This document shows, in pieces, positions 1 through 64,000 of a stretch of DNA of 64,000 bases; the stretch's first letter is position 1; the number at the start of each line of letters is the position of its first letter. Location: assembly GCA_965198945.1 (NCBI GenBank), contig CBDAQI010000001.1, positions 224,001 to 288,000 on the forward strand, read 5' to 3'. This DNA is from Thermodesulfobacteriota bacterium (GTDB lineage: Bacteria > Desulfobacterota_D > UBA1144 > Nemesobacterales > Mycalebacteriaceae). A program made the position numbers and the translations under genes. Below the pieces are notes generated by a model. It saw nothing but the letters and a program-made list of their open reading frames with translations, had not been told where the DNA came from and ran no database searches.

Positions 1-1125
1 TTTATCGGAGAAATATTCCTTGACCTGCTCAAAATGATGGTCATCCCCCTTGTGGTTGTGAGTATAACCCTCGGCGTTATGAAACTCCGCGATTTCAAGT
101 CTGTGGGGGTAAAAACTCTTCTCTACTACACGGTTACGACCGCCATTTCCGTTTGCATAGGCATCTTTGTCGTGTCTTTTCTTCACCCGGGGTCGCCTGA
201 GACTCTCGGCGGTATGAGTGAAGAAACCAGAGAGCAGGCTGCCATGCGGGTTGAGGGAAAGACCGCCGGGGCCGAACAAATACTGCAAAGTATGGTCACT
301 CCCAACGTTTTCAAATCCGCCGCCGATTTTCAGATACTTCCCCTGATAGTTTTTTCTCTTCTTTTCGGTCTTGCCCTTGCACGCACGGGCGCGCGCGCCG
401 CTCCGGTTGAGTCGCTCCTGAATTCTCTTGACGGGGCGATAATGAAGCTTGTCCACTGGATAATCAACCTGACTCCGGTGGGTGTGGCGTGCATAATTGC
501 CGCGAGAATAGGAAAGGCCGGAGGCGGTGAGGCGATTGCCGCCATGGCGGTGGGAATCGGCAAGTATATGATTGCCGTTATACTCGGACTTGGGATTCAT
601 GGTTTGCTGGTGCTGCCGGTTGTTTTGTTTGTTTTTACGCGCAGAAATCCTTTTCAATACATGAAACAGATGAGTAAGGCTCTACTTACGGCTTTTTCCA
701 CGGCCTCTTCCTCGGCGACTCTTTCTCTCACAATGATGAACACAATTGAAGACGCGAAGGTTTCTCCGAAAGTGGGGCGGTTTGTGCTCCCTCTCGGCGC
801 GACCGTGAACATGGACGGCACAGCCCTTTATGAGGCGGTCGCCGTGATATTTATAGCTCAGGTCTACGCAGTGCCGCTTGACTCAAGCGCTCTTGTCATC
901 ATATTTCTTACGGCAACGCTTGCCGCCATAGGAGCTGCGGGAATACCCGAAGCGGGTCTTGTTACGATGGTGATAGTGCTCACAAGCGTCGGGCTTCCCC
1001 TTGAGGGAATAGGTCTTCTTTTGTCGGTTGACTGGCTTCTTGACCGCTTCAGGACCACCGTGAATGTCTGGGGAGACAGTGTTGGCGCGGCGGTTGTGGA
1101 CAGGATGACACAGGCGCGATCTTAG
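1..1125 (+). CDS. Dicarboxylate/amino acid:cation symporter (GltP/SDF family), 5'-truncated by window edge
   Basis: Frame open from base 1 (FIGEIFLDLLKMMVIP); motifs AFSTASSSATL, PLGATVNMDGTALY, DRFRTTVNVWGD. Confidence 0.95.
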   Translation, partial: FIGEIFLDLLKMMVIPLVVVSITLGVMKLRDFKSVGVKTLLYYTVTTAISVCIGIFVVSFLHPGSPETLGGMSEETREQAAMRVEGKTAGAEQILQSMVTPNVFKSAADFQILPLIVFSLLFGLALARTGARAAPVESLLNSLDGAIMKLVHWIINLTPVGVACIIAARIGKAGGGEAIAAMAVGIGKYMIAVILGLGIHGLLVLPVVLFVFTRRNPFQYMKQMSKALLTAFSTASSSATLSLTMMNTIEDAKVSPKVGRFVLPLGATVNMDGTALYEAVAVIFIAQVYAVPLDSSALVIIFLTATLAAIGAAGIPEAGLVTMVIVLTSVGLPLEGIGLLLSVDWLLDRFRTTVNVWGDSVGAAVVDRMTQARS

Positions 1126-1153
1126 GAGATTGTAAATGTTAGGAGATATTCAA

Positions 1154-2221
1154 ATGGAATTTGGGAAACTGCTTGAAGTTCTCAAGAGTGCTGATTTTTA
1201 CTATACTTATCTGCCTCCGGTTCTGGCCGTTTTAATTTCATTTTTTTCCCTGCTTTTTTTCGTAAGGTTTTTATCGGGGCATTTCAGGAAGTTCACTCGC
1301 AGAACCATAAACAAATTTGACGATATTATTGCCGACACTCTGGATGGCACAAACCGTTTTTTTTTTCTGGCGGTTTCAATTTACATAGGTTCGTATTTTA
1401 TTGAACTGAGCCCTGAGGTGAAGGAAACCGGGAGAAAAATCATTGTTACGGCTCTGATTATTCAGTCCGTTTTATGGCTCGGAAGAATATCAAGCCGTTA
1501 TCTTGCTCTGAATCACCATAAATGGAACATCACCACCACACAGTCAAGTTTTTTCGTTTTTTTTCTGCGAATTATTTTATGGTGTCTCGCCGCGCTTCTT
1601 ATTCTTGAAAATCTGGGACTTCGCGTAACGCCTCTTGTTGCCGGACTGGGAATCGGGGGAATTGCGATAGCGCTCGCCCTTCAGAGTGTTCTCGGTGAGC
1701 TTATCGCCTCACTGTCAATCATACTGGACAAGCCGTTTGTTGTGGGGGATTTTATAGTTGTTGACAATTTCAGCGGAAGTGTTGAAAAGGTGGGTCTTAA
1801 AACCACCAGAATAAGAAGCATTTCCGGAGAATTGCTGGTTTTTTCAAACCACCACCTTATCAGCACCACAATAAAAAACTACAAAAATCTTCCCCGCCGC
1901 CGAAGTTTTTTCACTTTGGGTGTCGTTTATGAAACGGAAACCGAAAAACTCAAGCAAATTCCGCTTATTCTGAAAGATATAATAGACAAACATCCCAAGA
2001 CCGAATATGACAGGGTTCATTTTGTCGCATTTGCGGATTTTTCGCTGAATTTTGAAGTTTCCTATTATGTATTAACGGGTGACTATATTGAACATCTTGA
2101 CACCGTGCAGGAAATTAATTTGGAAATAATAAGCAAGTTCCGTCAGGAAAATATAGATTTCGCATACCCCACGCAAACGTTTTTTCCCGGCAAACAGCTG
2201 GAAGTTGCCGTGAAAAAATAA
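1154..2221 (+). CDS. MscS family small-conductance mechanosensitive channel
   Basis: AGLGIGGIAIALALQ, DKPFVVGDFI, VEKVGLKTTRIR, IDFAYPTQT; AGGAG at 1141 favours ATG 1154. Confidence 0.92.
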   Translation: MEFGKLLEVLKSADFYYTYLPPVLAVLISFFSLLFFVRFLSGHFRKFTRRTINKFDDIIADTLDGTNRFFFLAVSIYIGSYFIELSPEVKETGRKIIVTALIIQSVLWLGRISSRYLALNHHKWNITTTQSSFFVFFLRIILWCLAALLILENLGLRVTPLVAGLGIGGIAIALALQSVLGELIASLSIILDKPFVVGDFIVVDNFSGSVEKVGLKTTRIRSISGELLVFSNHHLISTTIKNYKNLPRRRSFFTLGVVYETETEKLKQIPLILKDIIDKHPKTEYDRVHFVAFADFSLNFEVSYYVLTGDYIEHLDTVQEINLEIISKFRQENIDFAYPTQTFFPGKQLEVAVKK

Positions 2222-2242
2222 AGAAAAGCGGAGGCCGTTGCA

Positions 2243-3631
2243 TTGTCAAAAAAAACACTTTGGTCGGGAAGGTTTTCAAAAAATCCTCATCGTCTTGCGG
2301 GACAATTCTCCGCATCGGTGGATTTTGACAGAAAGCTCGCCTTTGAAGACATTGAGGGAAGTTCCGCGCATTTAAAAATGCTTGCCGCGCGCAAGATAAT
2401 TTCCAAAAAGAATGCGGGTCTGATTTTGAAAGCCCTGTCTGAAATCAAAACGGAGATAAAAAAAGGCGTTTTCCCTTTCAGGGACGAATACGAAGATATT
2501 CATTTGAACATAGAGAAGCGCATTATTGAAAAAATAGGTCCGGTCGGCGGGATGATTCATACGGCGCGCAGCAGGAACGACCAGATAGTTCTTGATGAAC
2601 GTCTCTATCTCAGAAAGCAGACGGCGCTGATACTTGAGGGGATCTCCTCGGTGGCTGATAAAACGGTCGCTCTTGCGGAGAAGGATTCCGGCGCGATAAT
2701 GCCGTTTTACACTCATCTTCAAAGAGCTCAGCCGGTGCTTGTTTCCCACCATCTGCTTGCTTATTTTGAGATGTTCAAACGCGACCGTGAAAGATTTTTA
2801 GATTGTCTGAAAAGGATAAATGTAAATCCTCTCGGCGTCTGTGCGGGCGCGGGAACCTCTTTTCCCATAGACAGAAAAATGACTTCGGAACTGCTCGGCT
2901 TCCCGTCCGTTACCGCGAACAGCATAGACACCGTGTCTGACAGAGATTTTCTTGCGGAGTTCATATTCTGCTGCGCCGCCCTGATGGGGCATCTTGGCAG
3001 GTTTGCGGAAGAGTTGGTGATATGGTCTTCCCGCGAGTTTGATTTTGTTGATCTCGGAGATGATTTTACGACGGGCTCAAGCATAATGCCTCAGAAAAGA
3101 AACCCTGACATTGCCGAACTTGTGCGCGCAAAGGGGGCGCGGGTCAACGGAAATCTGGTTTCTCTGCTTACCCTCATCAAAGGACTTCCGCTTTCCTACA
3201 ACCGCGACATGCAGGAAGACAAGGAGCCCCTGTTTGACACCTCGGAAACGGTTGCCGGTTCTCTTTCCGTTTTTGCCGCGATGCTTGCCGGGTGCAAGCT
3301 CAAAACCGAAAATATGGAAAAAAGTCTCAAAGACGGATACATAACCGCGACCGACCTTGCGGACTATCTTACGCGCCGCGGAATGCCTTTCAGACAGGCG
3401 CATGAAATCTCAGGGCGAATTGTTTCTCATGCGGAGAAAAAAGACAAAGATATAACCGAACTGACAATTCCGGAATTCAAAAAATTCTCTCCAATTATTG
3501 AAAAGGATATTTATGAGACGCTTTCAATTGAAGGCTCCGTAAAAAGCAGAAATTCCCAGGGCGGCACCTCCCACAATCAAGTGAGAAAAATGCTCCGCTC
3601 CGCACGGCGTGAAATATCAGGATGGGGCTGA
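2243..3631 (+). CDS. argH: Argininosuccinate lyase
   Basis: LWSGRF, HTARSRNDQ, GSSIMPQKRNPD, LSYNRDMQEDKE; TTG start after GGAGG. Confidence 0.98.
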   Translation: MSKKTLWSGRFSKNPHRLAGQFSASVDFDRKLAFEDIEGSSAHLKMLAARKIISKKNAGLILKALSEIKTEIKKGVFPFRDEYEDIHLNIEKRIIEKIGPVGGMIHTARSRNDQIVLDERLYLRKQTALILEGISSVADKTVALAEKDSGAIMPFYTHLQRAQPVLVSHHLLAYFEMFKRDRERFLDCLKRINVNPLGVCAGAGTSFPIDRKMTSELLGFPSVTANSIDTVSDRDFLAEFIFCCAALMGHLGRFAEELVIWSSREFDFVDLGDDFTTGSSIMPQKRNPDIAELVRAKGARVNGNLVSLLTLIKGLPLSYNRDMQEDKEPLFDTSETVAGSLSVFAAMLAGCKLKTENMEKSLKDGYITATDLADYLTRRGMPFRQAHEISGRIVSHAEKKDKDITELTIPEFKKFSPIIEKDIYETLSIEGSVKSRNSQGGTSHNQVRKMLRSARREISGWG

Positions 3632-3976
3632 TTCAGGTTCCACGGGTATTCTCGGAGAATCAGACCAGAGGCCTTCCAGGTTGTAAAAATCGTGCTTCTG
3701 ATTTTGAAAAATATGCACTATCACATCTTCAGTACCTATGAGGATCCAGCTTTTTTTTGACATTCCTTCCCTGTCCAGGACGCGTATTTTCTTTTCTTTA
3801 AGGGTTTTTTGAATGTGGTCGGAAACGGCCTTCACCGCTCTTTCGGAAGAGGTTTTGCATATTACAAAAAAGTCCGCAATGCCGCTTGTGTTTCTCACAT
3901 CTATTATGACGACATCGGTCGCTTTTTTGTCAATTGCGCAGCGCGCAAGAAGCAGGGCTTGCTGTTTTGAAGTTAT
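3617..3976 (-). CDS. rsfS: Ribosome silencing factor RsfS (probable ATA start)
   Basis: DKKATDVVIIDV, ADFFVIC, WILI..DVIVHIF, FYNLEGLW; follows nadD; homologous N-terminus extends upstream of ORF-track GTG 3898. Confidence 0.9.
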   Translation of the reverse strand: MTSKQQALLLARCAIDKKATDVVIIDVRNTSGIADFFVICKTSSERAVKAVSDHIQKTLKEKKIRVLDREGMSKKSWILIGTEDVIVHIFQNQKHDFYNLEGLWSDSPRIPVEPESAPS

Positions 3977-4653
3977 TTCGGGAGTTCCCTTAAGTAGAGT
4001 TTTTCACGCTTGATAAAATCCGCGACCGCCGGAGGGACAAGATGCTCAAATGCCTCACCGTTTTTTATGCGATTTCTTATTTCCGTTGATGAAATATCCG
4101 GAGCGTCTATTTTCACGAAAAACAGTTTTAAGCCGCCCTTGTGTTTGAAACAAACCATACCATCCGCTTCCTCATCATACAGAAAATTCTCCCTGATCTC
4201 AAAAGGCGGCTCGGATTTTATGTGTGTGTTTGAGCCCGCTCTTGATATGACAGCGACGTTTGATATTTCAAAAATTTCCCTGAATTGTTTCCATTTATTT
4301 ATACCGGCAAAAAGATCCCGTCCCACCACAAGCCAGAGGGAGTTCCGTTTATTTCGCGCTTTCCACAACCGAAGGGTTTCCACCGTATAAGAGGCGGATT
4401 TTTTTTCAATTTCCAGAGATGAAACTTCAATTCCTTCAAGTTGTCCGGTTGCAAGTTTGAGCATTTCAAAGCGTTTTTCAGGCGGCGCTTGCGGGCCGTC
4501 GCCTTTCAGGGGGTTCTGATAATTTGGAACAAGGACGACTTTATCAAAATTCAGTTTTTTTCCGGTTCGGACGGCGGCCTCTATGTGGCCGTTGTGAACC
4601 GGGTCAAAACTGCCGCCCAGCAGGGCGGTTTTAATTGTCAAAATTCCGGACAT
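3973..4653 (-). CDS. nadD: Nicotinate-nucleotide adenylyltransferase
   Basis: GGSFDPVHNGH, SYTVETL, ISSTEIR. Confidence 0.96.
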   Translation of the reverse strand: MSGILTIKTALLGGSFDPVHNGHIEAAVRTGKKLNFDKVVLVPNYQNPLKGDGPQAPPEKRFEMLKLATGQLEGIEVSSLEIEKKSASYTVETLRLWKARNKRNSLWLVVGRDLFAGINKWKQFREIFEISNVAVISRAGSNTHIKSEPPFEIRENFLYDEEADGMVCFKHKGGLKLFFVKIDAPDISSTEIRNRIKNGEAFEHLVPPAVADFIKREKLYLRELPK

Positions 4654-5735
4654 GCCTCCACAATAATCGTTTCGGCCGTTTTTGTGATTTTTTTGAAGGT
4701 TATTTTTTTTGCATTCTTAACGGTCTTGGTTTCCATTGCCGACACCATGTCCTTTCCGTCTCCGCCTATTATTAAGGGAGAGTAGAAAAAAAACATTTGA
4801 TCTACGATTTTTTCTTTCAGGGCCGAAGCCGCAATTTTGCCGCCGCCTTCAATCAGAACGGATTTAATTCCCCGCGATGAAAGTTTTTTCATTAAATCCT
4901 TCATTAAAATTCCTCCCAGGGGATTTTTTCTCACCCGCAGTATTTCGGCGCCCCGATCTTTTATACTTTTTATTTTGTCCGCTTTTGCCTCGCCCGAGAC
5001 CGCGATAATCAGATCCTTTCTGTTCAGCAGTTTTGCCTTTTCCGGAATTGTCAGCCGCGTATCGGCAACAACACATGCCGGCTGGCGAGAGGCTTTTATA
5101 AGTCTCACGTCCAGCGCGGGATTGTCTTTCCGAACGGTTTCAACACCGACCATAACCGCGTCGCACCTGTTTCTCAAAACATGCGCCATTTTTCTCTGGG
5201 ATAAGTTTCCTATCCACTTTGAATCTCCGGTGTGCGTTGCGATTTTCCCGTCAATGGAAGCTGAAAGTTTCAAAATTACAAAAGGAAGTCCCGTTCTGAT
5301 ATTTTTAAAAAATATCTCATTTACATTTTTGCAGCTCTCTTCAAGAATTCCCTCTTTGACCGAGACTCCGTTTTTTTCTAAGAATATGGCTCCGCTCCCG
5401 ACTTCGGGGTTCGGGTCTTTGCAGCCTATGAAAACCTCGGATATGCCGCTTTTTATAATTTCCCCGCAACACGGTGGGGTTTTTTTTCCGTCATAATGCC
5501 TGGCGCAGGGTTCAAGAGTAACATACATTGAAGCTCCCCGCGCCGAGTTTCCTTTTTTTTCACAGTCCCTCAGCGCCTCTATTTCCGCATGGGCAAGCCC
5601 GGCCCGTCTGTGCCAGCCTCTCCCGATGACCTTTCCCTTTTTTACTATCACCGCGCCGACAAGCGGATTGGGACTGACCGCCCCCTCGCCCTTTTGTGCA
5701 AGAGAAAGCGCGCGGCTCATAAATTTTTCGTGCAT
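4638..5735 (-). CDS. ribD: Riboflavin biosynthesis deaminase/reductase RibD
   Basis: PNPLVGAV, HAE, VTLEPC..PPC, SIDGKIA, LIEGGG; start may be TTG 5744. Confidence 0.97.
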   Translation of the reverse strand: MHEKFMSRALSLAQKGEGAVSPNPLVGAVIVKKGKVIGRGWHRRAGLAHAEIEALRDCEKKGNSARGASMYVTLEPCARHYDGKKTPPCCGEIIKSGISEVFIGCKDPNPEVGSGAIFLEKNGVSVKEGILEESCKNVNEIFFKNIRTGLPFVILKLSASIDGKIATHTGDSKWIGNLSQRKMAHVLRNRCDAVMVGVETVRKDNPALDVRLIKASRQPACVVADTRLTIPEKAKLLNRKDLIIAVSGEAKADKIKSIKDRGAEILRVRKNPLGGILMKDLMKKLSSRGIKSVLIEGGGKIAASALKEKIVDQMFFFYSPLIIGGDGKDMVSAMETKTVKNAKKITFKKITKTAETIIVEACPEF

Positions 5736-5750
5736 GTTTTTCAATTTGTG

Positions 5751-7001
5751 CTAGTCCCGTTCATCAAAAAGCGAGGAGGCAAAATGTTCGGAGTCAAACC
5801 CGGCAAGGTCTCCCGTTCCCTCGCCTGTTCCTACATAAATTACCGGTATTTCAAACTCTTCGGCTATCGCCATGAGGACTCCTCCCTTTGCGGTTCCGTC
5901 AATTTTTGTGAGGACTATTCCCGTTACTCCGACCGCGGAGTCAAACATTTCCGTTTGCCGGACGGCATTTTGTCCGGTGGTGGCGTCAAGAACAAGAAGA
6001 ACTTCATCCGGAGCCCCGGCCCGCGCTTTGCCTATGACCCTTTTAATTTTTGAGAGCTCCTCCATAAGATTTGTTTTCGTGTGGAGTCTCCCGGCGGTGT
6101 CTATTATCACAGTGTCGCAGTTTTGTGCTTCCCCCGCCTTTACGGCATCAAACGCCACTCCGGAAGGGTCGGCTCCGAGGTTTCCCTTTATAAAAGCGCT
6201 TCCGGTTCTCTCCGCCCACCGTTCAAGTTGCTCGGTGGCCGCCGCTCTGAAAGTGTCGGCCGCGGCAAGCATGACTTTTTTGTTTTGAGATTTTTCAATG
6301 CCGGCGAGTTTCCCGGCCGTTGTGGTTTTTCCCGAGCCGTTGACGCCGACCACCATGCAGATTCCGGGCTTGGCCGAATTTCCCCGCTCGTTTCCGTTGC
6401 GCGACGATTTTTTCAGTGTTTCGGCGGTCTCTTTAATAAGCGCGTTTTTTATTTTTTCATAATTTTCAAGGCCTTCGCCTCCGAGTCTTTTTTCAACGCG
6501 CTTCCTTATTTCTGTCGCGGCTTTTACTCCCGTGTCCGCCAGCACAAGCATTTCTTCAAATTGTTCCCACAGGTCTTCTTTCATCTTTCCGCCCGCGGCA
6601 ATCTCTTTCAGTTTTGAAAGCAGACCCGAACGGCTTTTTGTAAGTCCCTTTCTCAGTTTTTCAAACGGGGGCTCGTCCGCTTTTTCCTCTTCTTTCTCCG
6701 GTTTCGGCAGCATTTCCTCGGCCTGAGCCGGAGCTTCCAAATTGGGAGATATAGTTTGGGGCTCTGACTTCTGAGGAATTCCTTCAGTCTTTGCGGAAAC
6801 TTGCAGACTTTCCGCCTTATCATCCGTTTCGGGTATTTTTTCTTCGGGGACGCTTTCTGCGGGTGTTTTGCTCGTCCGCTTTTTTAACAGCACAAATAAA
6901 ACAGCGGCGGCAAACACCGCCCCGGTCGCGATGGACAGGTATTTCAAAAAAACTTCATTTTTGAGCAGAAACGTTTTCAGTATTTGAATAAAATCGTTCA
7001 A
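5751..7001 (-). CDS. ftsY: SRP receptor FtsY with N-terminal TM anchor
   Basis: GVNGSGKTTT, DTFRAAA, DTAGRL, TKIDGTAKGG. Confidence 0.98.
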   Translation of the reverse strand: MNDFIQILKTFLLKNEVFLKYLSIATGAVFAAAVLFVLLKKRTSKTPAESVPEEKIPETDDKAESLQVSAKTEGIPQKSEPQTISPNLEAPAQAEEMLPKPEKEEEKADEPPFEKLRKGLTKSRSGLLSKLKEIAAGGKMKEDLWEQFEEMLVLADTGVKAATEIRKRVEKRLGGEGLENYEKIKNALIKETAETLKKSSRNGNERGNSAKPGICMVVGVNGSGKTTTAGKLAGIEKSQNKKVMLAAADTFRAAATEQLERWAERTGSAFIKGNLGADPSGVAFDAVKAGEAQNCDTVIIDTAGRLHTKTNLMEELSKIKRVIGKARAGAPDEVLLVLDATTGQNAVRQTEMFDSAVGVTGIVLTKIDGTAKGGVLMAIAEEFEIPVIYVGTGEGTGDLAGFDSEHFASSLFDERD

Positions 7002-7726
7002 GGCTGTTTGGGGCCGCTTTTCTGCACGGCTTTGCCCGTGAAAAAAGGGCCGAGTTCTTCAATATATTCTGATGTCTGTCTCGTTTTTCTCATGGCTTGA
7101 ACAACCGATGAGAGCGGATGCAGGTTTTTTCCAAAAAGACCTATTACAAAGTCGTTGTCTTTTTCGTCAATTCCGTGACACGCAAGCCGTATGTCTTTGA
7201 CGAGGCCCGCCTCCCCGTATTTGAACCCCAGTTTTCCATGCTCTCCGAGAATTGCTCTTTTTTCTTTTTCGGGAAGCGTTTCAAAATTTTTCACCCTGCG
7301 AAGCGGATACCAGACGGCCCAGGGAAAATCCGTATCAAGAATTTTTTTTCTGGGCCCCTCTACAAGAGTTTCTTCGAGGTTGTTTTCGTAACCCAGGGAG
7401 TATGTTCTTCCGAACATAGACAATTCTTTTTTGAAATTCAGATTGCTGAAGGGCGCGGTGTTGAGAATTTTCCGCAGCTTTTCCACAAAGAAGTCTTCAT
7501 CCTCATTTATAAAAACCGCCCCTATCCCCGAAGGATCGGAGAGGTCTGAATAAAGAGAGTATTCAACGCCGCTTTCTTCAAGGACGCAGCCAATTCTGCC
7601 TGTGTCTTCCACTCCGCTGAAGGCAAAAAAACTGACGAACAAACGCCTGTCGCTGTAGATAATTTCCCCGTTTTTGGCTCTTCCTTTCTCGCGTATGTCA
7701 ATTTTTGTGTTTTCGTGCGTTTTCAT
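6998..7726 (-). CDS. Chlorite dismutase/coproheme decarboxylase (HemQ/ChdC) family protein
   Basis: WYPLRR..F..LP..E...I..EHG, IRLACHGID..DNDFVIG, MRKT.QTS.Y...GPFFTG. Confidence 0.8.
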   Translation of the reverse strand: MKTHENTKIDIREKGRAKNGEIIYSDRRLFVSFFAFSGVEDTGRIGCVLEESGVEYSLYSDLSDPSGIGAVFINEDEDFFVEKLRKILNTAPFSNLNFKKELSMFGRTYSLGYENNLEETLVEGPRKKILDTDFPWAVWYPLRRVKNFETLPEKEKRAILGEHGKLGFKYGEAGLVKDIRLACHGIDEKDNDFVIGLFGKNLHPLSSVVQAMRKTRQTSEYIEELGPFFTGKAVQKSGPKQP

Positions 7727-7781
7727 CCCGCCTCCGGCGCCGATAATTTATACGATTTTCCTCCGGATACAGTTATTGACT

Positions 7782-8399
7782 CTAAACCACTTTTCCAATT
7801 CTTGATATCAATTCGTCCATTTCCGGGGACTTCAGTTTCATTCTGGCCTTGTTTACAACCAGCCGCGCCGTTATGGGTGTTATGGATTCTATTTCGGTAA
7901 GATTGTTTTCTTTGATTGTTTTTCCCGTGGCCGTCAGGTCAACAATCACATCTGAGAGTCCCACCACGCAGGCGAGCTCAACCGAGCCGTACAGTTTTAT
8001 GATTTCAGTCCGGACATTTTTTTTTTCAAACCAGCTCCCGGCTATCTGCGGATACTTTGTCGCAATCCTCACCTTTCCCCCTTCCGGCAATTTGTATCCT
8101 TTATTTGCCGCAACTATCATTCTGCATTTTCCTATGCCGAGGTCCAGGGGCTCGTAAAGGTTGTTTTCCTGTTCAAGAAGCGAGTCTTTTCCGACTATTC
8201 CGCAATCGGCGACTCCGTGTTCAACATATGCGGGCACATCCGTGGGACGCACAACAAAAAGCGTCAGTCCGTGCTCTTGCACATCATGTATGAGCTTCCT
8301 TGATTTTTTTGCGTCTTTTTTCAAGTGAATTCCGGATTTTGCAAGAATTTCCAGAGATTCCTCAAAAAGCCTTCCGCGCGATACGGCAATTTTAATCAT
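7782..8399 (-). CDS. hisG: ATP phosphoribosyltransferase, short form
   Basis: RPTDVPAYVEHGVAD.GIVGKD, ATKYP, LYGSVELA; 205 aa, no regulatory domain. Confidence 0.96.
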   Translation of the reverse strand: MIKIAVSRGRLFEESLEILAKSGIHLKKDAKKSRKLIHDVQEHGLTLFVVRPTDVPAYVEHGVADCGIVGKDSLLEQENNLYEPLDLGIGKCRMIVAANKGYKLPEGGKVRIATKYPQIAGSWFEKKNVRTEIIKLYGSVELACVVGLSDVIVDLTATGKTIKENNLTEIESITPITARLVVNKARMKLKSPEMDELISRIGKVV

Positions 8400-9652
8400 T
8401 CTTTTTCCCTCCAGACACTGGCGCCCAGCTGTTCAAATTTTTTATCCAGTTTCTCATATCCTCTGTCCAAATGGTAAACCCTGCTTATCTCAGTTTTTCC
8501 CTTTGCGGCCGTTCCCGCGACCGCAAGCGCGGCCCCGGCCCTCAGATCACTTGCCATGGTTTGCGCCCCTTTGAGTTTTGCAATTCCTTTCACCACGGCC
8601 GCATTGCCGATAAGTTTTATATCGCCGCCCATTCTTTTCATTTCTGCTATGTGCATAAACCTCTGGGGAAATATATTTTCCGTCATTATGCTGATACCTT
8701 CTCCCGTGCACATAAGCGCCATAAACTGCGCCTGCATATCGGTCGGAAAACCGGGATAGGGCAGTGTCGTTATGTCCGTACAACTCACCCTTCCGTTTGC
8801 TCTCACATGTATTCCGCCCGCGGTCTCCTCAACCTCCGCTCCGGCTTTCATAAGCTTTCCGGCAAGCGTTCCGAGGTGCTCAAATCTGGCGCCTTTGATT
8901 AAGGCGCTTCCACCGCTTGCCACGGCGGCTATCATGAGAGTTCCCGCTTCTATTCTATCAGGTATGGCTTCATAATTTTTCAGTGGCTTCAGCGAGGAGA
9001 CGCCCCTTATTTTTATTATGTCGGTTCCAATGCCTGAAATGTCCGCCCCCATAAGGTTAAGCGCGCCCGCGAGCTCACTCACTTCGGGCTCACATGCGGC
9101 GTTGTAAATCACCGTTTCCCCATCGGCCAGAACGGCGGCGAGCATAAGGTTTTCCGTTCCCGTTACGGTTGGCATATCAAGCGGCACCACCACCCCCTTC
9201 ATTTTCGCAGATGAGGTTTCAACGTATCCGCTTTCTATTTTTATCTCCGCCCCCAGAGCTTCAAGCCCTTTCATATGCTGGTCAATAGGCCTTTCTCCTA
9301 TTGAGCAACCTCCGGGAAGAGACACACGCGCCCTGCCGAAACGCGCGGTCAGCGGGCCCAGTGTGAGAACCGAAGCCCTCATCCTTTTTACCATTTCATA
9401 TTTGGTAACCCAGCTGCCGATGCCTGACGAGTCTATTGAGAGACGCCCGCCGTCCAGTTCCACCATTGCTCCGAGGTCTGTCAGAATTTCTCCCATAACC
9501 CTTACGTCCATAAGGTCGGGGACATTTTCAAAGGAGTTCTCTCCGTCGTTAAGTATGCAGGCGGCCATAAGCGGCAGGATGGAGTTTTTTGATACGCTTA
9601 CGCAAACCTCTCCCTTGAAAGGGGTTCCGCCTTCAATGACTATCTTTTCCAA
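8396..9652 (-). CDS. murA: UDP-N-acetylglucosamine 1-carboxyvinyltransferase
   Basis: MRASV, LPGGCSIGERPIDQH, PDRIEAGT, YPGFPTDMQ, HLDRGYE; TTG start at LEKIVIEGG. Confidence 0.97.
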   Translation of the reverse strand: MEKIVIEGGTPFKGEVCVSVSKNSILPLMAACILNDGENSFENVPDLMDVRVMGEILTDLGAMVELDGGRLSIDSSGIGSWVTKYEMVKRMRASVLTLGPLTARFGRARVSLPGGCSIGERPIDQHMKGLEALGAEIKIESGYVETSSAKMKGVVVPLDMPTVTGTENLMLAAVLADGETVIYNAACEPEVSELAGALNLMGADISGIGTDIIKIRGVSSLKPLKNYEAIPDRIEAGTLMIAAVASGGSALIKGARFEHLGTLAGKLMKAGAEVEETAGGIHVRANGRVSCTDITTLPYPGFPTDMQAQFMALMCTGEGISIMTENIFPQRFMHIAEMKRMGGDIKLIGNAAVVKGIAKLKGAQTMASDLRAGAALAVAGTAAKGKTEISRVYHLDRGYEKLDKKFEQLGASVWREKE

Positions 9653-10494
9653 TTTGCCGTAACCACCCTTGTTTTCCCGCAAAGATCTTTGGCGGTTGAT
9701 ATGTCTGAAAATCCGCTTTCCCTGAAAATTTCCGAGCATTTCCGCGCCTGTCCGTCTCCGACTTCAATAATGCACCATCCGCCCGTGCGCAGAACCCGGG
9801 GCGAGCCGCAGATGATTTTTCTTATGTGCGCGAATCCGTTTTCTCCGCTCAAAAGAGCCTCTTGCGGCTCAAATCCGCGAACCTCCTCAGGCAGATTTCC
9901 GAATTCTTCCTCAGACACATATGGCGGGTTGGAGACAACAATGTCCGCACACGAGTCTTCAAAACACGGAAGCCCGTCTCCCGTCACAAAACTTACTTCC
10001 GCTCGGTGAATACGGGCGTTCTGCGCGGCTTTTTCCAGAGCCCGGGCAGATATGTCCGAGGCCGTAACCGATATGTCCGGTCTTTCCTTTTTGAGGGTTA
10101 CCGCTATGCAGCCGCTTCCCGTTCCCACATCAAGCACTTGAAAGTTTTTCCCGCACGGGATTTTCTCAAGCGCCGCTTCAACGAGGGTCTCGGTCTCCGG
10201 ACGCGGAATCAGCACCGCGGGGCTGACAGAGAAGCCGCGTGAGAAAAACTCGCGCAAGCCCGTTGTGTAAGCGCACGGCTCACGGTTGAGACGCCTCCGG
10301 GCGCGGTTTTCGCACTCATGAATTTCCGGCAGTCCGATTTTGGTTTCCGGATTTGTGTAAACGGTCTGCGCCTGTTTGCCGATTACGGAGCAGACGATAA
10401 CGGCCGCTTCAAGTCCCGGATTTTCAATTCCGCCGAGTCTGAATCGCTCTCTTGTTTTGCGGTATAAAGTTCCCAGATTTTCTTCAAGTCCCAT
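9640..10494 (-). CDS. prmC: Release factor glutamine methyltransferase
   Basis: VLIPRPETE, LDVGTGSGCIA, VSNPPY. Confidence 0.96.
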   Translation of the reverse strand: MGLEENLGTLYRKTRERFRLGGIENPGLEAAVIVCSVIGKQAQTVYTNPETKIGLPEIHECENRARRRLNREPCAYTTGLREFFSRGFSVSPAVLIPRPETETLVEAALEKIPCGKNFQVLDVGTGSGCIAVTLKKERPDISVTASDISARALEKAAQNARIHRAEVSFVTGDGLPCFEDSCADIVVSNPPYVSEEEFGNLPEEVRGFEPQEALLSGENGFAHIRKIICGSPRVLRTGGWCIIEVGDGQARKCSEIFRESGFSDISTAKDLCGKTRVVTANWKR

Positions 10495-10596
10495 TTCAGA
10501 AAGCGTGTCCGGGCGTCCCGGAACTGGTAGATTGTATATGCGCCGAAGGTGTTTTCAAACTCCGAGTGGCGCGCTCTGCTGTTAGAATAAAAAGTT

Positions 10597-11280
10597 ATGA
10601 CCGTTCAAGACTGTATTTTCCGGGTGAGAGAAAAGATGGACGCCGCCGCTTTGAAATCAGGCAGAAGCGGCAATGAAGCGCTGCTTGTGGCCGTCAGTAA
10701 AACGGTTGCCCCGGAGATTGTAATCCGGGCGGCGGAGACGGGACTGTGCCACTTCGGTGAAAACTACGCGCAGGAGTTTCGCGGAAAACTTGATTTTTTC
10801 AAAGAAAAAGGCTTTCACGCCGATTGGCATTTTGTCGGGAGACTTCAGAAAAACAAGGTAAAGTATGTTGTAGGCAACTGCCGTTTGATCCATTCGGTTG
10901 ACAGTCCGGAGCTTGCCTCGGAGATAAACAAAAAAGCCGCAAAGACTGGAGTGGAAGCGCAAATTCTAATTGAAATCAACCAGGATTCTCCGTCAAAGGG
11001 CGGTGTAAAGCCCGAAAAAGCCCGTGAGCTTCTGGATTTTGCAGGCCGTCTTGAAAGCCTGAGCGTGCGCGGTTTTATGGCAATGCCTCCGTATTCGGAC
11101 GACCCTGACCGCACAAGACCGTATTTCAGAGAATTGAAAGATTTGAGAGACTTCCTTCTGCCCGATTTTCCGGATGCCGCCGAGCTTTCAATGGGTATGA
11201 GTGCGGATTTTGAGGTTGCGGTTGAAGAGGGCGCAACCATAGTGCGGGTCGGTTCTTTAATATTTGGAGACAGAGTGTAG
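10597..11280 (+). CDS. yggS: PLP homeostasis protein YggS
   Basis: VAVSK, FGENYAQE, WHFVGRLQKNK, LSMGMSADFE, VRVGS.IFG. Confidence 0.97.
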   Translation: MTVQDCIFRVREKMDAAALKSGRSGNEALLVAVSKTVAPEIVIRAAETGLCHFGENYAQEFRGKLDFFKEKGFHADWHFVGRLQKNKVKYVVGNCRLIHSVDSPELASEINKKAAKTGVEAQILIEINQDSPSKGGVKPEKARELLDFAGRLESLSVRGFMAMPPYSDDPDRTRPYFRELKDLRDFLLPDFPDAAELSMGMSADFEVAVEEGATIVRVGSLIFGDRV

Positions 11281-11284
11281 AAAA

Positions 11285-12094
11285 ATGGCGGATGTTGCTT
11301 TTATAGGAGCGGGGAAAATGGCCGAAGCTATTGTAAGCCGCATTGTCGGATCGGGGCTTTTCCCGCCCGCCCGTGTTTTAATAAGTGATGTTGACGCCGC
11401 CCGCCTGTCCTGTGTCGGGAAAAAATACGGTGTTGCGGTTGCAGACGACAATGTTTTAGCTGTTGAGGAGGCGTCTTGTGTTGTGTTTGCAGTCAAACCG
11501 CAGGATATTGAACGGATTTTGAGAGATGCGTCCCGCGCCTCGCGCCTCGGAGAGAAGCTTTTTGTGTCAATCGCCGCCGGAATCGGGACTTCACATATTA
11601 AATCGTTTCTGGGGCAAAACAGCAGAGTTTTCAGAGTTATGCCGAACCTCCCGGTCATTGAGGGTGAAGGGGCGTCTGTTGTTTGCGGGTGGGGCGGGGA
11701 GGGTGATGTTGAAACCGTCAAAAAAATTTTCGGCTCGGTTGGCATAGTGGAGTTTATTGATGAAGATTTGATGGACGCTTTCACGGCATTGTCGGGAAGC
11801 GGGCCCGGATTTGCCGCCTTTTTTGCAGAGTCTCTTGCGTCTGCCGGAGAAAAACTCGGCATCGGTCCCGACGTGGCTCTCAGGTTTGCGGTTCAAACCC
11901 TTTTCGGTGCGGCGAAAGTGATGCGGAACGGAGTTTTGCCGGAAGATTTGAGAAAAATGGTTTCTTCTCCCGGAGGAACAACCCTTGCGGGTCTTGATGA
12001 GCTTGAAAAGTCGGGCTTTGCACCGGCGGTTGAAAAGGCTCTTGCGGCGGCACAGAAGCGTTCAAAGGAACTTTCAAAAGGAGGAGGAAAATAA
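11285..12094 (+). CDS. proC: Pyrroline-5-carboxylate reductase
   Basis: FIGAGKMA, AVKPQ, RVMPN, ALSGSGP, VSSPGGTT. Confidence 0.97.
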   Translation: MADVAFIGAGKMAEAIVSRIVGSGLFPPARVLISDVDAARLSCVGKKYGVAVADDNVLAVEEASCVVFAVKPQDIERILRDASRASRLGEKLFVSIAAGIGTSHIKSFLGQNSRVFRVMPNLPVIEGEGASVVCGWGGEGDVETVKKIFGSVGIVEFIDEDLMDAFTALSGSGPGFAAFFAESLASAGEKLGIGPDVALRFAVQTLFGAAKVMRNGVLPEDLRKMVSSPGGTTLAGLDELEKSGFAPAVEKALAAAQKRSKELSKGGGK

Positions 12095-12384
12095 TGTTTG
12101 CCCAAAACACTGTTCTGGCGGTTGCGGATGTAATCAGTCTTGTTCTGGAAGTCTATACATGGCTTATAGTTGCGCGGGCTTTGATTTCCTGGGTTGACCC
12201 CAACCCTTACAACCCCATAGTCAATTTTCTTTACACGGTCACCGAGCCTGTTCTTGAGCGCGCCCGGCGCATAATCCCGCTGATTGGAGGGATAGATTTT
12301 TCACCGATAGCCGTGCTGCTTCTGATAATTGCTTTGAGGCGTATTGTTGTGGGCGCCCTCTACGGCATAGCTCAAGGATTGTAA
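12094..12384 (+). CDS. yggT: YggT family membrane protein
   Basis: ISWVDPNPYNPIV, TEP.L...RRIIP.IGGIDFSP. Confidence 0.93.
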   Translation: MFAQNTVLAVADVISLVLEVYTWLIVARALISWVDPNPYNPIVNFLYTVTEPVLERARRIIPLIGGIDFSPIAVLLLIIALRRIVVGALYGIAQGL

Positions 12385-12399
12385 AAAAAAGGGGGGGTT

Positions 12400-12687
12400 A
12401 TGAAAGACGGTGTTGTGGTTGATGTCCATGTTGTTCCGGGTGCCGCGCGCGACGAATTTACGAGACTGTACGGAGGCAAACTGAAAATCAGGGTTGCCGC
12501 CCGTCCGATAAAAGGGCAGTCAAACGCAAGACTGATAAGGTTGCTGTCGGAAAGGCTGAAAATTCCCAAAAGCAGCATGGAAATACTCAAAGGCAGCGCG
12601 TCGCGCGGAAAAAAAATCAGAATAGAAGGCATAACCGAAAGTGGCTTCAGAAAATGTTTTTCCGAGTTCTACGGCGGAGACGTTTAG
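12400..12687 (+). CDS. DUF167 (YggU) protein
   Basis: VHVVPGA, LKIRVAARP..G..N, G..SR.K; yggS-proC-yggT-yggU synteny. Confidence 0.88.
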   Translation: MKDGVVVDVHVVPGAARDEFTRLYGGKLKIRVAARPIKGQSNARLIRLLSERLKIPKSSMEILKGSASRGKKIRIEGITESGFRKCFSEFYGGDV

Positions 12688-13460
12688 TGGCTCAAATACG
12701 GCTTGGAGGAAACATTGTTAGCTATGAGACGGCTTGTGCGTCTCCGCCCGCCGCGCAAACTGTTGTTATGCTTCACGGAGCCGGTCAAAGCTCAAAATGT
12801 TGGGAGAACCAGATTTCCACCCTTGCCGGTTGCACACGTTTTCCTTCTCTTGCGCTTGATTTGCCCGGACATGGAGGCTCAGCGGGGGAGGCGATTGATT
12901 CAATGGAAGACTGCGCCCGTTTTGTGGAGGATTTTTGCGAAGCTGCCGGAATAACGAGCCCGATATTTATAGGTCATTCAATGGGCGGAAGGATTGCGCA
13001 GCTGATTGCTCTTGGCTCCGCAGTCAGGCCGCTTGCGTGCGTGCTCGTAGCCACCGGAACACGCATAAGGGTTTCACGCTGGTCTTTGAAAACGGTTCGG
13101 AATGACTATAGAAATTTTTGCAGAACTGCGGCGCAAAATTCATTTAGTCCGCACACGCCCGCGCATATAAGGGAGGGTTTTTTCAAAAATCTTCTCAAAA
13201 CCCCCAAGGAATCCGTATATAAAGACCTGCTTGCGTGCGATGATTTTGATGTGTCGGAAGCTATCCGCCGTATTAGCGTTCCGACCGTTATTGTGGCGGG
13301 CTCGGATGATGTTCTGACTCCCTCAAAGCACACGGATTTTCTTCACAAAAGTATAAAAGGTTCAAAACTTTTCGTCATTGAGGAAGCGGGGCATTTTATG
13401 ATGATGGAAAAACCGGACGCTTTTAACAAGATAATGCTGGATTTTCTGAACCTGCTTTAG
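12687..13460 (+). CDS. Alpha/beta fold hydrolase
   Basis: LHGAG, DLPGHG, GHSMGG, GSDD, AGH. Confidence 0.9.
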   Translation: MAQIRLGGNIVSYETACASPPAAQTVVMLHGAGQSSKCWENQISTLAGCTRFPSLALDLPGHGGSAGEAIDSMEDCARFVEDFCEAAGITSPIFIGHSMGGRIAQLIALGSAVRPLACVLVATGTRIRVSRWSLKTVRNDYRNFCRTAAQNSFSPHTPAHIREGFFKNLLKTPKESVYKDLLACDDFDVSEAIRRISVPTVIVAGSDDVLTPSKHTDFLHKSIKGSKLFVIEEAGHFMMMEKPDAFNKIMLDFLNLL

Positions 13461-13533
13461 ACCGGCTGGACTTTCGCGGGCTTTCTTTGTTTGTTAGAAT
13501 AAAGTCTTCAACCATTTTCAGGAGGATTAAACG

Positions 13534-14193
13534 ATGAAAATTTCTCTTTTAGGCGGCACGGGCGACATTGCGGAAGGTCTTGTTCTGCGGTGGTCAAAAG
13601 CCGGGCATGAAATACTTGTGGGTTCAAGAAGCAAGGAAAAAGCCGACACGATAACGGAAGGATATGTTGAAAAAATCAAGTCTCTTGGTGTTGAGCCGAA
13701 TGTTCAGGGCATGGAAAACGCCGAAGCGGCGGCAAATTCCGAGGTGATTGTAATAAGCATTCCGCCCGAATACGCTGCGGACACAATTGCGGCGCTCAAA
13801 GACGGCATAACAGACCAGATTGTCATAACCCCCGTTGTGCCGATGACGAAAAAGGGAAAAACTTTTCTGTTTTCTCCTCCGTCTCACGGTTCCAGCGCGC
13901 TTGAGATTAAGGAAAAGCTCCCCCCGACGGCGCGTCTTGTCTCCGCGTATCACAATCTTCCCGCAAAGGGGTTGAGCAATGTGGACAAAGACCTTAACGC
14001 AGATGTTGTTATCTGCGGTGATGATGAAGAGGCAAAGGCGGTTGTGGCAAAACTGACGGAAGATCTTTCGGGTCTCAGAACGCTTGACGCGGGCCCGCTT
14101 GAGGTCTCTCCTATGATAGAAGCGATTACACCGCTGATAGTGAATCTCAACATAAGCCACAAAAAACACTTTTCAGTGAAGTTTGTGGATTAG
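13534..14193 (+). CDS. npdG: NADPH-dependent F420 reductase
   Basis: LGGTG, GSRS.EKA, GSSAL, SAYHN, DVVICGDD, DAGPL...IEAITP. Confidence 0.88.
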   Translation: MKISLLGGTGDIAEGLVLRWSKAGHEILVGSRSKEKADTITEGYVEKIKSLGVEPNVQGMENAEAAANSEVIVISIPPEYAADTIAALKDGITDQIVITPVVPMTKKGKTFLFSPPSHGSSALEIKEKLPPTARLVSAYHNLPAKGLSNVDKDLNADVVICGDDEEAKAVVAKLTEDLSGLRTLDAGPLEVSPMIEAITPLIVNLNISHKKHFSVKFVD

Positions 14194-14580
14194 TGAATAA
14201 TTCCGGGCTTTGTCGCGGAAAATAACGGGATTACGGCTTGGTTTTAATGTGTCCCCGGGTTAGACGGGTATGATAAAATACGAGTTAACATAATCCCGCT
14301 TATCGGACTTTCTCAGAAGGGTAGAGTAGAAGAATTTTCTTCTCATTTGCATATGATAATAAATAGAAAATGGGAAGACATCAACGTCTTTTTTCCCGAG
14401 TGGGGAGTGGGATAGCGTCCCTTTGCACTTCGCTTGACTTGGCAGAAGCCGGGTAGTGGCAAAAACTTCTCCTGATAAAAGTCTTTTGTAAAGACAGTTT
14501 ACAATAGTCAGGTTAATTTTATCACAATCCGTCAAAATCCACGGAACAGAGTTTTGGCCGTCTGTTAAATAAAAAAAGAA

Positions 14581-14997
14581 TCAGCCGACCGTTTGAACAA
14601 TCACTTCGCGCGTTCTCGGACGGTTGTCAAAATCCACAAGAACAATTTGCTGCCATGTTCCGAACAGCAGGTGTGAATCTCCAAATGGCACGGACAGTGA
14701 TGCTCCAAGCAGCGCCGCTCTCACATGCGAGTGTCCGTTGCCGTCTCCCCATCGTGCGTTGTGAGCATATTCAATTTCCTGCGGCGCGATGCGTTCAAAT
14801 GCGGCTTTTAAGTCCGAGACGGCGCCGCTTTCAAACTCTATTGTCGTAACGCCCGCCGTTGACCCGGGCACAAAAACCGTTGCGGTTCCATCTGAAAATA
14901 CGGAAGAGCTGACAATTTCGCCGACCTGCGCCGTTATGTTTATGATGTCAGTGTCACCGCCGGTTGAGATTGAGAATGATTTTATTTCAGATGCCAT
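14581..14997 (-). CDS. YjbQ (UPF0047) family protein
   Basis: GSTAGVTTIE, DGNGHSH, GTWQQI...DFDNRPR.R. Confidence 0.93.
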   Translation of the reverse strand: MASEIKSFSISTGGDTDIINITAQVGEIVSSSVFSDGTATVFVPGSTAGVTTIEFESGAVSDLKAAFERIAPQEIEYAHNARWGDGNGHSHVRAALLGASLSVPFGDSHLLFGTWQQIVLVDFDNRPRTREVIVQTVG

Positions 14998-15068
14998 TGC
15001 GTTCTTTGTTCCTCCGGTGATTGGGTAGTATTTACAGGTTAATTCTACTATGAAACGGGAGAACGGTT

Positions 15069-16154
15069 ATGGCGTCAAGAAAAGAGATTGAGAATACGGA
15101 AGCACTGCTTGCGGAACTTACCGAAGCCGACGGTGTCGCGGGTTATGAGCGGGAAGTTTCCGCTGTTATCAAAAACCGTTTTGACAAGCTCGGCAAAGTT
15201 TCAAAAGACAGAATGGGAAGTCTGATTTGTGAGGCGCCGGGAAAGTCTTCTTCTCCTAAAATTATGCTTGCCGGGCACATGGATGAAATCGGTTTTATGA
15301 TTCGCTCCGTAACATCCGACGGTTTTTTGAAGTTCACGCCGCTCGGCGGCTGGTGGGATCAGGTGCTTCTGGCTCAGCGCGTGAAAATCAAAACGGCAAA
15401 GGGGGAAGTTGAGGGAGTAATTGGCGCGAAGCCTCCGCATCTAATCTCGCAGGATGAGCGTAACAAAACGGTTCAGAGAAAGCAGATGTATATAGACATC
15501 GGCGCCTCGTCTGATAAAGAGGTTGAAAAGGCGGGGGTGAGGGCGGGTGATCCCGTGGTTCCGGTTAGCAAGTTCACAAAACTTGCCAAAGACGGCGCTT
15601 ATATGGCGAAGGCGTTTGACGACAGGATAGGGTGCGCGGTTGTGATTTCGGCTCTTTCTGTTCTTGGCAAAAACCATCCGGGCACAGTTTACGGTGTGGC
15701 AACGGTTCAGGAAGAGGTCGGAGTGCGCGGAGCGACAACAAGCGTTGAGGCGGTTGACCCCGATGCGGCGATTATTCTTGAGTCCGACATTTCGGGTGAC
15801 GTTCCGGGCATAAGCAATGAGGAGTCATCCACAAAACTGGGCGGCGGCCCGTCGCTTCTGCTTTATGATGCGAGAATGATACCGAACCTCAAACTGCGCG
15901 ATCTTGTGATAGACACGGCTAAAAAGGGGAAGATTCCACTTCAGTTTGCCACAATGGAAGGCGGAGCAACCGACGGCGGGGCGATACATCTTCACAAGCA
16001 GGGTGTTCCGACTGTGGTTCTCGGTGTTCCCACAAGGCACATACACAGCCACAACTCAATAATTCAGAGAAGGGATTTTGAGAATGCGGTCAAACTGCTT
16101 GTGGCGGTGGTGAAGAAATTGGATGGGAAAACGGTGCAGGGCCTTGTGGGGTGA
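15069..16154 (+). CDS. M42 family aminopeptidase
   Basis: GHMDEIG, KAFDDR, VQEEVG, GATDG, RHIHSH. Confidence 0.94.
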   Translation: MASRKEIENTEALLAELTEADGVAGYEREVSAVIKNRFDKLGKVSKDRMGSLICEAPGKSSSPKIMLAGHMDEIGFMIRSVTSDGFLKFTPLGGWWDQVLLAQRVKIKTAKGEVEGVIGAKPPHLISQDERNKTVQRKQMYIDIGASSDKEVEKAGVRAGDPVVPVSKFTKLAKDGAYMAKAFDDRIGCAVVISALSVLGKNHPGTVYGVATVQEEVGVRGATTSVEAVDPDAAIILESDISGDVPGISNEESSTKLGGGPSLLLYDARMIPNLKLRDLVIDTAKKGKIPLQFATMEGGATDGGAIHLHKQGVPTVVLGVPTRHIHSHNSIIQRRDFENAVKLLVAVVKKLDGKTVQGLVG

Positions 16155-16402
16155 AATATGGTCCTTTACAATCGTCTTTTGAAATGAAACCCCAAAAGCG
16201 AGAGAAAAATTTCATTCAATGTCAGAATTGTGGAAATAACGAATTTCTCGCATCAGCATCTGCCGTGGAGATTGTAAAATTTCCAAAGGATGACCCTTCA
16301 GAGTTTGATAATGTTACCAACAAGGATCATAGCATTGACTATGTTCAATGCCATGAATGCGGGAAAGAATTAGATTTGGACTCTATAGGATTTTATGGTT
16401 GA
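16151..16402 (+). CDS. Small hypothetical zinc-ribbon protein
   Basis: CQNC and CHEC pairs; GTGA overlap with M42 stop (alternative ATG 16184). Confidence 0.55.
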   Translation: MKYGPLQSSFEMKPQKREKNFIQCQNCGNNEFLASASAVEIVKFPKDDPSEFDNVTNKDHSIDYVQCHECGKELDLDSIGFYG

Positions 16403-16628
16403 GATGAGTTACGAACGTAACAAACTAAAAAAATTCAATATGCCAGATAGAGAAGACATGGAGAAATCTCTGCTCAAATTCCTTTTTAACAATAATGGGT
16501 CTATCAAAGAGTTTGGTTCAAAAGAAGCTATCGTTACGGATTTTAGTTTAAGTTCCTTCATTCTTTTTTCTCAAATCCCTATCTTCAAAAAATTTCCGAA
16601 TCCATGCACCCGGTTCTCCACAAATTAG
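16395..16628 (+). pseudogene. Possible truncated Mrr N-terminal-like (winged helix) fragment
   Basis: MPDREDMEKSLLKFL...GSIKEFG resembles Mrr N-termini; sequence degenerates after about 16535; recognised from memory only. Confidence 0.35.
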
Positions 16629-16827
16629 CAATGCATCCCTTTTAAAAGCCACACAATTGCCGACCTTTGCATTTCTAACAAACTCCTCATCGTTTGCAGA
16701 AATGCACTTTTTACATTTACTGCAAAAACGGATTTTTTCATCTTCCGTTTCCGTTCCGGCCAGATTTTCTCATAACAGCGGGCATTTGAAACTGAACTTG
16801 CATTTTTTGAATAAGTTTTCCACTCAT
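16548..16827 (-). pseudogene. Decayed small Cys-rich hypothetical gene
   Basis: Reads CKFSFKCPLL*ENL..TE.EDEKIRFCSKCKK...GNCVAF with in-frame TGA at 16772-16770 and a frameshift near the start. Confidence 0.5.
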
Positions 16828-16920
16828 TTAGTATCTTCCGGCTGATGTTTTGTTCCTTTCTGCTATGAGAGACTCAAACCGTATTTGACTTTTCTTTGTG
16901 AAATCACTACTGTAGTTCTC

Positions 16921-16991
16921 GGAAGCGCCTCCAGTCCGAATTGTGGTGTTTATCGCCCGCGTTCCCATAGCGGATAGGACTGGGGGCTTTC
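16921..16991 (-). ncRNA. Structured RNA 3' of DUF3800 gene (DUF3800-associated RNA motif-like)
   Basis: Outer stem GCC..CCAGTCC/GGACTGG..GGC, inner TATC-CGC..GCG-GATA, then AACACCAC; begins right after the stop codon. Confidence 0.6.
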
Positions 16992-17621
16992 TTATTTAGG
17001 CCATATCTGAATATAGATTTCTCTGTGTGCTATTACTTTTCTGTATTCTTCTGCATGTTTTTTCCTGTTTTGAATTGACCTGTTAACGACACCTGCTATG
17101 TAATCGGCGAGTTGGAGAAGATTGTTGCTTGAAGATCTCTACATTTTTATTTTTTTGATTACGTTTCTATCTCTGTTTACGCGAGCTTTCAAATAGCGGG
17201 CAAGTTGACGACGGAAATCCGTATTACCGCTTTTGTCAATTAAAATTATGGCGTTATTTAGTTTTTCCTTCGCATTCTCAAACACAAGTCCACAAGTGTA
17301 TTTATAGAATGATTCTTTATTTCTGAAGCCGTCTCCGTATAGTTTTTCCGGATCTTTATTAATTGAGATCCCATAATAGAAAAAATTGTAAGGAGCCACT
17401 GATTTAAGAAAAGCGCAACGGATTCTGTGTGAATTTTGCTTAAAATGAAACTCTCTGTCTCTTTTCCATCCCAGTTCTTTCTTTAACAACTCTATTCTCT
17501 GGTCACAAGCATTCGCTTCTTCCATATCTTCAAACGCAACAAGCGCAACAGTGAAAAATCTGCTGGAACCCCGCTCAATTTTTAACCCTGAATCTCCGGA
17601 TTCATCTATAAAGACGAGCAT
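16992..17621 (-). pseudogene. DUF3800 (RNase H-like) protein with in-frame amber stop
   Basis: MLVFIDESGD, REFHF, then KM*RSSSNNLLQLADYIAG...IQIWPK; TAG at 17141-17139. Confidence 0.85.
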
Positions 17622-17622
17622 T

Positions 17623-18939
17623 TCATTTTTTCTTTGCTGGAAACGGGTCCTCAATCTCAGGATGCCAAAGTTTGAAATGGTCTTTGTGTAAATCCGTGTA
17701 TGCCCCCGGCGGGTAGAACTTGTCGTAGAAATCCAAATCAAGGTGGTGCGCCTGAAACATAAAACGTATGAACATCGGATCTGAAAACGCCGGAAACCTT
17801 CCATATGTTTCGTAGATGTAATTGCAAATGTCTTTTACAACCTGAATTTCCTCTTTGCCCGGGCGCACGGTTTTCTCATAAACCCCCTGCGGGTTTGTGT
17901 AGGGCATATTTTCCTTTTCCCAGTTGCTCCATTTCATATCGTTGAAAGCTTCAACCGCTTCGCCCATGTTTTTGTAATACGGCGGGCAGAAACCGTGAAA
18001 AAACCCGTCTTTTCCGACCGCGACGGGATTGGGGTTTGCGGTTTCCCCTTTCGGAGAAGGGTTTGTGAAAGTAAAGCCAAGCCCCTCAAAATCGTCCGAC
18101 ATTCCAAGCACAAACGGGCTCGCAAATCCGCTGAAAAGCCAGCCGCCGAGCCCCAATGCCTGAAGGGTCAGAGCCATGTTCTGCCCCAGAAACGCCTGCT
18201 CCGCTATGAAACCGTTTGCAAAACGCAGCTCCGCTTCTATCAGCGGCATGGTTTTGTCTTTGTCTATGAAACCGTTTTCCATCCATTTTTCAGTCCCCGG
18301 CGGACGCATTCCGTGCAATTCGTCCGCAAAATTGAATCTGTGTCCTTCGCGCATGTAGAAAAAATAGAGGTTGATTATGCAGGAAGTCAGGTCGGTTACG
18401 GGCATGAAAACCGTTGTTCCGGGTTTGTTCACATTCCACAGATTGTGCGTGGCGAGCCCCGGAGGCCTGTCGGGAATATCGGCTCTGCCTTCGCCTATTT
18501 TAATTTTTGATTCCCTGAAAAGCCGCACAATTTCGTCAATCCGCTTTTCAAGCGGCATTGTTTCCAGGCCCTCAAAATCTTCGGGTTTTCTGTCGTGCAT
18601 CTTTATCATGTATGAGCCGTCGTCATTTGTGTAAAACAACTCGGTTCTGTGCACGTCTCCGAGGGCCGGAATGGTTTTGCTTGTGAACTGAACTTCAAGG
18701 TCAAGCCCCAGATGAGGAGGAAAATCGGACAAGTTGATGTTTTTTATTCCAAGACCCGTCCAGACTATTATGGCCTCTTCAAGCTCGGAGAGCGGCTCCG
18801 GCTTGTGGGGGGACTTATACTCCAGAGGCCCCTCCGTGATTTCCATTCCAAGACCGAACCTTCTTGAACGCCTCTGGAAAACCGTGTCAAAGAAACCGTG
18901 TCGTATTGCTTTTTTCAAACCTTCGGGATATTTGCTCAT
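17623..18939 (-). CDS. Conserved hypothetical protein, possibly nitroreductase-like fold
   Basis: 438-aa ORF; RRSRRF N-terminal motif and QNMALTLQALGLGGW typical of nitroreductase-like proteins. Confidence 0.6.
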   Translation of the reverse strand: MSKYPEGLKKAIRHGFFDTVFQRRSRRFGLGMEITEGPLEYKSPHKPEPLSELEEAIIVWTGLGIKNINLSDFPPHLGLDLEVQFTSKTIPALGDVHRTELFYTNDDGSYMIKMHDRKPEDFEGLETMPLEKRIDEIVRLFRESKIKIGEGRADIPDRPPGLATHNLWNVNKPGTTVFMPVTDLTSCIINLYFFYMREGHRFNFADELHGMRPPGTEKWMENGFIDKDKTMPLIEAELRFANGFIAEQAFLGQNMALTLQALGLGGWLFSGFASPFVLGMSDDFEGLGFTFTNPSPKGETANPNPVAVGKDGFFHGFCPPYYKNMGEAVEAFNDMKWSNWEKENMPYTNPQGVYEKTVRPGKEEIQVVKDICNYIYETYGRFPAFSDPMFIRFMFQAHHLDLDFYDKFYPPGAYTDLHKDHFKLWHPEIEDPFPAKKK

Positions 18940-19011
18940 AACAGTTGAAAGTGTAATCGGAAAAGCCGGTCAATCAAAAAACCGCACTCGGCCCGTGATA
19001 AAATTATCCGG

Positions 19012-20517
19012 ATGTCGCAGATACCCATATTGGAAAAAATTGAAGGCTACGGCGGGAAAACGGCAATCACTGATTCCGCGGGAGACTGCTCTTATTCAGA
19101 CCTCTCCGATATGTCTCTGCGCGCGGCGCACGCGCTTCAGGAATTTTGCGGTTTGCATGACCTCAAAGAGGGGTGTGTGGCCTTTATTTTCCCGAAAGGC
19201 AGACAATACGCGGCTCTCAAACTCGGAATATGGAGGGCGGGAGGCGTCTCCGTTCCGCTTTGCACAACGCATCCCGCAAAAGAAATTGAGTATGTGATTG
19301 AAAACACCTCCCCGCTTGCGGTTGTGTGCCACCCCAATTTTTCTGACAAACTCATGAATATTTGTTCGGACAAAGGTGTTGATTTTCTCTGCGGCAATGA
19401 GGCATTTGCGTCTGAACCCCCGTCATCGCTTCCCGATGTTTCTCCGTCACGCCGGGCGATGATTATTTACACAAGCGGCACGACAAGCCGCCCGAAAGGA
19501 GTTGTTACGACTCATGCAAATATTGACGCTCAAATAAACGCCATGGTGAAAGCCTGGGAATGGACTGATTCGGACAGTGTTTTGAATGTTCTGCCTCTGC
19601 ACCATCTTCACGGCATATTGAACCTTTTGCTCTGTCCGCTGAAAGTGGGGGCGAGATGTGAAATGGCGGATTTTGAGGCGTGTGAGGTCTGGAATCGGTT
19701 TATGTGCGGAGGCATAAACGTTTTTATGGCTGTGCCGACCATTTACGCAAAGCTCGCGGAATTTTGGGAAAACGCTCCCGCGGATGAGAAAAAATCCATG
19801 AGCGATGCATGCGGCGCCATGAGGCTTATGGTTTCGGGGTCGGCCGCTCTCACGGTCAAACTTTCCGGAAAATGGCAAACCATTTCCGGCCATGCTCTGC
19901 TTGAACGCTACGGTATGACGGAGACCGGGATGATTCTTTCAAACCCGCTCAAGGGGAAGAGAAAACCGGGTTTTGTCGGCAGACCGATGCCGGGGGTTGA
20001 AGCGCGGCTTTTTGATGAGCGGGGCCTTGCGCCCGCGCCCGGTGAGCCCGGAGAAATAAGGGTGAAAGGTAGGGGGGTTTTTCTTGAGTATTGGAGAAAT
20101 CCCGAAGCTACCGGCCGGGCGTTTTCAGACGGCTGGTTCAAAACCGGCGATGTTGCCGCGCTTGACCCTGACGGGTATTTTCAAATGCTGGGCAGAGAGT
20201 CTGTTGAAATAATAAAAACCGGCGGCTACAAGGTTTCCGCGCTTGAAGTTGAAAGGGAAATTCTTGAAAAAGACGGGATCTCAGAGTGTGCCGTTGTCGG
20301 AGTTGCAGACGAAGTCTGGGGGCAGAGAATCGCCGCGGTGGTCAGGCTTGAAGACGGAAAAGCGCTTTCGCCGGATGAGTTGAGGAATTGGCTGAAACCC
20401 CGCCTTGCTCACTATAAAATTCCCTCACTGCTCAAAACCGTTGATCAAATTCCCCGAAATGCTCTCGGAAAAGTTTTGAAGCCCGAACTTTCGCGCATTT
20501 GGAGGGAAAATAGTTGA
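19012..20517 (+). CDS. Acyl-CoA synthetase (malonyl-CoA synthetase MatB/ACSF3-like)
   Basis: YTSGTTSRPKG, LPLHHLHG, VSGSAAL, ERYGMTE, WFKTGD, RNALGK. Confidence 0.88.
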   Translation: MSQIPILEKIEGYGGKTAITDSAGDCSYSDLSDMSLRAAHALQEFCGLHDLKEGCVAFIFPKGRQYAALKLGIWRAGGVSVPLCTTHPAKEIEYVIENTSPLAVVCHPNFSDKLMNICSDKGVDFLCGNEAFASEPPSSLPDVSPSRRAMIIYTSGTTSRPKGVVTTHANIDAQINAMVKAWEWTDSDSVLNVLPLHHLHGILNLLLCPLKVGARCEMADFEACEVWNRFMCGGINVFMAVPTIYAKLAEFWENAPADEKKSMSDACGAMRLMVSGSAALTVKLSGKWQTISGHALLERYGMTETGMILSNPLKGKRKPGFVGRPMPGVEARLFDERGLAPAPGEPGEIRVKGRGVFLEYWRNPEATGRAFSDGWFKTGDVAALDPDGYFQMLGRESVEIIKTGGYKVSALEVEREILEKDGISECAVVGVADEVWGQRIAAVVRLEDGKALSPDELRNWLKPRLAHYKIPSLLKTVDQIPRNALGKVLKPELSRIWRENS

Positions 20518-21221
20518 AAACAATCAGACCGGCTGAACATTTTGACCGCGAGAGTGCAGAAGGTTACGACCGCAGGGTTCGGTATCTGATTCCCGGCTAC
20601 GAGTCCGTTCACGACCTTTTGAGGTTTCTTCTTGAGAGCTGCATTCCTCCCGCCTCCCGGCTTCTTATTGCCGGAGCCGGCACCGGCAATGAAGCGGTTT
20701 CTCTGGCTTGTGCAAATCTCGGATGGAAAATAACCGGTTTTGAGCCCGCTCCTGAAATGGTCAAAATTGCCAGATCAAAGGTTCGGGAAAAGGGTCTCAC
20801 CGGAAGGGTTGTTCTGGTTGAGGGCTTTATTGATTCAGTGGATGAAAAACCGCTTTTTGACGCGGCAACCTCAATACTGGTCATGCATTTTCTTGCAGAT
20901 GACGGTTCAAAAGACGAATTTGCCCGTGAAATTTCAAAGCGACTGAAGCCGGGAGGAAAATTTGTTCTCGCAGACCTTGAGGGGGAGGCCGCTTCTCCTC
21001 GTTTCAAAATGTTGATTTCCGCCTGGAAACTGCGCCTTCTTTCCGTCTTTGACGACGCTGAAAAAGTTGAGAAAACTTTTGACAACATAATGAAAAAGGT
21101 TGTTTTTTCCCCCGAAGGAAGAATAAGGGAAATACTTCACAACGCCGGTTTTGAAACGGCTGAGAAGTTTTTTCAAAGCTATCTTACGGGCGGTTACATT
21201 GCCGCCAAACCCGAAAATTGA
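20514..21221 (+). CDS. Class I SAM-dependent methyltransferase
   Basis: IPGY, LIAGAGTG.E, FDAAT.ILVMHF, LKPGG. Confidence 0.88.
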   Translation: MKTIRPAEHFDRESAEGYDRRVRYLIPGYESVHDLLRFLLESCIPPASRLLIAGAGTGNEAVSLACANLGWKITGFEPAPEMVKIARSKVREKGLTGRVVLVEGFIDSVDEKPLFDAATSILVMHFLADDGSKDEFAREISKRLKPGGKFVLADLEGEAASPRFKMLISAWKLRLLSVFDDAEKVEKTFDNIMKKVVFSPEGRIREILHNAGFETAEKFFQSYLTGGYIAAKPEN

Positions 21222-21234
21222 GTATCCTTTCATA

Positions 21235-21729
21235 ATGAGCGGTTTATCTCCCGAACAAAAACTGGAAAAAATGGGTGTCAGTCTTCCGGCCTCTCCAAGC
21301 CCGGCAGGTTCTTATCTACCATGCGTTCGTTCGGGCAATCTTGTTTTTGTTTCGGGGCAGCTTCCTTTGAAAGGCGGAAAACTTCTGTTTAAGGGAAGAG
21401 TGGGTGACGAATTGACCGTTGAGAGCGCAAATGAGTGCGCACGCCTTGCGGCGCTGAATGTCCTGGCGGTTTTGAGAGATGCCGGGGGCGGAAGTCTCAA
21501 TGCGGTTCGCAAAATAGTAAAAATTACGGGATATGTGGCTTCCGCTGAAAACTTTACATGTCAGGCCGATGTTGTGAACGGCGCATCAGATTTCTTCGCG
21601 GAGGTTTTCGGAGAAAAGGGAATGCACTCAAGGGCGGCGGTTGGCGCCGTACAGCTTCCGCTCGGCGCTCCGGTTGAGATTGAAGTCATAGCGGAAATGG
21701 CATCGGAACAGAACCCGCCTGTGGAATGA
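21235..21729 (+). CDS. RidA/YjgF family protein
   Basis: PAGSY, VSGQLP, NGASD, HSRAAVG..LP.GAPVEIE. Confidence 0.92.
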   Translation: MSGLSPEQKLEKMGVSLPASPSPAGSYLPCVRSGNLVFVSGQLPLKGGKLLFKGRVGDELTVESANECARLAALNVLAVLRDAGGGSLNAVRKIVKITGYVASAENFTCQADVVNGASDFFAEVFGEKGMHSRAAVGAVQLPLGAPVEIEVIAEMASEQNPPVE

Positions 21730-22523
21730 AGAGAAAAGTCTCTATCTGGACAGACTGCCTTCCGGTTTCGCTTGATGTTTTTGAGGTCGCGGATTTTCTG
21801 CGGGATTTCGGTTTTGACGCACGAATACGGGGCGGTTTGTTTGAAGCGAAAGGTGGCAACAATACGCTCGCCGCTTTTCTTGCCGGCATAAGGATACAAG
21901 ATTTTGAAACACCGCTTGACCGTCCCGCCACTCCGTCACGGGAGAATGTTGACGAGGAGGTTTCAGATCTTCGGACGGGTGAGACCATTGCCGAACATGC
22001 CTATGACGGTTTCTGGTTTCAGAGGAAACTGCACACGGAAATTGCCTCTTTCCACTCTCCGGACACGCTGGCAAATCTGGTTCTTACGGGGCGGCTTGTC
22101 TGCACTTACGGGCGGAAAAGATATCATGCAAGAGTGGTTCTGATGGGGGCTATGCGGTCCGCCGTTCAGATTGTTTCCACCGCGGGTGTGGTTGAAGGGC
22201 CCGCCAGACCGCCCGAATATTACTGGGCAAAAGGGCGTATTTTTCAGCGGGGGCTCACCGGTGATGAGCTCAGAGACGCTCTTTCAGTTCTTGACGATAC
22301 ATTCAAAGGCAGGTTTGTTGAGCAGTCCGACCCTCTGATGGGGCGCATAGTTTCCGCCTATTGTCTGCAACCTCTTCTTTATGTTATTGGGGGAAGGGTG
22401 TTTTGCGAAGACCCCGGTTGTTGTCTTTTTAATTCACACCGGCAGTCCGAGGTGTTGAAAGCCCAGGCGCAAGGGGCTGTTTGCGAACAATGCTCCGGGA
22501 TGTTGAGCGGGGCGGGGGGTTGA
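21726..22523 (+). CDS. Putative metallopeptidase-like protein (DUF6775-like)
   Basis: YDGF, RYHAR, STAGVVEGPARP.EYY, FCEDPGCCLFNSHRQ...C. Confidence 0.65.
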   Translation: MKRKVSIWTDCLPVSLDVFEVADFLRDFGFDARIRGGLFEAKGGNNTLAAFLAGIRIQDFETPLDRPATPSRENVDEEVSDLRTGETIAEHAYDGFWFQRKLHTEIASFHSPDTLANLVLTGRLVCTYGRKRYHARVVLMGAMRSAVQIVSTAGVVEGPARPPEYYWAKGRIFQRGLTGDELRDALSVLDDTFKGRFVEQSDPLMGRIVSAYCLQPLLYVIGGRVFCEDPGCCLFNSHRQSEVLKAQAQGAVCEQCSGMLSGAGG

Positions 22524-22573
22524 ACCGGGAATCACGGGCGGGTTTTGTTTTTCCGCTTTGTTGCGCCGGTTCC

Positions 22574-23392
22574 TTATCCTTCCATTTTTCTGAGAGTTTC
22601 TATTGCAACTCTTGCCGCCTTCTTTCCTGAAAGCAGCATGCCGCCGAAAGTGGGCCCCATTCTGGGCAGTCCATATGTGGTGTTAACGGACATTCCGCAC
22701 GCTATCAGTCCCGGGTGAACCTCTCCCGTGTATTCCACAAGGGCGTCTTCGGCTTTCTCCACCCACATTGACCCGTGTCCCGGAAGTTTTTTGTATAGTC
22801 CCTGCTGTGACAGGCGTGAAACCGCATATGCGTCATGGCCGGTCGCGTCTATGACGAGTTTTGACTCTATGGATATGGGGTCAAGACAGGTTATTTCCTT
22901 CGGCACATTGGCTATCGGAGTCCAGTTGATGACGATTCCCGCAACCCGGCCGTCTTCTCTCAAGACCAGATCGTCAAACATCGTCATGTTTCTTATGGTC
23001 GCTCCGGCCTCACAGGTCATTGAAATGAGTTTTGAGCACGCGTAAGGCGCGTCAACTATAAAGTGCCCTTCGGATATTTCCTGATAAGGAACCTCAATTT
23101 CATCCAGAACCGTTTGTCCGGGGGCTCGCACGCTTGCTTTGTTCATAAGGTATCCGCCTATCCAGAAACCGCCGCCCAGAGAGTTCAAGCGCTCAACAAG
23201 CAGAACTTTATATTTGGCAAGCGCTATGTCTTTTGCGGCGACAAGACCGCTCGGCCCCGCGCCTACTACAATCACATCACTTTCCGTGTATTCAAGAAAT
23301 TCACGGGAAAAACTTTCAACAATTCCCCTTGTAACCTCTTTTTCTCCAACCGGAGCAAACTTCACTTTTCCGTTTTTGTCATTCTGTGCCAT
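22574..23392 (-). CDS. thi4: Thiazole synthase Thi4 (Cys-type)
   Basis: GAGPSG, GGGFW.GG, TCLDP, DATGHD, RMGPTFGGMLLSG. Confidence 0.93.
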   Translation of the reverse strand: MAQNDKNGKVKFAPVGEKEVTRGIVESFSREFLEYTESDVIVVGAGPSGLVAAKDIALAKYKVLLVERLNSLGGGFWIGGYLMNKASVRAPGQTVLDEIEVPYQEISEGHFIVDAPYACSKLISMTCEAGATIRNMTMFDDLVLREDGRVAGIVINWTPIANVPKEITCLDPISIESKLVIDATGHDAYAVSRLSQQGLYKKLPGHGSMWVEKAEDALVEYTGEVHPGLIACGMSVNTTYGLPRMGPTFGGMLLSGKKAARVAIETLRKMEG

Positions 23393-24002
23393 CTTTTACA
23401 GTTTTCTCCTTGTTCTCTTCAGGTTCGGCCGGTTCCTCAGATTCGGCCTCCGTTTCGTTTTCCCCTTCGCCCGCCGCAACATTTTCCGCCGCTTCGGCCG
23501 TTTCCTCAGGTGCCTCCGCCGCGGCAACCTCCTGCGCTTCTTTTTCTTCCTCGTCTTCCTCGGCAGTAATCTGCACAACTATGGAAGTTTTTATTTGCGC
23601 CTTGACCCTTATGGGCACATCAAATCTGCCGACGGATTTGATATTTTTTTCAAGCAGGATGTTTTTCTTTTCTATTTCAATTCCGTGCTGTTCTTTAAGG
23701 GCTTCCTCTATGGTGTTAACGTTTACCGAGCCGAACATCTTTTGTCCCTGGCTCAGTTTTGTTTCTATTGATATGACCGTTCCTTCAATTTTGTCCGCAA
23801 ATGCCTGAGCATCCGCAATGGTTTTCTCACGTTTCTCTTTAAGGGCTTCAAGCTTTTTCTCCCAGTCCCTCAAATTTGACCGGGTTGCCTCTATGGCGAG
23901 CTTCTGCGGAAAGAGGTAGTTTCTCGCGAGACCCTTTCTGACGGTCTTTATCTCACCGGCAAGTCCTATGTTGTCCACATCAGATGTCAGTATGACTCTC
24001 AT
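23379..24002 (-). CDS. rplI: 50S ribosomal protein L9 with acidic tail
   Basis: MRVIL..DV, G.ARNYLFPQ.LA, FGSV. Confidence 0.96.
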   Translation of the reverse strand: MRVILTSDVDNIGLAGEIKTVRKGLARNYLFPQKLAIEATRSNLRDWEKKLEALKEKREKTIADAQAFADKIEGTVISIETKLSQGQKMFGSVNVNTIEEALKEQHGIEIEKKNILLEKNIKSVGRFDVPIRVKAQIKTSIVVQITAEEDEEEKEAQEVAAAEAPEETAEAAENVAAGEGENETEAESEEPAEPEENKEKTVKDGTE

Positions 24003-24013
24003 TTTCTACGCCT

Positions 24014-24259
24014 CTACTTATGAAGTGTCGTGTAGGGAAGAAGCGCCATAAAACGCGCCCGCTTAATCGCGGTCGCCACTCTTCTCTGTTCTTTAGCGTT
24101 CAAACCCGTTCCCCTTTTGGATATTATCTTTTTTCTTTCGGTTATGAATTGGGAGAGGAGCTCCGTGTCCTTATAATCAATCCGCTTTCCCTCTTTGGCA
24201 AGATTGCGCGCTTTTCTTCCTTTTCTTCTGTTAGGTCTTCTCTGGGTGTGGCTCCTCAT
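24014..24259 (-). CDS. rpsR: 30S ribosomal protein S18 (no Zn-binding cysteines)
   Basis: [27 protein letters not shown]. Confidence 0.97.
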
Positions 24260-24750
24260 TTTCCTTCCTCTCCTTTGTTCTCAGTTGACCGGGTCGGTGG
24301 TTCGGAAACCGCTCCGCTTTGTGCCGCCGGAGCCTCTGTCGCTCTGGGCGCCTCGTCCGCCCTCCGGCTTTGTCTTTCTTCCCCGGTTTTTTCTTTCAGA
24401 CGCTGCTCCGGGACGGGGGGTTTTTCCGGTTCTCTGCCGTGAGCCTGATCCTCATCCACCGAAACCGTTATAAACCTCATCACTTCACTTTTGTGAAAGC
24501 CCAGATGTTTTTCAACGGCCGCGACAACGCCGGGAAGAGCTTTGTATGTAAGAATATGGTATAAACCGCGCCTGTAACCTTCTATTTCGTAGGCAAGAGC
24601 GCGTTCATCCCATTTTTCATCCCTTATGGTCTGCCCGCTGTTTTCTTTCAGAGCGCCGGCAATTTTATCCCGTATAACGCCAAGCTCATCGCTTCCGATA
24701 TCGGGTCTCACCAGATAGAGAGTCTCGTAAAATCTAAGTTTGTCAGTCAA
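24256..24750 (-). CDS. rpsF: 30S ribosomal protein S6
   Basis: YET.Y.VRPD, W..R.LAY.I, V.RF; TTG start after GGAGG. Confidence 0.93.
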
Positions 24751-24829
24751 CTGCTTCCTCCTGCTTCGGTCTTGCGCCCGCTTTGCTCACCGTCTCCTGC
24801 GGGAACAGGCAAGAAGGCCTGTGGGGCGG
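24751..24829 (-). promoter_or_regulatory. rpsF 5' leader, S6:S18-binding RNA-like
   Basis: TGnTATAAT upstream; CUUCUUGC pairs with GCAGGAGG (the SD); CCG just 5' of the SD. Confidence 0.55.
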
Positions 24830-24865
24830 ATTATAACATATAAACCGTCCTTTCAAAATCCGCTG

Positions 24866-26944
24866 TCAAAGCATAAGCGGAGCGATGACGAGCGAGACTA
24901 TGGACATAAGTTTTATCAGTATGTTCATTGCAGGTCCCGAAGTGTCTTTGAACGGGTCTCCTATGGTGTCTCCGACAACCGCGGCTTTGTGCGCTTCGGA
25001 GCCCTTGCCTCCGAGATTGCCCTCTTCTATGTATTTTTTCGCGTTGTCCCAGGCTCCTCCGGAATTTGCCATAAGCAAGGCCAGCATAACGCCGGTTACG
25101 ACCGCCCCCGCGAGAAATCCGCCGAGAGCTTCCTTGCCGAGGGCAAGGCCTATCGCTATTGGCGCTATCACCGCCACAACGCTCGGAACAATCATTTCAC
25201 GCAAAGAGGCGTCCGTGCTGATGCCGACGCATGTGGAGTAGTCCGGTTTTGTTTTTCCCTCAAGAATTCCCTTAATTTCCCGGAACTGTCTCCTCACTTC
25301 CTCAACCATTTTCTGCGCCGATCTTCCTACGGCTCCCATTGTGAGAGCGCCTATTATGAAAGGCATTGTTCCGCCTACAAGCATTCCTATTACAACTTTC
25401 GGCTGTGAAATGTCTATGGATGAAAGACCGACCGCATTGACATATGCGGCAAAAAGCGCCAGAGCAGACAGTGCCGCCGACCCGATGGCAAAGCCTTTTC
25501 CGATTGCGGCCGTTGTGTTTCCGAGTGAGTCAAGCTTGTCCGTTATTTTTCTCACGTTTTCACCGAGTCCGCCCATTTCCGCAATGCCTCCGGCGTTGTC
25601 CGCAACCGGTCCGTAGGCGTCCACCGACATTGTCATGCCGATTGTTGCAAGCATGCTGACCGCCGCGATCCCTATTCCGTAAAGCCCGGCGCAGTAATAG
25701 GAAAGCCCTATTACAATTGCTATTGTAAAAACAGGCGCCGCCACGCTATACATCCCAACCGCCAGTCCCTCAATGATGTTGGTAGCCACTCCCGTTTCTG
25801 ACGCTTCGGCGATTTTTTTCACCGGTGAAGCCGAAGTGTAATACTCCGTTATGCGTCCTATGATAACGCCTGAGAAAAGACCCAGAACCGAGGCGAGGAA
25901 AATACCGATCGCGCTCAAAACCACGAAACCGTCTCCGCCGGAAAAACCGTGCAGACCGCTTTTGTCCAGCTGCGTGTTTGCCGCGAGAAGAAGCAGCCCG
26001 GCAAGCGAAAGAACAATGTATACGACACCCGCTATGATGGTTGACCAGCGCAGTACCAGTTGCGGCTCAGAGTTTTTGAGCCATCCCACCGACTGTGCTC
26101 CGACCAGAGATGCCAGGCTTCCCGCCAATATGAGACCCAGAGGAACGGCCATCAAAACGGATGAATCCACCAGCGCTCCGCCGCGGGAAACAAATGTTGC
26201 GGAAGCCGCTATGACAACCGTTGCGATAACGGCTCCAACATATGATTCAAAAAGATCCGCTCCCATTCCGGCGACATCTCCGACATTGTCTCCGACATTG
26301 TCCGCTATTGTCGCGGGATTTCTGGGGTCATCTTCAGGAATGCCCGCCTCAACTTTTCCAACGAGGTCCGCTCCCACATCCGCGGCTTTTGTATAGATGC
26401 CGCCTCCGATTCTGGCAAAAAGGGCCACAGTGCTGGCTCCCATTGCAAAACCGCCTATTATTTCCGCAAAAATATAATTTTCCATTGTTCCGAGAACAAT
26501 GAAACTGATTGAAAGCCCCAGCAGCCCGAGCCCCGCGACCGAAAGCCCCATAACATTTCCGCCTTTGAATGCGGCTTCAAGGGCTTTTGACTGTCCGCCG
26601 TTTGCCGCCGCCTGCGCGGTTCTTACATTGGCTTTTGTTGCGGACTGCATTCCGAAAAATCCGGCAAGCACGGAACACAACGCCCCTCCGACATATGCAA
26701 GCCCCGTTTCCCACCCTATCCAGTAGCTGATAAAAGCGAAAACCGCCACAACAAATACAAAAATAATTCTGTATTCTCTTTTAAGAAACACCATTGCCCC
26801 TTCATGGATGGCTTCGGATATTTCCTTCATCTTGTCGCTTCCGACCGGCAGTGCGTTCAGGCCCCGATAGACAATGTAGGCGTAGAGCAAAACAATCACT
26901 CCCACCACTGCTCCGGCAATTCCAGCCGTGTATGTATCAAACAT
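24866..26944 (-). CDS. hppA: Membrane ion-translocating pyrophosphatase, K+-dependent type
   Basis: [34 protein letters not shown] (Ala marks K+-dependence), [10 protein letters not shown]. Confidence 0.96.
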
Positions 26945-26985
26945 TATTTTCTCCTCCGTTGATTTTCTGTTTTTTCAAATTTGTT

Positions 26986-27561
26986 TCAAGTTCGGTTGTA
27001 TTTGTTCATTGCGGCTTCGGCGCCGGATGAAACGACTTCGCAAACCGCTTCCGTAGCTCTCTCTACGGAACCCATAACGGCGTTCATTTCTTCATCACGG
27101 AAGTCCTCAAGAACATATACGGCGGTTTCAACTCCGGTTTTTGATTTGCCAACACCTATTCTCAGTCTTATGAAATCATTTCCCAGTCTGTTAATCAGAG
27201 ATTTGACTCCGTTGTGTCCCGCGCTGCCGCCGCCCAATTTTACTTGGATGCGTCCCACGGGCAAATCCACTTCGTCATGCGCCACCACCAGATTTTCTTT
27301 GCCGATGCCGTGAAATTGCATTATCCGCCTCACAGGCTCTCCACTGTTGTTCATGTAGGTTTCGGGTTTGAAGACAATCATTTTTACGCCCTCGAGAAAA
27401 CCGCTTCCGTAACTTCCCCCGAAACCCTTCCTTGAAATTTCAATTCCGATTCTTTCCGCAACTTTTTCAACCGCCATAAAGCCGACATTGTGTCTGTTCC
27501 GTTTGTAGCGCAATCCGGGATTGCCGAGACCAGCTATGAGAAAAGCCACGGTTTTTCTCAT
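26986..27561 (-). CDS. pth: Peptidyl-tRNA hydrolase
   Basis: GLGNPG..Y..NRHNVGF, KP.TYMN.SG, HD, GHNG. Confidence 0.96.
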   Translation of the reverse strand: MRKTVAFLIAGLGNPGLRYKRNRHNVGFMAVEKVAERIGIEISRKGFGGSYGSGFLEGVKMIVFKPETYMNNSGEPVRRIMQFHGIGKENLVVAHDEVDLPVGRIQVKLGGGSAGHNGVKSLINRLGNDFIRLRIGVGKSKTGVETAVYVLEDFRDEEMNAVMGSVERATEAVCEVVSSGAEAAMNKYNRT

Positions 27562-27580
27562 AGCTGGTTTTTTCTCCGTC

Positions 27581-28252
27581 TTAATTGCCGGAGCTTTCCT
27601 CCGTGGTTTCCTGTGTCTCTCCCGAACTTTCCTCCGTTTCCGCATCTTCCTTCGTCTCCGCGGTTTGCTGCGCCGCTTCGGAGATTGCGGCTCTGGGCGC
27701 TATAACCATTACAACTGTGTCTTTCGGGTTGTTCAGGATTTGGATATTCTCAGCCGGGGTTATGTCTCTTACATGCAGAGAGTCCCCCACGCCCAGTTCA
27801 GTTATGTCCACTTCAATTCTGCCCGGTATGTTTTCGGGAAGGCATTTGATTTTGAAATTTCTTTCAGTGGCCTCAAGTATTCCGCCTTCTTTGATGCCGC
27901 GTGATGTTCCGACAAATTCTATGGGAACATCAACTTTGAGTGCGCTGTTCGGGTCTATGGACTGAAAGTCAAGGTGTTTTGTTTTGCCGGATACGGGGTC
28001 TTTCTGGACATCTTTGAGAATTGAGAGAGCAGGGCTGGTGTCGGAATTTTCAATATTGATTTCAAGCAGCGTGTTTCTGTAGGATTCGGTTGCCAGCGCT
28101 TTTTTCAAATCCTCCGGCGCGACCTCAATTGACAATGAGTCAATTCCCTTTCCGTAGATAACGCCCGGAATCATCTTGTCTTTTCTGACTTTGGCTACAC
28201 CGATTTTTCCGGTTCGTTCCCTTTTTCTGACGATCAAACTGCTTTTTTCCAT
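27581..28252 (-). CDS. rplY: 50S ribosomal protein L25/Ctc
   Basis: IPGVIYG, HLDF, G.KEGG.L; prs-rplY-pth synteny. Confidence 0.95.
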   Translation of the reverse strand: MEKSSLIVRKRERTGKIGVAKVRKDKMIPGVIYGKGIDSLSIEVAPEDLKKALATESYRNTLLEINIENSDTSPALSILKDVQKDPVSGKTKHLDFQSIDPNSALKVDVPIEFVGTSRGIKEGGILEATERNFKIKCLPENIPGRIEVDITELGVGDSLHVRDITPAENIQILNNPKDTVVMVIAPRAAISEAAQQTAETKEDAETEESSGETQETTEESSGN

Positions 28253-28292
28253 TTTAGGTTTCCTCTGTAAGCGGAGCTATATGCGTACTGAA

Positions 28293-29246
28293 TCAGTTGA
28301 AAAGAGGGCTTATGGATTGTCCCGTCGCCACTCTGCGAATTGATTCTCCTATTAAGTCAGCCATGGATAAAACGGTCAGTCTATCACACTTTTCAATTTT
28401 TTCTTCCTGCGCGATCGTATTTGTTATCACAACTTCCTCAAAACGGGATGAATTGATCCTTTCAATCGCAGGGCCGGAAAGAACTCCGTGTGTGCAGCAT
28501 AGGGAAACGCTTTTCGCACCCTCGCTGATGAGAACATCCGCCGCCTGCGTTGCCGTTCCGGCGGTGTCAACCATATCGTCCACTATAATTGCGTGCTTTC
28601 CTTTTACATCTCCTATGATGTAATCCACATCAGCCACATTCGGCGCGGTTCTTTTTTTCGTGGTCATTGCGATTTCCAAATGCATCTTGTCGGCGTAAAA
28701 CCGGGCTCTTTCCATTCCCCCCGCATCCGGAGAAACAACAATGGCATTTTCGCCTTCATATTTTTTCTTCAAATATCCTATTATTACGGGAGCCGCGTAG
28801 AGGTGGTCAACAGGGACATCAAAGAACCCCTGTATCTGCCCCGCGTGAAGATCAATTGTCATCACACGTTTTGCTCCGGCGTTGACCACTGTGTCGGCTA
28901 TAAGTTTCGCTGATATTGGCCCGCGCGGTTTGACTTTTCTGTCCTGCCGCGAATAGCCGTAATAGGGCATAACCGCTGTTATTGAAGCCGCCGAAGCGCG
29001 TTTGAGGGCGTCAGTGATTATAAGCAGCTCCATAATGTTTTCATTTACCGGGGGGCAGGTTGACTGGACTACAAAAACGTTTGCTCCTCGTACGCTTTCC
29101 ACAATCTCGGCGTATATTTCGCCGTCGCTGAATCTGTGCAGATTTATTTTTCCCGGCCGGACGCCTATTTTCTCACAAATTGACTCAAAAAGCGGGATGT
29201 TGGAACTTCCGCCAAACACCTTTACCGTTTCATCTAAATCGGACAC
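28293..29246 (-). CDS. prs: Ribose-phosphate pyrophosphokinase
   Basis: RFSDGE, PYYGYSRQDRK, DLHAGQIQGFF, VSPDAGG, DDMVDTAGT. Confidence 0.98.
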   Translation of the reverse strand: MSDLDETVKVFGGSSNIPLFESICEKIGVRPGKINLHRFSDGEIYAEIVESVRGANVFVVQSTCPPVNENIMELLIITDALKRASAASITAVMPYYGYSRQDRKVKPRGPISAKLIADTVVNAGAKRVMTIDLHAGQIQGFFDVPVDHLYAAPVIIGYLKKKYEGENAIVVSPDAGGMERARFYADKMHLEIAMTTKKRTAPNVADVDYIIGDVKGKHAIIVDDMVDTAGTATQAADVLISEGAKSVSLCCTHGVLSGPAIERINSSRFEEVVITNTIAQEEKIEKCDRLTVLSMADLIGESIRRVATGQSISPLFN

Positions 29247-29277
29247 TTTGAACCCTCTTTAACACAAGACAAACCAC

Positions 29278-29300
29278 AAAAAACCCGCCCGGAGGGCAGG
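29278..29300 (-). terminator. Terminator-like hairpin upstream of prs
   Basis: CCTGCCC-TCC-GGGCGGG followed by T6 on the minus strand. Confidence 0.45.
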
Positions 29301-29367
29301 ATTACTAAATATAGACGGAAGGGGGGATTATGCAAGAAGGTTGATTTTATAATACAGTTAGATTTCA

Positions 29368-30246
29368 ATGAAGTTTTTTGCACTAGATGTTGAGACCGCA
29401 AATCCTGATTATTCCTCTATCTGCCAAATAGGGATTGCTGAGTTCCGAAAGGGTAAATTAGTAGATCAATGGAACACACTGGTTAATCCAGAAGACTATT
29501 TTGACCAATCCAATGTAGTTATAAATGGTATTAGTGAGAATGATGTAAAAGGCTCTCCAAATTTTGGTAGTGTTTATAAAGAGCTTGAGGGAAAAATAAA
29601 TAGCCAAATAGTAGTTCATCATATGCCATTTGACAGGGTTGCTGTCAATCAGGCTTGTGAAAAATATAACTTGGGAGAATTGCAAATAAGATGGCTTGAT
29701 TCTGCCAGAATTGCTAGAAGGGCTTGGAGAGAAAAGTTTGCCCGCAAAGGCTATGGACTAAAAAATGTTGCAACCTCTCTAGGAATTGAATTTCAACACC
29801 ACGACGCTCTTGAAGACGCAATTACTGCTGGGAGGATTGTCAGTCGCGCATGTTATGAAAATGGGGTGTCAATTGAAGAATGGTTTATAAGGGTAGAAAA
29901 ACGGATTTTCCCCTCTAACATTAACAGCCCGCGTTCTTCTCTGAGACTTGAAGGCAATCCGGAAGGGGATTTGTATGGAGAGAGTGTTGTATTTACCGGA
30001 GAACTTTCTCGTACAAGAACCGAGATGGCAGAAATTGCTGCTGAACTTGGTTGTGATGTTAGCAACTCGGTATCTAGGAAGACATCAATTCTTGTGTTGG
30101 GAAGTCAGAATATTGAAAGGCTATCCGGACACGACAAGAGTTCAAAGCATAGGCGGGCGGAAGAGTTGATTGCCAAAGGTGTTCCTATCAAAATTTTATC
30201 CGAGAAGGATTTCGTGGAATTTTGTAATATCCAAAATGCTGATTGA
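29368..30246 (+). CDS. DEDDh 3'-5' exonuclease (Pol III epsilon-like) fused to BRCT domain
   Basis: ALDVETAN, HHDALEDA, VFTGEL, GC.V..SVSRKT..LV.G, SSK..RA; AT-richer than flanks. Confidence 0.9.
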   Translation: MKFFALDVETANPDYSSICQIGIAEFRKGKLVDQWNTLVNPEDYFDQSNVVINGISENDVKGSPNFGSVYKELEGKINSQIVVHHMPFDRVAVNQACEKYNLGELQIRWLDSARIARRAWREKFARKGYGLKNVATSLGIEFQHHDALEDAITAGRIVSRACYENGVSIEEWFIRVEKRIFPSNINSPRSSLRLEGNPEGDLYGESVVFTGELSRTRTEMAEIAAELGCDVSNSVSRKTSILVLGSQNIERLSGHDKSSKHRRAEELIAKGVPIKILSEKDFVEFCNIQNAD

Positions 30247-30315
30247 TTTGGACATAAAAATTCCGGAGAAATATTTGAATTCAAAGAAGAAATCAAATTT
30301 TTTGGAGTAAAACAG

Positions 30316-30594
30316 ATGACCAATCAGAGACAAAAAAGCGTTTTGGAGTCAAAACAAAAAGCCAAGAGGTGGGCAGTAAGAGAAATTACAAGCAAGTGGT
30401 TTATGGGTTATAGCGAGGGGACTTTCTCTGATGACATTTGTTACGCTTATCTGTTTGAGAAAAAAGAGGAAGCCGAGAAGAAATGCCAGGTTTACGGCCA
30501 TCATGAAGTTGTTGAGGTGAATGTGACAATTGAGTCACAAATATTTATTGATAGGTGGAAAAAAATAGAGACCGAGAAGAAAACTACTTCCTGA
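30316..30594 (+). CDS. Hypothetical protein
   Basis: 92-aa ORF with GGAG RBS; no family recognised. Confidence 0.5.
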   Translation: MTNQRQKSVLESKQKAKRWAVREITSKWFMGYSEGTFSDDICYAYLFEKKEEAEKKCQVYGHHEVVEVNVTIESQIFIDRWKKIETEKKTTS

Positions 30595-30606
30595 ACTTCC
30601 CGAAAT
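30584..30606. repeat. 23-bp direct repeat, copy 1
   Basis: CTACTTCCTGAACTTCCCGAAAT, 1 mismatch to 31977-31999. Confidence 0.85.
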
Positions 30607-30622
30607 TCGTTTTTTCAAAGAG

Positions 30623-31840
30623 TCAACCATCTTGTGTCTTTGAGTTTTTTCGCTTCGTGAAGCCAAATGATTTTGCCTGTGGAAGCAAGTTGAATTTTTC
30701 CTCAAACTCTTTTTTGCTCATCATTTCAGGCCATAAAAGGTTGATTTTGATTTCTGTGAAGTCTTCAATTTTCACGGCTTTCAATTCTTCTAATTTCCTC
30801 AAATCCCTAAAGAAAGCCGATTCTGGTTTTTTCAAGCCTTTGTAGATCCCACCAACCTCTTTCCAGAATTCTTCCGTTTCCATACTCACTACAATTTTGT
30901 CGAGCAAGAAATTAAGGATCAATATTTGCCTCTTCGCAATCACCCGTTTTCTGGGACTTTCAAGTTTTCCGAACAATTCATGCATCCTTTCACGGAAAAG
31001 GGATTTGCGAAGATGGAGGGTGATTTCTTCCGCTGCCTTTTTGCAGAGAGTCTTTATTCCTCTCAGGCCGAATTTCAGGAAAGCTGTCAAGTCAGCATTG
31101 TTTTGAGCCGTCTTTCCTAAAACTTCCAGATACTCGGCGTTGTATTCATAGTAGAAGTTGGAAACAGGTATGAAAATTTCTTCCTGAAGCCCCGCCTTGC
31201 GGAGCATAAACGCTTCTCCTGCCCTTGCCATTCTGCCGTTGCCGTCTAAGAAAGGGTGAATTGCTGCAATGTGGTAATGGATTGCAAGGGATTGAATAAG
31301 CGGGTCATGCTCCCGAAATTTTCCCGAAACCGCTTGGTTGAGTTCATTAAAGACTTTTTCACACTCATTTCCTCCTTCCACCCCTCTGTGTTTAGGCAAA
31401 CCGAAAGTTACATTTTGGCCGTTTCTCCGTAATGCCCCCGGCTCGCAGTGGTCGTCATCACAACCTTTTACAATCCGCCCGTGAATCTCTTTTATCAGTT
31501 CACCGCTGAAGGGATAATCAGATGGTAATTCCGTAAGCCATCTGTAAGTCTGCTCCGCGGCTCTCGCCTGTCGCTGAGAGTGCGTCAGCCCATCTTCGGG
31601 AGGGTTTTGTCTCAGAGCCCTGTCAAGTTCTTCTTCAGTGAATTCCGCTCCTTCTATTCTTGAAGTTCCTTCTGCTTCGCGTCTTAATTGTTCCGCTTTC
31701 CACCGTTCGGTATAGTCGCGTGTGCGAGGGAGAAGTTTTAAGGTCTCAACCGCCGCTTTTGCTTCGGCAAGCGGGGTGGAAATTTCCTTGAAATCGTATT
31801 TAATCCAGTCCGCAGGCTGTCTCTATTTTATGACGCTCAT
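30623..31840 (-). pseudogene. Fic family protein with amber stop at codon 6
   Basis: MSVIK*RQPADWIKYD then open frame; TSRIEG inhibitory motif and HPFLDGNGRMAR; 405 codons. Confidence 0.85.
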
Positions 31841-31860
31841 GGTGCGGTCATAAAATAGTT

Positions 31861-31977
31861 CGTTGTCAGTTCATTGTCAACTCATTGGAAAAATTATTGT
31901 TGTGTTTGAGGGTTTTATATCTTGTTCAAGCTATTCCATTGTCAACTCATTGTCAGTTCATTGCAATTTCATTGTTC
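31861..31977. repeat. Two clusters of 11-bp tandem repeats CATTGTCA(A/G)(C/T)T
   Basis: 31861-31887 and 31937-31977. Confidence 0.8.
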
Positions 31978-31999
31978 TACTTTCTGAACTTCCCGAAAT
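31977..31999. repeat. 23-bp direct repeat, copy 2 (3' end of crotonase gene)
   Basis: CTACTTTCTGAACTTCCCGAAAT, includes the stop codon. Confidence 0.85.
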
Positions 32000-32771
32000 C
32001 CACATCGCGTTTTTCAATAAAGGCGTCAACACCCTCTTTTGACTCTTCAGTCAGATGGAAGAGTTCAAGAGAGCTCAAACCCATGCGCGATATGCCGAAA
32101 ATGCTGTCCGTGTCGGCGTTGAAAGAGTATTTTGCCACTTTCAGCGCGGTGGGGCTTTTGGAGAGAATTTCATCACACCATTTGTTAACTTCGTCGCTCA
32201 GCTTCTCAGTCGGCGCAACCGCATTTATAAGTCCCATATCAAGAGCCTCTTTCGCCGTGTATTGACGGCACAAATACCACATCTCCCGCGCCTTTTTCTC
32301 ACCTATAATCCTTGCCAGATAAGCCGTTCCGAATCCGGCGTCCACGCTTCCAACTTTCGGCCCCACCTGCCCGAAAACGGCGTTTTCAGACGCGATCGTC
32401 AAATCACACACCACTTGAAGCACATTTCCGCCGCCGATTGCGTAGCCTTTTACCGCAGCAATGACCGGCTTGGGAATATTGCGTATCAAGTAGTGAAGTT
32501 TAGCCACATATGCGCCCACTCCGAGAAGGTTTTCATTTTCCGTCTTCTTTTTTTTCTTCGCTTTCTGGTCTCCGCCGGTTGAAAACGCCTTGTCGCCCGC
32601 GCCCGTAATAACAACAACCCCGATGGCATTGTCCTTCCACGAGTCAGTAATCGCGTCTATCATTTCACGCAGAGTTTGAGCCCGGAAAGCGTTCATCACC
32701 TGCGGGCGGTTGATTGTAATTACGGCGCGTCCTTTGGATTTTGAGTATTTTATGTCTTCAAACTTCTCCAT
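31977..32771 (-). CDS. Crotonase family, BadI/MenB-like hydrolase
   Basis: AFSTGGDQ, GYAIGGGNVL, GPKVGSVDAGFG, GEKKAREMWYLCRQY. Confidence 0.85.
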   Translation of the reverse strand: MEKFEDIKYSKSKGRAVITINRPQVMNAFRAQTLREMIDAITDSWKDNAIGVVVITGAGDKAFSTGGDQKAKKKKKTENENLLGVGAYVAKLHYLIRNIPKPVIAAVKGYAIGGGNVLQVVCDLTIASENAVFGQVGPKVGSVDAGFGTAYLARIIGEKKAREMWYLCRQYTAKEALDMGLINAVAPTEKLSDEVNKWCDEILSKSPTALKVAKYSFNADTDSIFGISRMGLSSLELFHLTEESKEGVDAFIEKRDVDFGKFRK

Positions 32772-32782
32772 GTTTCCGTCTC

Positions 32783-34252
32783 TTATCCCTTATACCATTT
32801 AGGCGCCGGGCCGCCGTTTGAAATGTTGACCGTTTTCGTCTCAAGATAGTTTTCAAGTCCCTCCGCTCCAAGCTCTTTGCCGAAGCCGCTCTGTTTCAGA
32901 CCGCCATATGGTGTTTGCGGAACAATGCCTCCGTATGTGTTGACCCAGATATACCCCGCTTTGATTTTGCGGGCACACCTCAAGGCTCTGCTTGTGTTGT
33001 TTGTCCAGACCCCTCCTGCAAGGCCGTATTCAGTGTCATTGGCGATTTGCAGCGCCTCCTCTTCGGTTTTGAATTCCATTGCGGCAACCACAGGGCCAAA
33101 AATCTCATTCCGCGCGGCCGTACTTTGCGAATCCACTTTCTCAAGAACGGTCGGCTCAAAAAAATATCCCTTTCCGCGCCGGCGACCGCCGCCGCAGACT
33201 GTTTTTGCACCCTGTTTTACGGCTTCGTCAACGCAGCTCCGCACTTTTTCAAAATGTTCACACGATATCAGCGCCCCCATCTCCGTGCCCGGCAGTTCGG
33301 GGTTGCCGACTTTAATTTTCGCAATTCTTTTCAGGTACGCGTTCATAAAGCCGCAGTAAATTTTTTTGTGCAGAAGAAGTTTTGTAACCGCGGTGCAGTT
33401 TTGTCCCTGATTGAAAAACCCGCCTCTCAGGCAGGCCTCAACCGCCGCTTCCACATCCGCATCTTCAAAAACAATGCACGACGCTTTTCCGCCGAGCTCC
33501 AGAGACACCCGCGTTACGTTGTCCGCCGCATTCTTCATAACCGCTTTTCCCGTTGCGGTTGAGCCCGTAAAGGCAATTTTTTCCACTCCCCGGTGGCGGA
33601 CAAGCGCTTCTCCGACCAGTGAACCGGCGCCGGTAACGACATTAAAAACTCCGGGGGGAAGACCGGCTTTTTGATGGCACAATTTTGCGATTTTTGTTAT
33701 TGCAACGGATGTGAGTTCGGACGGTTTTACAACAACGGTGCATCCTGCCGCGAGAGCGGCCGATATTTTCCAGAATGCGAGCAGAACCGGGAAGTTCCAG
33801 GGCACGATTTGCGCCGCCACCCCGACCGGCTCTTTTATCGTGAAAGATGTCTGATTTGCCGGAACATCAATTGTTTCTCCGCCGATTTTGAGCGCAAGCC
33901 CCGCGAAATATTCAAGGGTTTTTACCGAACCGCCGATTTCAACCAGTTTGCTTTCCCGTATGGGCTTCCCGGTTTCCCGCGTGTTTATGAGCGCGAGTTC
34001 GTCTGAGTTTTTTTCCAGCAAGGCCGCGATTTTGAGCAGAGCCTTTGCTCTTTCGGGAGCCGGGGTGTTTTTCCAAATTTCAAAAGCTCGCCCGGCTGCT
34101 TCCACTGCGACATCAACTTCCGTCTCTGCGCAAAGGGCGACTTTTGCAAACAGTTTTTCCGTGGCCGGATTCTCGCGTGGAAAGTATTGCGCCCCGGAAG
34201 GGACTACCTCACGCCCGTCTATAAAGGGATTGCATTTGATTACCGCAGGCAC
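32783..34252 (-). CDS. Aldehyde dehydrogenase
   Basis: PWNFP, KPSE, FTGS, LELGGK, FFNQGQNC, EIFGP. Confidence 0.96.
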   Translation of the reverse strand: MPAVIKCNPFIDGREVVPSGAQYFPRENPATEKLFAKVALCAETEVDVAVEAAGRAFEIWKNTPAPERAKALLKIAALLEKNSDELALINTRETGKPIRESKLVEIGGSVKTLEYFAGLALKIGGETIDVPANQTSFTIKEPVGVAAQIVPWNFPVLLAFWKISAALAAGCTVVVKPSELTSVAITKIAKLCHQKAGLPPGVFNVVTGAGSLVGEALVRHRGVEKIAFTGSTATGKAVMKNAADNVTRVSLELGGKASCIVFEDADVEAAVEACLRGGFFNQGQNCTAVTKLLLHKKIYCGFMNAYLKRIAKIKVGNPELPGTEMGALISCEHFEKVRSCVDEAVKQGAKTVCGGGRRRGKGYFFEPTVLEKVDSQSTAARNEIFGPVVAAMEFKTEEEALQIANDTEYGLAGGVWTNNTSRALRCARKIKAGYIWVNTYGGIVPQTPYGGLKQSGFGKELGAEGLENYLETKTVNISNGGPAPKWYKG

Positions 34253-34336
34253 TGTTTTTACACCCGGAGATTAGTCTATACTCTATATTCATTAACCGTT
34301 ATATGTAGAAAATAAAACGGTGGGGAGGAATGCGCG

Positions 34337-34771
34337 ATGCCGGATGTTATTGAAGCGGGTGGAAAATGTGTTTGCGGGGCTGTCCGTTTTACCGCAAAAA
34401 GTGTCAGCACGAGTGTTGGGGCATGTCACTGTGGAACTTGCAGAAGTTGGGGCGGCGGTCCTTTTATGGGGGTTAATTGCGGTTCGGACGTGTCTTTTGA
34501 GGGCGGGGAAAATATAAAGGTTTTCAATTCGTCCGACTGGGCGGAGCGCGGTTTTTGCAGAAAGTGCGGGACTCATCTGTTTTACAGAATAAAAAGAAAC
34601 AAACAGCACATAATGCTCGCCGGTCTTTTCGGCGGCGGAGTGCAGTTTGTTTACACCCATCAGGTTTTTATTGATGAGAAACCCGGATTTTATGAGTTTG
34701 CCGACAAAACGGAAAACATGACGGGCGAGGAGTGTTTTGCGAAGTTCGGGGAGGGGGATTGTGAGGAATAA
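34337..34771 (+). CDS. GFA (Mss4-like) family protein
   Basis: CVCG, CHC..C, SSDWAERGFC..CG. Confidence 0.92.
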   Translation: MPDVIEAGGKCVCGAVRFTAKSVSTSVGACHCGTCRSWGGGPFMGVNCGSDVSFEGGENIKVFNSSDWAERGFCRKCGTHLFYRIKRNKQHIMLAGLFGGGVQFVYTHQVFIDEKPGFYEFADKTENMTGEECFAKFGEGDCEE

Positions 34772-34975
34772 CGGCGGAGACTCACAGGCGATTAGGCCGT
34801 TTTAAGGGAATAGAATAATATGCCATTTACTATGGATGGTAATTTGTATTCTGCGGAATGTATGATCTGGTGGAAAAGATATTCGGTGCGCGGGAGAACC
34901 TGTATGAGTAGGGAGCGGGTTGGTGAGACGCACTCTGGCCGCCGGTATGAGAATTAAGGTCAGCTTTCAGTTTTT

Positions 34976-35005
34976 TTGACAACCCGACCTCTTTTTCTGT
35001 AAATT
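34976..35005 (+). promoter_or_regulatory. Candidate sigma70 promoter of bio operon
   Basis: TTGACA-18 nt-TAAATT upstream of GAGGAGG. Confidence 0.45.
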
Positions 35006-35035
35006 AGCCCTGTTTCTTTTGAGGAGGAACTGAAA

Positions 35036-36025
35036 ATTACTCTTATAGACAGCATCTACAAAAAAGTCTTTGAGCGCGGTGAGTGCATGGATTTTGATGA
35101 GGCGCTCGCGCTGACAAAAATTCCCGTATCGGCAATCGGAGAGCTTATGTGTGTCGCCCGCGATGTTACAAAAAAACATCACGGAGACGGCGTTTTCCTG
35201 CGATCGATCATATCCGCACAGACCGGAAACTGTCCCGAAGACTGCTCTTTCTGCTCTCAGTCTGCGCACTATGACACCGATGTTGAAGTCCACCCGCTTA
35301 TGGCGGATGAAAAAATTCTGCAGGCGGCAAAACAGGCTGAAGCAATGGGCGCGATGGATTTTTGCATAGTTATAAGCGCAAAAGGTCCCACACCGCGCAT
35401 TTTCAAGCGAGTTCTCGGAGCCGTTGACCTTCTTAAAAAAGAAACCAATCTCAAGATAGGCTGCTCACTGGGTGAACTTACCGAAGAGCAGGCGGTTTTG
35501 CTCAAAGAGCACGGAGTCTGGAGATACAATCACAACATTGAGGCCTGCAGAAGCCATTTTCCAAACATTGTTACCACGCACACATATGATGACAGAGTCC
35601 GGACGGCAAAGATTGTGAAAAAAGTCGGTATGAACCTTTGTTCGGGGGGAATTCTCGGAATGGGCGAGACTACGCGCCAGAGGGTTGAATTCGCTTTTGA
35701 AATACGCGAGCTTGACCCGAACTGGGTTCCGATCAACTTCCTCAACCCGCGTCCGGGAACGCCGTTTTCAAATTTTGAACCGGTTCAGCCGCTTGAAGCG
35801 GTGAGGATGATTTCCATCTGGCGCCTTGTTCTTCCCGATAAAATACTCATGATTTCAGGCGGCAGAGAGGTAACGCTCAGAGACCTTCAGTCAATGGGGG
35901 TGTTTGCGGGCGCAAACGCGATGATAGTCGGCAACTATCTTACAACGCCGGGCAGGTCTCCCGAAGAAGACCTCAAAATGCTTGAAGACCTCCAGATGCC
36001 CGTTCGCACAGACATACCAAACTGA
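35036..36025 (+). CDS. bioB: Biotin synthase (probable ATT start; first ATG 35087)
   Basis: CPEDCSFCSQS, YNHNIE, CSGGILGMGE, PINFL, GNYLTT. Confidence 0.96.
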   Translation: MTLIDSIYKKVFERGECMDFDEALALTKIPVSAIGELMCVARDVTKKHHGDGVFLRSIISAQTGNCPEDCSFCSQSAHYDTDVEVHPLMADEKILQAAKQAEAMGAMDFCIVISAKGPTPRIFKRVLGAVDLLKKETNLKIGCSLGELTEEQAVLLKEHGVWRYNHNIEACRSHFPNIVTTHTYDDRVRTAKIVKKVGMNLCSGGILGMGETTRQRVEFAFEIRELDPNWVPINFLNPRPGTPFSNFEPVQPLEAVRMISIWRLVLPDKILMISGGREVTLRDLQSMGVFAGANAMIVGNYLTTPGRSPEEDLKMLEDLQMPVRTDIPN

Positions 36026-36050
36026 AAAACCCCGCGGGCGTCTTCATAGA

Positions 36051-37388
36051 ATGGCCGACAGACGCAGAAATATCTGGCACCCCTTCACCCAGATGAAAGA
36101 ACATGAGGAGGGCAAACCGCCGCTTATGATAGAAGGCGGCGAAGGTTCATACCTCATAGATTCCGAAGGCAACCGGTACATAGACGGTGTTTCCTCATTG
36201 TGGGTCAACATTCACGGACACGGTGTGGACGAAATAGAGTCCGCCATTAAAAGCCAGCTGGACAGCATAGGGCACAGCACTTTGCTTGGCCTCTCAAACC
36301 CCGCCGCCGAAGAGCTTGCGGAACAACTCATTAAAAATGCACCGTCCGGTCTTACCAAGGTTTTCTTTTCAGGCGACGGGGCGTCAGCCGTTGAAGTGGC
36401 GATTAAAATGGCCTTTCAGTATTGGAAAAACAAAGGAGAAACCCGCAAAACAAAGTTCATCTCGCTTGAAAACGGCTATCATGGAGACACCCTGGGAGCG
36501 GTTTCAGTCGGGGGAATAGATATGTTTCATTCCGCTTTCAAACCGCTTCTGTTTGAGTCTTTCAAAGCCCCCTCATACTACTGTTACAGGTGTCCGCTCT
36601 CAAAAACATATCCTTCGTGCGGGACTGCCTGCGCCGGTGAAGTTGAAAAAATTTGCGCCGCCCATCCGGGCGAAATTGCGGCGATAATAGTTGAGCCATA
36701 TGTTCAGGCCGCGGGCGGGATGATTGTGTCGCCTCCAAATTATCTGGAAAAAGTCAGAGAGATTGCGGACAGTCAAGATGTTTTGCTCATAACGGACGAG
36801 GTGGCCACGGGATTTGGCCGAACCGGTAAGATGTTTGCCTGTGAGCATGACGGGGTCTGTCCCGATATGATGGTTCTCGGAAAAGGACTCACGGGCGGAT
36901 ATACGGCTCTTTCCGCAACGCTCACAACCGAGCGGATATACGAAGCCTTTCTCGGTGACTACGAAGAGTTCAAAACTTTCTTTCACGGGCACAGTTATTC
37001 GGGCAATCCGCTCGCATGCGCGGCCGGAATTGGAAATTTCAAAGCTTTTGAAAACAGGAAGACGCTTGAAAAACTGCCTGAAAAGATTGAGTTTTTTGAG
37101 AATGAGCTCAAAGAGTTCAACTCAATTGATAATGTGGGAGATGTCCGCAACAAGGGTCTCATGGCGGGGATTGAGCTTGTTCGTGACAAACACACAAAAG
37201 AAAAATATTCCGCGGGAGAAAAAATGGGGTGGAAGGTTGCTGAAAAGGCGATGGGTTACGGTGCTCTGCTCCGCCCGCTCGGTGATGTCGTGGTGCTGAT
37301 GCCCCCGGTCGGGATTGAAATGGAAGATTTGAAGAAACTGATGAAAGCGACATTCAGGGCGGTCAGAGAAGTTTGTGAGGAAAGCTGA
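36051..37388 (+). CDS. bioA: Adenosylmethionine-8-amino-7-oxononanoate transaminase
   Basis: IWHPFTQ, SSLWVN.HGH, YHGDT.G, DEVATGFGRTG, GKGLTGG. Confidence 0.96.
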   Translation: MADRRRNIWHPFTQMKEHEEGKPPLMIEGGEGSYLIDSEGNRYIDGVSSLWVNIHGHGVDEIESAIKSQLDSIGHSTLLGLSNPAAEELAEQLIKNAPSGLTKVFFSGDGASAVEVAIKMAFQYWKNKGETRKTKFISLENGYHGDTLGAVSVGGIDMFHSAFKPLLFESFKAPSYYCYRCPLSKTYPSCGTACAGEVEKICAAHPGEIAAIIVEPYVQAAGGMIVSPPNYLEKVREIADSQDVLLITDEVATGFGRTGKMFACEHDGVCPDMMVLGKGLTGGYTALSATLTTERIYEAFLGDYEEFKTFFHGHSYSGNPLACAAGIGNFKAFENRKTLEKLPEKIEFFENELKEFNSIDNVGDVRNKGLMAGIELVRDKHTKEKYSAGEKMGWKVAEKAMGYGALLRPLGDVVVLMPPVGIEMEDLKKLMKATFRAVREVCEES

Positions 37389-37465
37389 TTTGAACTCCGC
37401 CGCCGCTTCATTTAGATTTTCCTTAAAATAAGCCGTAAAAACTGCCGCTTATTCATTTATGGGCC

Positions 37466-38335
37466 ATGGGCAAAACCGCACAAAATACAAAAACCTGTGT
37501 TTCCACCAGAAAAAGGGGTGTGGAACGCCTCATAGATACTCCCTACACGGGGATAAATTCTTCGGAATATCAGATTGAGAAACGCAGACTTCAATATGGG
37601 CTTCTGAAAATTCAGCAGGATGTCGTAAAAAAAAACCGCCGCCTGGCAATTCTGTTTGAGGGTAGAGACGCGGCCGGCAAGGGCGCAACAATAAAGCGTT
37701 TTGCCGAGTATCTGATGCCCAAGCATTACAGGATAGTGGAGCTTGGAGTGCCCACTCCTAAAGAATCCAAAAACTGGTTTCACCGTTATGAAAAAGAGTT
37801 GCCGCACGATCAGGAAATTGTTTTTTTTGATCGCTCATGGTATACGCGCGCGCTTGTGGAGCCTACTATGGGTTACTGCACAGAGTCGCAATACAAGTAT
37901 TTTATGAAAAAAGTTCTAAAGTGGGAAGAGGGCCTTATGAGGCGGGGGCTTGAAATAGTGAAATTTTATCTCTCAGTTGACATTAGAACCCAGTTGATAA
38001 GGTTCAACGAGAGAATGCGCGACCCGCTGAAATTCTGGAAGCTTTCCGAAAATGACCTCAAGGCGAGAAAAAAATGGCAGCGTTTTTCGGCTTATAAAGA
38101 GCAGATGTTTGCACGAACTTCCTCCGAATTGTCGCCCTGGGTTGTTGTAAATTCAAATTCCAAACGCGAAGCGGTTTTGACCTGTATGCTTTATATGACT
38201 TCTCTTAACAATAAAGACTTTACTCCGCTTACGGGTGAGTTGATGCAAACCCAGTATGAAATAAATCTGAAGGGAGTTACTTTCAAAGGATTGAGCGCTC
38301 AGCAGTATGCGGTTATTGCGAGCCTGTCCGAATAA
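37466..38335 (+). CDS. ppk2: Polyphosphate kinase 2
   Basis: FEGRDAAGKG, FDRSWY, R..DPLK.WKLS..D. Confidence 0.94.
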   Translation: MGKTAQNTKTCVSTRKRGVERLIDTPYTGINSSEYQIEKRRLQYGLLKIQQDVVKKNRRLAILFEGRDAAGKGATIKRFAEYLMPKHYRIVELGVPTPKESKNWFHRYEKELPHDQEIVFFDRSWYTRALVEPTMGYCTESQYKYFMKKVLKWEEGLMRRGLEIVKFYLSVDIRTQLIRFNERMRDPLKFWKLSENDLKARKKWQRFSAYKEQMFARTSSELSPWVVVNSNSKREAVLTCMLYMTSLNNKDFTPLTGELMQTQYEINLKGVTFKGLSAQQYAVIASLSE

Positions 38336-38346
38336 GTTAAAAAAAT

Positions 38347-38835
38347 ATGAGCGAACAGGGTTTTCTCAAAGCGACCGGTCTGCCGAAAATGGAGTCCGCC
38401 GGCGGCCTGATTGTAAATTCTTCGGATTTTGTTCTTTTTATTACGAAAAGGGATAAGCTGGACCTCCCCAAAGGCAGGGTTGAGCCCGGAAGTTCATATG
38501 AAGAGACGGCCCTGCGTGAGGTTGTGGAAGAAACTTCAATTGAGCGGGATTTAATAAAAATTTCCAGTCCTCTTTGCCATACATGGCATGTAACTTCTTA
38601 CGGCGCAAAAAAATACATAAAAAAAACCGTTTGGTTTGTCATGGAATACGGCGGCAAAGGCGACAGCCTGCGCCCTCAGCTTGAAGAGGGCATAACGGAA
38701 TGCCACTGGATACATCCGGCAAATTTCAGGCTCTTCCGCACGAAAATGCGTCCCCGCATAGGGTATGTGACAAACTTGTGGAAAAAGGCGTTTTTTGAGA
38801 TAAAAGCTCTAAATATTCCTAAAAAAGCCGTATAG
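38347..38835 (+). CDS. Nudix hydrolase
   Basis: SAGG, LPKG.VE.G....TALREV.EET Nudix box. Confidence 0.9.
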   Translation: MSEQGFLKATGLPKMESAGGLIVNSSDFVLFITKRDKLDLPKGRVEPGSSYEETALREVVEETSIERDLIKISSPLCHTWHVTSYGAKKYIKKTVWFVMEYGGKGDSLRPQLEEGITECHWIHPANFRLFRTKMRPRIGYVTNLWKKAFFEIKALNIPKKAV

Positions 38836-38852
38836 GGTTTTTTTGAATTTTT

Positions 38853-40034
38853 ATGGAACAACTTGGCTGGCTTGACGGTGAACTCTCTTCAATACGCGAA
38901 AAAGGCCTTTTCCGAGAACTCACTGAAATCCGGAGCGGACAGACGCCCGAAGTTTTAATCGGCGGTAAAAAATACATACTTCTCGGCTCAAACGGTTATC
39001 TTGGGCTTTCAACCCATCCCGAAGTGAAAAAAGCCGCCGCCGCAGCGCTTGAAAAATACGGAGCGGGCAGCGGCGGTTCCCGTCTTGTAAGCGGGACAAC
39101 CAACCTTCACCATGAACTTGAGCGGAAGATAGCGGATTTCAAAAAAACGGAAGCCGCGATTGTTTTCAGTTCGGGTTATCTTGCAAATATGGGAACAATT
39201 CAGGCTCTTGCCTCAAAGGGTGATGTAATTTTCAGCGATGAACTGAATCACGCTTCAATCATAGACGGCTGCGGACTTTCCGGCGCAAAAATCAGGGTTT
39301 ACGGGCATTTGGATTTCAATCGTTTGGAAGATTTAATTTCACGGGAAAATTCCGCTTCAAGAAAGCTTATAGTTACAGATACGGTTTTCAGCATGGACGG
39401 AGACCTTGCCGACCTGTCCGTGCTTTGTGAAATTGCCGAAAGGCACGGCTGCGCGCTTATGGTTGACGAGGCGCACGCAACCGGCGTTCTCGGAGAGCGG
39501 GGCAGCGGCGCAACCGAGTATTTCGGTGTTGAAAGCAGGGTTGCCATTACCATGGGAACACTTTCCAAAGCCGTCGGTTCAACCGGCGGATACATAGCCG
39601 GCGACAGGAAACTGATTGAGTTCATAAGAAACAGGGCGAGGAGTTTTATATTTGACACTTCTCCTTCAGCGCCCGCGCTTGCCGCGTCGCTTGCGGCGAT
39701 TGAAATAATAGAAAGGGACACCGCAAGGCGGGCACATCTCCGGGACATGGTGGAGATGTTCAAGGCGGGTCTGGAAAAGACCGGGCTTGATGTTCTTACT
39801 TCGCAGTCGGCAATAGTTCCAGTTCTTATCGGGGAGCCGGATGAGACTATGGAGTTTGCGGCGTTTTTAAGGAAAAACGGTGTTTATACTCCCGCAGTCA
39901 GGCCGCCTTCCGTTCCCGCCGGAAAATGCAGGATAAGGGCTTCAATAATGGCAACGCACGAAAAAAATCATATTGAAAAGGCGTTAAAAGCATTTGAAAA
40001 AGCTGCGGCGCAAGAGGGTCTGAAGGGTTTTTAG
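38853..40034 (+). CDS. bioF: 8-amino-7-oxononanoate synthase
   Basis: SN.YLGL, NHASIIDG, FSMDGD, DEAH, TLSKA, VRPPSVP. Confidence 0.95.
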   Translation: MEQLGWLDGELSSIREKGLFRELTEIRSGQTPEVLIGGKKYILLGSNGYLGLSTHPEVKKAAAAALEKYGAGSGGSRLVSGTTNLHHELERKIADFKKTEAAIVFSSGYLANMGTIQALASKGDVIFSDELNHASIIDGCGLSGAKIRVYGHLDFNRLEDLISRENSASRKLIVTDTVFSMDGDLADLSVLCEIAERHGCALMVDEAHATGVLGERGSGATEYFGVESRVAITMGTLSKAVGSTGGYIAGDRKLIEFIRNRARSFIFDTSPSAPALAASLAAIEIIERDTARRAHLRDMVEMFKAGLEKTGLDVLTSQSAIVPVLIGEPDETMEFAAFLRKNGVYTPAVRPPSVPAGKCRIRASIMATHEKNHIEKALKAFEKAAAQEGLKGF

Positions 40035-40219
40035 TAAAAAAGCGCGTGTGGATAAACATTTCTTTTTCATCCCGTTCATCCCGGCGCCCCTTGATTAATT
40101 CCCGGCCGCCTGTAGTTATTCCTGTTCCCTTTCCGTGATTCCCGCTAAAGCATGTACTTCGTTAAAACTGGGTCGGGAATCTCCCCCTCCCGTCATTCCC
40201 GTGGAAACGGGAATCCAGT

Positions 40220-40319
40220 ATTGTGTTAAAACACATTACGGAAGGTTAGTCGGAACACCAAGGTAGAGTGTTTCATTCTGTTTTTTCTCCGGGGTGCGGA
40301 CATAAATTCGGTTTTTCAT
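40220..40319 (-). pseudogene. GIY-YIG nuclease 5' remnant, copy 1
   Basis: MKNRIYVRTPEKKQNETLYLGVPTNLP*. Confidence 0.6.
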
Positions 40320-40424
40320 TATGGGTTGATTTGTTGTCGCTTTCTCCGCCGGCAGACAACACTGCCTTTGTTGAGTCATTTTCTGCACTTCTCCGTCATT
40401 CCCGTGGAAACGGGAATCCGGTAT

Positions 40425-40515
40425 TGCATTTCAAAACACTTTGCGGAAGGCCAATCGTAACATCAATGCAGAGAGTTCCATTCTGTCTGTTTGCCGAGGT
40501 GCAGACACAGAGTCA
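40425..40515 (-). pseudogene. GIY-YIG nuclease 5' remnant, copy 2
   Basis: LCVCTSANRQNGTLCIDVTIGLPQSV. Confidence 0.55.
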
Positions 40516-40847
40516 CTTCTTTATACGGGTTTCTTTGTTGCTCCGTTTGCAGATGACATTGCCTTTGTTGAGTCATTTGTTGCTCTGCTCTGGATTCCCG
40601 CCCCCGTCCCCGTTTTCACGGGGACAAGCTTGCACTGGAATGACGGGAGAGAGCCGGAATTATGGTGGTATGGTTCGGGTGTTTTCCCATAACTTTTTCA
40701 GGAAGATGCTTCTGTGGGGAAGACAAATCCATGTCGTGAAAACAACTCCGGGTTTTGCGGTCAAAATTCACAGCGGCTTTCCCCGAATTGCAATATATGG
40801 CTATAATTGGAGTCTTATGTTTGCTAACTTTCAAAGGAGGTCCTAAT

Positions 40848-41274
40848 ATGAGAATGATTTTAACAGCAGTTATTCCCTTTGTGTTTATGGCCGGCTTTGT
40901 GCAGGCAGCCGGCGCAGCCGAAGATACCGTCTACAACAGACAGAAAAAAGCAGCACTTTACCTGCAAGTGGTTTCCGTGAAAGACATGATGACTGATCGT
41001 TTCCAAAGAACTGTCAAAACAGCTGCCGGAAGATGAGAGAAAAGTATTTGAGAAAATGATGACCGAATATATTGACTTCAAATCTTTGGAGCAGTCTCTC
41101 AAGGGGCTGATGGTCAAACACTTCACGGCGGATGAAATCAAGGCGCTTACAGATTTTTACAAATCTCCCGCCGGGAGCTCGGTCATGAAAAAATTCGGCA
41201 AGTATTCGGCCGACACCGTTCCCCTTATTCAGCGGGAAATTGTCAAGGCGATTGAAAAAATTGAAAACCGGTAG
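40848..41274 (+). pseudogene. Secreted DUF2059-like protein, frameshifted near 40997
   Basis: AAGGAGG RBS and signal peptide; second frame VSKELSKQLPEDERK..HFTADEIKALTDFYKSPAG. Confidence 0.7.
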
Positions 41275-41295
41275 ATTTTTCAGAGAGTCTGTAAA

Positions 41296-43374
41296 GTGAA
41301 CAGGCTTGCAAAAGAAAAAAGTCCCTATCTTCTTCAACACGCAAAAAATCCGGTGGAATGGTATCCATGGGGCGATGAAGCATTTGAAAAAGCCGCACGG
41401 GAAGACAAACCCGTGCTGGTTTCGGTCGGATACTCAACCTGCCACTGGTGCCATGTGATGGAAAAAGAGTCTTTTGAAGACTCCGAAGTTGCGGCGTTGA
41501 TGAACGACACTTTTGTATCCGTCAAAGTTGACAGAGAGGAGAGGCCCGATATAGACGGCGTGCTGATGAGCGTGTGCCAAATCATCTCACAGGGAAACTG
41601 CGGATGGCCTCTGAATGTTGTCATGACACCTGAAAAAAAGCCGTTTTTTGCGGCCACATACATACCCAAACACAATAAATACAACAGGGCGGGAATGGTT
41701 GAACTCATACCGCGCCTCTCTGAACTGTGGAAAACAAGACGGCCGGATATTGAAAAATCCGCGGGCGAAATAGCGGATGCAATTCAAAACTCGCAGACAA
41801 TTATGCAGTCCGAGGGAAAAATGAGCGCGGATGAAATGCTTAAAAACGGATTCGCGCAGTTGGCAATGAACTTTGACCCGGTATTCGGTGGATTTGGAAA
41901 CGCCCCGAAATTCCCCTCCCCGCACAACCTGATTTTTCTCACAAGACACTGGAAAAGAACCGGGGAGAGCAAAGCGCTTGAAATGGCGGAAAAAACTCTC
42001 GGCGCAATGTTGAACGGAGGAATAAACGACCATATCGGTTTCGGATTTCACAGGTATTCAACAGACCGCCGTTGGCTTGTTCCGCATTTTGAAAAAATGC
42101 TTTACGACCAGGCACTCATATCGCTTGCGCTGACTGAGCTGTGGCTTGCAACACAAAAACCCGCATACCGCGAGGGGGCGGAAAAAACACTGCAATATGT
42201 TATGAGAGACTTGACGGATCGGAGCGGGGGATTTTTCTGTGCGGAAGACGCCGACAGCGAAGGTGAAGAGGGAAAGTTTTATGTTTGGAGTGCCGGAGAG
42301 TTCGGCGAAACAATCGGGAATGCGGACGGGGATGAAGCCCGGTTTGCGGCCCAAATGCTGAACATAAAAAGCGGCGGCAACTTTGTTGATGAAGCCACGG
42401 GTGAAACCCCGGGGACTAATATCCCCCACATAACGGAAAAGATTTCCGAAGCCGCCGGGCGGTTTGGAATATCGGAAAAAGAGGCGGCGCAATATCTGGA
42501 ATCGGCGAGAGAAAAACTTTTCGCCGCCAGAGAAAAACGCCCGCGCCCGCATAGAGACGACAAAATTCTTACAGACTGGAACGGTTTGATGATGGCCGCG
42601 TTTGCCAAAGCGGGACCGGCTTTCGGAGAAGAAAAATATATCCGCGCCGCGGAAAAAGCGGCGAACTTCATAACGGGCAAAATGCTTGCGGGCGGTGAAC
42701 TTCTGCACAGATTCAGAGGCGGCGAAGCGGGTATTGCGGCAAATCTGGATGACTATGCCTTCACGGTGTGGGGGCTTCTTGAACTCTATGAAGCGGGTTT
42801 TGACACTTCGTGGCTTGAACCCGCACTGTATTTGAATGACAAAATGATGGAACTGTTTTCAGACTCGGAGAAAGGCGCTTTTTTCTTTACATCGGTAAAA
42901 GCCGAACATCTGATAGCCAGAAAAAAGGAGATGCACGACGGCGCAATTCCGTGCGGAAATTCGGTTGCGGTTATGAATTTGATGAAAATTTCCCGAATTA
43001 CGGGCAACTCCGGATACCGCGAAAGAGCCCTTGAGATTGTGCATTCACTGTCGCTTTCCATTGAAAAAATACCGTCCTCACACACGATGCTGCTGTGCGC
43101 GGTGGAGTTTGAGGCCGGCAAAACAACCGAGATAGTGATTGCTTCGGACAGCCGCAGAGAAACAAAAACCGTAACGGACGCGCTTGCAAAGAATTACGAT
43201 CCCGGAACAACGGTGCTTCTCAAAGAAACAGGCGACAAGGCAATTGAACGGATCGCCCCGTTTGTGCGCGACTGCAAAACTACGGACGGCAAAGCGGCGG
43301 TTTATATCTGCGAAGACGAAACTTGCGGTCTCCCGGTCGGCGCCGAAGAGTTTGCGCAGTCTTGCAAAAACTAA
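41296..43374 (+). CDS. YyaL/SSP411 thioredoxin-domain protein (DUF255)
   Basis: [38 protein letters not shown]. Confidence 0.95.
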
Positions 43375-43455
43375 AAAAGGGTTGATTTTTTTTCCGAGTC
43401 CAATCATTATGAGCAACGGGGAGCAGCGCCCCAAATAATTGAGGGGGTTTTGATA

Positions 43456-43629
43456 GTGGCTATTTCAAGGGATGAGAAAATAAAAGACCTTGTCAGCCTC
43501 ATTGAGGAGCCGGAAGAACAGTCTTTTGTCGGAGACGGTGATCTTGATGAGATGGAGCTCTATGATATGGAGCTTGGTGAACCGGAAGAAGAGCTCTACG
43601 AAGAAGAAGACGGGGCGGAAATTACCTGA
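43456..43629 (+). CDS. Small highly acidic protein (57 aa)
   Basis: GAGGGGG RBS; VAISRDEKIKDLVSLIEEPEE...EEELYEEEDGAEIT; below ORF-track cutoff. Confidence 0.6.
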   Translation: MAISRDEKIKDLVSLIEEPEEQSFVGDGDLDEMELYDMELGEPEEELYEEEDGAEIT

Positions 43630-45506
43630 CCCGGCGCGTCCGCCGCTTTTCTCAAGTGCAGCATAAGGACGGAAACGGCGGCCGGGGTCACTCCGGAAAT
43701 TCTGCCCGCCTGTCCGATGGAGTGCGGTTTGGCCGTTGAGAGCTTCTGAACTATTTCCCTGGAAAGTCCGGGTACTTTAGAGTAGTCAAAAGCCTCGGGA
43801 ATTGATAAGCTCTCAAATTTCTTGAACCTGCCAATCTGCTCGGTTTGCATCTTAACATAACCGGAGTATTTAACATGCATTTCCGCCTGCATGGCTATGT
43901 CCGAACCTTCAAGCTCGGCGGCGGACGGGTCAAAAAGCGCAAGCTCCGAGTAGGTGATTCCGGGCCTTTTTAGAATCTCGGCTAGGGAATGCTGTTTTTT
44001 AAGACCGGGTGAGCTCATCCTTTTCAGTTCCTCATCCGCCCTTCCTCCGGGAACCTCTTTTGTGTTCTCAAGTCTTTCCACTTCTCTTTCAAGAAGTTCT
44101 TTTTTCAAAACAAGTTTTTCATAACGCTCGTCGCATATCAGACCCGCCCGGTATCCCTTCTCCATCAGTCTCAAATCAGCGTTGTCTTCACGCAGAATCA
44201 GTCTGTATTCAGCTCGTGAAGTGAACATTCTGTATGGCTCGTCAACCCCTTTGGTAACAAGGTCGTCTATCATAATTCCTATGTAGGCGTCAGAACGGTC
44301 AAGAATTAAGGGCGCGTCTCCGCGTGAGTGAAGAGCGGCGTTTATCCCGGCAATAATTCCCTGCCCGGCGGCTTCCTCATAACCGGTCGTTCCGTTTACC
44401 TGACCCGCGAAGAAAAGCCCGTGCGCATACTTGCACTCAAGCGAGGAGGTCAACTGCGTGGGGTTTATAAAATCGTATTCAACCGCATATCCGGGGCGCA
44501 TTATTTCAACTTCCTCAAGCCCTTCAACCGTCCTCGCCATCTCCGTCTGGACATCAAGCGGGAGGCTTGTGGATATGCCGTTCGGATAAATTTCATATGT
44601 GTTTCTTCCCTCGGGCTCAAGGAAAATCTGGTGCCTGTTTTTGTCCGGAAATTTGACGATTTTATCCTCAACCGACGGACAGTAGCGCGGGCCCACTCCG
44701 GATATGACTCCGGAATAAAGAGGCGAGCGCGATAGGTTTCGTCTTATAACATCGTGTGTTTTTTCATTGGTATGGGTTATGAAACAAGACATCTGGCTGA
44801 TTTTTCCGCGCTCATTTGAGAAAGAAAAAGGACGGGGATTTTCGTCTCCTTTCTGTTCTTCAAGAGCTTCCCAGCGGACCGTTCTTCCGTCAAAACGCGG
44901 AGGGGTTCCGGTTTTCAGACGCCCGACTTCAAGACCCAAATCTTTGAAAGAGTTGGAAATCGTCAAAGCCGCTTTTTCCCCGGCGCGACCGGAAGAAAAT
45001 TTTTCGTCTCCCACATGTATAAGCCCGTTCGGAAAAGTTCCCGGAGTTACCACCACTGAATCAGAGAAAAAACTTTCCCCGAGGCTTGTTTTAACGCCGC
45101 ACACGGCGCCCGACGATACGAGAAATCCGTCAATCATTCTCTGTTTTATGTCAAGATTTTCACACTCTTCAAGAGCCCTGCGCATGTAAGCCCTGTAAAC
45201 CTGCCTGTCAGCCTGTGAGCGTGTGGCGCGCACGGCCGCACCTTTCCGAGTGTTGAGTGTTCTGTATTGGATTGCGCTTGCATCCGCCGCTTTTGCCATT
45301 TCGCCCCCGAGCGCATCTATCTCTCTGACTATGTGCCCCTTGCCGACTCCGCCGATGGACGGATTGCATGACATAACGCCTATTGTATCTATGTTTGCCG
45401 TCAGCAGAAGCGTTTTGCGCCCCATGCGCGCCGCCGCAAGCGCGGCTTCGCAACCCGCGTGTCCGCCACCTATGACAATCACATTGTGGGATCTTCTATT
45501 TTTCAC
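43596..45506 (-). CDS. mnmG: tRNA uridine modification enzyme MnmG/GidA
   Basis: GGGHAGCEAA, SCNPSIGG, RLKTGTPPR, GPRYCPS, GTTGYEEA. Confidence 0.98.
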   Translation of the reverse strand: MKNRRSHNVIVIGGGHAGCEAALAAARMGRKTLLLTANIDTIGVMSCNPSIGGVGKGHIVREIDALGGEMAKAADASAIQYRTLNTRKGAAVRATRSQADRQVYRAYMRRALEECENLDIKQRMIDGFLVSSGAVCGVKTSLGESFFSDSVVVTPGTFPNGLIHVGDEKFSSGRAGEKAALTISNSFKDLGLEVGRLKTGTPPRFDGRTVRWEALEEQKGDENPRPFSFSNERGKISQMSCFITHTNEKTHDVIRRNLSRSPLYSGVISGVGPRYCPSVEDKIVKFPDKNRHQIFLEPEGRNTYEIYPNGISTSLPLDVQTEMARTVEGLEEVEIMRPGYAVEYDFINPTQLTSSLECKYAHGLFFAGQVNGTTGYEEAAGQGIIAGINAALHSRGDAPLILDRSDAYIGIMIDDLVTKGVDEPYRMFTSRAEYRLILREDNADLRLMEKGYRAGLICDERYEKLVLKKELLEREVERLENTKEVPGGRADEELKRMSSPGLKKQHSLAEILKRPGITYSELALFDPSAAELEGSDIAMQAEMHVKYSGYVKMQTEQIGRFKKFESLSIPEAFDYSKVPGLSREIVQKLSTAKPHSIGQAGRISGVTPAAVSVLMLHLRKAADAPGQVISAPSSSS

Positions 45507-45584
45507 AAAAACTCCGTTTCAAGCGGCGAAATTGTAAATAAAACAAGAGGGCAGGTCAAAGAAAAATGGGATTGCGCGGAAACC

Positions 45585-46787
45585 TCATTTGATTTTATTC
45601 AGGCGAAACAGCCCCTCCCAAACACCCCCGTCACTTGTGAAATAAAGCAGCCCATCTTCACCGAACAAAACTCCGACCGGCCTTAGCAGTCTTTGTCCCG
45701 ATCTGTTTTGAAGCCCTCCAACAAGAGTTCTTACACGACCGGTCGCTTCCCCGTCCGGATTAAAATCAACGACCTCAATTAAGGGCGGGCGGCGGGTTGA
45801 CTTCGCTCCCATAAAACCGCCGTCGGGTTTAGTGCCCCAGGAGCCGTGCAGAGCCGCAACCGCACTGCCTTCCGGCACCGGCACATTAGCCCCCCGTGAA
45901 ACAAAAGTTATGCCCATTGGAGCGCTGCGTGCCGGGAAAACCGCTACCGGCGCCCTTGCATCAGTTCTCGGTGGAGGGGTTGATATGCATGAATCTCTCA
46001 CCATTTTGGAACCGTCAAACCAAAACCACGGCATTCCGTGGAAAGAGCTTTCATCAAGCCGGCTGAAGTATTCCGGAGGATGCTCATAACCAAGATGGTC
46101 CGGGCCGTTGTTCGTCGCGTAGAGAACTTTTGTCTCCGGGTGCCAGTCAAAACCGACCGGATTGCGCAAGCCGGATGCGTAAGTTTCCCACTCTCCGGTT
46201 TTTTCATTGAGCCGCAAAACCCCTCCTCTGCGGTCTTTGAAGGAATATGCTTTTCCCAGATACTCATTGCTGCAATTGCCGCTTATGCCGATGCTAACAT
46301 ATAGACCGCCGTCAGGGGCAAACGCCACAGTGCGTGTAAAATGCCCGTAACCGGAAGGCAGGTTTGCAACTTTACTGAAATCCTTTTTTATAAGCCTCCC
46401 ATCACGCCAATCGCTGTGGGACTTATACACTCCGTCAGTTTTCGCAATCCACAATTCACCGCCTCGAACCGCCACACCGTGCGGACTGCCGCCCACTTGT
46501 GCCAGCACTTCCGGGTTGTTGTATGGAGGCTTGGCCCGGTAAACCTTCCCTGAGTTTGTGCCTATAATGAAATCTTTTCCGGAAGCCGCGATCATGCGTG
46601 AATCCGGAATTTCAGCGAGAAATTCAAGTTCATAACCCTTGGGAACAGAGACTTCCCATAATGATCCGCCTATAAGAAATTTCTGCTCCGAGTAGTCAAG
46701 TTTTTCTTCGGCGTTACAGGACAAAACTCCCGCCGCGGACAGCAGGAAGAAAATACAGGCAAAAGTGAACAGTTTTCGCAGTTGCAT
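45585..46787 (-). CDS. PQQ-dependent sugar/sorbosone dehydrogenase family beta-propeller
   Basis: Signal peptide; GHFTR, GLRNPVG, NGPD.LG..PPE, LHGSW, RPVGV. Confidence 0.85.
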   Translation of the reverse strand: MQLRKLFTFACIFFLLSAAGVLSCNAEEKLDYSEQKFLIGGSLWEVSVPKGYELEFLAEIPDSRMIAASGKDFIIGTNSGKVYRAKPPYNNPEVLAQVGGSPHGVAVRGGELWIAKTDGVYKSHSDWRDGRLIKKDFSKVANLPSGYGHFTRTVAFAPDGGLYVSIGISGNCSNEYLGKAYSFKDRRGGVLRLNEKTGEWETYASGLRNPVGFDWHPETKVLYATNNGPDHLGYEHPPEYFSRLDESSFHGMPWFWFDGSKMVRDSCISTPPPRTDARAPVAVFPARSAPMGITFVSRGANVPVPEGSAVAALHGSWGTKPDGGFMGAKSTRRPPLIEVVDFNPDGEATGRVRTLVGGLQNRSGQRLLRPVGVLFGEDGLLYFTSDGGVWEGLFRLNKIK

Positions 46788-47023
46788 TGAAAAAGCCTTC
46801 TCGCCCAATCGGCTGTCTTATCATAATACAGGGAATAAGGAGTCAAAGTAATAAGCAGAGTTTCAACATCAACCGCCATGCCGTTTTCTTGTTTGCCTCA
46901 TATAAACAGCTGTTTTCATTACATTTTTTGGCAATCAATCAAATAAGAATAATTCATTGTGCTTATTGGATAACGCACTATTTGCACATTATAAGATACT
47001 GCTATCATTGTATAAACTTACTT

Positions 47024-47063
47024 AAAGTCAAATAAGAACAATCAATTGTCCTTATTTGACTTT
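47024..47063. promoter_or_regulatory. 40-bp near-perfect palindrome over the -35 box of the ATPase gene
   Basis: AAAGTCAAATAAG-A-ACAAT-CA-ATTGT-C-CTTATTTGACTTT. Confidence 0.6.
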
Positions 47064-47093
47064 TTGAGTTTTTCCACTAATGTAAAAGCAGCC

Positions 47094-48566
47094 ATGTTGG
47101 GAATTTCAACTGAAGAAAGAAATCAGCGTCTTAAAACGGACAATCCCTGGTGGGATGATCCGAGCGATGTGAGATGGAAAGACGCCCCTGAAAGAGTTTA
47201 CTTTGCACCATTCTATGAATTGGCAACGAAAACGGAAGTCAACCGCGCGGTTGTTCTGATGGGGCCCCGGAGAGTTGGCAAGACGGTCATGGTTCATCAG
47301 GCAGTCGCCGGACTTATAAAAGAAAGCGTCAATCCGAAAAAAATTCTTTACATACCCCTGGACAACCCGCTGTATGCCGGACTGTCTCTTGAAAAAATTC
47401 TTCTTGCTTTTCTTGAGCTCAATAAAAATCCGAAAAGCGAAATCGCCTATCTTTTCTTTGATGAGATTCAATACTTAAAAGACTGGGAACTTCATCTGAA
47501 GTCCCTTGTTGATTCCTATCCGCAACACCGCTTTATCGCCACCGGCTCGGCCGCGGCGGCATTAAAACTTAAAAGCAACGAGTCCGGTGCAGGAAGGTTT
47601 ACCGATTTTATTCTGCCTCCCATGACATTTCATGAATACATAAAATTTATAGACGTGGAAGAAGAACTTTTTGATAAAAATGCCGGGTTTTTGTTTGGTA
47701 TGGGAAAAGCAATAAACAACATTAAAGATATCAATACGCATTTCATAAAATACCTCAACTTTGGCGGCTACCCTGAAGCAGTGTTTTCAGAAGAAATCAA
47801 AAAAGACCCGGGCCGTTTTATAAAAAACGATATCATAGACAAGGTTCTTCTAAGAGACTTACCCAGCCTTTACGGGATAAGCGACATTCCCGAACTCAAC
47901 CGCCTGTTTACAGCTCTCGCTCACAGCACGGGGCGGGAAGTCAATTTGTCTGCTCTTTCACAAGGTTCCAATGTGGCAAAAGGCACAATATCAAGATATT
48001 TGGAATATCTTGAAGCGGCTTTTCTTATAAAACGTGTCCGCAGGGTGGATAAAAACATTAAAAGGTTCAAAAGAGACCACACTTTCAAAGTTTATCTCAC
48101 AAACCCCTCAATGTATGCGGCGCTTTTCGGCACTGTAAGCGAAGACAATAGTGAAGTGATTGGAATGTTGGTGGAAACGGCGGTTTTCAGCCACTTTTTT
48201 CACTTGATGGGAAAATCCGAACCCCTTTATTATGCTCGCTGGAACAATGGAGAGGTGGACTTGGTAGCAATGGATGAAACCGGAATAAAAGCAGCGTTTG
48301 CAATTGAAATCAAATGGTCTGACAAGCCATATCAAAATCTTTCAGAAATTAGTGGGCTGCTTGATTTCACAAAAAAACACGGAATCGGAGGAGATGCGGG
48401 CACGGCTATATGTCTCAGTAAAAGCAAATACGCCCCTAAGCCATATGAAAGCGGAACTGTCATTTTCATTCCCGTAAGTTTTGTCTGCCTTGAACTTGGA
48501 CAAATGCTAAACAGCAAGGAATTCAGGGAAGCTTTTGTAAGTGAGGAAAAAAAACTTCCGGATTAG
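47094..48566 (+). CDS. AAA_14/DUF4143 family ATP-binding protein
   Basis: NPWW, GPRRVGKT, FFDEIQ, TGS, ESGAGR, GGYPE, C-terminal EVD...EIK (PD-(D/E)xK-like). Confidence 0.9.
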   Translation: MLGISTEERNQRLKTDNPWWDDPSDVRWKDAPERVYFAPFYELATKTEVNRAVVLMGPRRVGKTVMVHQAVAGLIKESVNPKKILYIPLDNPLYAGLSLEKILLAFLELNKNPKSEIAYLFFDEIQYLKDWELHLKSLVDSYPQHRFIATGSAAAALKLKSNESGAGRFTDFILPPMTFHEYIKFIDVEEELFDKNAGFLFGMGKAINNIKDINTHFIKYLNFGGYPEAVFSEEIKKDPGRFIKNDIIDKVLLRDLPSLYGISDIPELNRLFTALAHSTGREVNLSALSQGSNVAKGTISRYLEYLEAAFLIKRVRRVDKNIKRFKRDHTFKVYLTNPSMYAALFGTVSEDNSEVIGMLVETAVFSHFFHLMGKSEPLYYARWNNGEVDLVAMDETGIKAAFAIEIKWSDKPYQNLSEISGLLDFTKKHGIGGDAGTAICLSKSKYAPKPYESGTVIFIPVSFVCLELGQMLNSKEFREAFVSEEKKLPD

Positions 48567-48592
48567 ATTTTACAACCTCCATGAATGCAATA

Positions 48593-48606
48593 TATGCTAT
48601 AGCATA
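48593..48606. promoter_or_regulatory. 14-bp perfect palindrome upstream of HTH-hsdM
   Basis: TATGCTATAGCATA. Confidence 0.45.
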
Positions 48607-48629
48607 ATAGAACTTCAGAGTTTTTTATA

Positions 48630-50463
48630 ATGACCGAAAAAGAAGACCTGTCAGAAATTATCAAAAGCGTCAGAAACACTCTGAACCTTTCCCAAGAAAA
48701 ACTCGCCTCAAAACTCGGGGTTTCATTCTCAACACTGAACGGATGGGAAAACGGCCGCCGTGTTCCCCGGAAAAAACATCTGGACAAAATTATGGAGATG
48801 GCGGAAAAAGCCGCAAATTCCGAGCCCGCAGCGCCCCGGCGCAGACTCAACACCAAACAGGATGTTTTAAGCATAAAAATGATGGAGCAGATGCTATGGG
48901 ATGCCGCCTGTTCCATAAGGGGCGAGAAAGACGCTCCGAAATTCAAGGACTACCTGCTTCCCCTAATCTTTTTGAAACGTCTTTCAGATGTTTTTGACGA
49001 TGAAATGGAGAGACTCGCAGATGAACACGGAAGTATGGAAAGGGCTCAAGACATAGTTGGCAGGGACAAAGAAATCATTCGTTTCTATCTGCCGCCGGAG
49101 ACCAGATGGGATGTTTTGAGCGGAAGAACAAGTTTCAAGTGGGCAAAAGGCGCCGAACCTAAAACACTTAGAGAGCAAATAACCTCAACTATGCGAACAG
49201 TCGCCGAGGCCAATCCTTCTCTCAAGGGAGTTATAGACCTTGTTGACTATGGAAAAACAAGCGGGGGAGAACGCGAGATAAGCGACGCGGCTCTAAAGGA
49301 AGTAATAGAGAAATTTTCAAAACCTCAGTATCGGCTTGGAATCCATGATGTGGAGCCGGATTTTCTCGGCCGCTGCTACGAATATCTTTTGAGAAAATTA
49401 GCGGAAAATTCGGGACAGAGCGCCGGAGAGTTTTTCACCCCAACGGAAGTGGGCTGGCTCATGGCGCGGATTATGAAACCGACACAGGGCGAGACGGTTT
49501 ATGAATACGCCTGCGGTTCGGCGGGTCTGCTGATAAAGTGCGAACTCGCGCTTCTTGAACGGTATCCCGATGTCAAAAAGGGGGCTCCCTTGAAACTGTT
49601 CGGACAGGAACTTGGAACTGATAACTATGCGATGGCGCAAATGAACGCAATTATCCACGATATGGAATGCAAAATTGAGCGCGGAAACTCAATGAAAAAC
49701 CCCAAGTTTCTGAACGAAACCGGAGGATTGCAGAATTTTGACATAGTTGTCGCCAACCCGATGTGGAATCAGCCGTTTGATGTTTCCGGATATGTGGAAT
49801 CAGCCGTTTGATGTTTCCGGATATGAGGAAGACAAGTTTGACCGTTTTGAGTCACAGGGAGGCGTAACAACAAGCAAAGCAGACTGGGCATGGCTTCAGC
49901 ACACGGCAAAATCCCTGAACACCAAAGGAAGGGCGGCGGTCGTGATAGACACGGGAGCGGTAACACGCGGAAGCGGAGCATCGGGAGAAGACAAAGAGAA
50001 GAGAATCCGCAAATGGTTTGTTGAAAAAGACTTGATTGAAGGCGTAATTTTTCTTCCCGAAAACCTTTTCTACAACACCACGGCGGCGGGAATAATAATT
50101 CTCCTGAACAAAAATAAAAACTCTGCGAGAAAGGGGAAAGTTGTTTTAATTAACGCAAGCGGGGAATTCAAAAAAGGCAGGCCGAAAAACTATCTGAGCG
50201 ATGAAGGTTCAAGAAGGATTGTTGATTCTTTCTTCAACGGAAAAGATGAGGAGCGTTTCTCAAAAGTCATAACAGTAAAAGAAGCGGCGGAAAATGACTA
50301 CAACCTGTCTCCTTCGCGTTACATTGACATAAGCGAGAAAGAAATTCTCCGCCCGATACCGGAAATATGGGCGGAGCTGAAAGCGCTTGAGAAAGAGGCG
50401 AAAAAGACGGACAGAGAGGTTGAAAAGATTTTCAGGGATATGGCAGCGGAGTATGAAACTTGA
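48630..50463 (+). pseudogene. hsdM: Type I R-M methyltransferase HsdM with N-terminal XRE HTH, frameshifted by a 31-bp duplication
   Basis: LSQEKLA..LGVS..T..WENG; LWDAAC.IRG; GEFFTP; YACGSAG; NPMW; second frame WLQH, LFYNT, YNLSPSRY. Confidence 0.9.
49761..49822. repeat. Perfect 31-bp tandem duplication
   Basis: ATGTGGAATCAGCCGTTTGATGTTTCCGGAT x2. Confidence 0.97.
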
Positions 50464-50502
50464 CATTTTCAGTTGACAAGCCTAAAATTCTTTCATTATT
50501 TG

Positions 50503-50570
50503 CCCCCCCCTCGGAGCAGCCCGGGAACAACCTTTTGGGATTCTTGGGACTCTGAGTGGGGTTATTTTTT
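50503..50570 (+). ncRNA. Candidate small structured RNA/attenuator upstream of NYN gene
   Basis: CCCC/GGGG, CTCGGAG/CTCTGAG, CCCGGGAA/TTCTTGGG, CC-TTTT-GG, then TTATTTTTT; TTGACA at 50473. Confidence 0.6.
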
Positions 50571-50591
50571 GTCCTCTTTGGAGATTCTCGG

Positions 50592-51212
50592 ATGATTGAG
50601 CCTTCAATCAAAAGAGCGTCTTTCTTTATTGACGGACAGAACCTTTTTCCCGGCGTAAAAGAAGCGTTCGGCTACCCATACCCAAACTACAACATCAAAA
50701 AACTGTCGGAGAAAATCTGTGAGATTCACAAATGGGAAATAAAGGACATATCTTTTTACACCGGAATTCCGGATGAAAAAATCAGCCCGGACTGGCATTA
50801 TTTTTGGACCACAAAAATGTCAGTAATGGGCAACATGGGAATCAAAACCTTCTCCAGAAAACTACAATACTCCAATGTAAGCAATGACCGTTCAGATCCG
50901 ATTCTGGCGGGAAGGGAAAAAGGAATTGACATACGAATTGCTCTTGACGTTACCCGGACGGTTTTTGAAGATGGTTGCGATGTTGCAATTATCTTCAGTC
51001 AGGACCAGGATTTATCCGAAGTTGCAAAAGAAGTAAGACACATTTCAAAACGCGAAAAACGCTGGATTAAAATTGCAAGCGCATTCCCGGTGAGTCCGAC
51101 AAGTAAAAACAATCGTGGAATCAACAACACGGATTGGATAAAAATTGAAAGAAAAATTTATGATGACTGTATTGACACAAGAGACTACAGACCAAAAAAA
51201 GGAACAAAATAA
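50592..51212 (+). CDS. NYN domain (LabA/DUF88, PIN-like) nuclease
   Basis: FIDGQNL, FYTG, REKGIDIRIALD, FSQDQDL. Confidence 0.9.
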   Translation: MIEPSIKRASFFIDGQNLFPGVKEAFGYPYPNYNIKKLSEKICEIHKWEIKDISFYTGIPDEKISPDWHYFWTTKMSVMGNMGIKTFSRKLQYSNVSNDRSDPILAGREKGIDIRIALDVTRTVFEDGCDVAIIFSQDQDLSEVAKEVRHISKREKRWIKIASAFPVSPTSKNNRGINNTDWIKIERKIYDDCIDTRDYRPKKGTK

Positions 51213-52783
51213 TGTCTTTACAGGAAATAAACAAAAGCATTGGAGGATTTTTTGAAGAATGGAAATCCTTACAGCCTCTCAAGCCGGAGTATAAGGAGCG
51301 GCTTAACAAAAAAATCCGGCTGGAGTGGAACTACAACTCAAATCATATTGAAGGTAACACGCTGACTTACGGAGAGACCGCCGCTTTAATACTTGAGGGA
51401 AAAGAGGAGGGAATTCATCCAAAACGCGATTATATGGAAATGAAAGCGCACGATTTGGCTATAGAAAAAGTCAGGGAATTTGCGGCGGACAAAGACAGAA
51501 AACTTACGGAATCCGACATTCGGGGTTTGAACAAACTTATTCTCAAAGAGCCGTTTTGGGCGGAAGCCATAACCGCTGAAGGACAGAAGACCCAGAAAGA
51601 GATTATTCCCGGAATATACAAAACACAGCCAAATCATGTGAGGATGGAAACGGGGAAAATTTTCAAATTTGCCGAACCGCATGATGTTCCCGCAAAAATG
51701 AAAGAACTGGTGGAATGGTTTGATAGGGAAATGCAAGATCCGCCCCTTGCGGTTTCCTCTTTTCTTACGGAGCTACACCACCGTTTCATTCTCATTCATC
51801 CGTTTGATGACGGGAACGGACGCATAGTCCGTTTGTGGATGAACTATGTTTTATTGAGACTCGGCTACCCGCCCCTGGTGATAAAAAGCGAGGATAAAAA
51901 AAATTACTTTGCAGCTTTACAAAAAGCGGATGGCGGAGATATGGATATCCTTGCCGTTTATCTTGGAAATGTTTTGATTGATTGGCTGGATATTGGGATT
52001 AAAGCGGCGAAGGGAGAAAATATAAAGGATGTCACAGACGTCGACAAAGAATGGTCTATTTTTGTTGCCAGTGAAAAAAATAAAGGATTGAAAAATACAG
52101 GTGATTTCATATCTTCATCAAACGTGGAACAAATATGCGAAGAATATCTGACACCGTTTCTTAAAAATTTCGAGAAAGAATTTAGGCAGTTCTATGAAGT
52201 TTTTGCGGAAAGAAAGATTCATGTTCTGTCAAGCCCTTGTTATGAAGAAGAAAAAGAGCAAATCAACCCTCAATCATTTCGAAAAATTCATAACAATATG
52301 TTTTTCCCTTCCATATCAAACTCATTACTGAATTCTTTGTTTAATGCACCTCTTGATACTTTTATAATTGTTTCGGAAGACAGGAAAGAGACAGGTTGGG
52401 AAAAAACATTTAAAAATTTCATGGTTGGGACAAATTGGAGCAGAAAAAAAGAAAGGATTATTAGATTGAAATTACTTTGCAATGGATACATGGGAGAATG
52501 TCATAAGGTTTTTGATATCGATTCTGCTTTATTCATAGAAACCAGCGATTTTGAATATAGAACATGGATAGAAATATGCAACAAAAGAGCAATCAAAACC
52601 ATAAAAAAACAACAGATAAAAAGACAAAGATATATTCTCATTCATGGTCAAAAGAAGAAATGGACAAATTTATATTCAAAGCAAAAGAAAATCTTAATGA
52701 AATTATTAAGGAATCTATTAAGAACAAAGGGGAAAAATAAGAAAGGCAAAAATGAAACTGCAAACTTACAAATTATCCGATGA
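51212..52783 (+). CDS. Fic family protein (C-terminus probably frameshifted)
   Basis: SNHIEGNTL inhibitory motif, HPFDDGNGRIVR. Confidence 0.88.
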   Translation: MSLQEINKSIGGFFEEWKSLQPLKPEYKERLNKKIRLEWNYNSNHIEGNTLTYGETAALILEGKEEGIHPKRDYMEMKAHDLAIEKVREFAADKDRKLTESDIRGLNKLILKEPFWAEAITAEGQKTQKEIIPGIYKTQPNHVRMETGKIFKFAEPHDVPAKMKELVEWFDREMQDPPLAVSSFLTELHHRFILIHPFDDGNGRIVRLWMNYVLLRLGYPPLVIKSEDKKNYFAALQKADGGDMDILAVYLGNVLIDWLDIGIKAAKGENIKDVTDVDKEWSIFVASEKNKGLKNTGDFISSSNVEQICEEYLTPFLKNFEKEFRQFYEVFAERKIHVLSSPCYEEEKEQINPQSFRKIHNNMFFPSISNSLLNSLFNAPLDTFIIVSEDRKETGWEKTFKNFMVGTNWSRKKERIIRLKLLCNGYMGECHKVFDIDSALFIETSDFEYRTWIEICNKRAIKTIKKQQIKRQRYILIHGQKKKWTNLYSKQKKILMKLLRNLLRTKGKNKKGKNETANLQIIR

Positions 52784-53992
52784 AAAAGTATTTTCTTTTG
52801 CCAATGGTCTTTGGAAGGGGAAAAAGGCGCCTTTTACAAAAGTTTCAGTAATCAGAAACACAAACTTTAGAAACAACGGAAAGATTGACTACTCAAACAT
52901 TGCCAATTTTGATGTTGAAACCAAGCAATATGAGAAAAGAAAACTTGAATACGGAGACATAATAATTGAGCGTTCTGGAGTAGGCCTTCACAACCCGTTG
53001 GTAGAGTTTGTTTCTTCAACAGTGAAGGGAAAGAAGATTTCAGCTTCAGTAATTTTACAACTAGGCTTCGCATTGTTGACTCATGCCTCTTTAATTCTCT
53101 TTTTGTTCATTACTTCCTACTAAACACATACAACAAAGGAGAAACCAATAAACTCCAAAACAAAACAACAGGCATAAGAAATCTGGACTTTAATAGATAC
53201 AAAGAAATAGAAATTCCTTCTCCTCCACTCTCCGAACAAAAAAGAATCGCCAAAACTCTCTCAACAATTCAGAATGTCATTGAAACACAAGACAAAATCA
53301 TCGCCAATGTTCGGGAACTCAAAAAAACCACAATGGAAAAGGTTTTTACAAAAGGATTGAACGGTGGAAAGACAAAGCAAACGGAAATTGGGGAAATGCC
53401 GGATGGGTGGAAACTATACACAATAGACAATCTATTTGAAATGAAACAAGGCAAATCTCTCTCCGCCAAAAAACAAACAGGAAAATATCTGAAACCTTTC
53501 TTGCGAACTTCCAATGTTTTGTGGGGAAAGTTATATCTTTCAAAAGTAGATGAAATGGACATACTTCCCGAAGAAACAAAATTGCTTGAGTTGAAAGAAA
53601 ATGACCTGCTTGTATGCGAAGGTGGAGAAATAGGACGCACAGCAATATGGAAATGTGAAATGGGAGAATGCTATTATCAAAACCATATCCATCGTCTGCG
53701 GTCTAAAAAAGACAGAATTTCCCAAGTTTTCTATATGTTTTGGTTGCAATTCGCCATTCAAATGAATAGCATTTATGGGACTTTTGGAAACCGAACAACT
53801 ATTCCAAATTTATCAGGAAAGACCTTATCAAAGTTTGTTTTGCCGCACCCAATTTTCAACGAACAAGAACGAATCGCCGAAATTTTACAATTCATTGACA
53901 GAAAAGTTGAACAACACCGAGACAAGAAAAACTCATTGCAGGATTTATTCAAAACTATGCTGAATGAATTAATGAAAAAAGGCTTGAAATAA
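52752..53992 (+). pseudogene. hsdS: Type I R-M specificity subunit HsdS, 1-nt frameshift near 52985
   Basis: ERSG.G then other frame SQPVGRV...IPSPPLSEQKRIA...TEIGEMPDGW...EQERIA..L. Confidence 0.88.
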
Positions 53993-54354
53993 TGCTGTAT
54001 AAGACTGTTAAAAATGTAGATATGAATTTTTCAGAAGTTACATATATTGGTTTTGACGAACAGAATACTACTTACAGTTTTAAGGTTTTCTGGGAAAGTT
54101 TGCAAAACGCCCGGATACTTCCTAATCCGGTCAGCGCCTATTCGGTTGATGGGCAAGCTAAAGTTAAAGATTTGCCCGATGAGATAAAGGAAAAAATTTA
54201 TTCTGCTGTCAAAGCAAATGTTTTTTCAGAAAAAGATGTTTGGGAGCGCAGATATTTTGCCTTCCACATTATAATAACAATTTGGCAAAAAAAGATTGGT
54301 CTGATAACTCTTTTTGTTGTGGTTTTAAACACCATAATAGGACTCTGCGGATAA
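53992..54354 (+). CDS. Hypothetical protein with C-terminal hydrophobic segment
   Basis: 120-aa ORF overlapping hsdS stop (TAATG). Confidence 0.55.
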   Translation: MLYKTVKNVDMNFSEVTYIGFDEQNTTYSFKVFWESLQNARILPNPVSAYSVDGQAKVKDLPDEIKEKIYSAVKANVFSEKDVWERRYFAFHIIITIWQKKIGLITLFVVVLNTIIGLCG

Positions 54355-54392
54355 ATATCTTCAATGAAAACGTAATTCTATAAATGTAACCC

Positions 54393-57320
54393 ATGCCCTC
54401 CCTAACATCCGAAAGAGAAAGCGTTCAGGAACCGCTGATTAAATACGCCTCTGAAATCGGCTGGAAAATCGTCTCCCGCGAGGAAGCCGAGAGTCTTCGC
54501 GGCGGAACTCAAGGACTTCTTTTTTCCTCCGTCTTCAAAGAAAAACTAATTACCCTCAATCCGGGACTCATTGATTCCGAAAACGCGCGGGTAGTCATTC
54601 AGTCAATGGAATCCGTCCGTTATGACATCAGGGGAAATAAAGACGCGCTCAGTTGGATGCGCGGGCAGAAAAGCATTTACAGCGAGAAAGAAAAACGGGA
54701 ACTCACCATCTCCGTCATTGATTATCAAAATCCCGATAACAACACCTTTCAAGTTACCGATGAATGGGAAACCGCCGCGCAAAAACCGCATCGCGCCGAT
54801 GTGATGTTTCTCATTAACGGCATTCCGGTTGCAATCGTGGAAACAAAAAGCGCCAGAAAGAAAGAACCGATTTGGGATGGACTGACTCAAATAAGACAGT
54901 ATCACAAAGACACCCCCGCAATGCTCGCCCTGCCTCAAGTGTTTGATATAACGGATGTGCTCGGATTCCATTACGGGGCCACATGGAATACCGAAGTAAA
55001 ATCAGTTTTCAACTGGAAAGATGAACAGGACGGCAACTTTGAAAAGAAAGTAAAGGCATTTTTTGACAGGGAAAGATTTTTGAAACTGCTTGAGAGATGG
55101 ATTCTGTTTTTTCAAAAAGACGATGAACTCAGAAAGACCGTCCTCAGACAGCACCAGACACGCGCCGTGGAAAAAATAGAAAACAGATGTGCGGACATAA
55201 AGAAAACGCGCGGTCTGATATGGCACACGCAAGGGTCGGGCAAGACCTTTACGATGATAAAAGCCGCCGAACTTGTGTTTAAGAGCAAAACCGCGCTCGG
55301 AGACCCGACCGTTATTTTGATGATAGACAGAAATGAACTTCAGGGGCAGCTGGCGGGCTGGCTTGAGTCTCTTTCTTACGAAGGCGGAATTACCGGAGTA
55401 AATATAAGACCGGCGAAAACAAAAAATGATTTGCGGGAAATCCTGAAATCTGACTTCAGAGGCCTTGCGGTTTCAATGATTCACAAATTTGATGACATGC
55501 CCGCGAACATAAACAAGAGAGAAAACATATTTGTTTTTATTGACGAAGCGCGCCGCAGCGTTGAGGGAGACTTCGGAAACTACCTGACCGGAGCGCTTCC
55601 GAACGCCACTTTTATCGGGTTCACCGGAACACCGGTGGACAAAACCCAGTATGGAAAAGGAACTTTCAAGGTTTTCGGCAAAGACGATGAAAAAGGGTAT
55701 CTGGACAAATACTCCATAATGGAATCCATCAAGGACGGCACAACAGTTGAACTGAAATACAAACTTGCTCCCGTGAAAATGAGGGTTCCCGAAGAAACTC
55801 TGGAAAGAGAGTTTCTGCAAATGGCGGAAACAGAAAGGCTTAACGATATGGAAAAATTGAACAGAGTTCTTGACAGAGCCGTAACTCTGAAAAATTTTCT
55901 GAAATCGGAGGAAAGGATAACTCTTGTGGCAAAGTATGCCGCCGAACACTTCAAGGAAAACGTTCTGCCGCTGGGATACAAAGCGTTTTTTGTGGCTGTT
56001 GACCGCGAGGCGTGCGCCCTTTACAAAAGAGAGTTTGACAGACTTCTTCCGCCCGAATCGGTAAAAGCGGTTTATACACAATCACAGCATGACACGGAAA
56101 CTCTACCGCTTGTGGCGGAATACCAGTTGTCCGGAGACGAGGAAAAATCACTGCGCAAAGAGTTTCAAAAACCCGGCAGAGACCCGAAACTGTTTGTCGT
56201 GACAGACAAACTGCTGACCGGTTTTGACGCCCCGATTCTGTATTGCATGTATCTTGACAAACCCATGCGCGACCATGTTCTGCTTCAGTCAATAGCGCGA
56301 GTTAACAGACCGTATTCATTTGAAGAAAAAGAAAAACCGCACGGTTTGATTGTGGACTTCGTGGGCATTTTGAACAGCATGAAAAAAGCGCTCGCTTTTG
56401 ATTCAAAAGATGTGAGCGGAGTCATAGAAGATATTGATATTTTGTTTGAAAGTTTCGGAGAAAAAATGAAAGAGGCGCGGGGCTGGCTCAAAATCACAGA
56501 TGGGTTGCGGGAAGACAAGGCGATTGAAAAAATCATTGAACACTTCTCGGACAAAGGCAGAAGAGACAAGTTCATTGAGTTTTTCAGGGAGACCCAGTCT
56601 CTCTACGAAATTCTCTCACCCGACGGCAAACTGGCGCAGTTCCTTGAAGGCTATAAAAATCTTTGCGGGGTGTATGAAATAGTGATGAAAGAATTTGAAA
56701 GAAACGAGCTGCCGGTTGAATATAGACAGTTTCAGAAAAAGACCGAAGAACTTATAAGGGACAAGGTCGGCGCTTATACGACTGAAGAAAAAGAGACTGA
56801 AACCGCCGTCAGTGAAAAAACCCTTGAAGAAATTACAAAAAGCGGAAAAAGCGACGAGGTCAAAGTTCACAACCTGCTGAAATTGATTGAAAAACTTAAT
56901 GCCGAACTGGAAAAAATTTTAGGACTGTCACCAATGTCTGAAAAGGCGCGGAAGTTAAGAGAAAAATATGAGAAAAACCTTGCCGGAGCGAGAGAAACGG
57001 CGGAGGAACTAAACCGGCTTTTAAGAGAAGGCCTTGAAACCAAAGCAAGATCTCAAGAAAGCGGCAAATCACCGGTTCAGTTTGTTTTCTGTCTCACACT
57101 TGAACGGGAGGGGGACACAAAAGCCGAAAAAACCGCCGCAGAGGTGGAAAAGCTTTTCAATCAGTTTCCAAACTATATTGATAACGGTCATCAGAAAAGA
57201 TCTCTGAAATCAGCCCTCTACAAAGTAGTCGGCGCCGCCGTCGGAAAAGAAAATGAAAGCGATGTAATATGGGAGATAATGAGCCTTTATGAGCGTGTCA
57301 AAAAAGAAATTCAGGGATGA
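54393..57320 (+). CDS. hsdR: Type I R-M restriction subunit HsdR (motif II DEAR variant)
   Basis: RAD..INGIP..ETK, HTQGSGKT, DEARRS, FTGTP, LTGFDAP, Q.IARVNR. Confidence 0.93.
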   Translation: MPSLTSERESVQEPLIKYASEIGWKIVSREEAESLRGGTQGLLFSSVFKEKLITLNPGLIDSENARVVIQSMESVRYDIRGNKDALSWMRGQKSIYSEKEKRELTISVIDYQNPDNNTFQVTDEWETAAQKPHRADVMFLINGIPVAIVETKSARKKEPIWDGLTQIRQYHKDTPAMLALPQVFDITDVLGFHYGATWNTEVKSVFNWKDEQDGNFEKKVKAFFDRERFLKLLERWILFFQKDDELRKTVLRQHQTRAVEKIENRCADIKKTRGLIWHTQGSGKTFTMIKAAELVFKSKTALGDPTVILMIDRNELQGQLAGWLESLSYEGGITGVNIRPAKTKNDLREILKSDFRGLAVSMIHKFDDMPANINKRENIFVFIDEARRSVEGDFGNYLTGALPNATFIGFTGTPVDKTQYGKGTFKVFGKDDEKGYLDKYSIMESIKDGTTVELKYKLAPVKMRVPEETLEREFLQMAETERLNDMEKLNRVLDRAVTLKNFLKSEERITLVAKYAAEHFKENVLPLGYKAFFVAVDREACALYKREFDRLLPPESVKAVYTQSQHDTETLPLVAEYQLSGDEEKSLRKEFQKPGRDPKLFVVTDKLLTGFDAPILYCMYLDKPMRDHVLLQSIARVNRPYSFEEKEKPHGLIVDFVGILNSMKKALAFDSKDVSGVIEDIDILFESFGEKMKEARGWLKITDGLREDKAIEKIIEHFSDKGRRDKFIEFFRETQSLYEILSPDGKLAQFLEGYKNLCGVYEIVMKEFERNELPVEYRQFQKKTEELIRDKVGAYTTEEKETETAVSEKTLEEITKSGKSDEVKVHNLLKLIEKLNAELEKILGLSPMSEKARKLREKYEKNLAGARETAEELNRLLREGLETKARSQESGKSPVQFVFCLTLEREGDTKAEKTAAEVEKLFNQFPNYIDNGHQKRSLKSALYKVVGAAVGKENESDVIWEIMSLYERVKKEIQG

Positions 57321-57600
57321 AGTCGCGTTTTGGAGCGCAAAAATCAACGTTTGTCCGAAACGGATAACCGTGAGAGATATGACGCGCAAATGGGGCTCCT
57401 GCTCAACAGAAGGACGGGTCAGTTTCAACTCGGAACTTCTGAACAAACCTAAATGGTTCAGACATTTCGTCATAGCGCACGAACTTCTGCATCTGAAAAT
57501 CCCCAATCACGGAAAACTGTTCAAACAGATTTTGAGCGCTCATATTCCGCAATGGCGCGAAATAAAGGACTCCCAAACATTGCGCCGCAGGGAGCGGTGA
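57289..57600 (+). CDS. YgjP/M48-like metallopeptidase (DUF45), short
   Basis: KWGSCS, HELLH...NH; typical hsdR neighbour. Confidence 0.85.
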   Translation: MSVSKKKFRDEVAFWSAKINVCPKRITVRDMTRKWGSCSTEGRVSFNSELLNKPKWFRHFVIAHELLHLKIPNHGKLFKQILSAHIPQWREIKDSQTLRRRER

Positions 57601-57645
57601 TTATACTATCCGGTGTGGTATTGAACCACGGAGGAAAATAAGAAT

Positions 57646-58503
57646 ATGAACACTTTGAAAAGCGTTGTTTTACTCGCCGTTCTGTCGGCAATTCTTGTCT
57701 GGGCGGGCGGAACTTTCGCGGGACAGCAGGGAGCGGTTATCGCGCTTGTTTTCGCGGGGATTATGAACTTCGCAAGTTTCTGGTGGAGCGACAAAATCGT
57801 TCTGAAAATGTATCGCGCTCAGGAAGTTGACGAAAGTTCCGCACCCGAACTCTACGCCGATGTGCGCGAACTCTCTCAGAGCGCGGGTCTTCCGATGCCG
57901 AAGGTTTACATAGTTCCCGAACAGTCGCCAAACGCATTTGCAACCGGAAGAAGCCCCTCTCATTCGGCCGTAGCCGTAACTCAAGGGATAGTAAAACTTC
58001 TCAACAGGTATGAACTCAAAGGCGTTCTCGCACATGAGCTCGCACATATAAAAAACCGTGACATACTTATCGGCTCAGTCGCCGCCACGATAGCCGCCGC
58101 AATAAGCTACATAGCCTGGATGGCTCAGTTTGCGGCAATCTTCGGCGGCGGAGGCGGAAGAGACGGCAGAAACAACGTCTTCGTCCTTCTCGCAATGGCG
58201 ATAGTGGCACCGCTTGCGGCCACCATAGTTCGCCTCGCCATATCACGCACAAGGGAGTTCGGAGCGGACAGAGAGGGAGCGGCAATATGCTCAAACCCGA
58301 TGTATCTTGCGGACGCACTGCGAAAAATGGACAACTTCGCAAAAAGGATTCCACTCAATGTAAGCGAACAGGCGGCGGAAAGCACATCCCATATGATGAT
58401 TGTAAGCCCCATGATAGGCGGCAGTTTCGCAAAACTGTTCAGCACACACCCGCCCACCGAAGAGCGCATAGCCCGCCTTGAAGCGATGACCTCGTTCGGA
58501 TGA
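57646..58503 (+). CDS. htpX: Zinc metalloprotease HtpX
   Basis: PNAFATGR, HELAH..NRD, SRTREF.AD, STHPP. Confidence 0.96.
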   Translation: MNTLKSVVLLAVLSAILVWAGGTFAGQQGAVIALVFAGIMNFASFWWSDKIVLKMYRAQEVDESSAPELYADVRELSQSAGLPMPKVYIVPEQSPNAFATGRSPSHSAVAVTQGIVKLLNRYELKGVLAHELAHIKNRDILIGSVAATIAAAISYIAWMAQFAAIFGGGGGRDGRNNVFVLLAMAIVAPLAATIVRLAISRTREFGADREGAAICSNPMYLADALRKMDNFAKRIPLNVSEQAAESTSHMMIVSPMIGGSFAKLFSTHPPTEERIARLEAMTSFG

Positions 58504-58526
58504 AGTAGTGTAAAATTAACCGCGTT

Positions 58527-61283
58527 TTGAGCTTCATTACGATAAAAGGCGCGAGAAGTCACAACCTGAAAAATATAAGTGTGCGGATACCGCGCGGCAA
58601 ACTCGTTACAATTACGGGCGTCAGCGGTTCCGGCAAGTCATCTCTTGCTTTTGACACCCTGTTCGCCGAAGGACAGCGGAGATTTATGCAGTCTCTGTCC
58701 GCATATGCGAGACAGTTCGTGGAACAGCTTGAAAAGCCCGATGTGGACTTTATGGACGGGCTTTCGCCGTCAATCTCTCTCAGCCAGAGAACCTTTCACC
58801 GCAACCCGCGCTCAACCGTGGGAACAATAACGGAAATCTACGATTTTATGAGGCTGCTTTTTGCGCGGGCGGCCGTGCCTTTTTGCCACAGTTGCGGTGA
58901 AGAGATAAGTCCGCAGAGTGTGGAGGCGATGGCAAAGCGCGCCATGGAAAAGGCCGGCGGAGAGGAAATAACCGTAATAGCGCCGATTGTCAGAGGGAGA
59001 AAAGGCGTCTACCGGAAAGAGATTGAAGACCTGAAAATGGAAGGGTTTGTGCGCGCCTTCATAGACGGAAAGGAAAGAGACCTTGACGATGAAATTGTTC
59101 TGGACAGGAATAAAACTCACGACATTGAGGTTGTTGTGGATGTTGTCGTCGCAACACCGGGGGCGGCAAAAAGACTTGAGGATTCTCTCGGTCTCGCTCT
59201 GAAAAAATCCGGGGTAAACGCCGTCTGTCTTGTAAAAGGTGAAAAATTGAACTTCAGCGCAACCTTTTCCTGCCCTTCATGTGGCGCGTCCTACGGGGAA
59301 ATATCTCCCAGAATCTTCTCTTTCAACAGCCCGTATGGAATGTGCGGCGGGTGCTCGGGGCTGGGAACAAAAACCGATTTTGCCCCCGAACTGATAGTGG
59401 ACTATTCACTTTCAGTGGAAGAGGGGGCGATACTTCCTTGGAAAAACTCTCCCTATCACAAGCGGAAACTGGAAGATATTGCGGAGAATTACGGCTTCAG
59501 CACAAAAGCGCCGTTCGGGAAACTTCCGGCAAAAGTCAGACGCACTGTTCTTTACGGAGAGCGAAGCGGCGAATTCACGGGTGTCATCGGAGCTTTGTCG
59601 CAGTGGCGGAGTGAAACCTCTTCGGCGGAGGTTCAAACGGGGCTTGAAGCCTATATGAAAACCTCAACCTGCGCGTCTTGCGGAGGAGCGAGAATAAGGC
59701 GGCAAAGTCTCTCGGTTCTTCTGGACAGCAAAAACATATACGACATTTCACAACTTGATGCGGACGGCGCGATGAGTTTTTTTGAAAAACTCAAGCTCGG
59801 AAACTACGAAAATGAAATAGTGGGTGGGGTTGTGGAGGAAATTAAATCAAGAATCGGGTTTCTCAAAAACGTAGGGCTCGGCTACATGTCTCTTGACCGT
59901 TCCGCCGCCACGCTTTCGGGAGGCGAAGCGCAGAGAATCCAACTGGCAACCCAGTTGGGCTCAAAAATGACCGGTGTTACATATGTGCTTGACGAGCCGT
60001 CAATAGGTCTTCATCCCTCAGACAATGACAAACTGATAAGCACACTTAAATCAATCAGGGATGACGGCAACACGGTTGTGGTTGTGGAGCATGACGAGGA
60101 TATGATACGGAACAGCGATTTTATTCTTGATCTGGGGCCATATGCGGGGCGGTTCGGCGGAGAAATTACGGGATGCGGAACGGTGAGGGATTTGACTTCA
60201 TGCAAAAACTCGCTCACGGGCAGATACCTTTCGGGGCTTGAGTCAATAGAGGTTCCGCGCTCAAGAAGAAAAGCGGAGAAATTCATAGAGCTTAAAGGTG
60301 TGAAAAAGCGAAACCTCGCAAACTTGGACGTTTCGTTCCCGGTCGGGGGGTTGACCTGCATTACCGGAGTCTCGGGATCGGGCAAAAGCACCCTCCTGCA
60401 TGAAACGCTGTGCCCCGCCATTGAAGCCGCATGGCGCGGGAAGGGTGTGATTGAAGGGTTAAAATCAATCAGGGGAACGGGGCATCTGGATAAGATCGTC
60501 AAAATAGACCAGACGCCCATAGGAAGAACCCCGAGGTCAAACCCGGCAACCTACACGGGGATTTTATCACCCATACGGGAACTTTTCGCCATGACACCGG
60601 AATCAAAACTGCGGGGCTACGGAGCGGGGCGATTCAGTTTCAATGTGAGAGAGGGTAGCTGCGGCCTGTGCGGAGGGAAGGGAAGCGTAAAAGTGGAAAT
60701 GCATTTCCTGCCAGATGTGTATACAACATGCGAGCAGTGCGGAGGAAAACGTTACGGCAGTGAGACCCTTGAAATAAAATACAGAGACAAAAACATTTCG
60801 GACATCCTTCAAATGACCGTTTCGGAAGCGGCGGATTTTTTCCCGAACATTCCGCAAATAAGCCGCAAACTGAACATTCTTGAACAGGTCGGTCTTGGAT
60901 ATATACGGCTCGGACAGGAAGCCAATACTCTTTCGGGAGGAGAGGCTCAGAGGATTAAAATCGCCAGAGAACTCTCTCACAAAGACACCGGTAAAACCCT
61001 TTACATACTTGATGAGCCGTCTATCGGGCTCCATTTCAATGATGTGAAAAAACTGCTCGCCGCGATTGAAAAACTGATTCAAAAAGGCAACACCGTGATG
61101 GTGATAGAGCACAATCTGGACATAATAAAGAGTGCTGACCGCATAATAGATTTGGGACCCGGCGGAGGACGGAACGGAGGAAAAATAGTCGCCGCCGGCA
61201 GCCCCGAACAACTTGCCCGGAAGAAAAAATCTTTGACAGGGGAATATCTTAAAAAAATACTGAAGAAAAAAGGGAGAGGGTGA
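58527..61283 (+). CDS. uvrA: Excinuclease ABC subunit A
   Basis: Two GVSGSGKS and two LSGGEAQR motifs, Zn fingers, RSNPATY. Confidence 0.98.
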   Translation: MSFITIKGARSHNLKNISVRIPRGKLVTITGVSGSGKSSLAFDTLFAEGQRRFMQSLSAYARQFVEQLEKPDVDFMDGLSPSISLSQRTFHRNPRSTVGTITEIYDFMRLLFARAAVPFCHSCGEEISPQSVEAMAKRAMEKAGGEEITVIAPIVRGRKGVYRKEIEDLKMEGFVRAFIDGKERDLDDEIVLDRNKTHDIEVVVDVVVATPGAAKRLEDSLGLALKKSGVNAVCLVKGEKLNFSATFSCPSCGASYGEISPRIFSFNSPYGMCGGCSGLGTKTDFAPELIVDYSLSVEEGAILPWKNSPYHKRKLEDIAENYGFSTKAPFGKLPAKVRRTVLYGERSGEFTGVIGALSQWRSETSSAEVQTGLEAYMKTSTCASCGGARIRRQSLSVLLDSKNIYDISQLDADGAMSFFEKLKLGNYENEIVGGVVEEIKSRIGFLKNVGLGYMSLDRSAATLSGGEAQRIQLATQLGSKMTGVTYVLDEPSIGLHPSDNDKLISTLKSIRDDGNTVVVVEHDEDMIRNSDFILDLGPYAGRFGGEITGCGTVRDLTSCKNSLTGRYLSGLESIEVPRSRRKAEKFIELKGVKKRNLANLDVSFPVGGLTCITGVSGSGKSTLLHETLCPAIEAAWRGKGVIEGLKSIRGTGHLDKIVKIDQTPIGRTPRSNPATYTGILSPIRELFAMTPESKLRGYGAGRFSFNVREGSCGLCGGKGSVKVEMHFLPDVYTTCEQCGGKRYGSETLEIKYRDKNISDILQMTVSEAADFFPNIPQISRKLNILEQVGLGYIRLGQEANTLSGGEAQRIKIARELSHKDTGKTLYILDEPSIGLHFNDVKKLLAAIEKLIQKGNTVMVIEHNLDIIKSADRIIDLGPGGGRNGGKIVAAGSPEQLARKKKSLTGEYLKKILKKKGRG

Positions 61284-62111
61284 TTGGAAAAATTTGAGAC
61301 GGCGGTTCTTGGGGTTGTGCAGGGAATAACGGAGTTTCTTCCGATAAGCAGCACCGCCCACCTGATGATTTTCTCCTGGCTGCTGTCATGGCGGGATGCG
61401 GGGCTTGACCTCGCAGTCTGGCTTCATTCCGGAACACTGCTCGCCATTATCGTCTACTTCAGAAAAGACTGGGCCGCCATAGCAGCCGCTCTATATCGCT
61501 CTTGTCTGAGCGGCTCTTTTGAAGACTCCGGGGCAAAAATGGGCGCGGGACTTGTAATTACGACTCTGCCGGTAATCGTCTTCGGGGTCTTTTTTGAAAA
61601 TGTGGTCGCGGTCGCGCTCAGGCACCCGCTCGCAGTCGGCTGGGGACTGCTTGCCGGAAGCGCGGTGCTTTTTATCGCTGACAGAAAGTCCGGAAAAACA
61701 AAACACCTGAGCGAGCTTTCTCTCAAAGACTGTCTGCTGTTCGGGGTTGCACAGTCATTTGCACTTGTGCCGGGAGTGTCAAGGTCGGGAATCTCAATAG
61801 CCGGCGGAATGTTTCTGGGATATACGAGGGAGGACTCGGCAAAATTCGCCTTTATGATGGGTATGCCGGCCATTGTTGCGGCCATTGCGCACACGGTGTG
61901 GAAAAACGGAATGCAGTTTCATTACGACGGAGATAATATTACGGGAATTTTGACGGCCGCCGCAACGGGGTTTCTGGCCATCAGATTTCTTTTGAATTTC
62001 GCCAGAAAAAAAAGCTACACGCCCTTTGTAATATACAGAATCGCCATCGCAGCCCTGTTGTTTTTTATGTTTTTCAGCGGCGGCGGTTCCTCTCGTTTTG
62101 AGCTTCCATGA
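61284..62111 (+). CDS. uppP: Undecaprenyl-diphosphate phosphatase
   Basis: QGITEFLPISSTAH, PGVSRSG. Confidence 0.95.
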   Translation: MEKFETAVLGVVQGITEFLPISSTAHLMIFSWLLSWRDAGLDLAVWLHSGTLLAIIVYFRKDWAAIAAALYRSCLSGSFEDSGAKMGAGLVITTLPVIVFGVFFENVVAVALRHPLAVGWGLLAGSAVLFIADRKSGKTKHLSELSLKDCLLFGVAQSFALVPGVSRSGISIAGGMFLGYTREDSAKFAFMMGMPAIVAAIAHTVWKNGMQFHYDGDNITGILTAAATGFLAIRFLLNFARKKSYTPFVIYRIAIAALLFFMFFSGGGSSRFELP

Positions 62112-62466
62112 GAGCGCCTTTCAGGGTGTCCAGAGCAAGTGTTGAACATCTGGGGCGACGCACGACAATTTCTTTGCCTAAAATCTCAATCATATTCTCC
62201 CTCTTCATTAAAGATATTTCTTCGGGCTTTTTCCCGGCAATTTTCTCATAAAGAAGGGAGGCGGAAGCCTGACTGACCATGCACCCTTCACCCTCAAAAC
62301 TGACGCTCCCAACCGTGTCGCCGTCCATTTTGACATAAACGGTTATAGTGTCACCACAACCCGAATTGCCGCCGCTGCGGACAAAGTCCGCCTCACGCAT
62401 GGGGCCGGAGTTTCTCGGTTTTTCGTAATGATCCATGAGCATATCCATTAGTTCGTGGTGGATCAT
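62074..62466 (-). CDS. SufU/IscU-type Fe-S scaffold or sulfur-transfer protein
   Basis: DHY..PRN, GCGD, GC.VSQAS, RPRC. Confidence 0.9.
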   Translation of the reverse strand: MIHHELMDMLMDHYEKPRNSGPMREADFVRSGGNSGCGDTITVYVKMDGDTVGSVSFEGEGCMVSQASASLLYEKIAGKKPEEISLMKRENMIEILGKEIVVRRPRCSTLALDTLKGALMEAQNERNRRR

Positions 62467-62469
62467 TTA

Positions 62470-62889
62470 TCAGTTCCGGGCTTTTTCCCCGACCTCTTTC
62501 TTTATTCTCGCATATACGGCTCCGAGCCCATACATGCGTCTTGTTCCGAGTTTTGTGTCAAGGCCGAGCCGGTTCAGGATATCCACCGGAGCGCCGATGA
62601 CCTCCTCAGGTGATACGCCCGTGAAAGCGTCAACAAGAATTGACACAAAACCGCGAACCGTGGGAGACTCTTCCGGAACGTGCGCGTATATTTCAACCTT
62701 GCCCCCGTTGACTTCAACCCACAAAAAAACCGGCGTTTCGCATTCGGGAACCTTGTTGCCGGGATTCTCAAGAAGAGGAAGGTATTTCCCCGGAAGCGGC
62801 GGAAGGCTGTCTGAATAGTCTACTAAAATATCAAGCGTGGTTTGAAAATCGGAATTTCTGAACTGTTCAACAATATCAGTAAGTCCCAT
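62470..62889 (-). CDS. SufE family protein
   Basis: VPECETPVF, ESPTVRGF, R..GL. Confidence 0.9.
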   Translation of the reverse strand: MGLTDIVEQFRNSDFQTTLDILVDYSDSLPPLPGKYLPLLENPGNKVPECETPVFLWVEVNGGKVEIYAHVPEESPTVRGFVSILVDAFTGVSPEEVIGAPVDILNRLGLDTKLGTRRMYGLGAVYARIKKEVGEKARN

Positions 62890-62890
62890 T

Positions 62891-63733
62891 TCACCTCTCT
62901 ACCGGAGCCCGCACGAGGTTGCCCCATTCCGTCCACGAACCGTCATAGTTTCTAACGTTTTCGTAACCCAGAAGGTAAGTGAGAACAAACCATGTGTGCG
63001 AAGACCTTTCTCCTATTCTGCAATAGACCACAAGGTCATCATCGGAACTCAGATTCTGTTCGTTCTGGTATATTTCGGCAAGCTCTTCGGCAGACTTGAA
63101 AGTGCCGTTTTCGTTTGCCGCGCGCGCCCAGGGAACATTGCTTGCTCCGGGAATGTGCCCGCCCCTGAGACAACCTTCCTGAGGGTAAGCCTCCATATGA
63201 AGAAGCTCACCGCTAAACTCCTTCGGAGAGCGGACGTCCACCAGCGCTCCGCCCGAAGACATATGCTCAAAAACTTCATCACGGAAAGCCCTTATGGACT
63301 CATCAATTTTTCCGACTTTGTATTGAGTTTTCGGGAGTTCGGGAACTTCTCTTGTCAACTCCCTTTTTTCATCCACCCATTTCTTTCTTCCGCCGTTCAT
63401 TATAAGGCAGTTCTTATGTCCCATAACTTTGAAAGTCCAGAATGCGTAGCATGCCCACCAGTTGCTTTTGTCTCCGTAGAAAACCACTTTTGAATCGTTT
63501 GATATGCCTTTTTCAGACATAAGTTTTTCAAAATTTTCGGCCGCAAGATAGTCTCTGACTACCTGATCCTGCAGTTCGGTCTGCCAGTCAAGTTTAATTG
63601 CGCCGGGAATATGGCCGATTTCATAGAGCAGAACATCCTCGTCAGACTCAATAACCACAATGCCGTCATCGTCTTTGTGGTCTTCAACCCACTGCGTGGA
63701 AACAAGAACTTCGGGATTTTTGTATTCAGCCAT
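62891..63733 (-). CDS. Thiosulfate sulfurtransferase (SseA/CysA-type rhodanese)
   Basis: GHIPGA twice, [18 protein letters not shown]. Confidence 0.95.
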
Positions 63734-63863
63734 TATTACTCCTTAATGGATTTTTCTGCGCTGCCGCCCGCGGCGACGGCGGACTGTGAATAATAACACA
63801 CTGCGACCGCAATTCAATTGCCCAAACGGGCGCAATATAATAGAATTATCCTCGGAAGAGACA

Positions 63864-64000
63864 ATGGTGAAAGGAAAAGGCCTGGGACAAATTCCCGTCA
63901 GCGAAATGATAAAAAACCGTGAGGTTTTCTACTCCGTAAGTGCGGACGACACGGCAAGAGGAGCCGCGGAGACACTGAGGCGGCTGAAAATCCGTGCGAC
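63864..64000 (+). CDS. Probable CBS-domain protein, 3'-truncated by window edge
   Basis: MVKGKGLGQIPVSEMIKNREVFYSVSADDTARGAAETLRRLKIRA. Confidence 0.55.
   Translation, partial: MVKGKGLGQIPVSEMIKNREVFYSVSADDTARGAAETLRRLKIRA

Follow-up and report, generated by a model that had tools for sequence, protein, structure and literature searches.

In type III toxin-antitoxin systems (ToxIN, AbiQ/antiQ, CptIN, TenpIN) a promoter is followed by a structured RNA, an intrinsic terminator and an endoribonuclease gene, and the antitoxin RNA consists of 34-36-nt direct repeats. Autoregulatory 5' leaders of ribonuclease genes are found in rne and rnc of E. coli, and the eukaryotic NYN/PIN-like RNase Regnase-1 reportedly cuts a stem-loop of the mRNA that encodes it. 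Prophage morons carry a terminator 3' of the gene. HEC-09 has been described, in the available part of its source, as an NYN candidate embedded in Hma defence systems (Payne et al., bioRxiv 10.1101/2024.01.29.577857).

The locus described here lies in a window of 64 kb (the whole stretch of DNA that was analysed), where a type I R-M operon carries an NYN cassette between its hsdM and a Fic gene (Table 1). It shares with type III toxin-antitoxin systems the promoter-RNA-terminator-RNase order and the place among phage-defence genes, and by analogy its design would be expected to give much short RNA and little nuclease mRNA. It differs from them in that a single hairpin, here the terminator itself, takes the place of the repeat array, and in that the nuclease has an NYN/PIN-like fold whereas ToxN is Kid/MazF-like; RNA processing, RNA binding and toxicity are putative for the window cassette. 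As in rne, rnc and Regnase-1, a conserved stem-loop stands in the untranslated RNA of an RNase gene, with unpaired bases that may point to recognition by the enzyme; those leaders, however, are not terminators a few nucleotides after the transcription start, and cleavage or binding by NYN is here putative. Like embedded defence genes of the HEC-09 type, the cassette carries a small, self-promoted accessory gene, nested in R-M operons or between phage terL and portal; the description of HEC-09 in the available part of the preprint covers the protein only, leaving leader RNA unmentioned, and the profile match is weak (39 bits). Prophage morons are also self-promoted accessory genes, but the terminator of the present cassette is 5' of the NYN gene.

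Table 1. Features of the NYN cassette and the surrounding operon (positions within the window)
Feature	Position	Strand	Basis or remark
hsdM with N-terminal HTH	48630..50463	+	upstream operon gene; split by 31-nt tandem duplication 49761-49830
Sigma-70-type cassette promoter	50460..50488	+	-35 TTGACA 50460-50465, 17-nt spacer, -10 TAAAAT 50483-50488
Second TTGACA	50473-50478	+	read from sequence; no good -10 at 16-18 nt
Predicted transcript start (~50495) and short single-stranded 5' leader AUUAUUUGCCC	50495..50505	+	inferred from promoter geometry and alignment column counts
Leader hairpin, 56 nt	50506..50561	+	fold, model R1 match, covariation
U tract UUAUUUUUU	50562..50570	+	directly 3' of stem; with hairpin, intrinsic-terminator shape
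Shine-Dalgarno-like GGAGA	50580..50584	+	7 nt 5' of ATG (50592)
NYN (LabA-like) nuclease gene, 206 aa, intact	50592..51212	+	profile, family alignment, structure model
Fic-domain gene, 523 aa	51212..52783	+	start overlaps NYN stop (TAATG)
hsdS	52752..53992	+	one apparent frameshift near 52990; sequencing/assembly error possible
hsdR, intact	54393..57320	+	profile search

The NYN nuclease and its operon

The NYN ORF matched the Pfam NYN family (PF01936) over residues 10-153 with 36.9 bits (cut-off 24.2, E 6.3e-9). As a preliminary description of this DNA had stated, the gene is intact and encodes the acidic motifs DGQN (residues 14-17), EKGID (109-113) and SQDQD (136-140). In a 25-sequence family alignment these motifs fall in invariant or nearly invariant columns; D14, E109, D113 and D138 were invariant and D140 nearly so (n=25 sequences). 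The AF2 model (pLDDT 89.8) has a PIN-like alpha/beta fold, and its top Foldseek matches in the PDB were 2qip (E 2.5e-7) and the MARF1 NYN domain (5yaa and 6fdl, E 6e-4 to 9e-4), with probability 1.00. Fold and conserved acidic motifs are thus shared with VPA0982 (2qip) and MARF1 NYN, although sequence identity is 9-15%; to our knowledge, a leader RNA is known for neither. Because the catalytic columns are invariant and the modelled fold matches LabA-like 2qip and MARF1 NYN, the nuclease looks active.

Among PADLOC profiles the NYN protein matched HEC-09 only, and weakly (39.4 bits, E 1.2e-10, for a profile that has no PADLOC cut-off). The alignment placed NYN residues 7-177 on profile positions 2-167 of 203, and the system in which the gene is embedded here is a type I R-M operon and not Hma. 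The PADLOC models of ToxN, AbiQ, CptN and TenpN gave no match. The nuclease had been said not to be of the type III toxin kind, and this agrees with the Pfam result (NYN only), the PADLOC result and the LabA-like/MARF1 NYN fold. A single search returned more than 3,600 relatives of this small protein, and we know of no role for any of them.

The R-M neighbours had been described as decayed, which is only partly the case. An apparent frameshift is present in both hsdM, at a perfect 31-nt tandem duplication, and hsdS, and in each a sequencing or assembly error is possible. The operon is otherwise whole: hsdR, Fic and the AAA_14 ATPase are intact, and in the sister genome G001 the scanned ORFs of the same operon give full-length domain matches. 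PADLOC matched Fic to PDC-S04/SoFic and the ATPase to PDC-S01. Since the Fic start overlaps the NYN stop, Fic would be carried on the NYN transcript in the window lineage.

The leader hairpin and its conservation

In the predicted structure of the window hairpin, 50506-50516 pairs with 50550-50561 to form a basal stem (CCCC, a bulged U and CUCGGAG opposite CUCUGAG..GGGG), above which stand further apical stems of 8 bp and 2 bp. The apical part is a lineage-specific extended stem in place of the cap GCC-GNAA-GGC found in the family; the missing cap is a point against the attenuator reading set out below. The folding energy was -32.2 kcal/mol (50495-50575; z -2.51), with 4 of 200 shuffles equally good. 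The opposite strand folded less well (-24.7 kcal/mol, z -0.77, 44 of 200 shuffles equally good). Thus the hairpin of about 60 nt (50503-50561) seen earlier, with three G-U pairs and specific to the + strand, is recovered at 56 nt and retains its three G-U pairs and strand preference. By single-sequence folding alone it is modestly better than chance; that it is more than chance follows from its recurrence upstream of NYN homologues. No tandem repeat array was found in 50200-50800 by TRF and a repeat search; their only yield was a 9-nt row of 2.1 copies within the hairpin, together with short matches present twice. Inspection by eye gave no convincing likeness to a K-turn, a tRNA or an rRNA helix, and no pairing of the conserved 5' AUUUGCU with the downstream mRNA was seen.

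The cassette promoter matches the consensus at 11 of 12 positions and is the best-scoring site within 46500-58000; the hsdM stop codon (50461-50463) falls within its -35 box. The TTGACA noticed earlier at 50473 is present, and 17 nt 3' of it stands TTATTT. The upstream TTGACA is the better -35 box because of its 17-nt spacer to TAAAAT and the 11/12 match. The A at 50498 aligns with an invariant A of the family (A in 85 of the 85 sequences having a letter there). The U tract reaches 50570, as had been reported, by direct reading. At the sequence level, the GC-rich stem and the U tract form a terminator-shaped element 21 nt 5' of the NYN ATG, so that a predicted intrinsic terminator, kept across the family, is present between the RNA element and the nuclease gene; with the promoter upstream and the NYN gene downstream, this is the arrangement of an attenuator. 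A leader peptide ORF (50473-50595) was considered and rejected, its start codon lying 5' of the predicted transcript start.

Of 19 loci in which the 5' end of NYN is intact, 18 showed the element on inspection by eye, and 17 of these were used to build the covariance model R1. Of 93 further loci, 86 gave an R1 match just 5' of NYN and on the same strand (84 at E <= 3e-4), and three of the seven misses have almost no upstream DNA. The R1-positive loci span many phyla. The window match (50487-50573, 46.9 bits, E 1.8e-7) is the sole one in the 64 kb. Conserved structure upstream of homologues, which the preliminary description had proposed to look for, therefore exists, and the order promoter, RNA, terminator and RNase is a conserved layout.

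The alignment used for covariation (A3) is fitted to the model and its loci are related, not independent; in it 99.2% of the paired cells can pair, compared with 35-55% when the partner column is slid. Changes on both sides occur in nine of the 12 pairs, and the observed values were reached by none of 500 shuffles. A plain MAFFT alignment shows compensatory change in eight of the 12. G-U pairs are frequent, and at one position U-G is the commonest pair. Unpaired nucleotides are as strongly conserved as paired ones, namely the 5' A-U-U-U-G-C-U, the 3-nt/1-nt internal loop, the GNAA loop and UUAU. In the U-tract columns (102-110) every place is U but the third, where A is conserved (76 of 87). 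Leaders of proteins only 50-60% identical still share this A, the single-stranded 5' nucleotides and an internal loop of the same size and asymmetry.

The promoter is conserved as well. Of 101 related loci, 82 have a TTGAC box at most 80 nt 5' of the hairpin, compared with two of 101 control windows. In 48 of these 82 loci the box falls at one of five adjacent positions, from which the start is predicted at the invariant A or immediately 5' of it. Promoters matching at least 9 of 12 consensus positions were found in 81 of 104 loci; in the phage-embedded copies none of that quality was recognised. In most relatives 20-30 nt separate the end of the stem from the start codon, too little for a second promoter between hairpin and ATG.

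Rfam 15 gave nothing relevant at E <= 10 in 50300-50800 of the window and nothing at E <= 1 in 12 related loci, and by these searches the leader hairpin is an uncatalogued RNA element without an Rfam 15 family. The literature covered, which lay outside subscription journals, contained nothing tying the NYN domain to type III toxin-antitoxin systems or DUF88 to an RNA motif, and nothing on an NYN leader under structured-RNA candidates or under NYN/LabA phage defence.

Genomic contexts of the cassette

Genome-wide sampling for the hairpin covered 332 genomes. Whole-genome searches with R1 gave one match per genome in five of five genomes. Among 61 relatives there were 11 matches, eight of which adjoin NYN or NYN remnants; 151 genomes of another phylum yielded seven, four of them beside intact NYN and two beside remnants. 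The cassette is found in R-M operons (hsdM-NYN-hsdS, mod-NYN-res), at phage terL-portal junctions and at housekeeping sites such as sodA-rpoB. Its defence contexts are type I and type III-like R-M operons and the neighbourhood of toxin-antitoxin genes. The upstream ORF is divergent in 20 of the 66 loci with a called upstream ORF, and the hairpin also occurs beside NYN in the absence of any R-M gene. The possibility raised in advance that it acts only as the terminator of hsdM is therefore not borne out. No NYN relative was found in INPHARED phages at E <= 1e-10, and the single relative in PLSDB lies on a Methylobacterium replicon of 2.8 Mb, where the hairpin match is weak.

Gain or loss of the cassette can be followed in related genomes. 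In G005 the hsdM stop is followed by 5 nt and the Fic ATG, with neither hairpin nor NYN. The NYN-Fic pair also occurs in G001 and G006, and Fic stands without NYN in G004 and G005. In the congener G004 three tandem hairpin units precede Fic and the locus has no NYN; in G006 two units, seen by eye, precede NYN. The tandem units of both genomes would lie on one transcript, and the upstream unit has lost its U tract. A crude pattern search found tandem units in one of 106 loci (G004), to which G006 was added by eye. The hairpin is also kept beside decayed or absent NYN genes (G004, G018, G057, G064, G143), so at least part of its use would be independent of NYN.

Possible roles of the leader RNA

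As the conserved 5' leader of the NYN gene, the hairpin belongs to a portable cassette that consists of the promoter, the hairpin with its U tract, the Shine-Dalgarno sequence and the NYN gene. The element, its structure and covariation, its fixed position, its promoter and its tie to NYN are established by the comparisons above, while termination, low expression and binding or cleavage by NYN are inferred. We consider it about an even chance that the hairpin serves in this cassette as a promoter-proximal attenuator, one that the NYN RNase probably recognises. Transcription is predicted to start about 7-11 nt 5' of the stem, and the GC-rich stem followed by UUAUUUUUU would then act as an attenuator, an intrinsic terminator close to the promoter. 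The majority of transcripts, among them those that come from hsdM, would stop there and leave an RNA of about 65-75 nt, and read-through only would yield NYN mRNA and, in the window, also Fic and hsdS mRNA. The result would be that a potentially harmful RNase is kept low, whatever the landing site. Because the unpaired nucleotides are as strongly conserved as the paired ones, the hairpin may be read by a protein, most economically by the NYN RNase itself, whose binding or cleavage would feed back on its own synthesis. An upstream antiterminator competitor does not appear possible, since only about 7-11 nt separate the predicted start from the stem. A full terminator between hsdM and hsdS would be polar, yet the operons at L016, L017, L027 and L031 are apparently intact, which suggests that termination is partial or regulated.

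It is less likely that the hairpin is a plain insulating terminator or mRNA 5' structure that has no specific protein partner, blocks outside transcription and sets a low, context-independent expression. Its conservation would then reflect common descent together with selection for fast-folding terminator features, and terminators do commonly have a GC-rich base, a U tract and loops of the GNRA or UUCG type. The apical part has been freely replaced in the window's lineage, and where NYN is gone the hairpin may serve neighbours (L141, L151). An insulator, however, would be expected 5' of the cassette's own promoter and the element is 3' of it, and the 5' nucleotides, the internal loop and the A of the U tract persist across proteins as divergent as those above. 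Two points against the attenuator reading are the persistence of the hairpin beside decayed or absent NYN genes and the design of the promoter region: a near-consensus -35 followed by a terminator is not needed for low expression alone, and is easier explained if the short RNA has a function.

Such a function could be that of an antitoxin. The preliminary description took the hairpin for an abundant RNA that neutralises or guides the nuclease in an addictive module. In a type III-like system of this kind, the terminated hairpin RNA would neutralise the NYN RNase in trans, and a stop in transcription, for example by phage, would lead to decay of the RNA and free the nuclease; we consider this about as likely as the plain terminator. 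A layout kept in 86 of 93 loci, with a strong promoter ahead of a structured RNA, a terminator and an RNase gene, would be wasteful unless the short RNA matters, and the conserved unpaired bases are consistent with such a role. The tandem units of G006 (two, before NYN) and G004 (three), with the upstream unit lacking a U tract, are reminiscent of antitoxin arrays, the orphan hairpins beside decayed NYN genes resemble orphan antitoxins, and the cassette occurs in defence contexts. The window, on the other hand, contains no repeat array, tandem units are confined to one of 106 loci plus G006, and the G004 array precedes Fic in a locus that has no NYN. By PADLOC the nuclease shows no relation to the models of ToxN, AbiQ, CptN and TenpN, no promoter of 9/12 or better precedes the phage-embedded copies, and the hairpin persists without NYN. 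In addition, HEC-09, a distant NYN candidate, did not protect against the coliphages with which it was challenged, according to the available part of that report (bioRxiv 10.1101/2024.01.29.577857). For these reasons an antitoxin or guide RNA in an addictive module is only a tentative reading. A variant that we hold just as tentatively is that the leader of about 65-75 nt is a free single-hairpin RNA bound by NYN as a pseudo-substrate, with read-through when infection alters termination or RNA turnover.

Much less probable is a role at the DNA level, as a site of recombination or insertion through which the NYN cassette would be mobilised in the manner of IS200/IS605 ends or attC sites. The precise gain or loss of the cassette between hsdM and Fic in congeners, its presence at classic insertion points such as terL-portal and the tandem hairpins of G004 would fit such a site. 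The frequent G-U pairs, however, form on the NYN-sense strand only, each cassette has one hairpin with none at the 3' end (within the window R1 matches once), and the position relative to promoter and start codon is fixed. Moreover, no transposase or integrase accompanies the cassette, and no target duplication was seen at the G005/window junctions. A chance hairpin, or a terminator of hsdM only, is hardly credible: it lies 43 nt 3' of the hsdM stop and its single-sequence z is only -2.5, but the same structure precedes NYN at loci without hsdM or with a divergent upstream gene, and in G005, which has no NYN at this locus, hsdM is not followed by it.

The leader RNA defines the borders of the cassette, predicts its transcript and offers a candidate RNA partner for a PIN-like nuclease. 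Were the free hairpin RNA bound by NYN as a pseudo-substrate, the promoter-hairpin-NYN unit would represent a minimal RNA-protein module of a new class, for toxin-antitoxin action or abortive infection, which horizontal transfer has carried into many bacterial phyla, into R-M operons and into phage genomes. Should the RNA control or neutralise the nuclease, RNA-based toxin control would extend beyond the ToxN-type families, and the safe landing of the nuclease gene in operons and phage genomes would be explained. If it is an attenuator only, it would still be a cis-regulatory motif that is very widespread and as yet uncatalogued, as well as a natural module for context-insulated expression.

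The NYN cassette and its restriction-modification operon

The putative NYN ribonuclease gene lies within a type I restriction-modification (R-M) operon, behind its own promoter and leader hairpin. In the preliminary description the gene was called intact with acidic motifs; this is borne out by its open reading frame, its Pfam match and an alignment of 25 sequences, in which the catalytic columns D14, E109, D113 and D138 are invariant and D140 nearly so. A protein search identified over 3,600 relatives from many phyla, similar in length and 55-60% identical. The match to the PADLOC candidate HEC-09 was weak (E 1.2e-10). AlphaFold2 modelled the protein with confidence (pLDDT 89.8, pTM 0.87); the closest solved structures are the LabA-like VPA0982 (2qip, E 2.5e-7) and MARF1 NYN domains (5yaa, 6fdl). 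The gene looks functional, its role as an RNase being putative.

Features of the NYN cassette and flanking genes in the window
Feature	Position	Strand	Remarks
AAA_14/DUF4143 ATPase (PADLOC PDC-S01)	47046-48566		intact; upstream of HTH-fused hsdM
hsdM (HTH-fused)	ends 50463	+	frameshifted; upstream of NYN cassette
Promoter	-35 TTGACA 50460-50465; -10 TAAAAT 50483-50488	+	17-nt spacer; 11/12 consensus
Leader hairpin	50506-50561	+	fold from ~50495, -32.2 kcal/mol
U tract UUAUUUUUU	50562-50570	+	directly 3' of stem
Shine-Dalgarno GGAGA	from 50580	+	precedes ATG of NYN ORF
NYN gene	50592-51212	+	206 aa; Pfam NYN 36.9 bits (cut-off 24.2)
Fic gene	51212-52783	+	523 aa; start overlaps NYN stop
hsdS	52752-53992	+	frameshifted; two reading frames, shift near 52990
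ORF	53992-54354		120 aa; between hsdS and hsdR
hsdR			intact; 3' of 120-aa ORF

The TTGACA noticed earlier at 50473 was read directly at that position; a second copy forms the -35 box of the tabulated promoter, the top sigma-70-like site across 46500-58000. The + strand fold (z -2.51; equalled by 4/200 shuffles) contains the three G-U pairs previously described, and the opposite strand folds less well (-24.7 kcal/mol, z -0.77). The hairpin is single-copy across the 1.39-Mb genome. Its apical arm (50521-50537) resembles the NYN coding stretch 50631-50653 (DGQNLFPG), with 12/15 identity in direct orientation and 76% over 17 nt as an inverted repeat; this may be chance or the origin of the apical insertion.

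The R-M neighbours had been regarded as decayed around an intact module. This holds for hsdM and hsdS; hsdR, Fic and the ATPase are intact. In hsdM, a 31-nt stretch right after the NPMWNQPF motif is perfectly duplicated in tandem (2.3 copies, 49761-49830), which shifts the frame; this could be a reversible on/off switch of the methylase or an assembly artefact. A single frameshift divides hsdS, and the part after the shift matches residues 111-394 of HsdS from the sister genome G001. There, the ORFs scanned in the same operon (ATPase, hsdM, Fic, hsdS) have full-length domain matches. Evidence for selective retention of NYN beside decayed R-M genes is thin, and the frameshifts may be sequencing errors. 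The ORF between hsdS and hsdR had no match in Pfam or PADLOC. The ATPase gene also lies 5' of the HTH-fused hsdM in G001 and the related genome G006 (L031, L027), and may be part of the same defence island.

Linkage and anatomy of the leader hairpin

Seventeen loci from species genomes and three from relatives of the window's genome were inspected by eye, and the element was recognisable in 18 of the 19 with an intact 5' end. It opens with a TTGAC(A) promoter and a short leader; the hairpin itself has a 10-bp stem starting CCCC, then a small internal loop and a GCC-tetraloop-GGC cap, and ends in a closing GGGG. UUAUUUUUU, the Shine-Dalgarno sequence and the start codon follow. The consensus structure of 17 copies aligned with MAFFT showed compensatory changes in 8/12 pairs, and a covariance model (R1) was built from these copies. 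On 93 previously unused loci retrieved via the protein (80 metagenome, 13 viral contigs), R1 matched the NYN strand just 5' of the gene in 86 (84 at E <= 3e-4), so that structure upstream of NYN homologues, proposed earlier as a check, is conserved with covariation. Three of the seven misses have hardly any upstream DNA; the two most distant relatives (24-26% identity) are among the remaining four. In an alignment of 87 matches, which is fitted to R1 and drawn from mutually related loci, 99.2% of cells were paired, versus 35-55% with the partner column slid; both-sided changes occurred in 9/12 pairs, and the observed values were reached by 0/500 shuffles.

Motif-first searches of five gene-holding genomes gave one match each, always 5' of NYN. 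In 61 genomes related to that of the window, 11 matches (E <= 0.01) were obtained, of which five adjoin intact NYN genes, three NYN fragments or pseudogenes, and three no NYN similarity. Three more were found in 120 genomes of the same phylum (two beside intact NYN, one preceding an ABC permease gene), and seven in 151 genomes of another phylum (four by intact NYN, two by remnants, one by nothing recognisable); the share of hairpins heading non-NYN genes is based on 332 sampled genomes.

An A seven bases 5' of the stem is present in 85/85 copies, and a U and a C are near-invariant or invariant in the single-stranded leader (A-W-Y-U-R-C-U). The same degree of conservation applies to four basal C-G pairs, the G-C and A-U pairs topping the basal stem, the 3-nt/1-nt internal loop with a C on its 3' side, the GCC-GNAA-GGC apex and the UUAU opening the U tract. 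Copies in the window and its genus retain the base, 5' leader and U tract, the cap being swapped for a longer stem (R1 score 46.9 bits for the window copy vs 60-70 for the typical form). A promoter of at least 9/12 lies upstream in 81/104 loci; in 41 of these the -10 box ends 13-17 nt 5' of the stem. TTGAC occurs within 80 nt in 82/101 loci vs 2/101 control windows, at five adjacent positions in 48/82, which puts the predicted transcription start on the invariant A or just upstream of it. The stem mostly lies 20-30 nt from the start codon and another promoter would not fit between them; every NYN mRNA should therefore begin with, or read through, the hairpin.

Genomic settings and cassette mobility

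The cassette follows hsdM and precedes hsdS or Fic in 5/20 genome loci and six metagenome loci. Elsewhere (L034, 129-5727) it lies between an N6_N4 DNA methylase (mod) and a ResIII helicase-nuclease (res), a type III-like R-M pair. In viral contigs L115, L117/L118, L120 and L121, hairpin and NYN (~2800-3650) lie between the gene for the large terminase subunit and that for the portal protein, a position typical of morons or homing endonucleases; in L119 a portal gene lies 3' of the cassette. Other neighbours encode HicA, HipA, BrnT and MazF, and housekeeping genes flank (sodA and rpoB, L018) or adjoin (purC, L020) the cassette. In one hsdM-NYN-hsdS locus (L016), hsdS is followed by genes for a patatin-like phospholipase and a SMODS/CD-NTase, which form a CBASS-like pair (7927-10090).

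In the congener G005 the site is empty (L154, 1490-1505): the hsdM stop and Fic start are separated by 5 nt, NYN is absent, and R1 with filters off gave no match there. This site defines the borders of the cassette. Together with the varied settings, it indicates that promoter, hairpin and NYN are gained or lost as a whole unit of ~750 bp (here 50460-51212).

Function of the hairpin

The hairpin has the shape of an intrinsic terminator only ~7-11 nt after the predicted transcription start, with no space upstream for a competing structure, and is read as a promoter-proximal attenuator. Whether begun at the cassette's own promoter or arriving from hsdM or a phage late operon, most transcripts would end there, and a fraction would read on into NYN. 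That it is such an attenuator and is also recognised by NYN is a reading to which we give about an even chance.

The preliminary description proposed that the hairpin RNA neutralises or guides the NYN nuclease, as in an addictive type III toxin-antitoxin module. Tandem units are consistent with this: two stand behind one promoter 5' of NYN in G006 (L027, 5770-5956), the first with a disrupted cap and a degenerate or missing U tract, and three follow hsdM in the congener G004 (L138, 1841-2104), the first and third being preceded by promoters and the first lacking a U tract. Orphan hairpins beside decayed NYN genes also resemble orphan antitoxins. However, no repeat array was found in the window, its nuclease differs from the ToxN type, and the copies embedded in phage lack a sigma-70-like promoter of 9/12 or better. 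The G004 array precedes two tandem Fic genes (L138, 2155-4498), one of them with 49% identity to the window's Fic, in a locus without NYN. HEC-09, a distant relative and the one tested NYN candidate found in print, did not protect against the coliphages in that study (bioRxiv 10.1101/2024.01.29.577857). We consider an RNA antitoxin unlikely.

A plain insulating terminator would account for the shape, but is also doubtful. The unpaired bases are conserved although the NYN proteins are only 50-60% identical, and this, with a near-consensus -35 box paired with a terminator, goes beyond a plain terminator; such a pairing would be wasteful if low expression were the sole aim. The mid-basal stem covaries freely, with U-G the most frequent pair at one position, which favours RNA on the NYN-sense strand; a DNA-level recombination site is very improbable. 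A hairpin acting only as the hsdM terminator is ruled out by the varied settings and by the upstream ORF, which lies on the opposite strand in 20 of the 66 metagenome or viral loci where one was called, and we give this or a chance hairpin practically no weight.

No family in Rfam 15 matched the hairpin, and a published description was not found in the non-subscription literature searched. The breadth of linkage, the anatomy with its predicted start site, the congener empty site, the R-M and phage embedding and the hairpin arrays without NYN are new in this analysis. Judged from sequence, the element would be a leader or attenuator RNA acting in cis, with a possible additional role in trans. 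The E. coli rne and rnc leaders are feedback leaders of ribonuclease genes. By analogy, the most economical reader of the attenuator hairpin would be the NYN RNase itself, acting through the leader on its own synthesis, and attenuation would suit a nuclease gene dropped into foreign operons.
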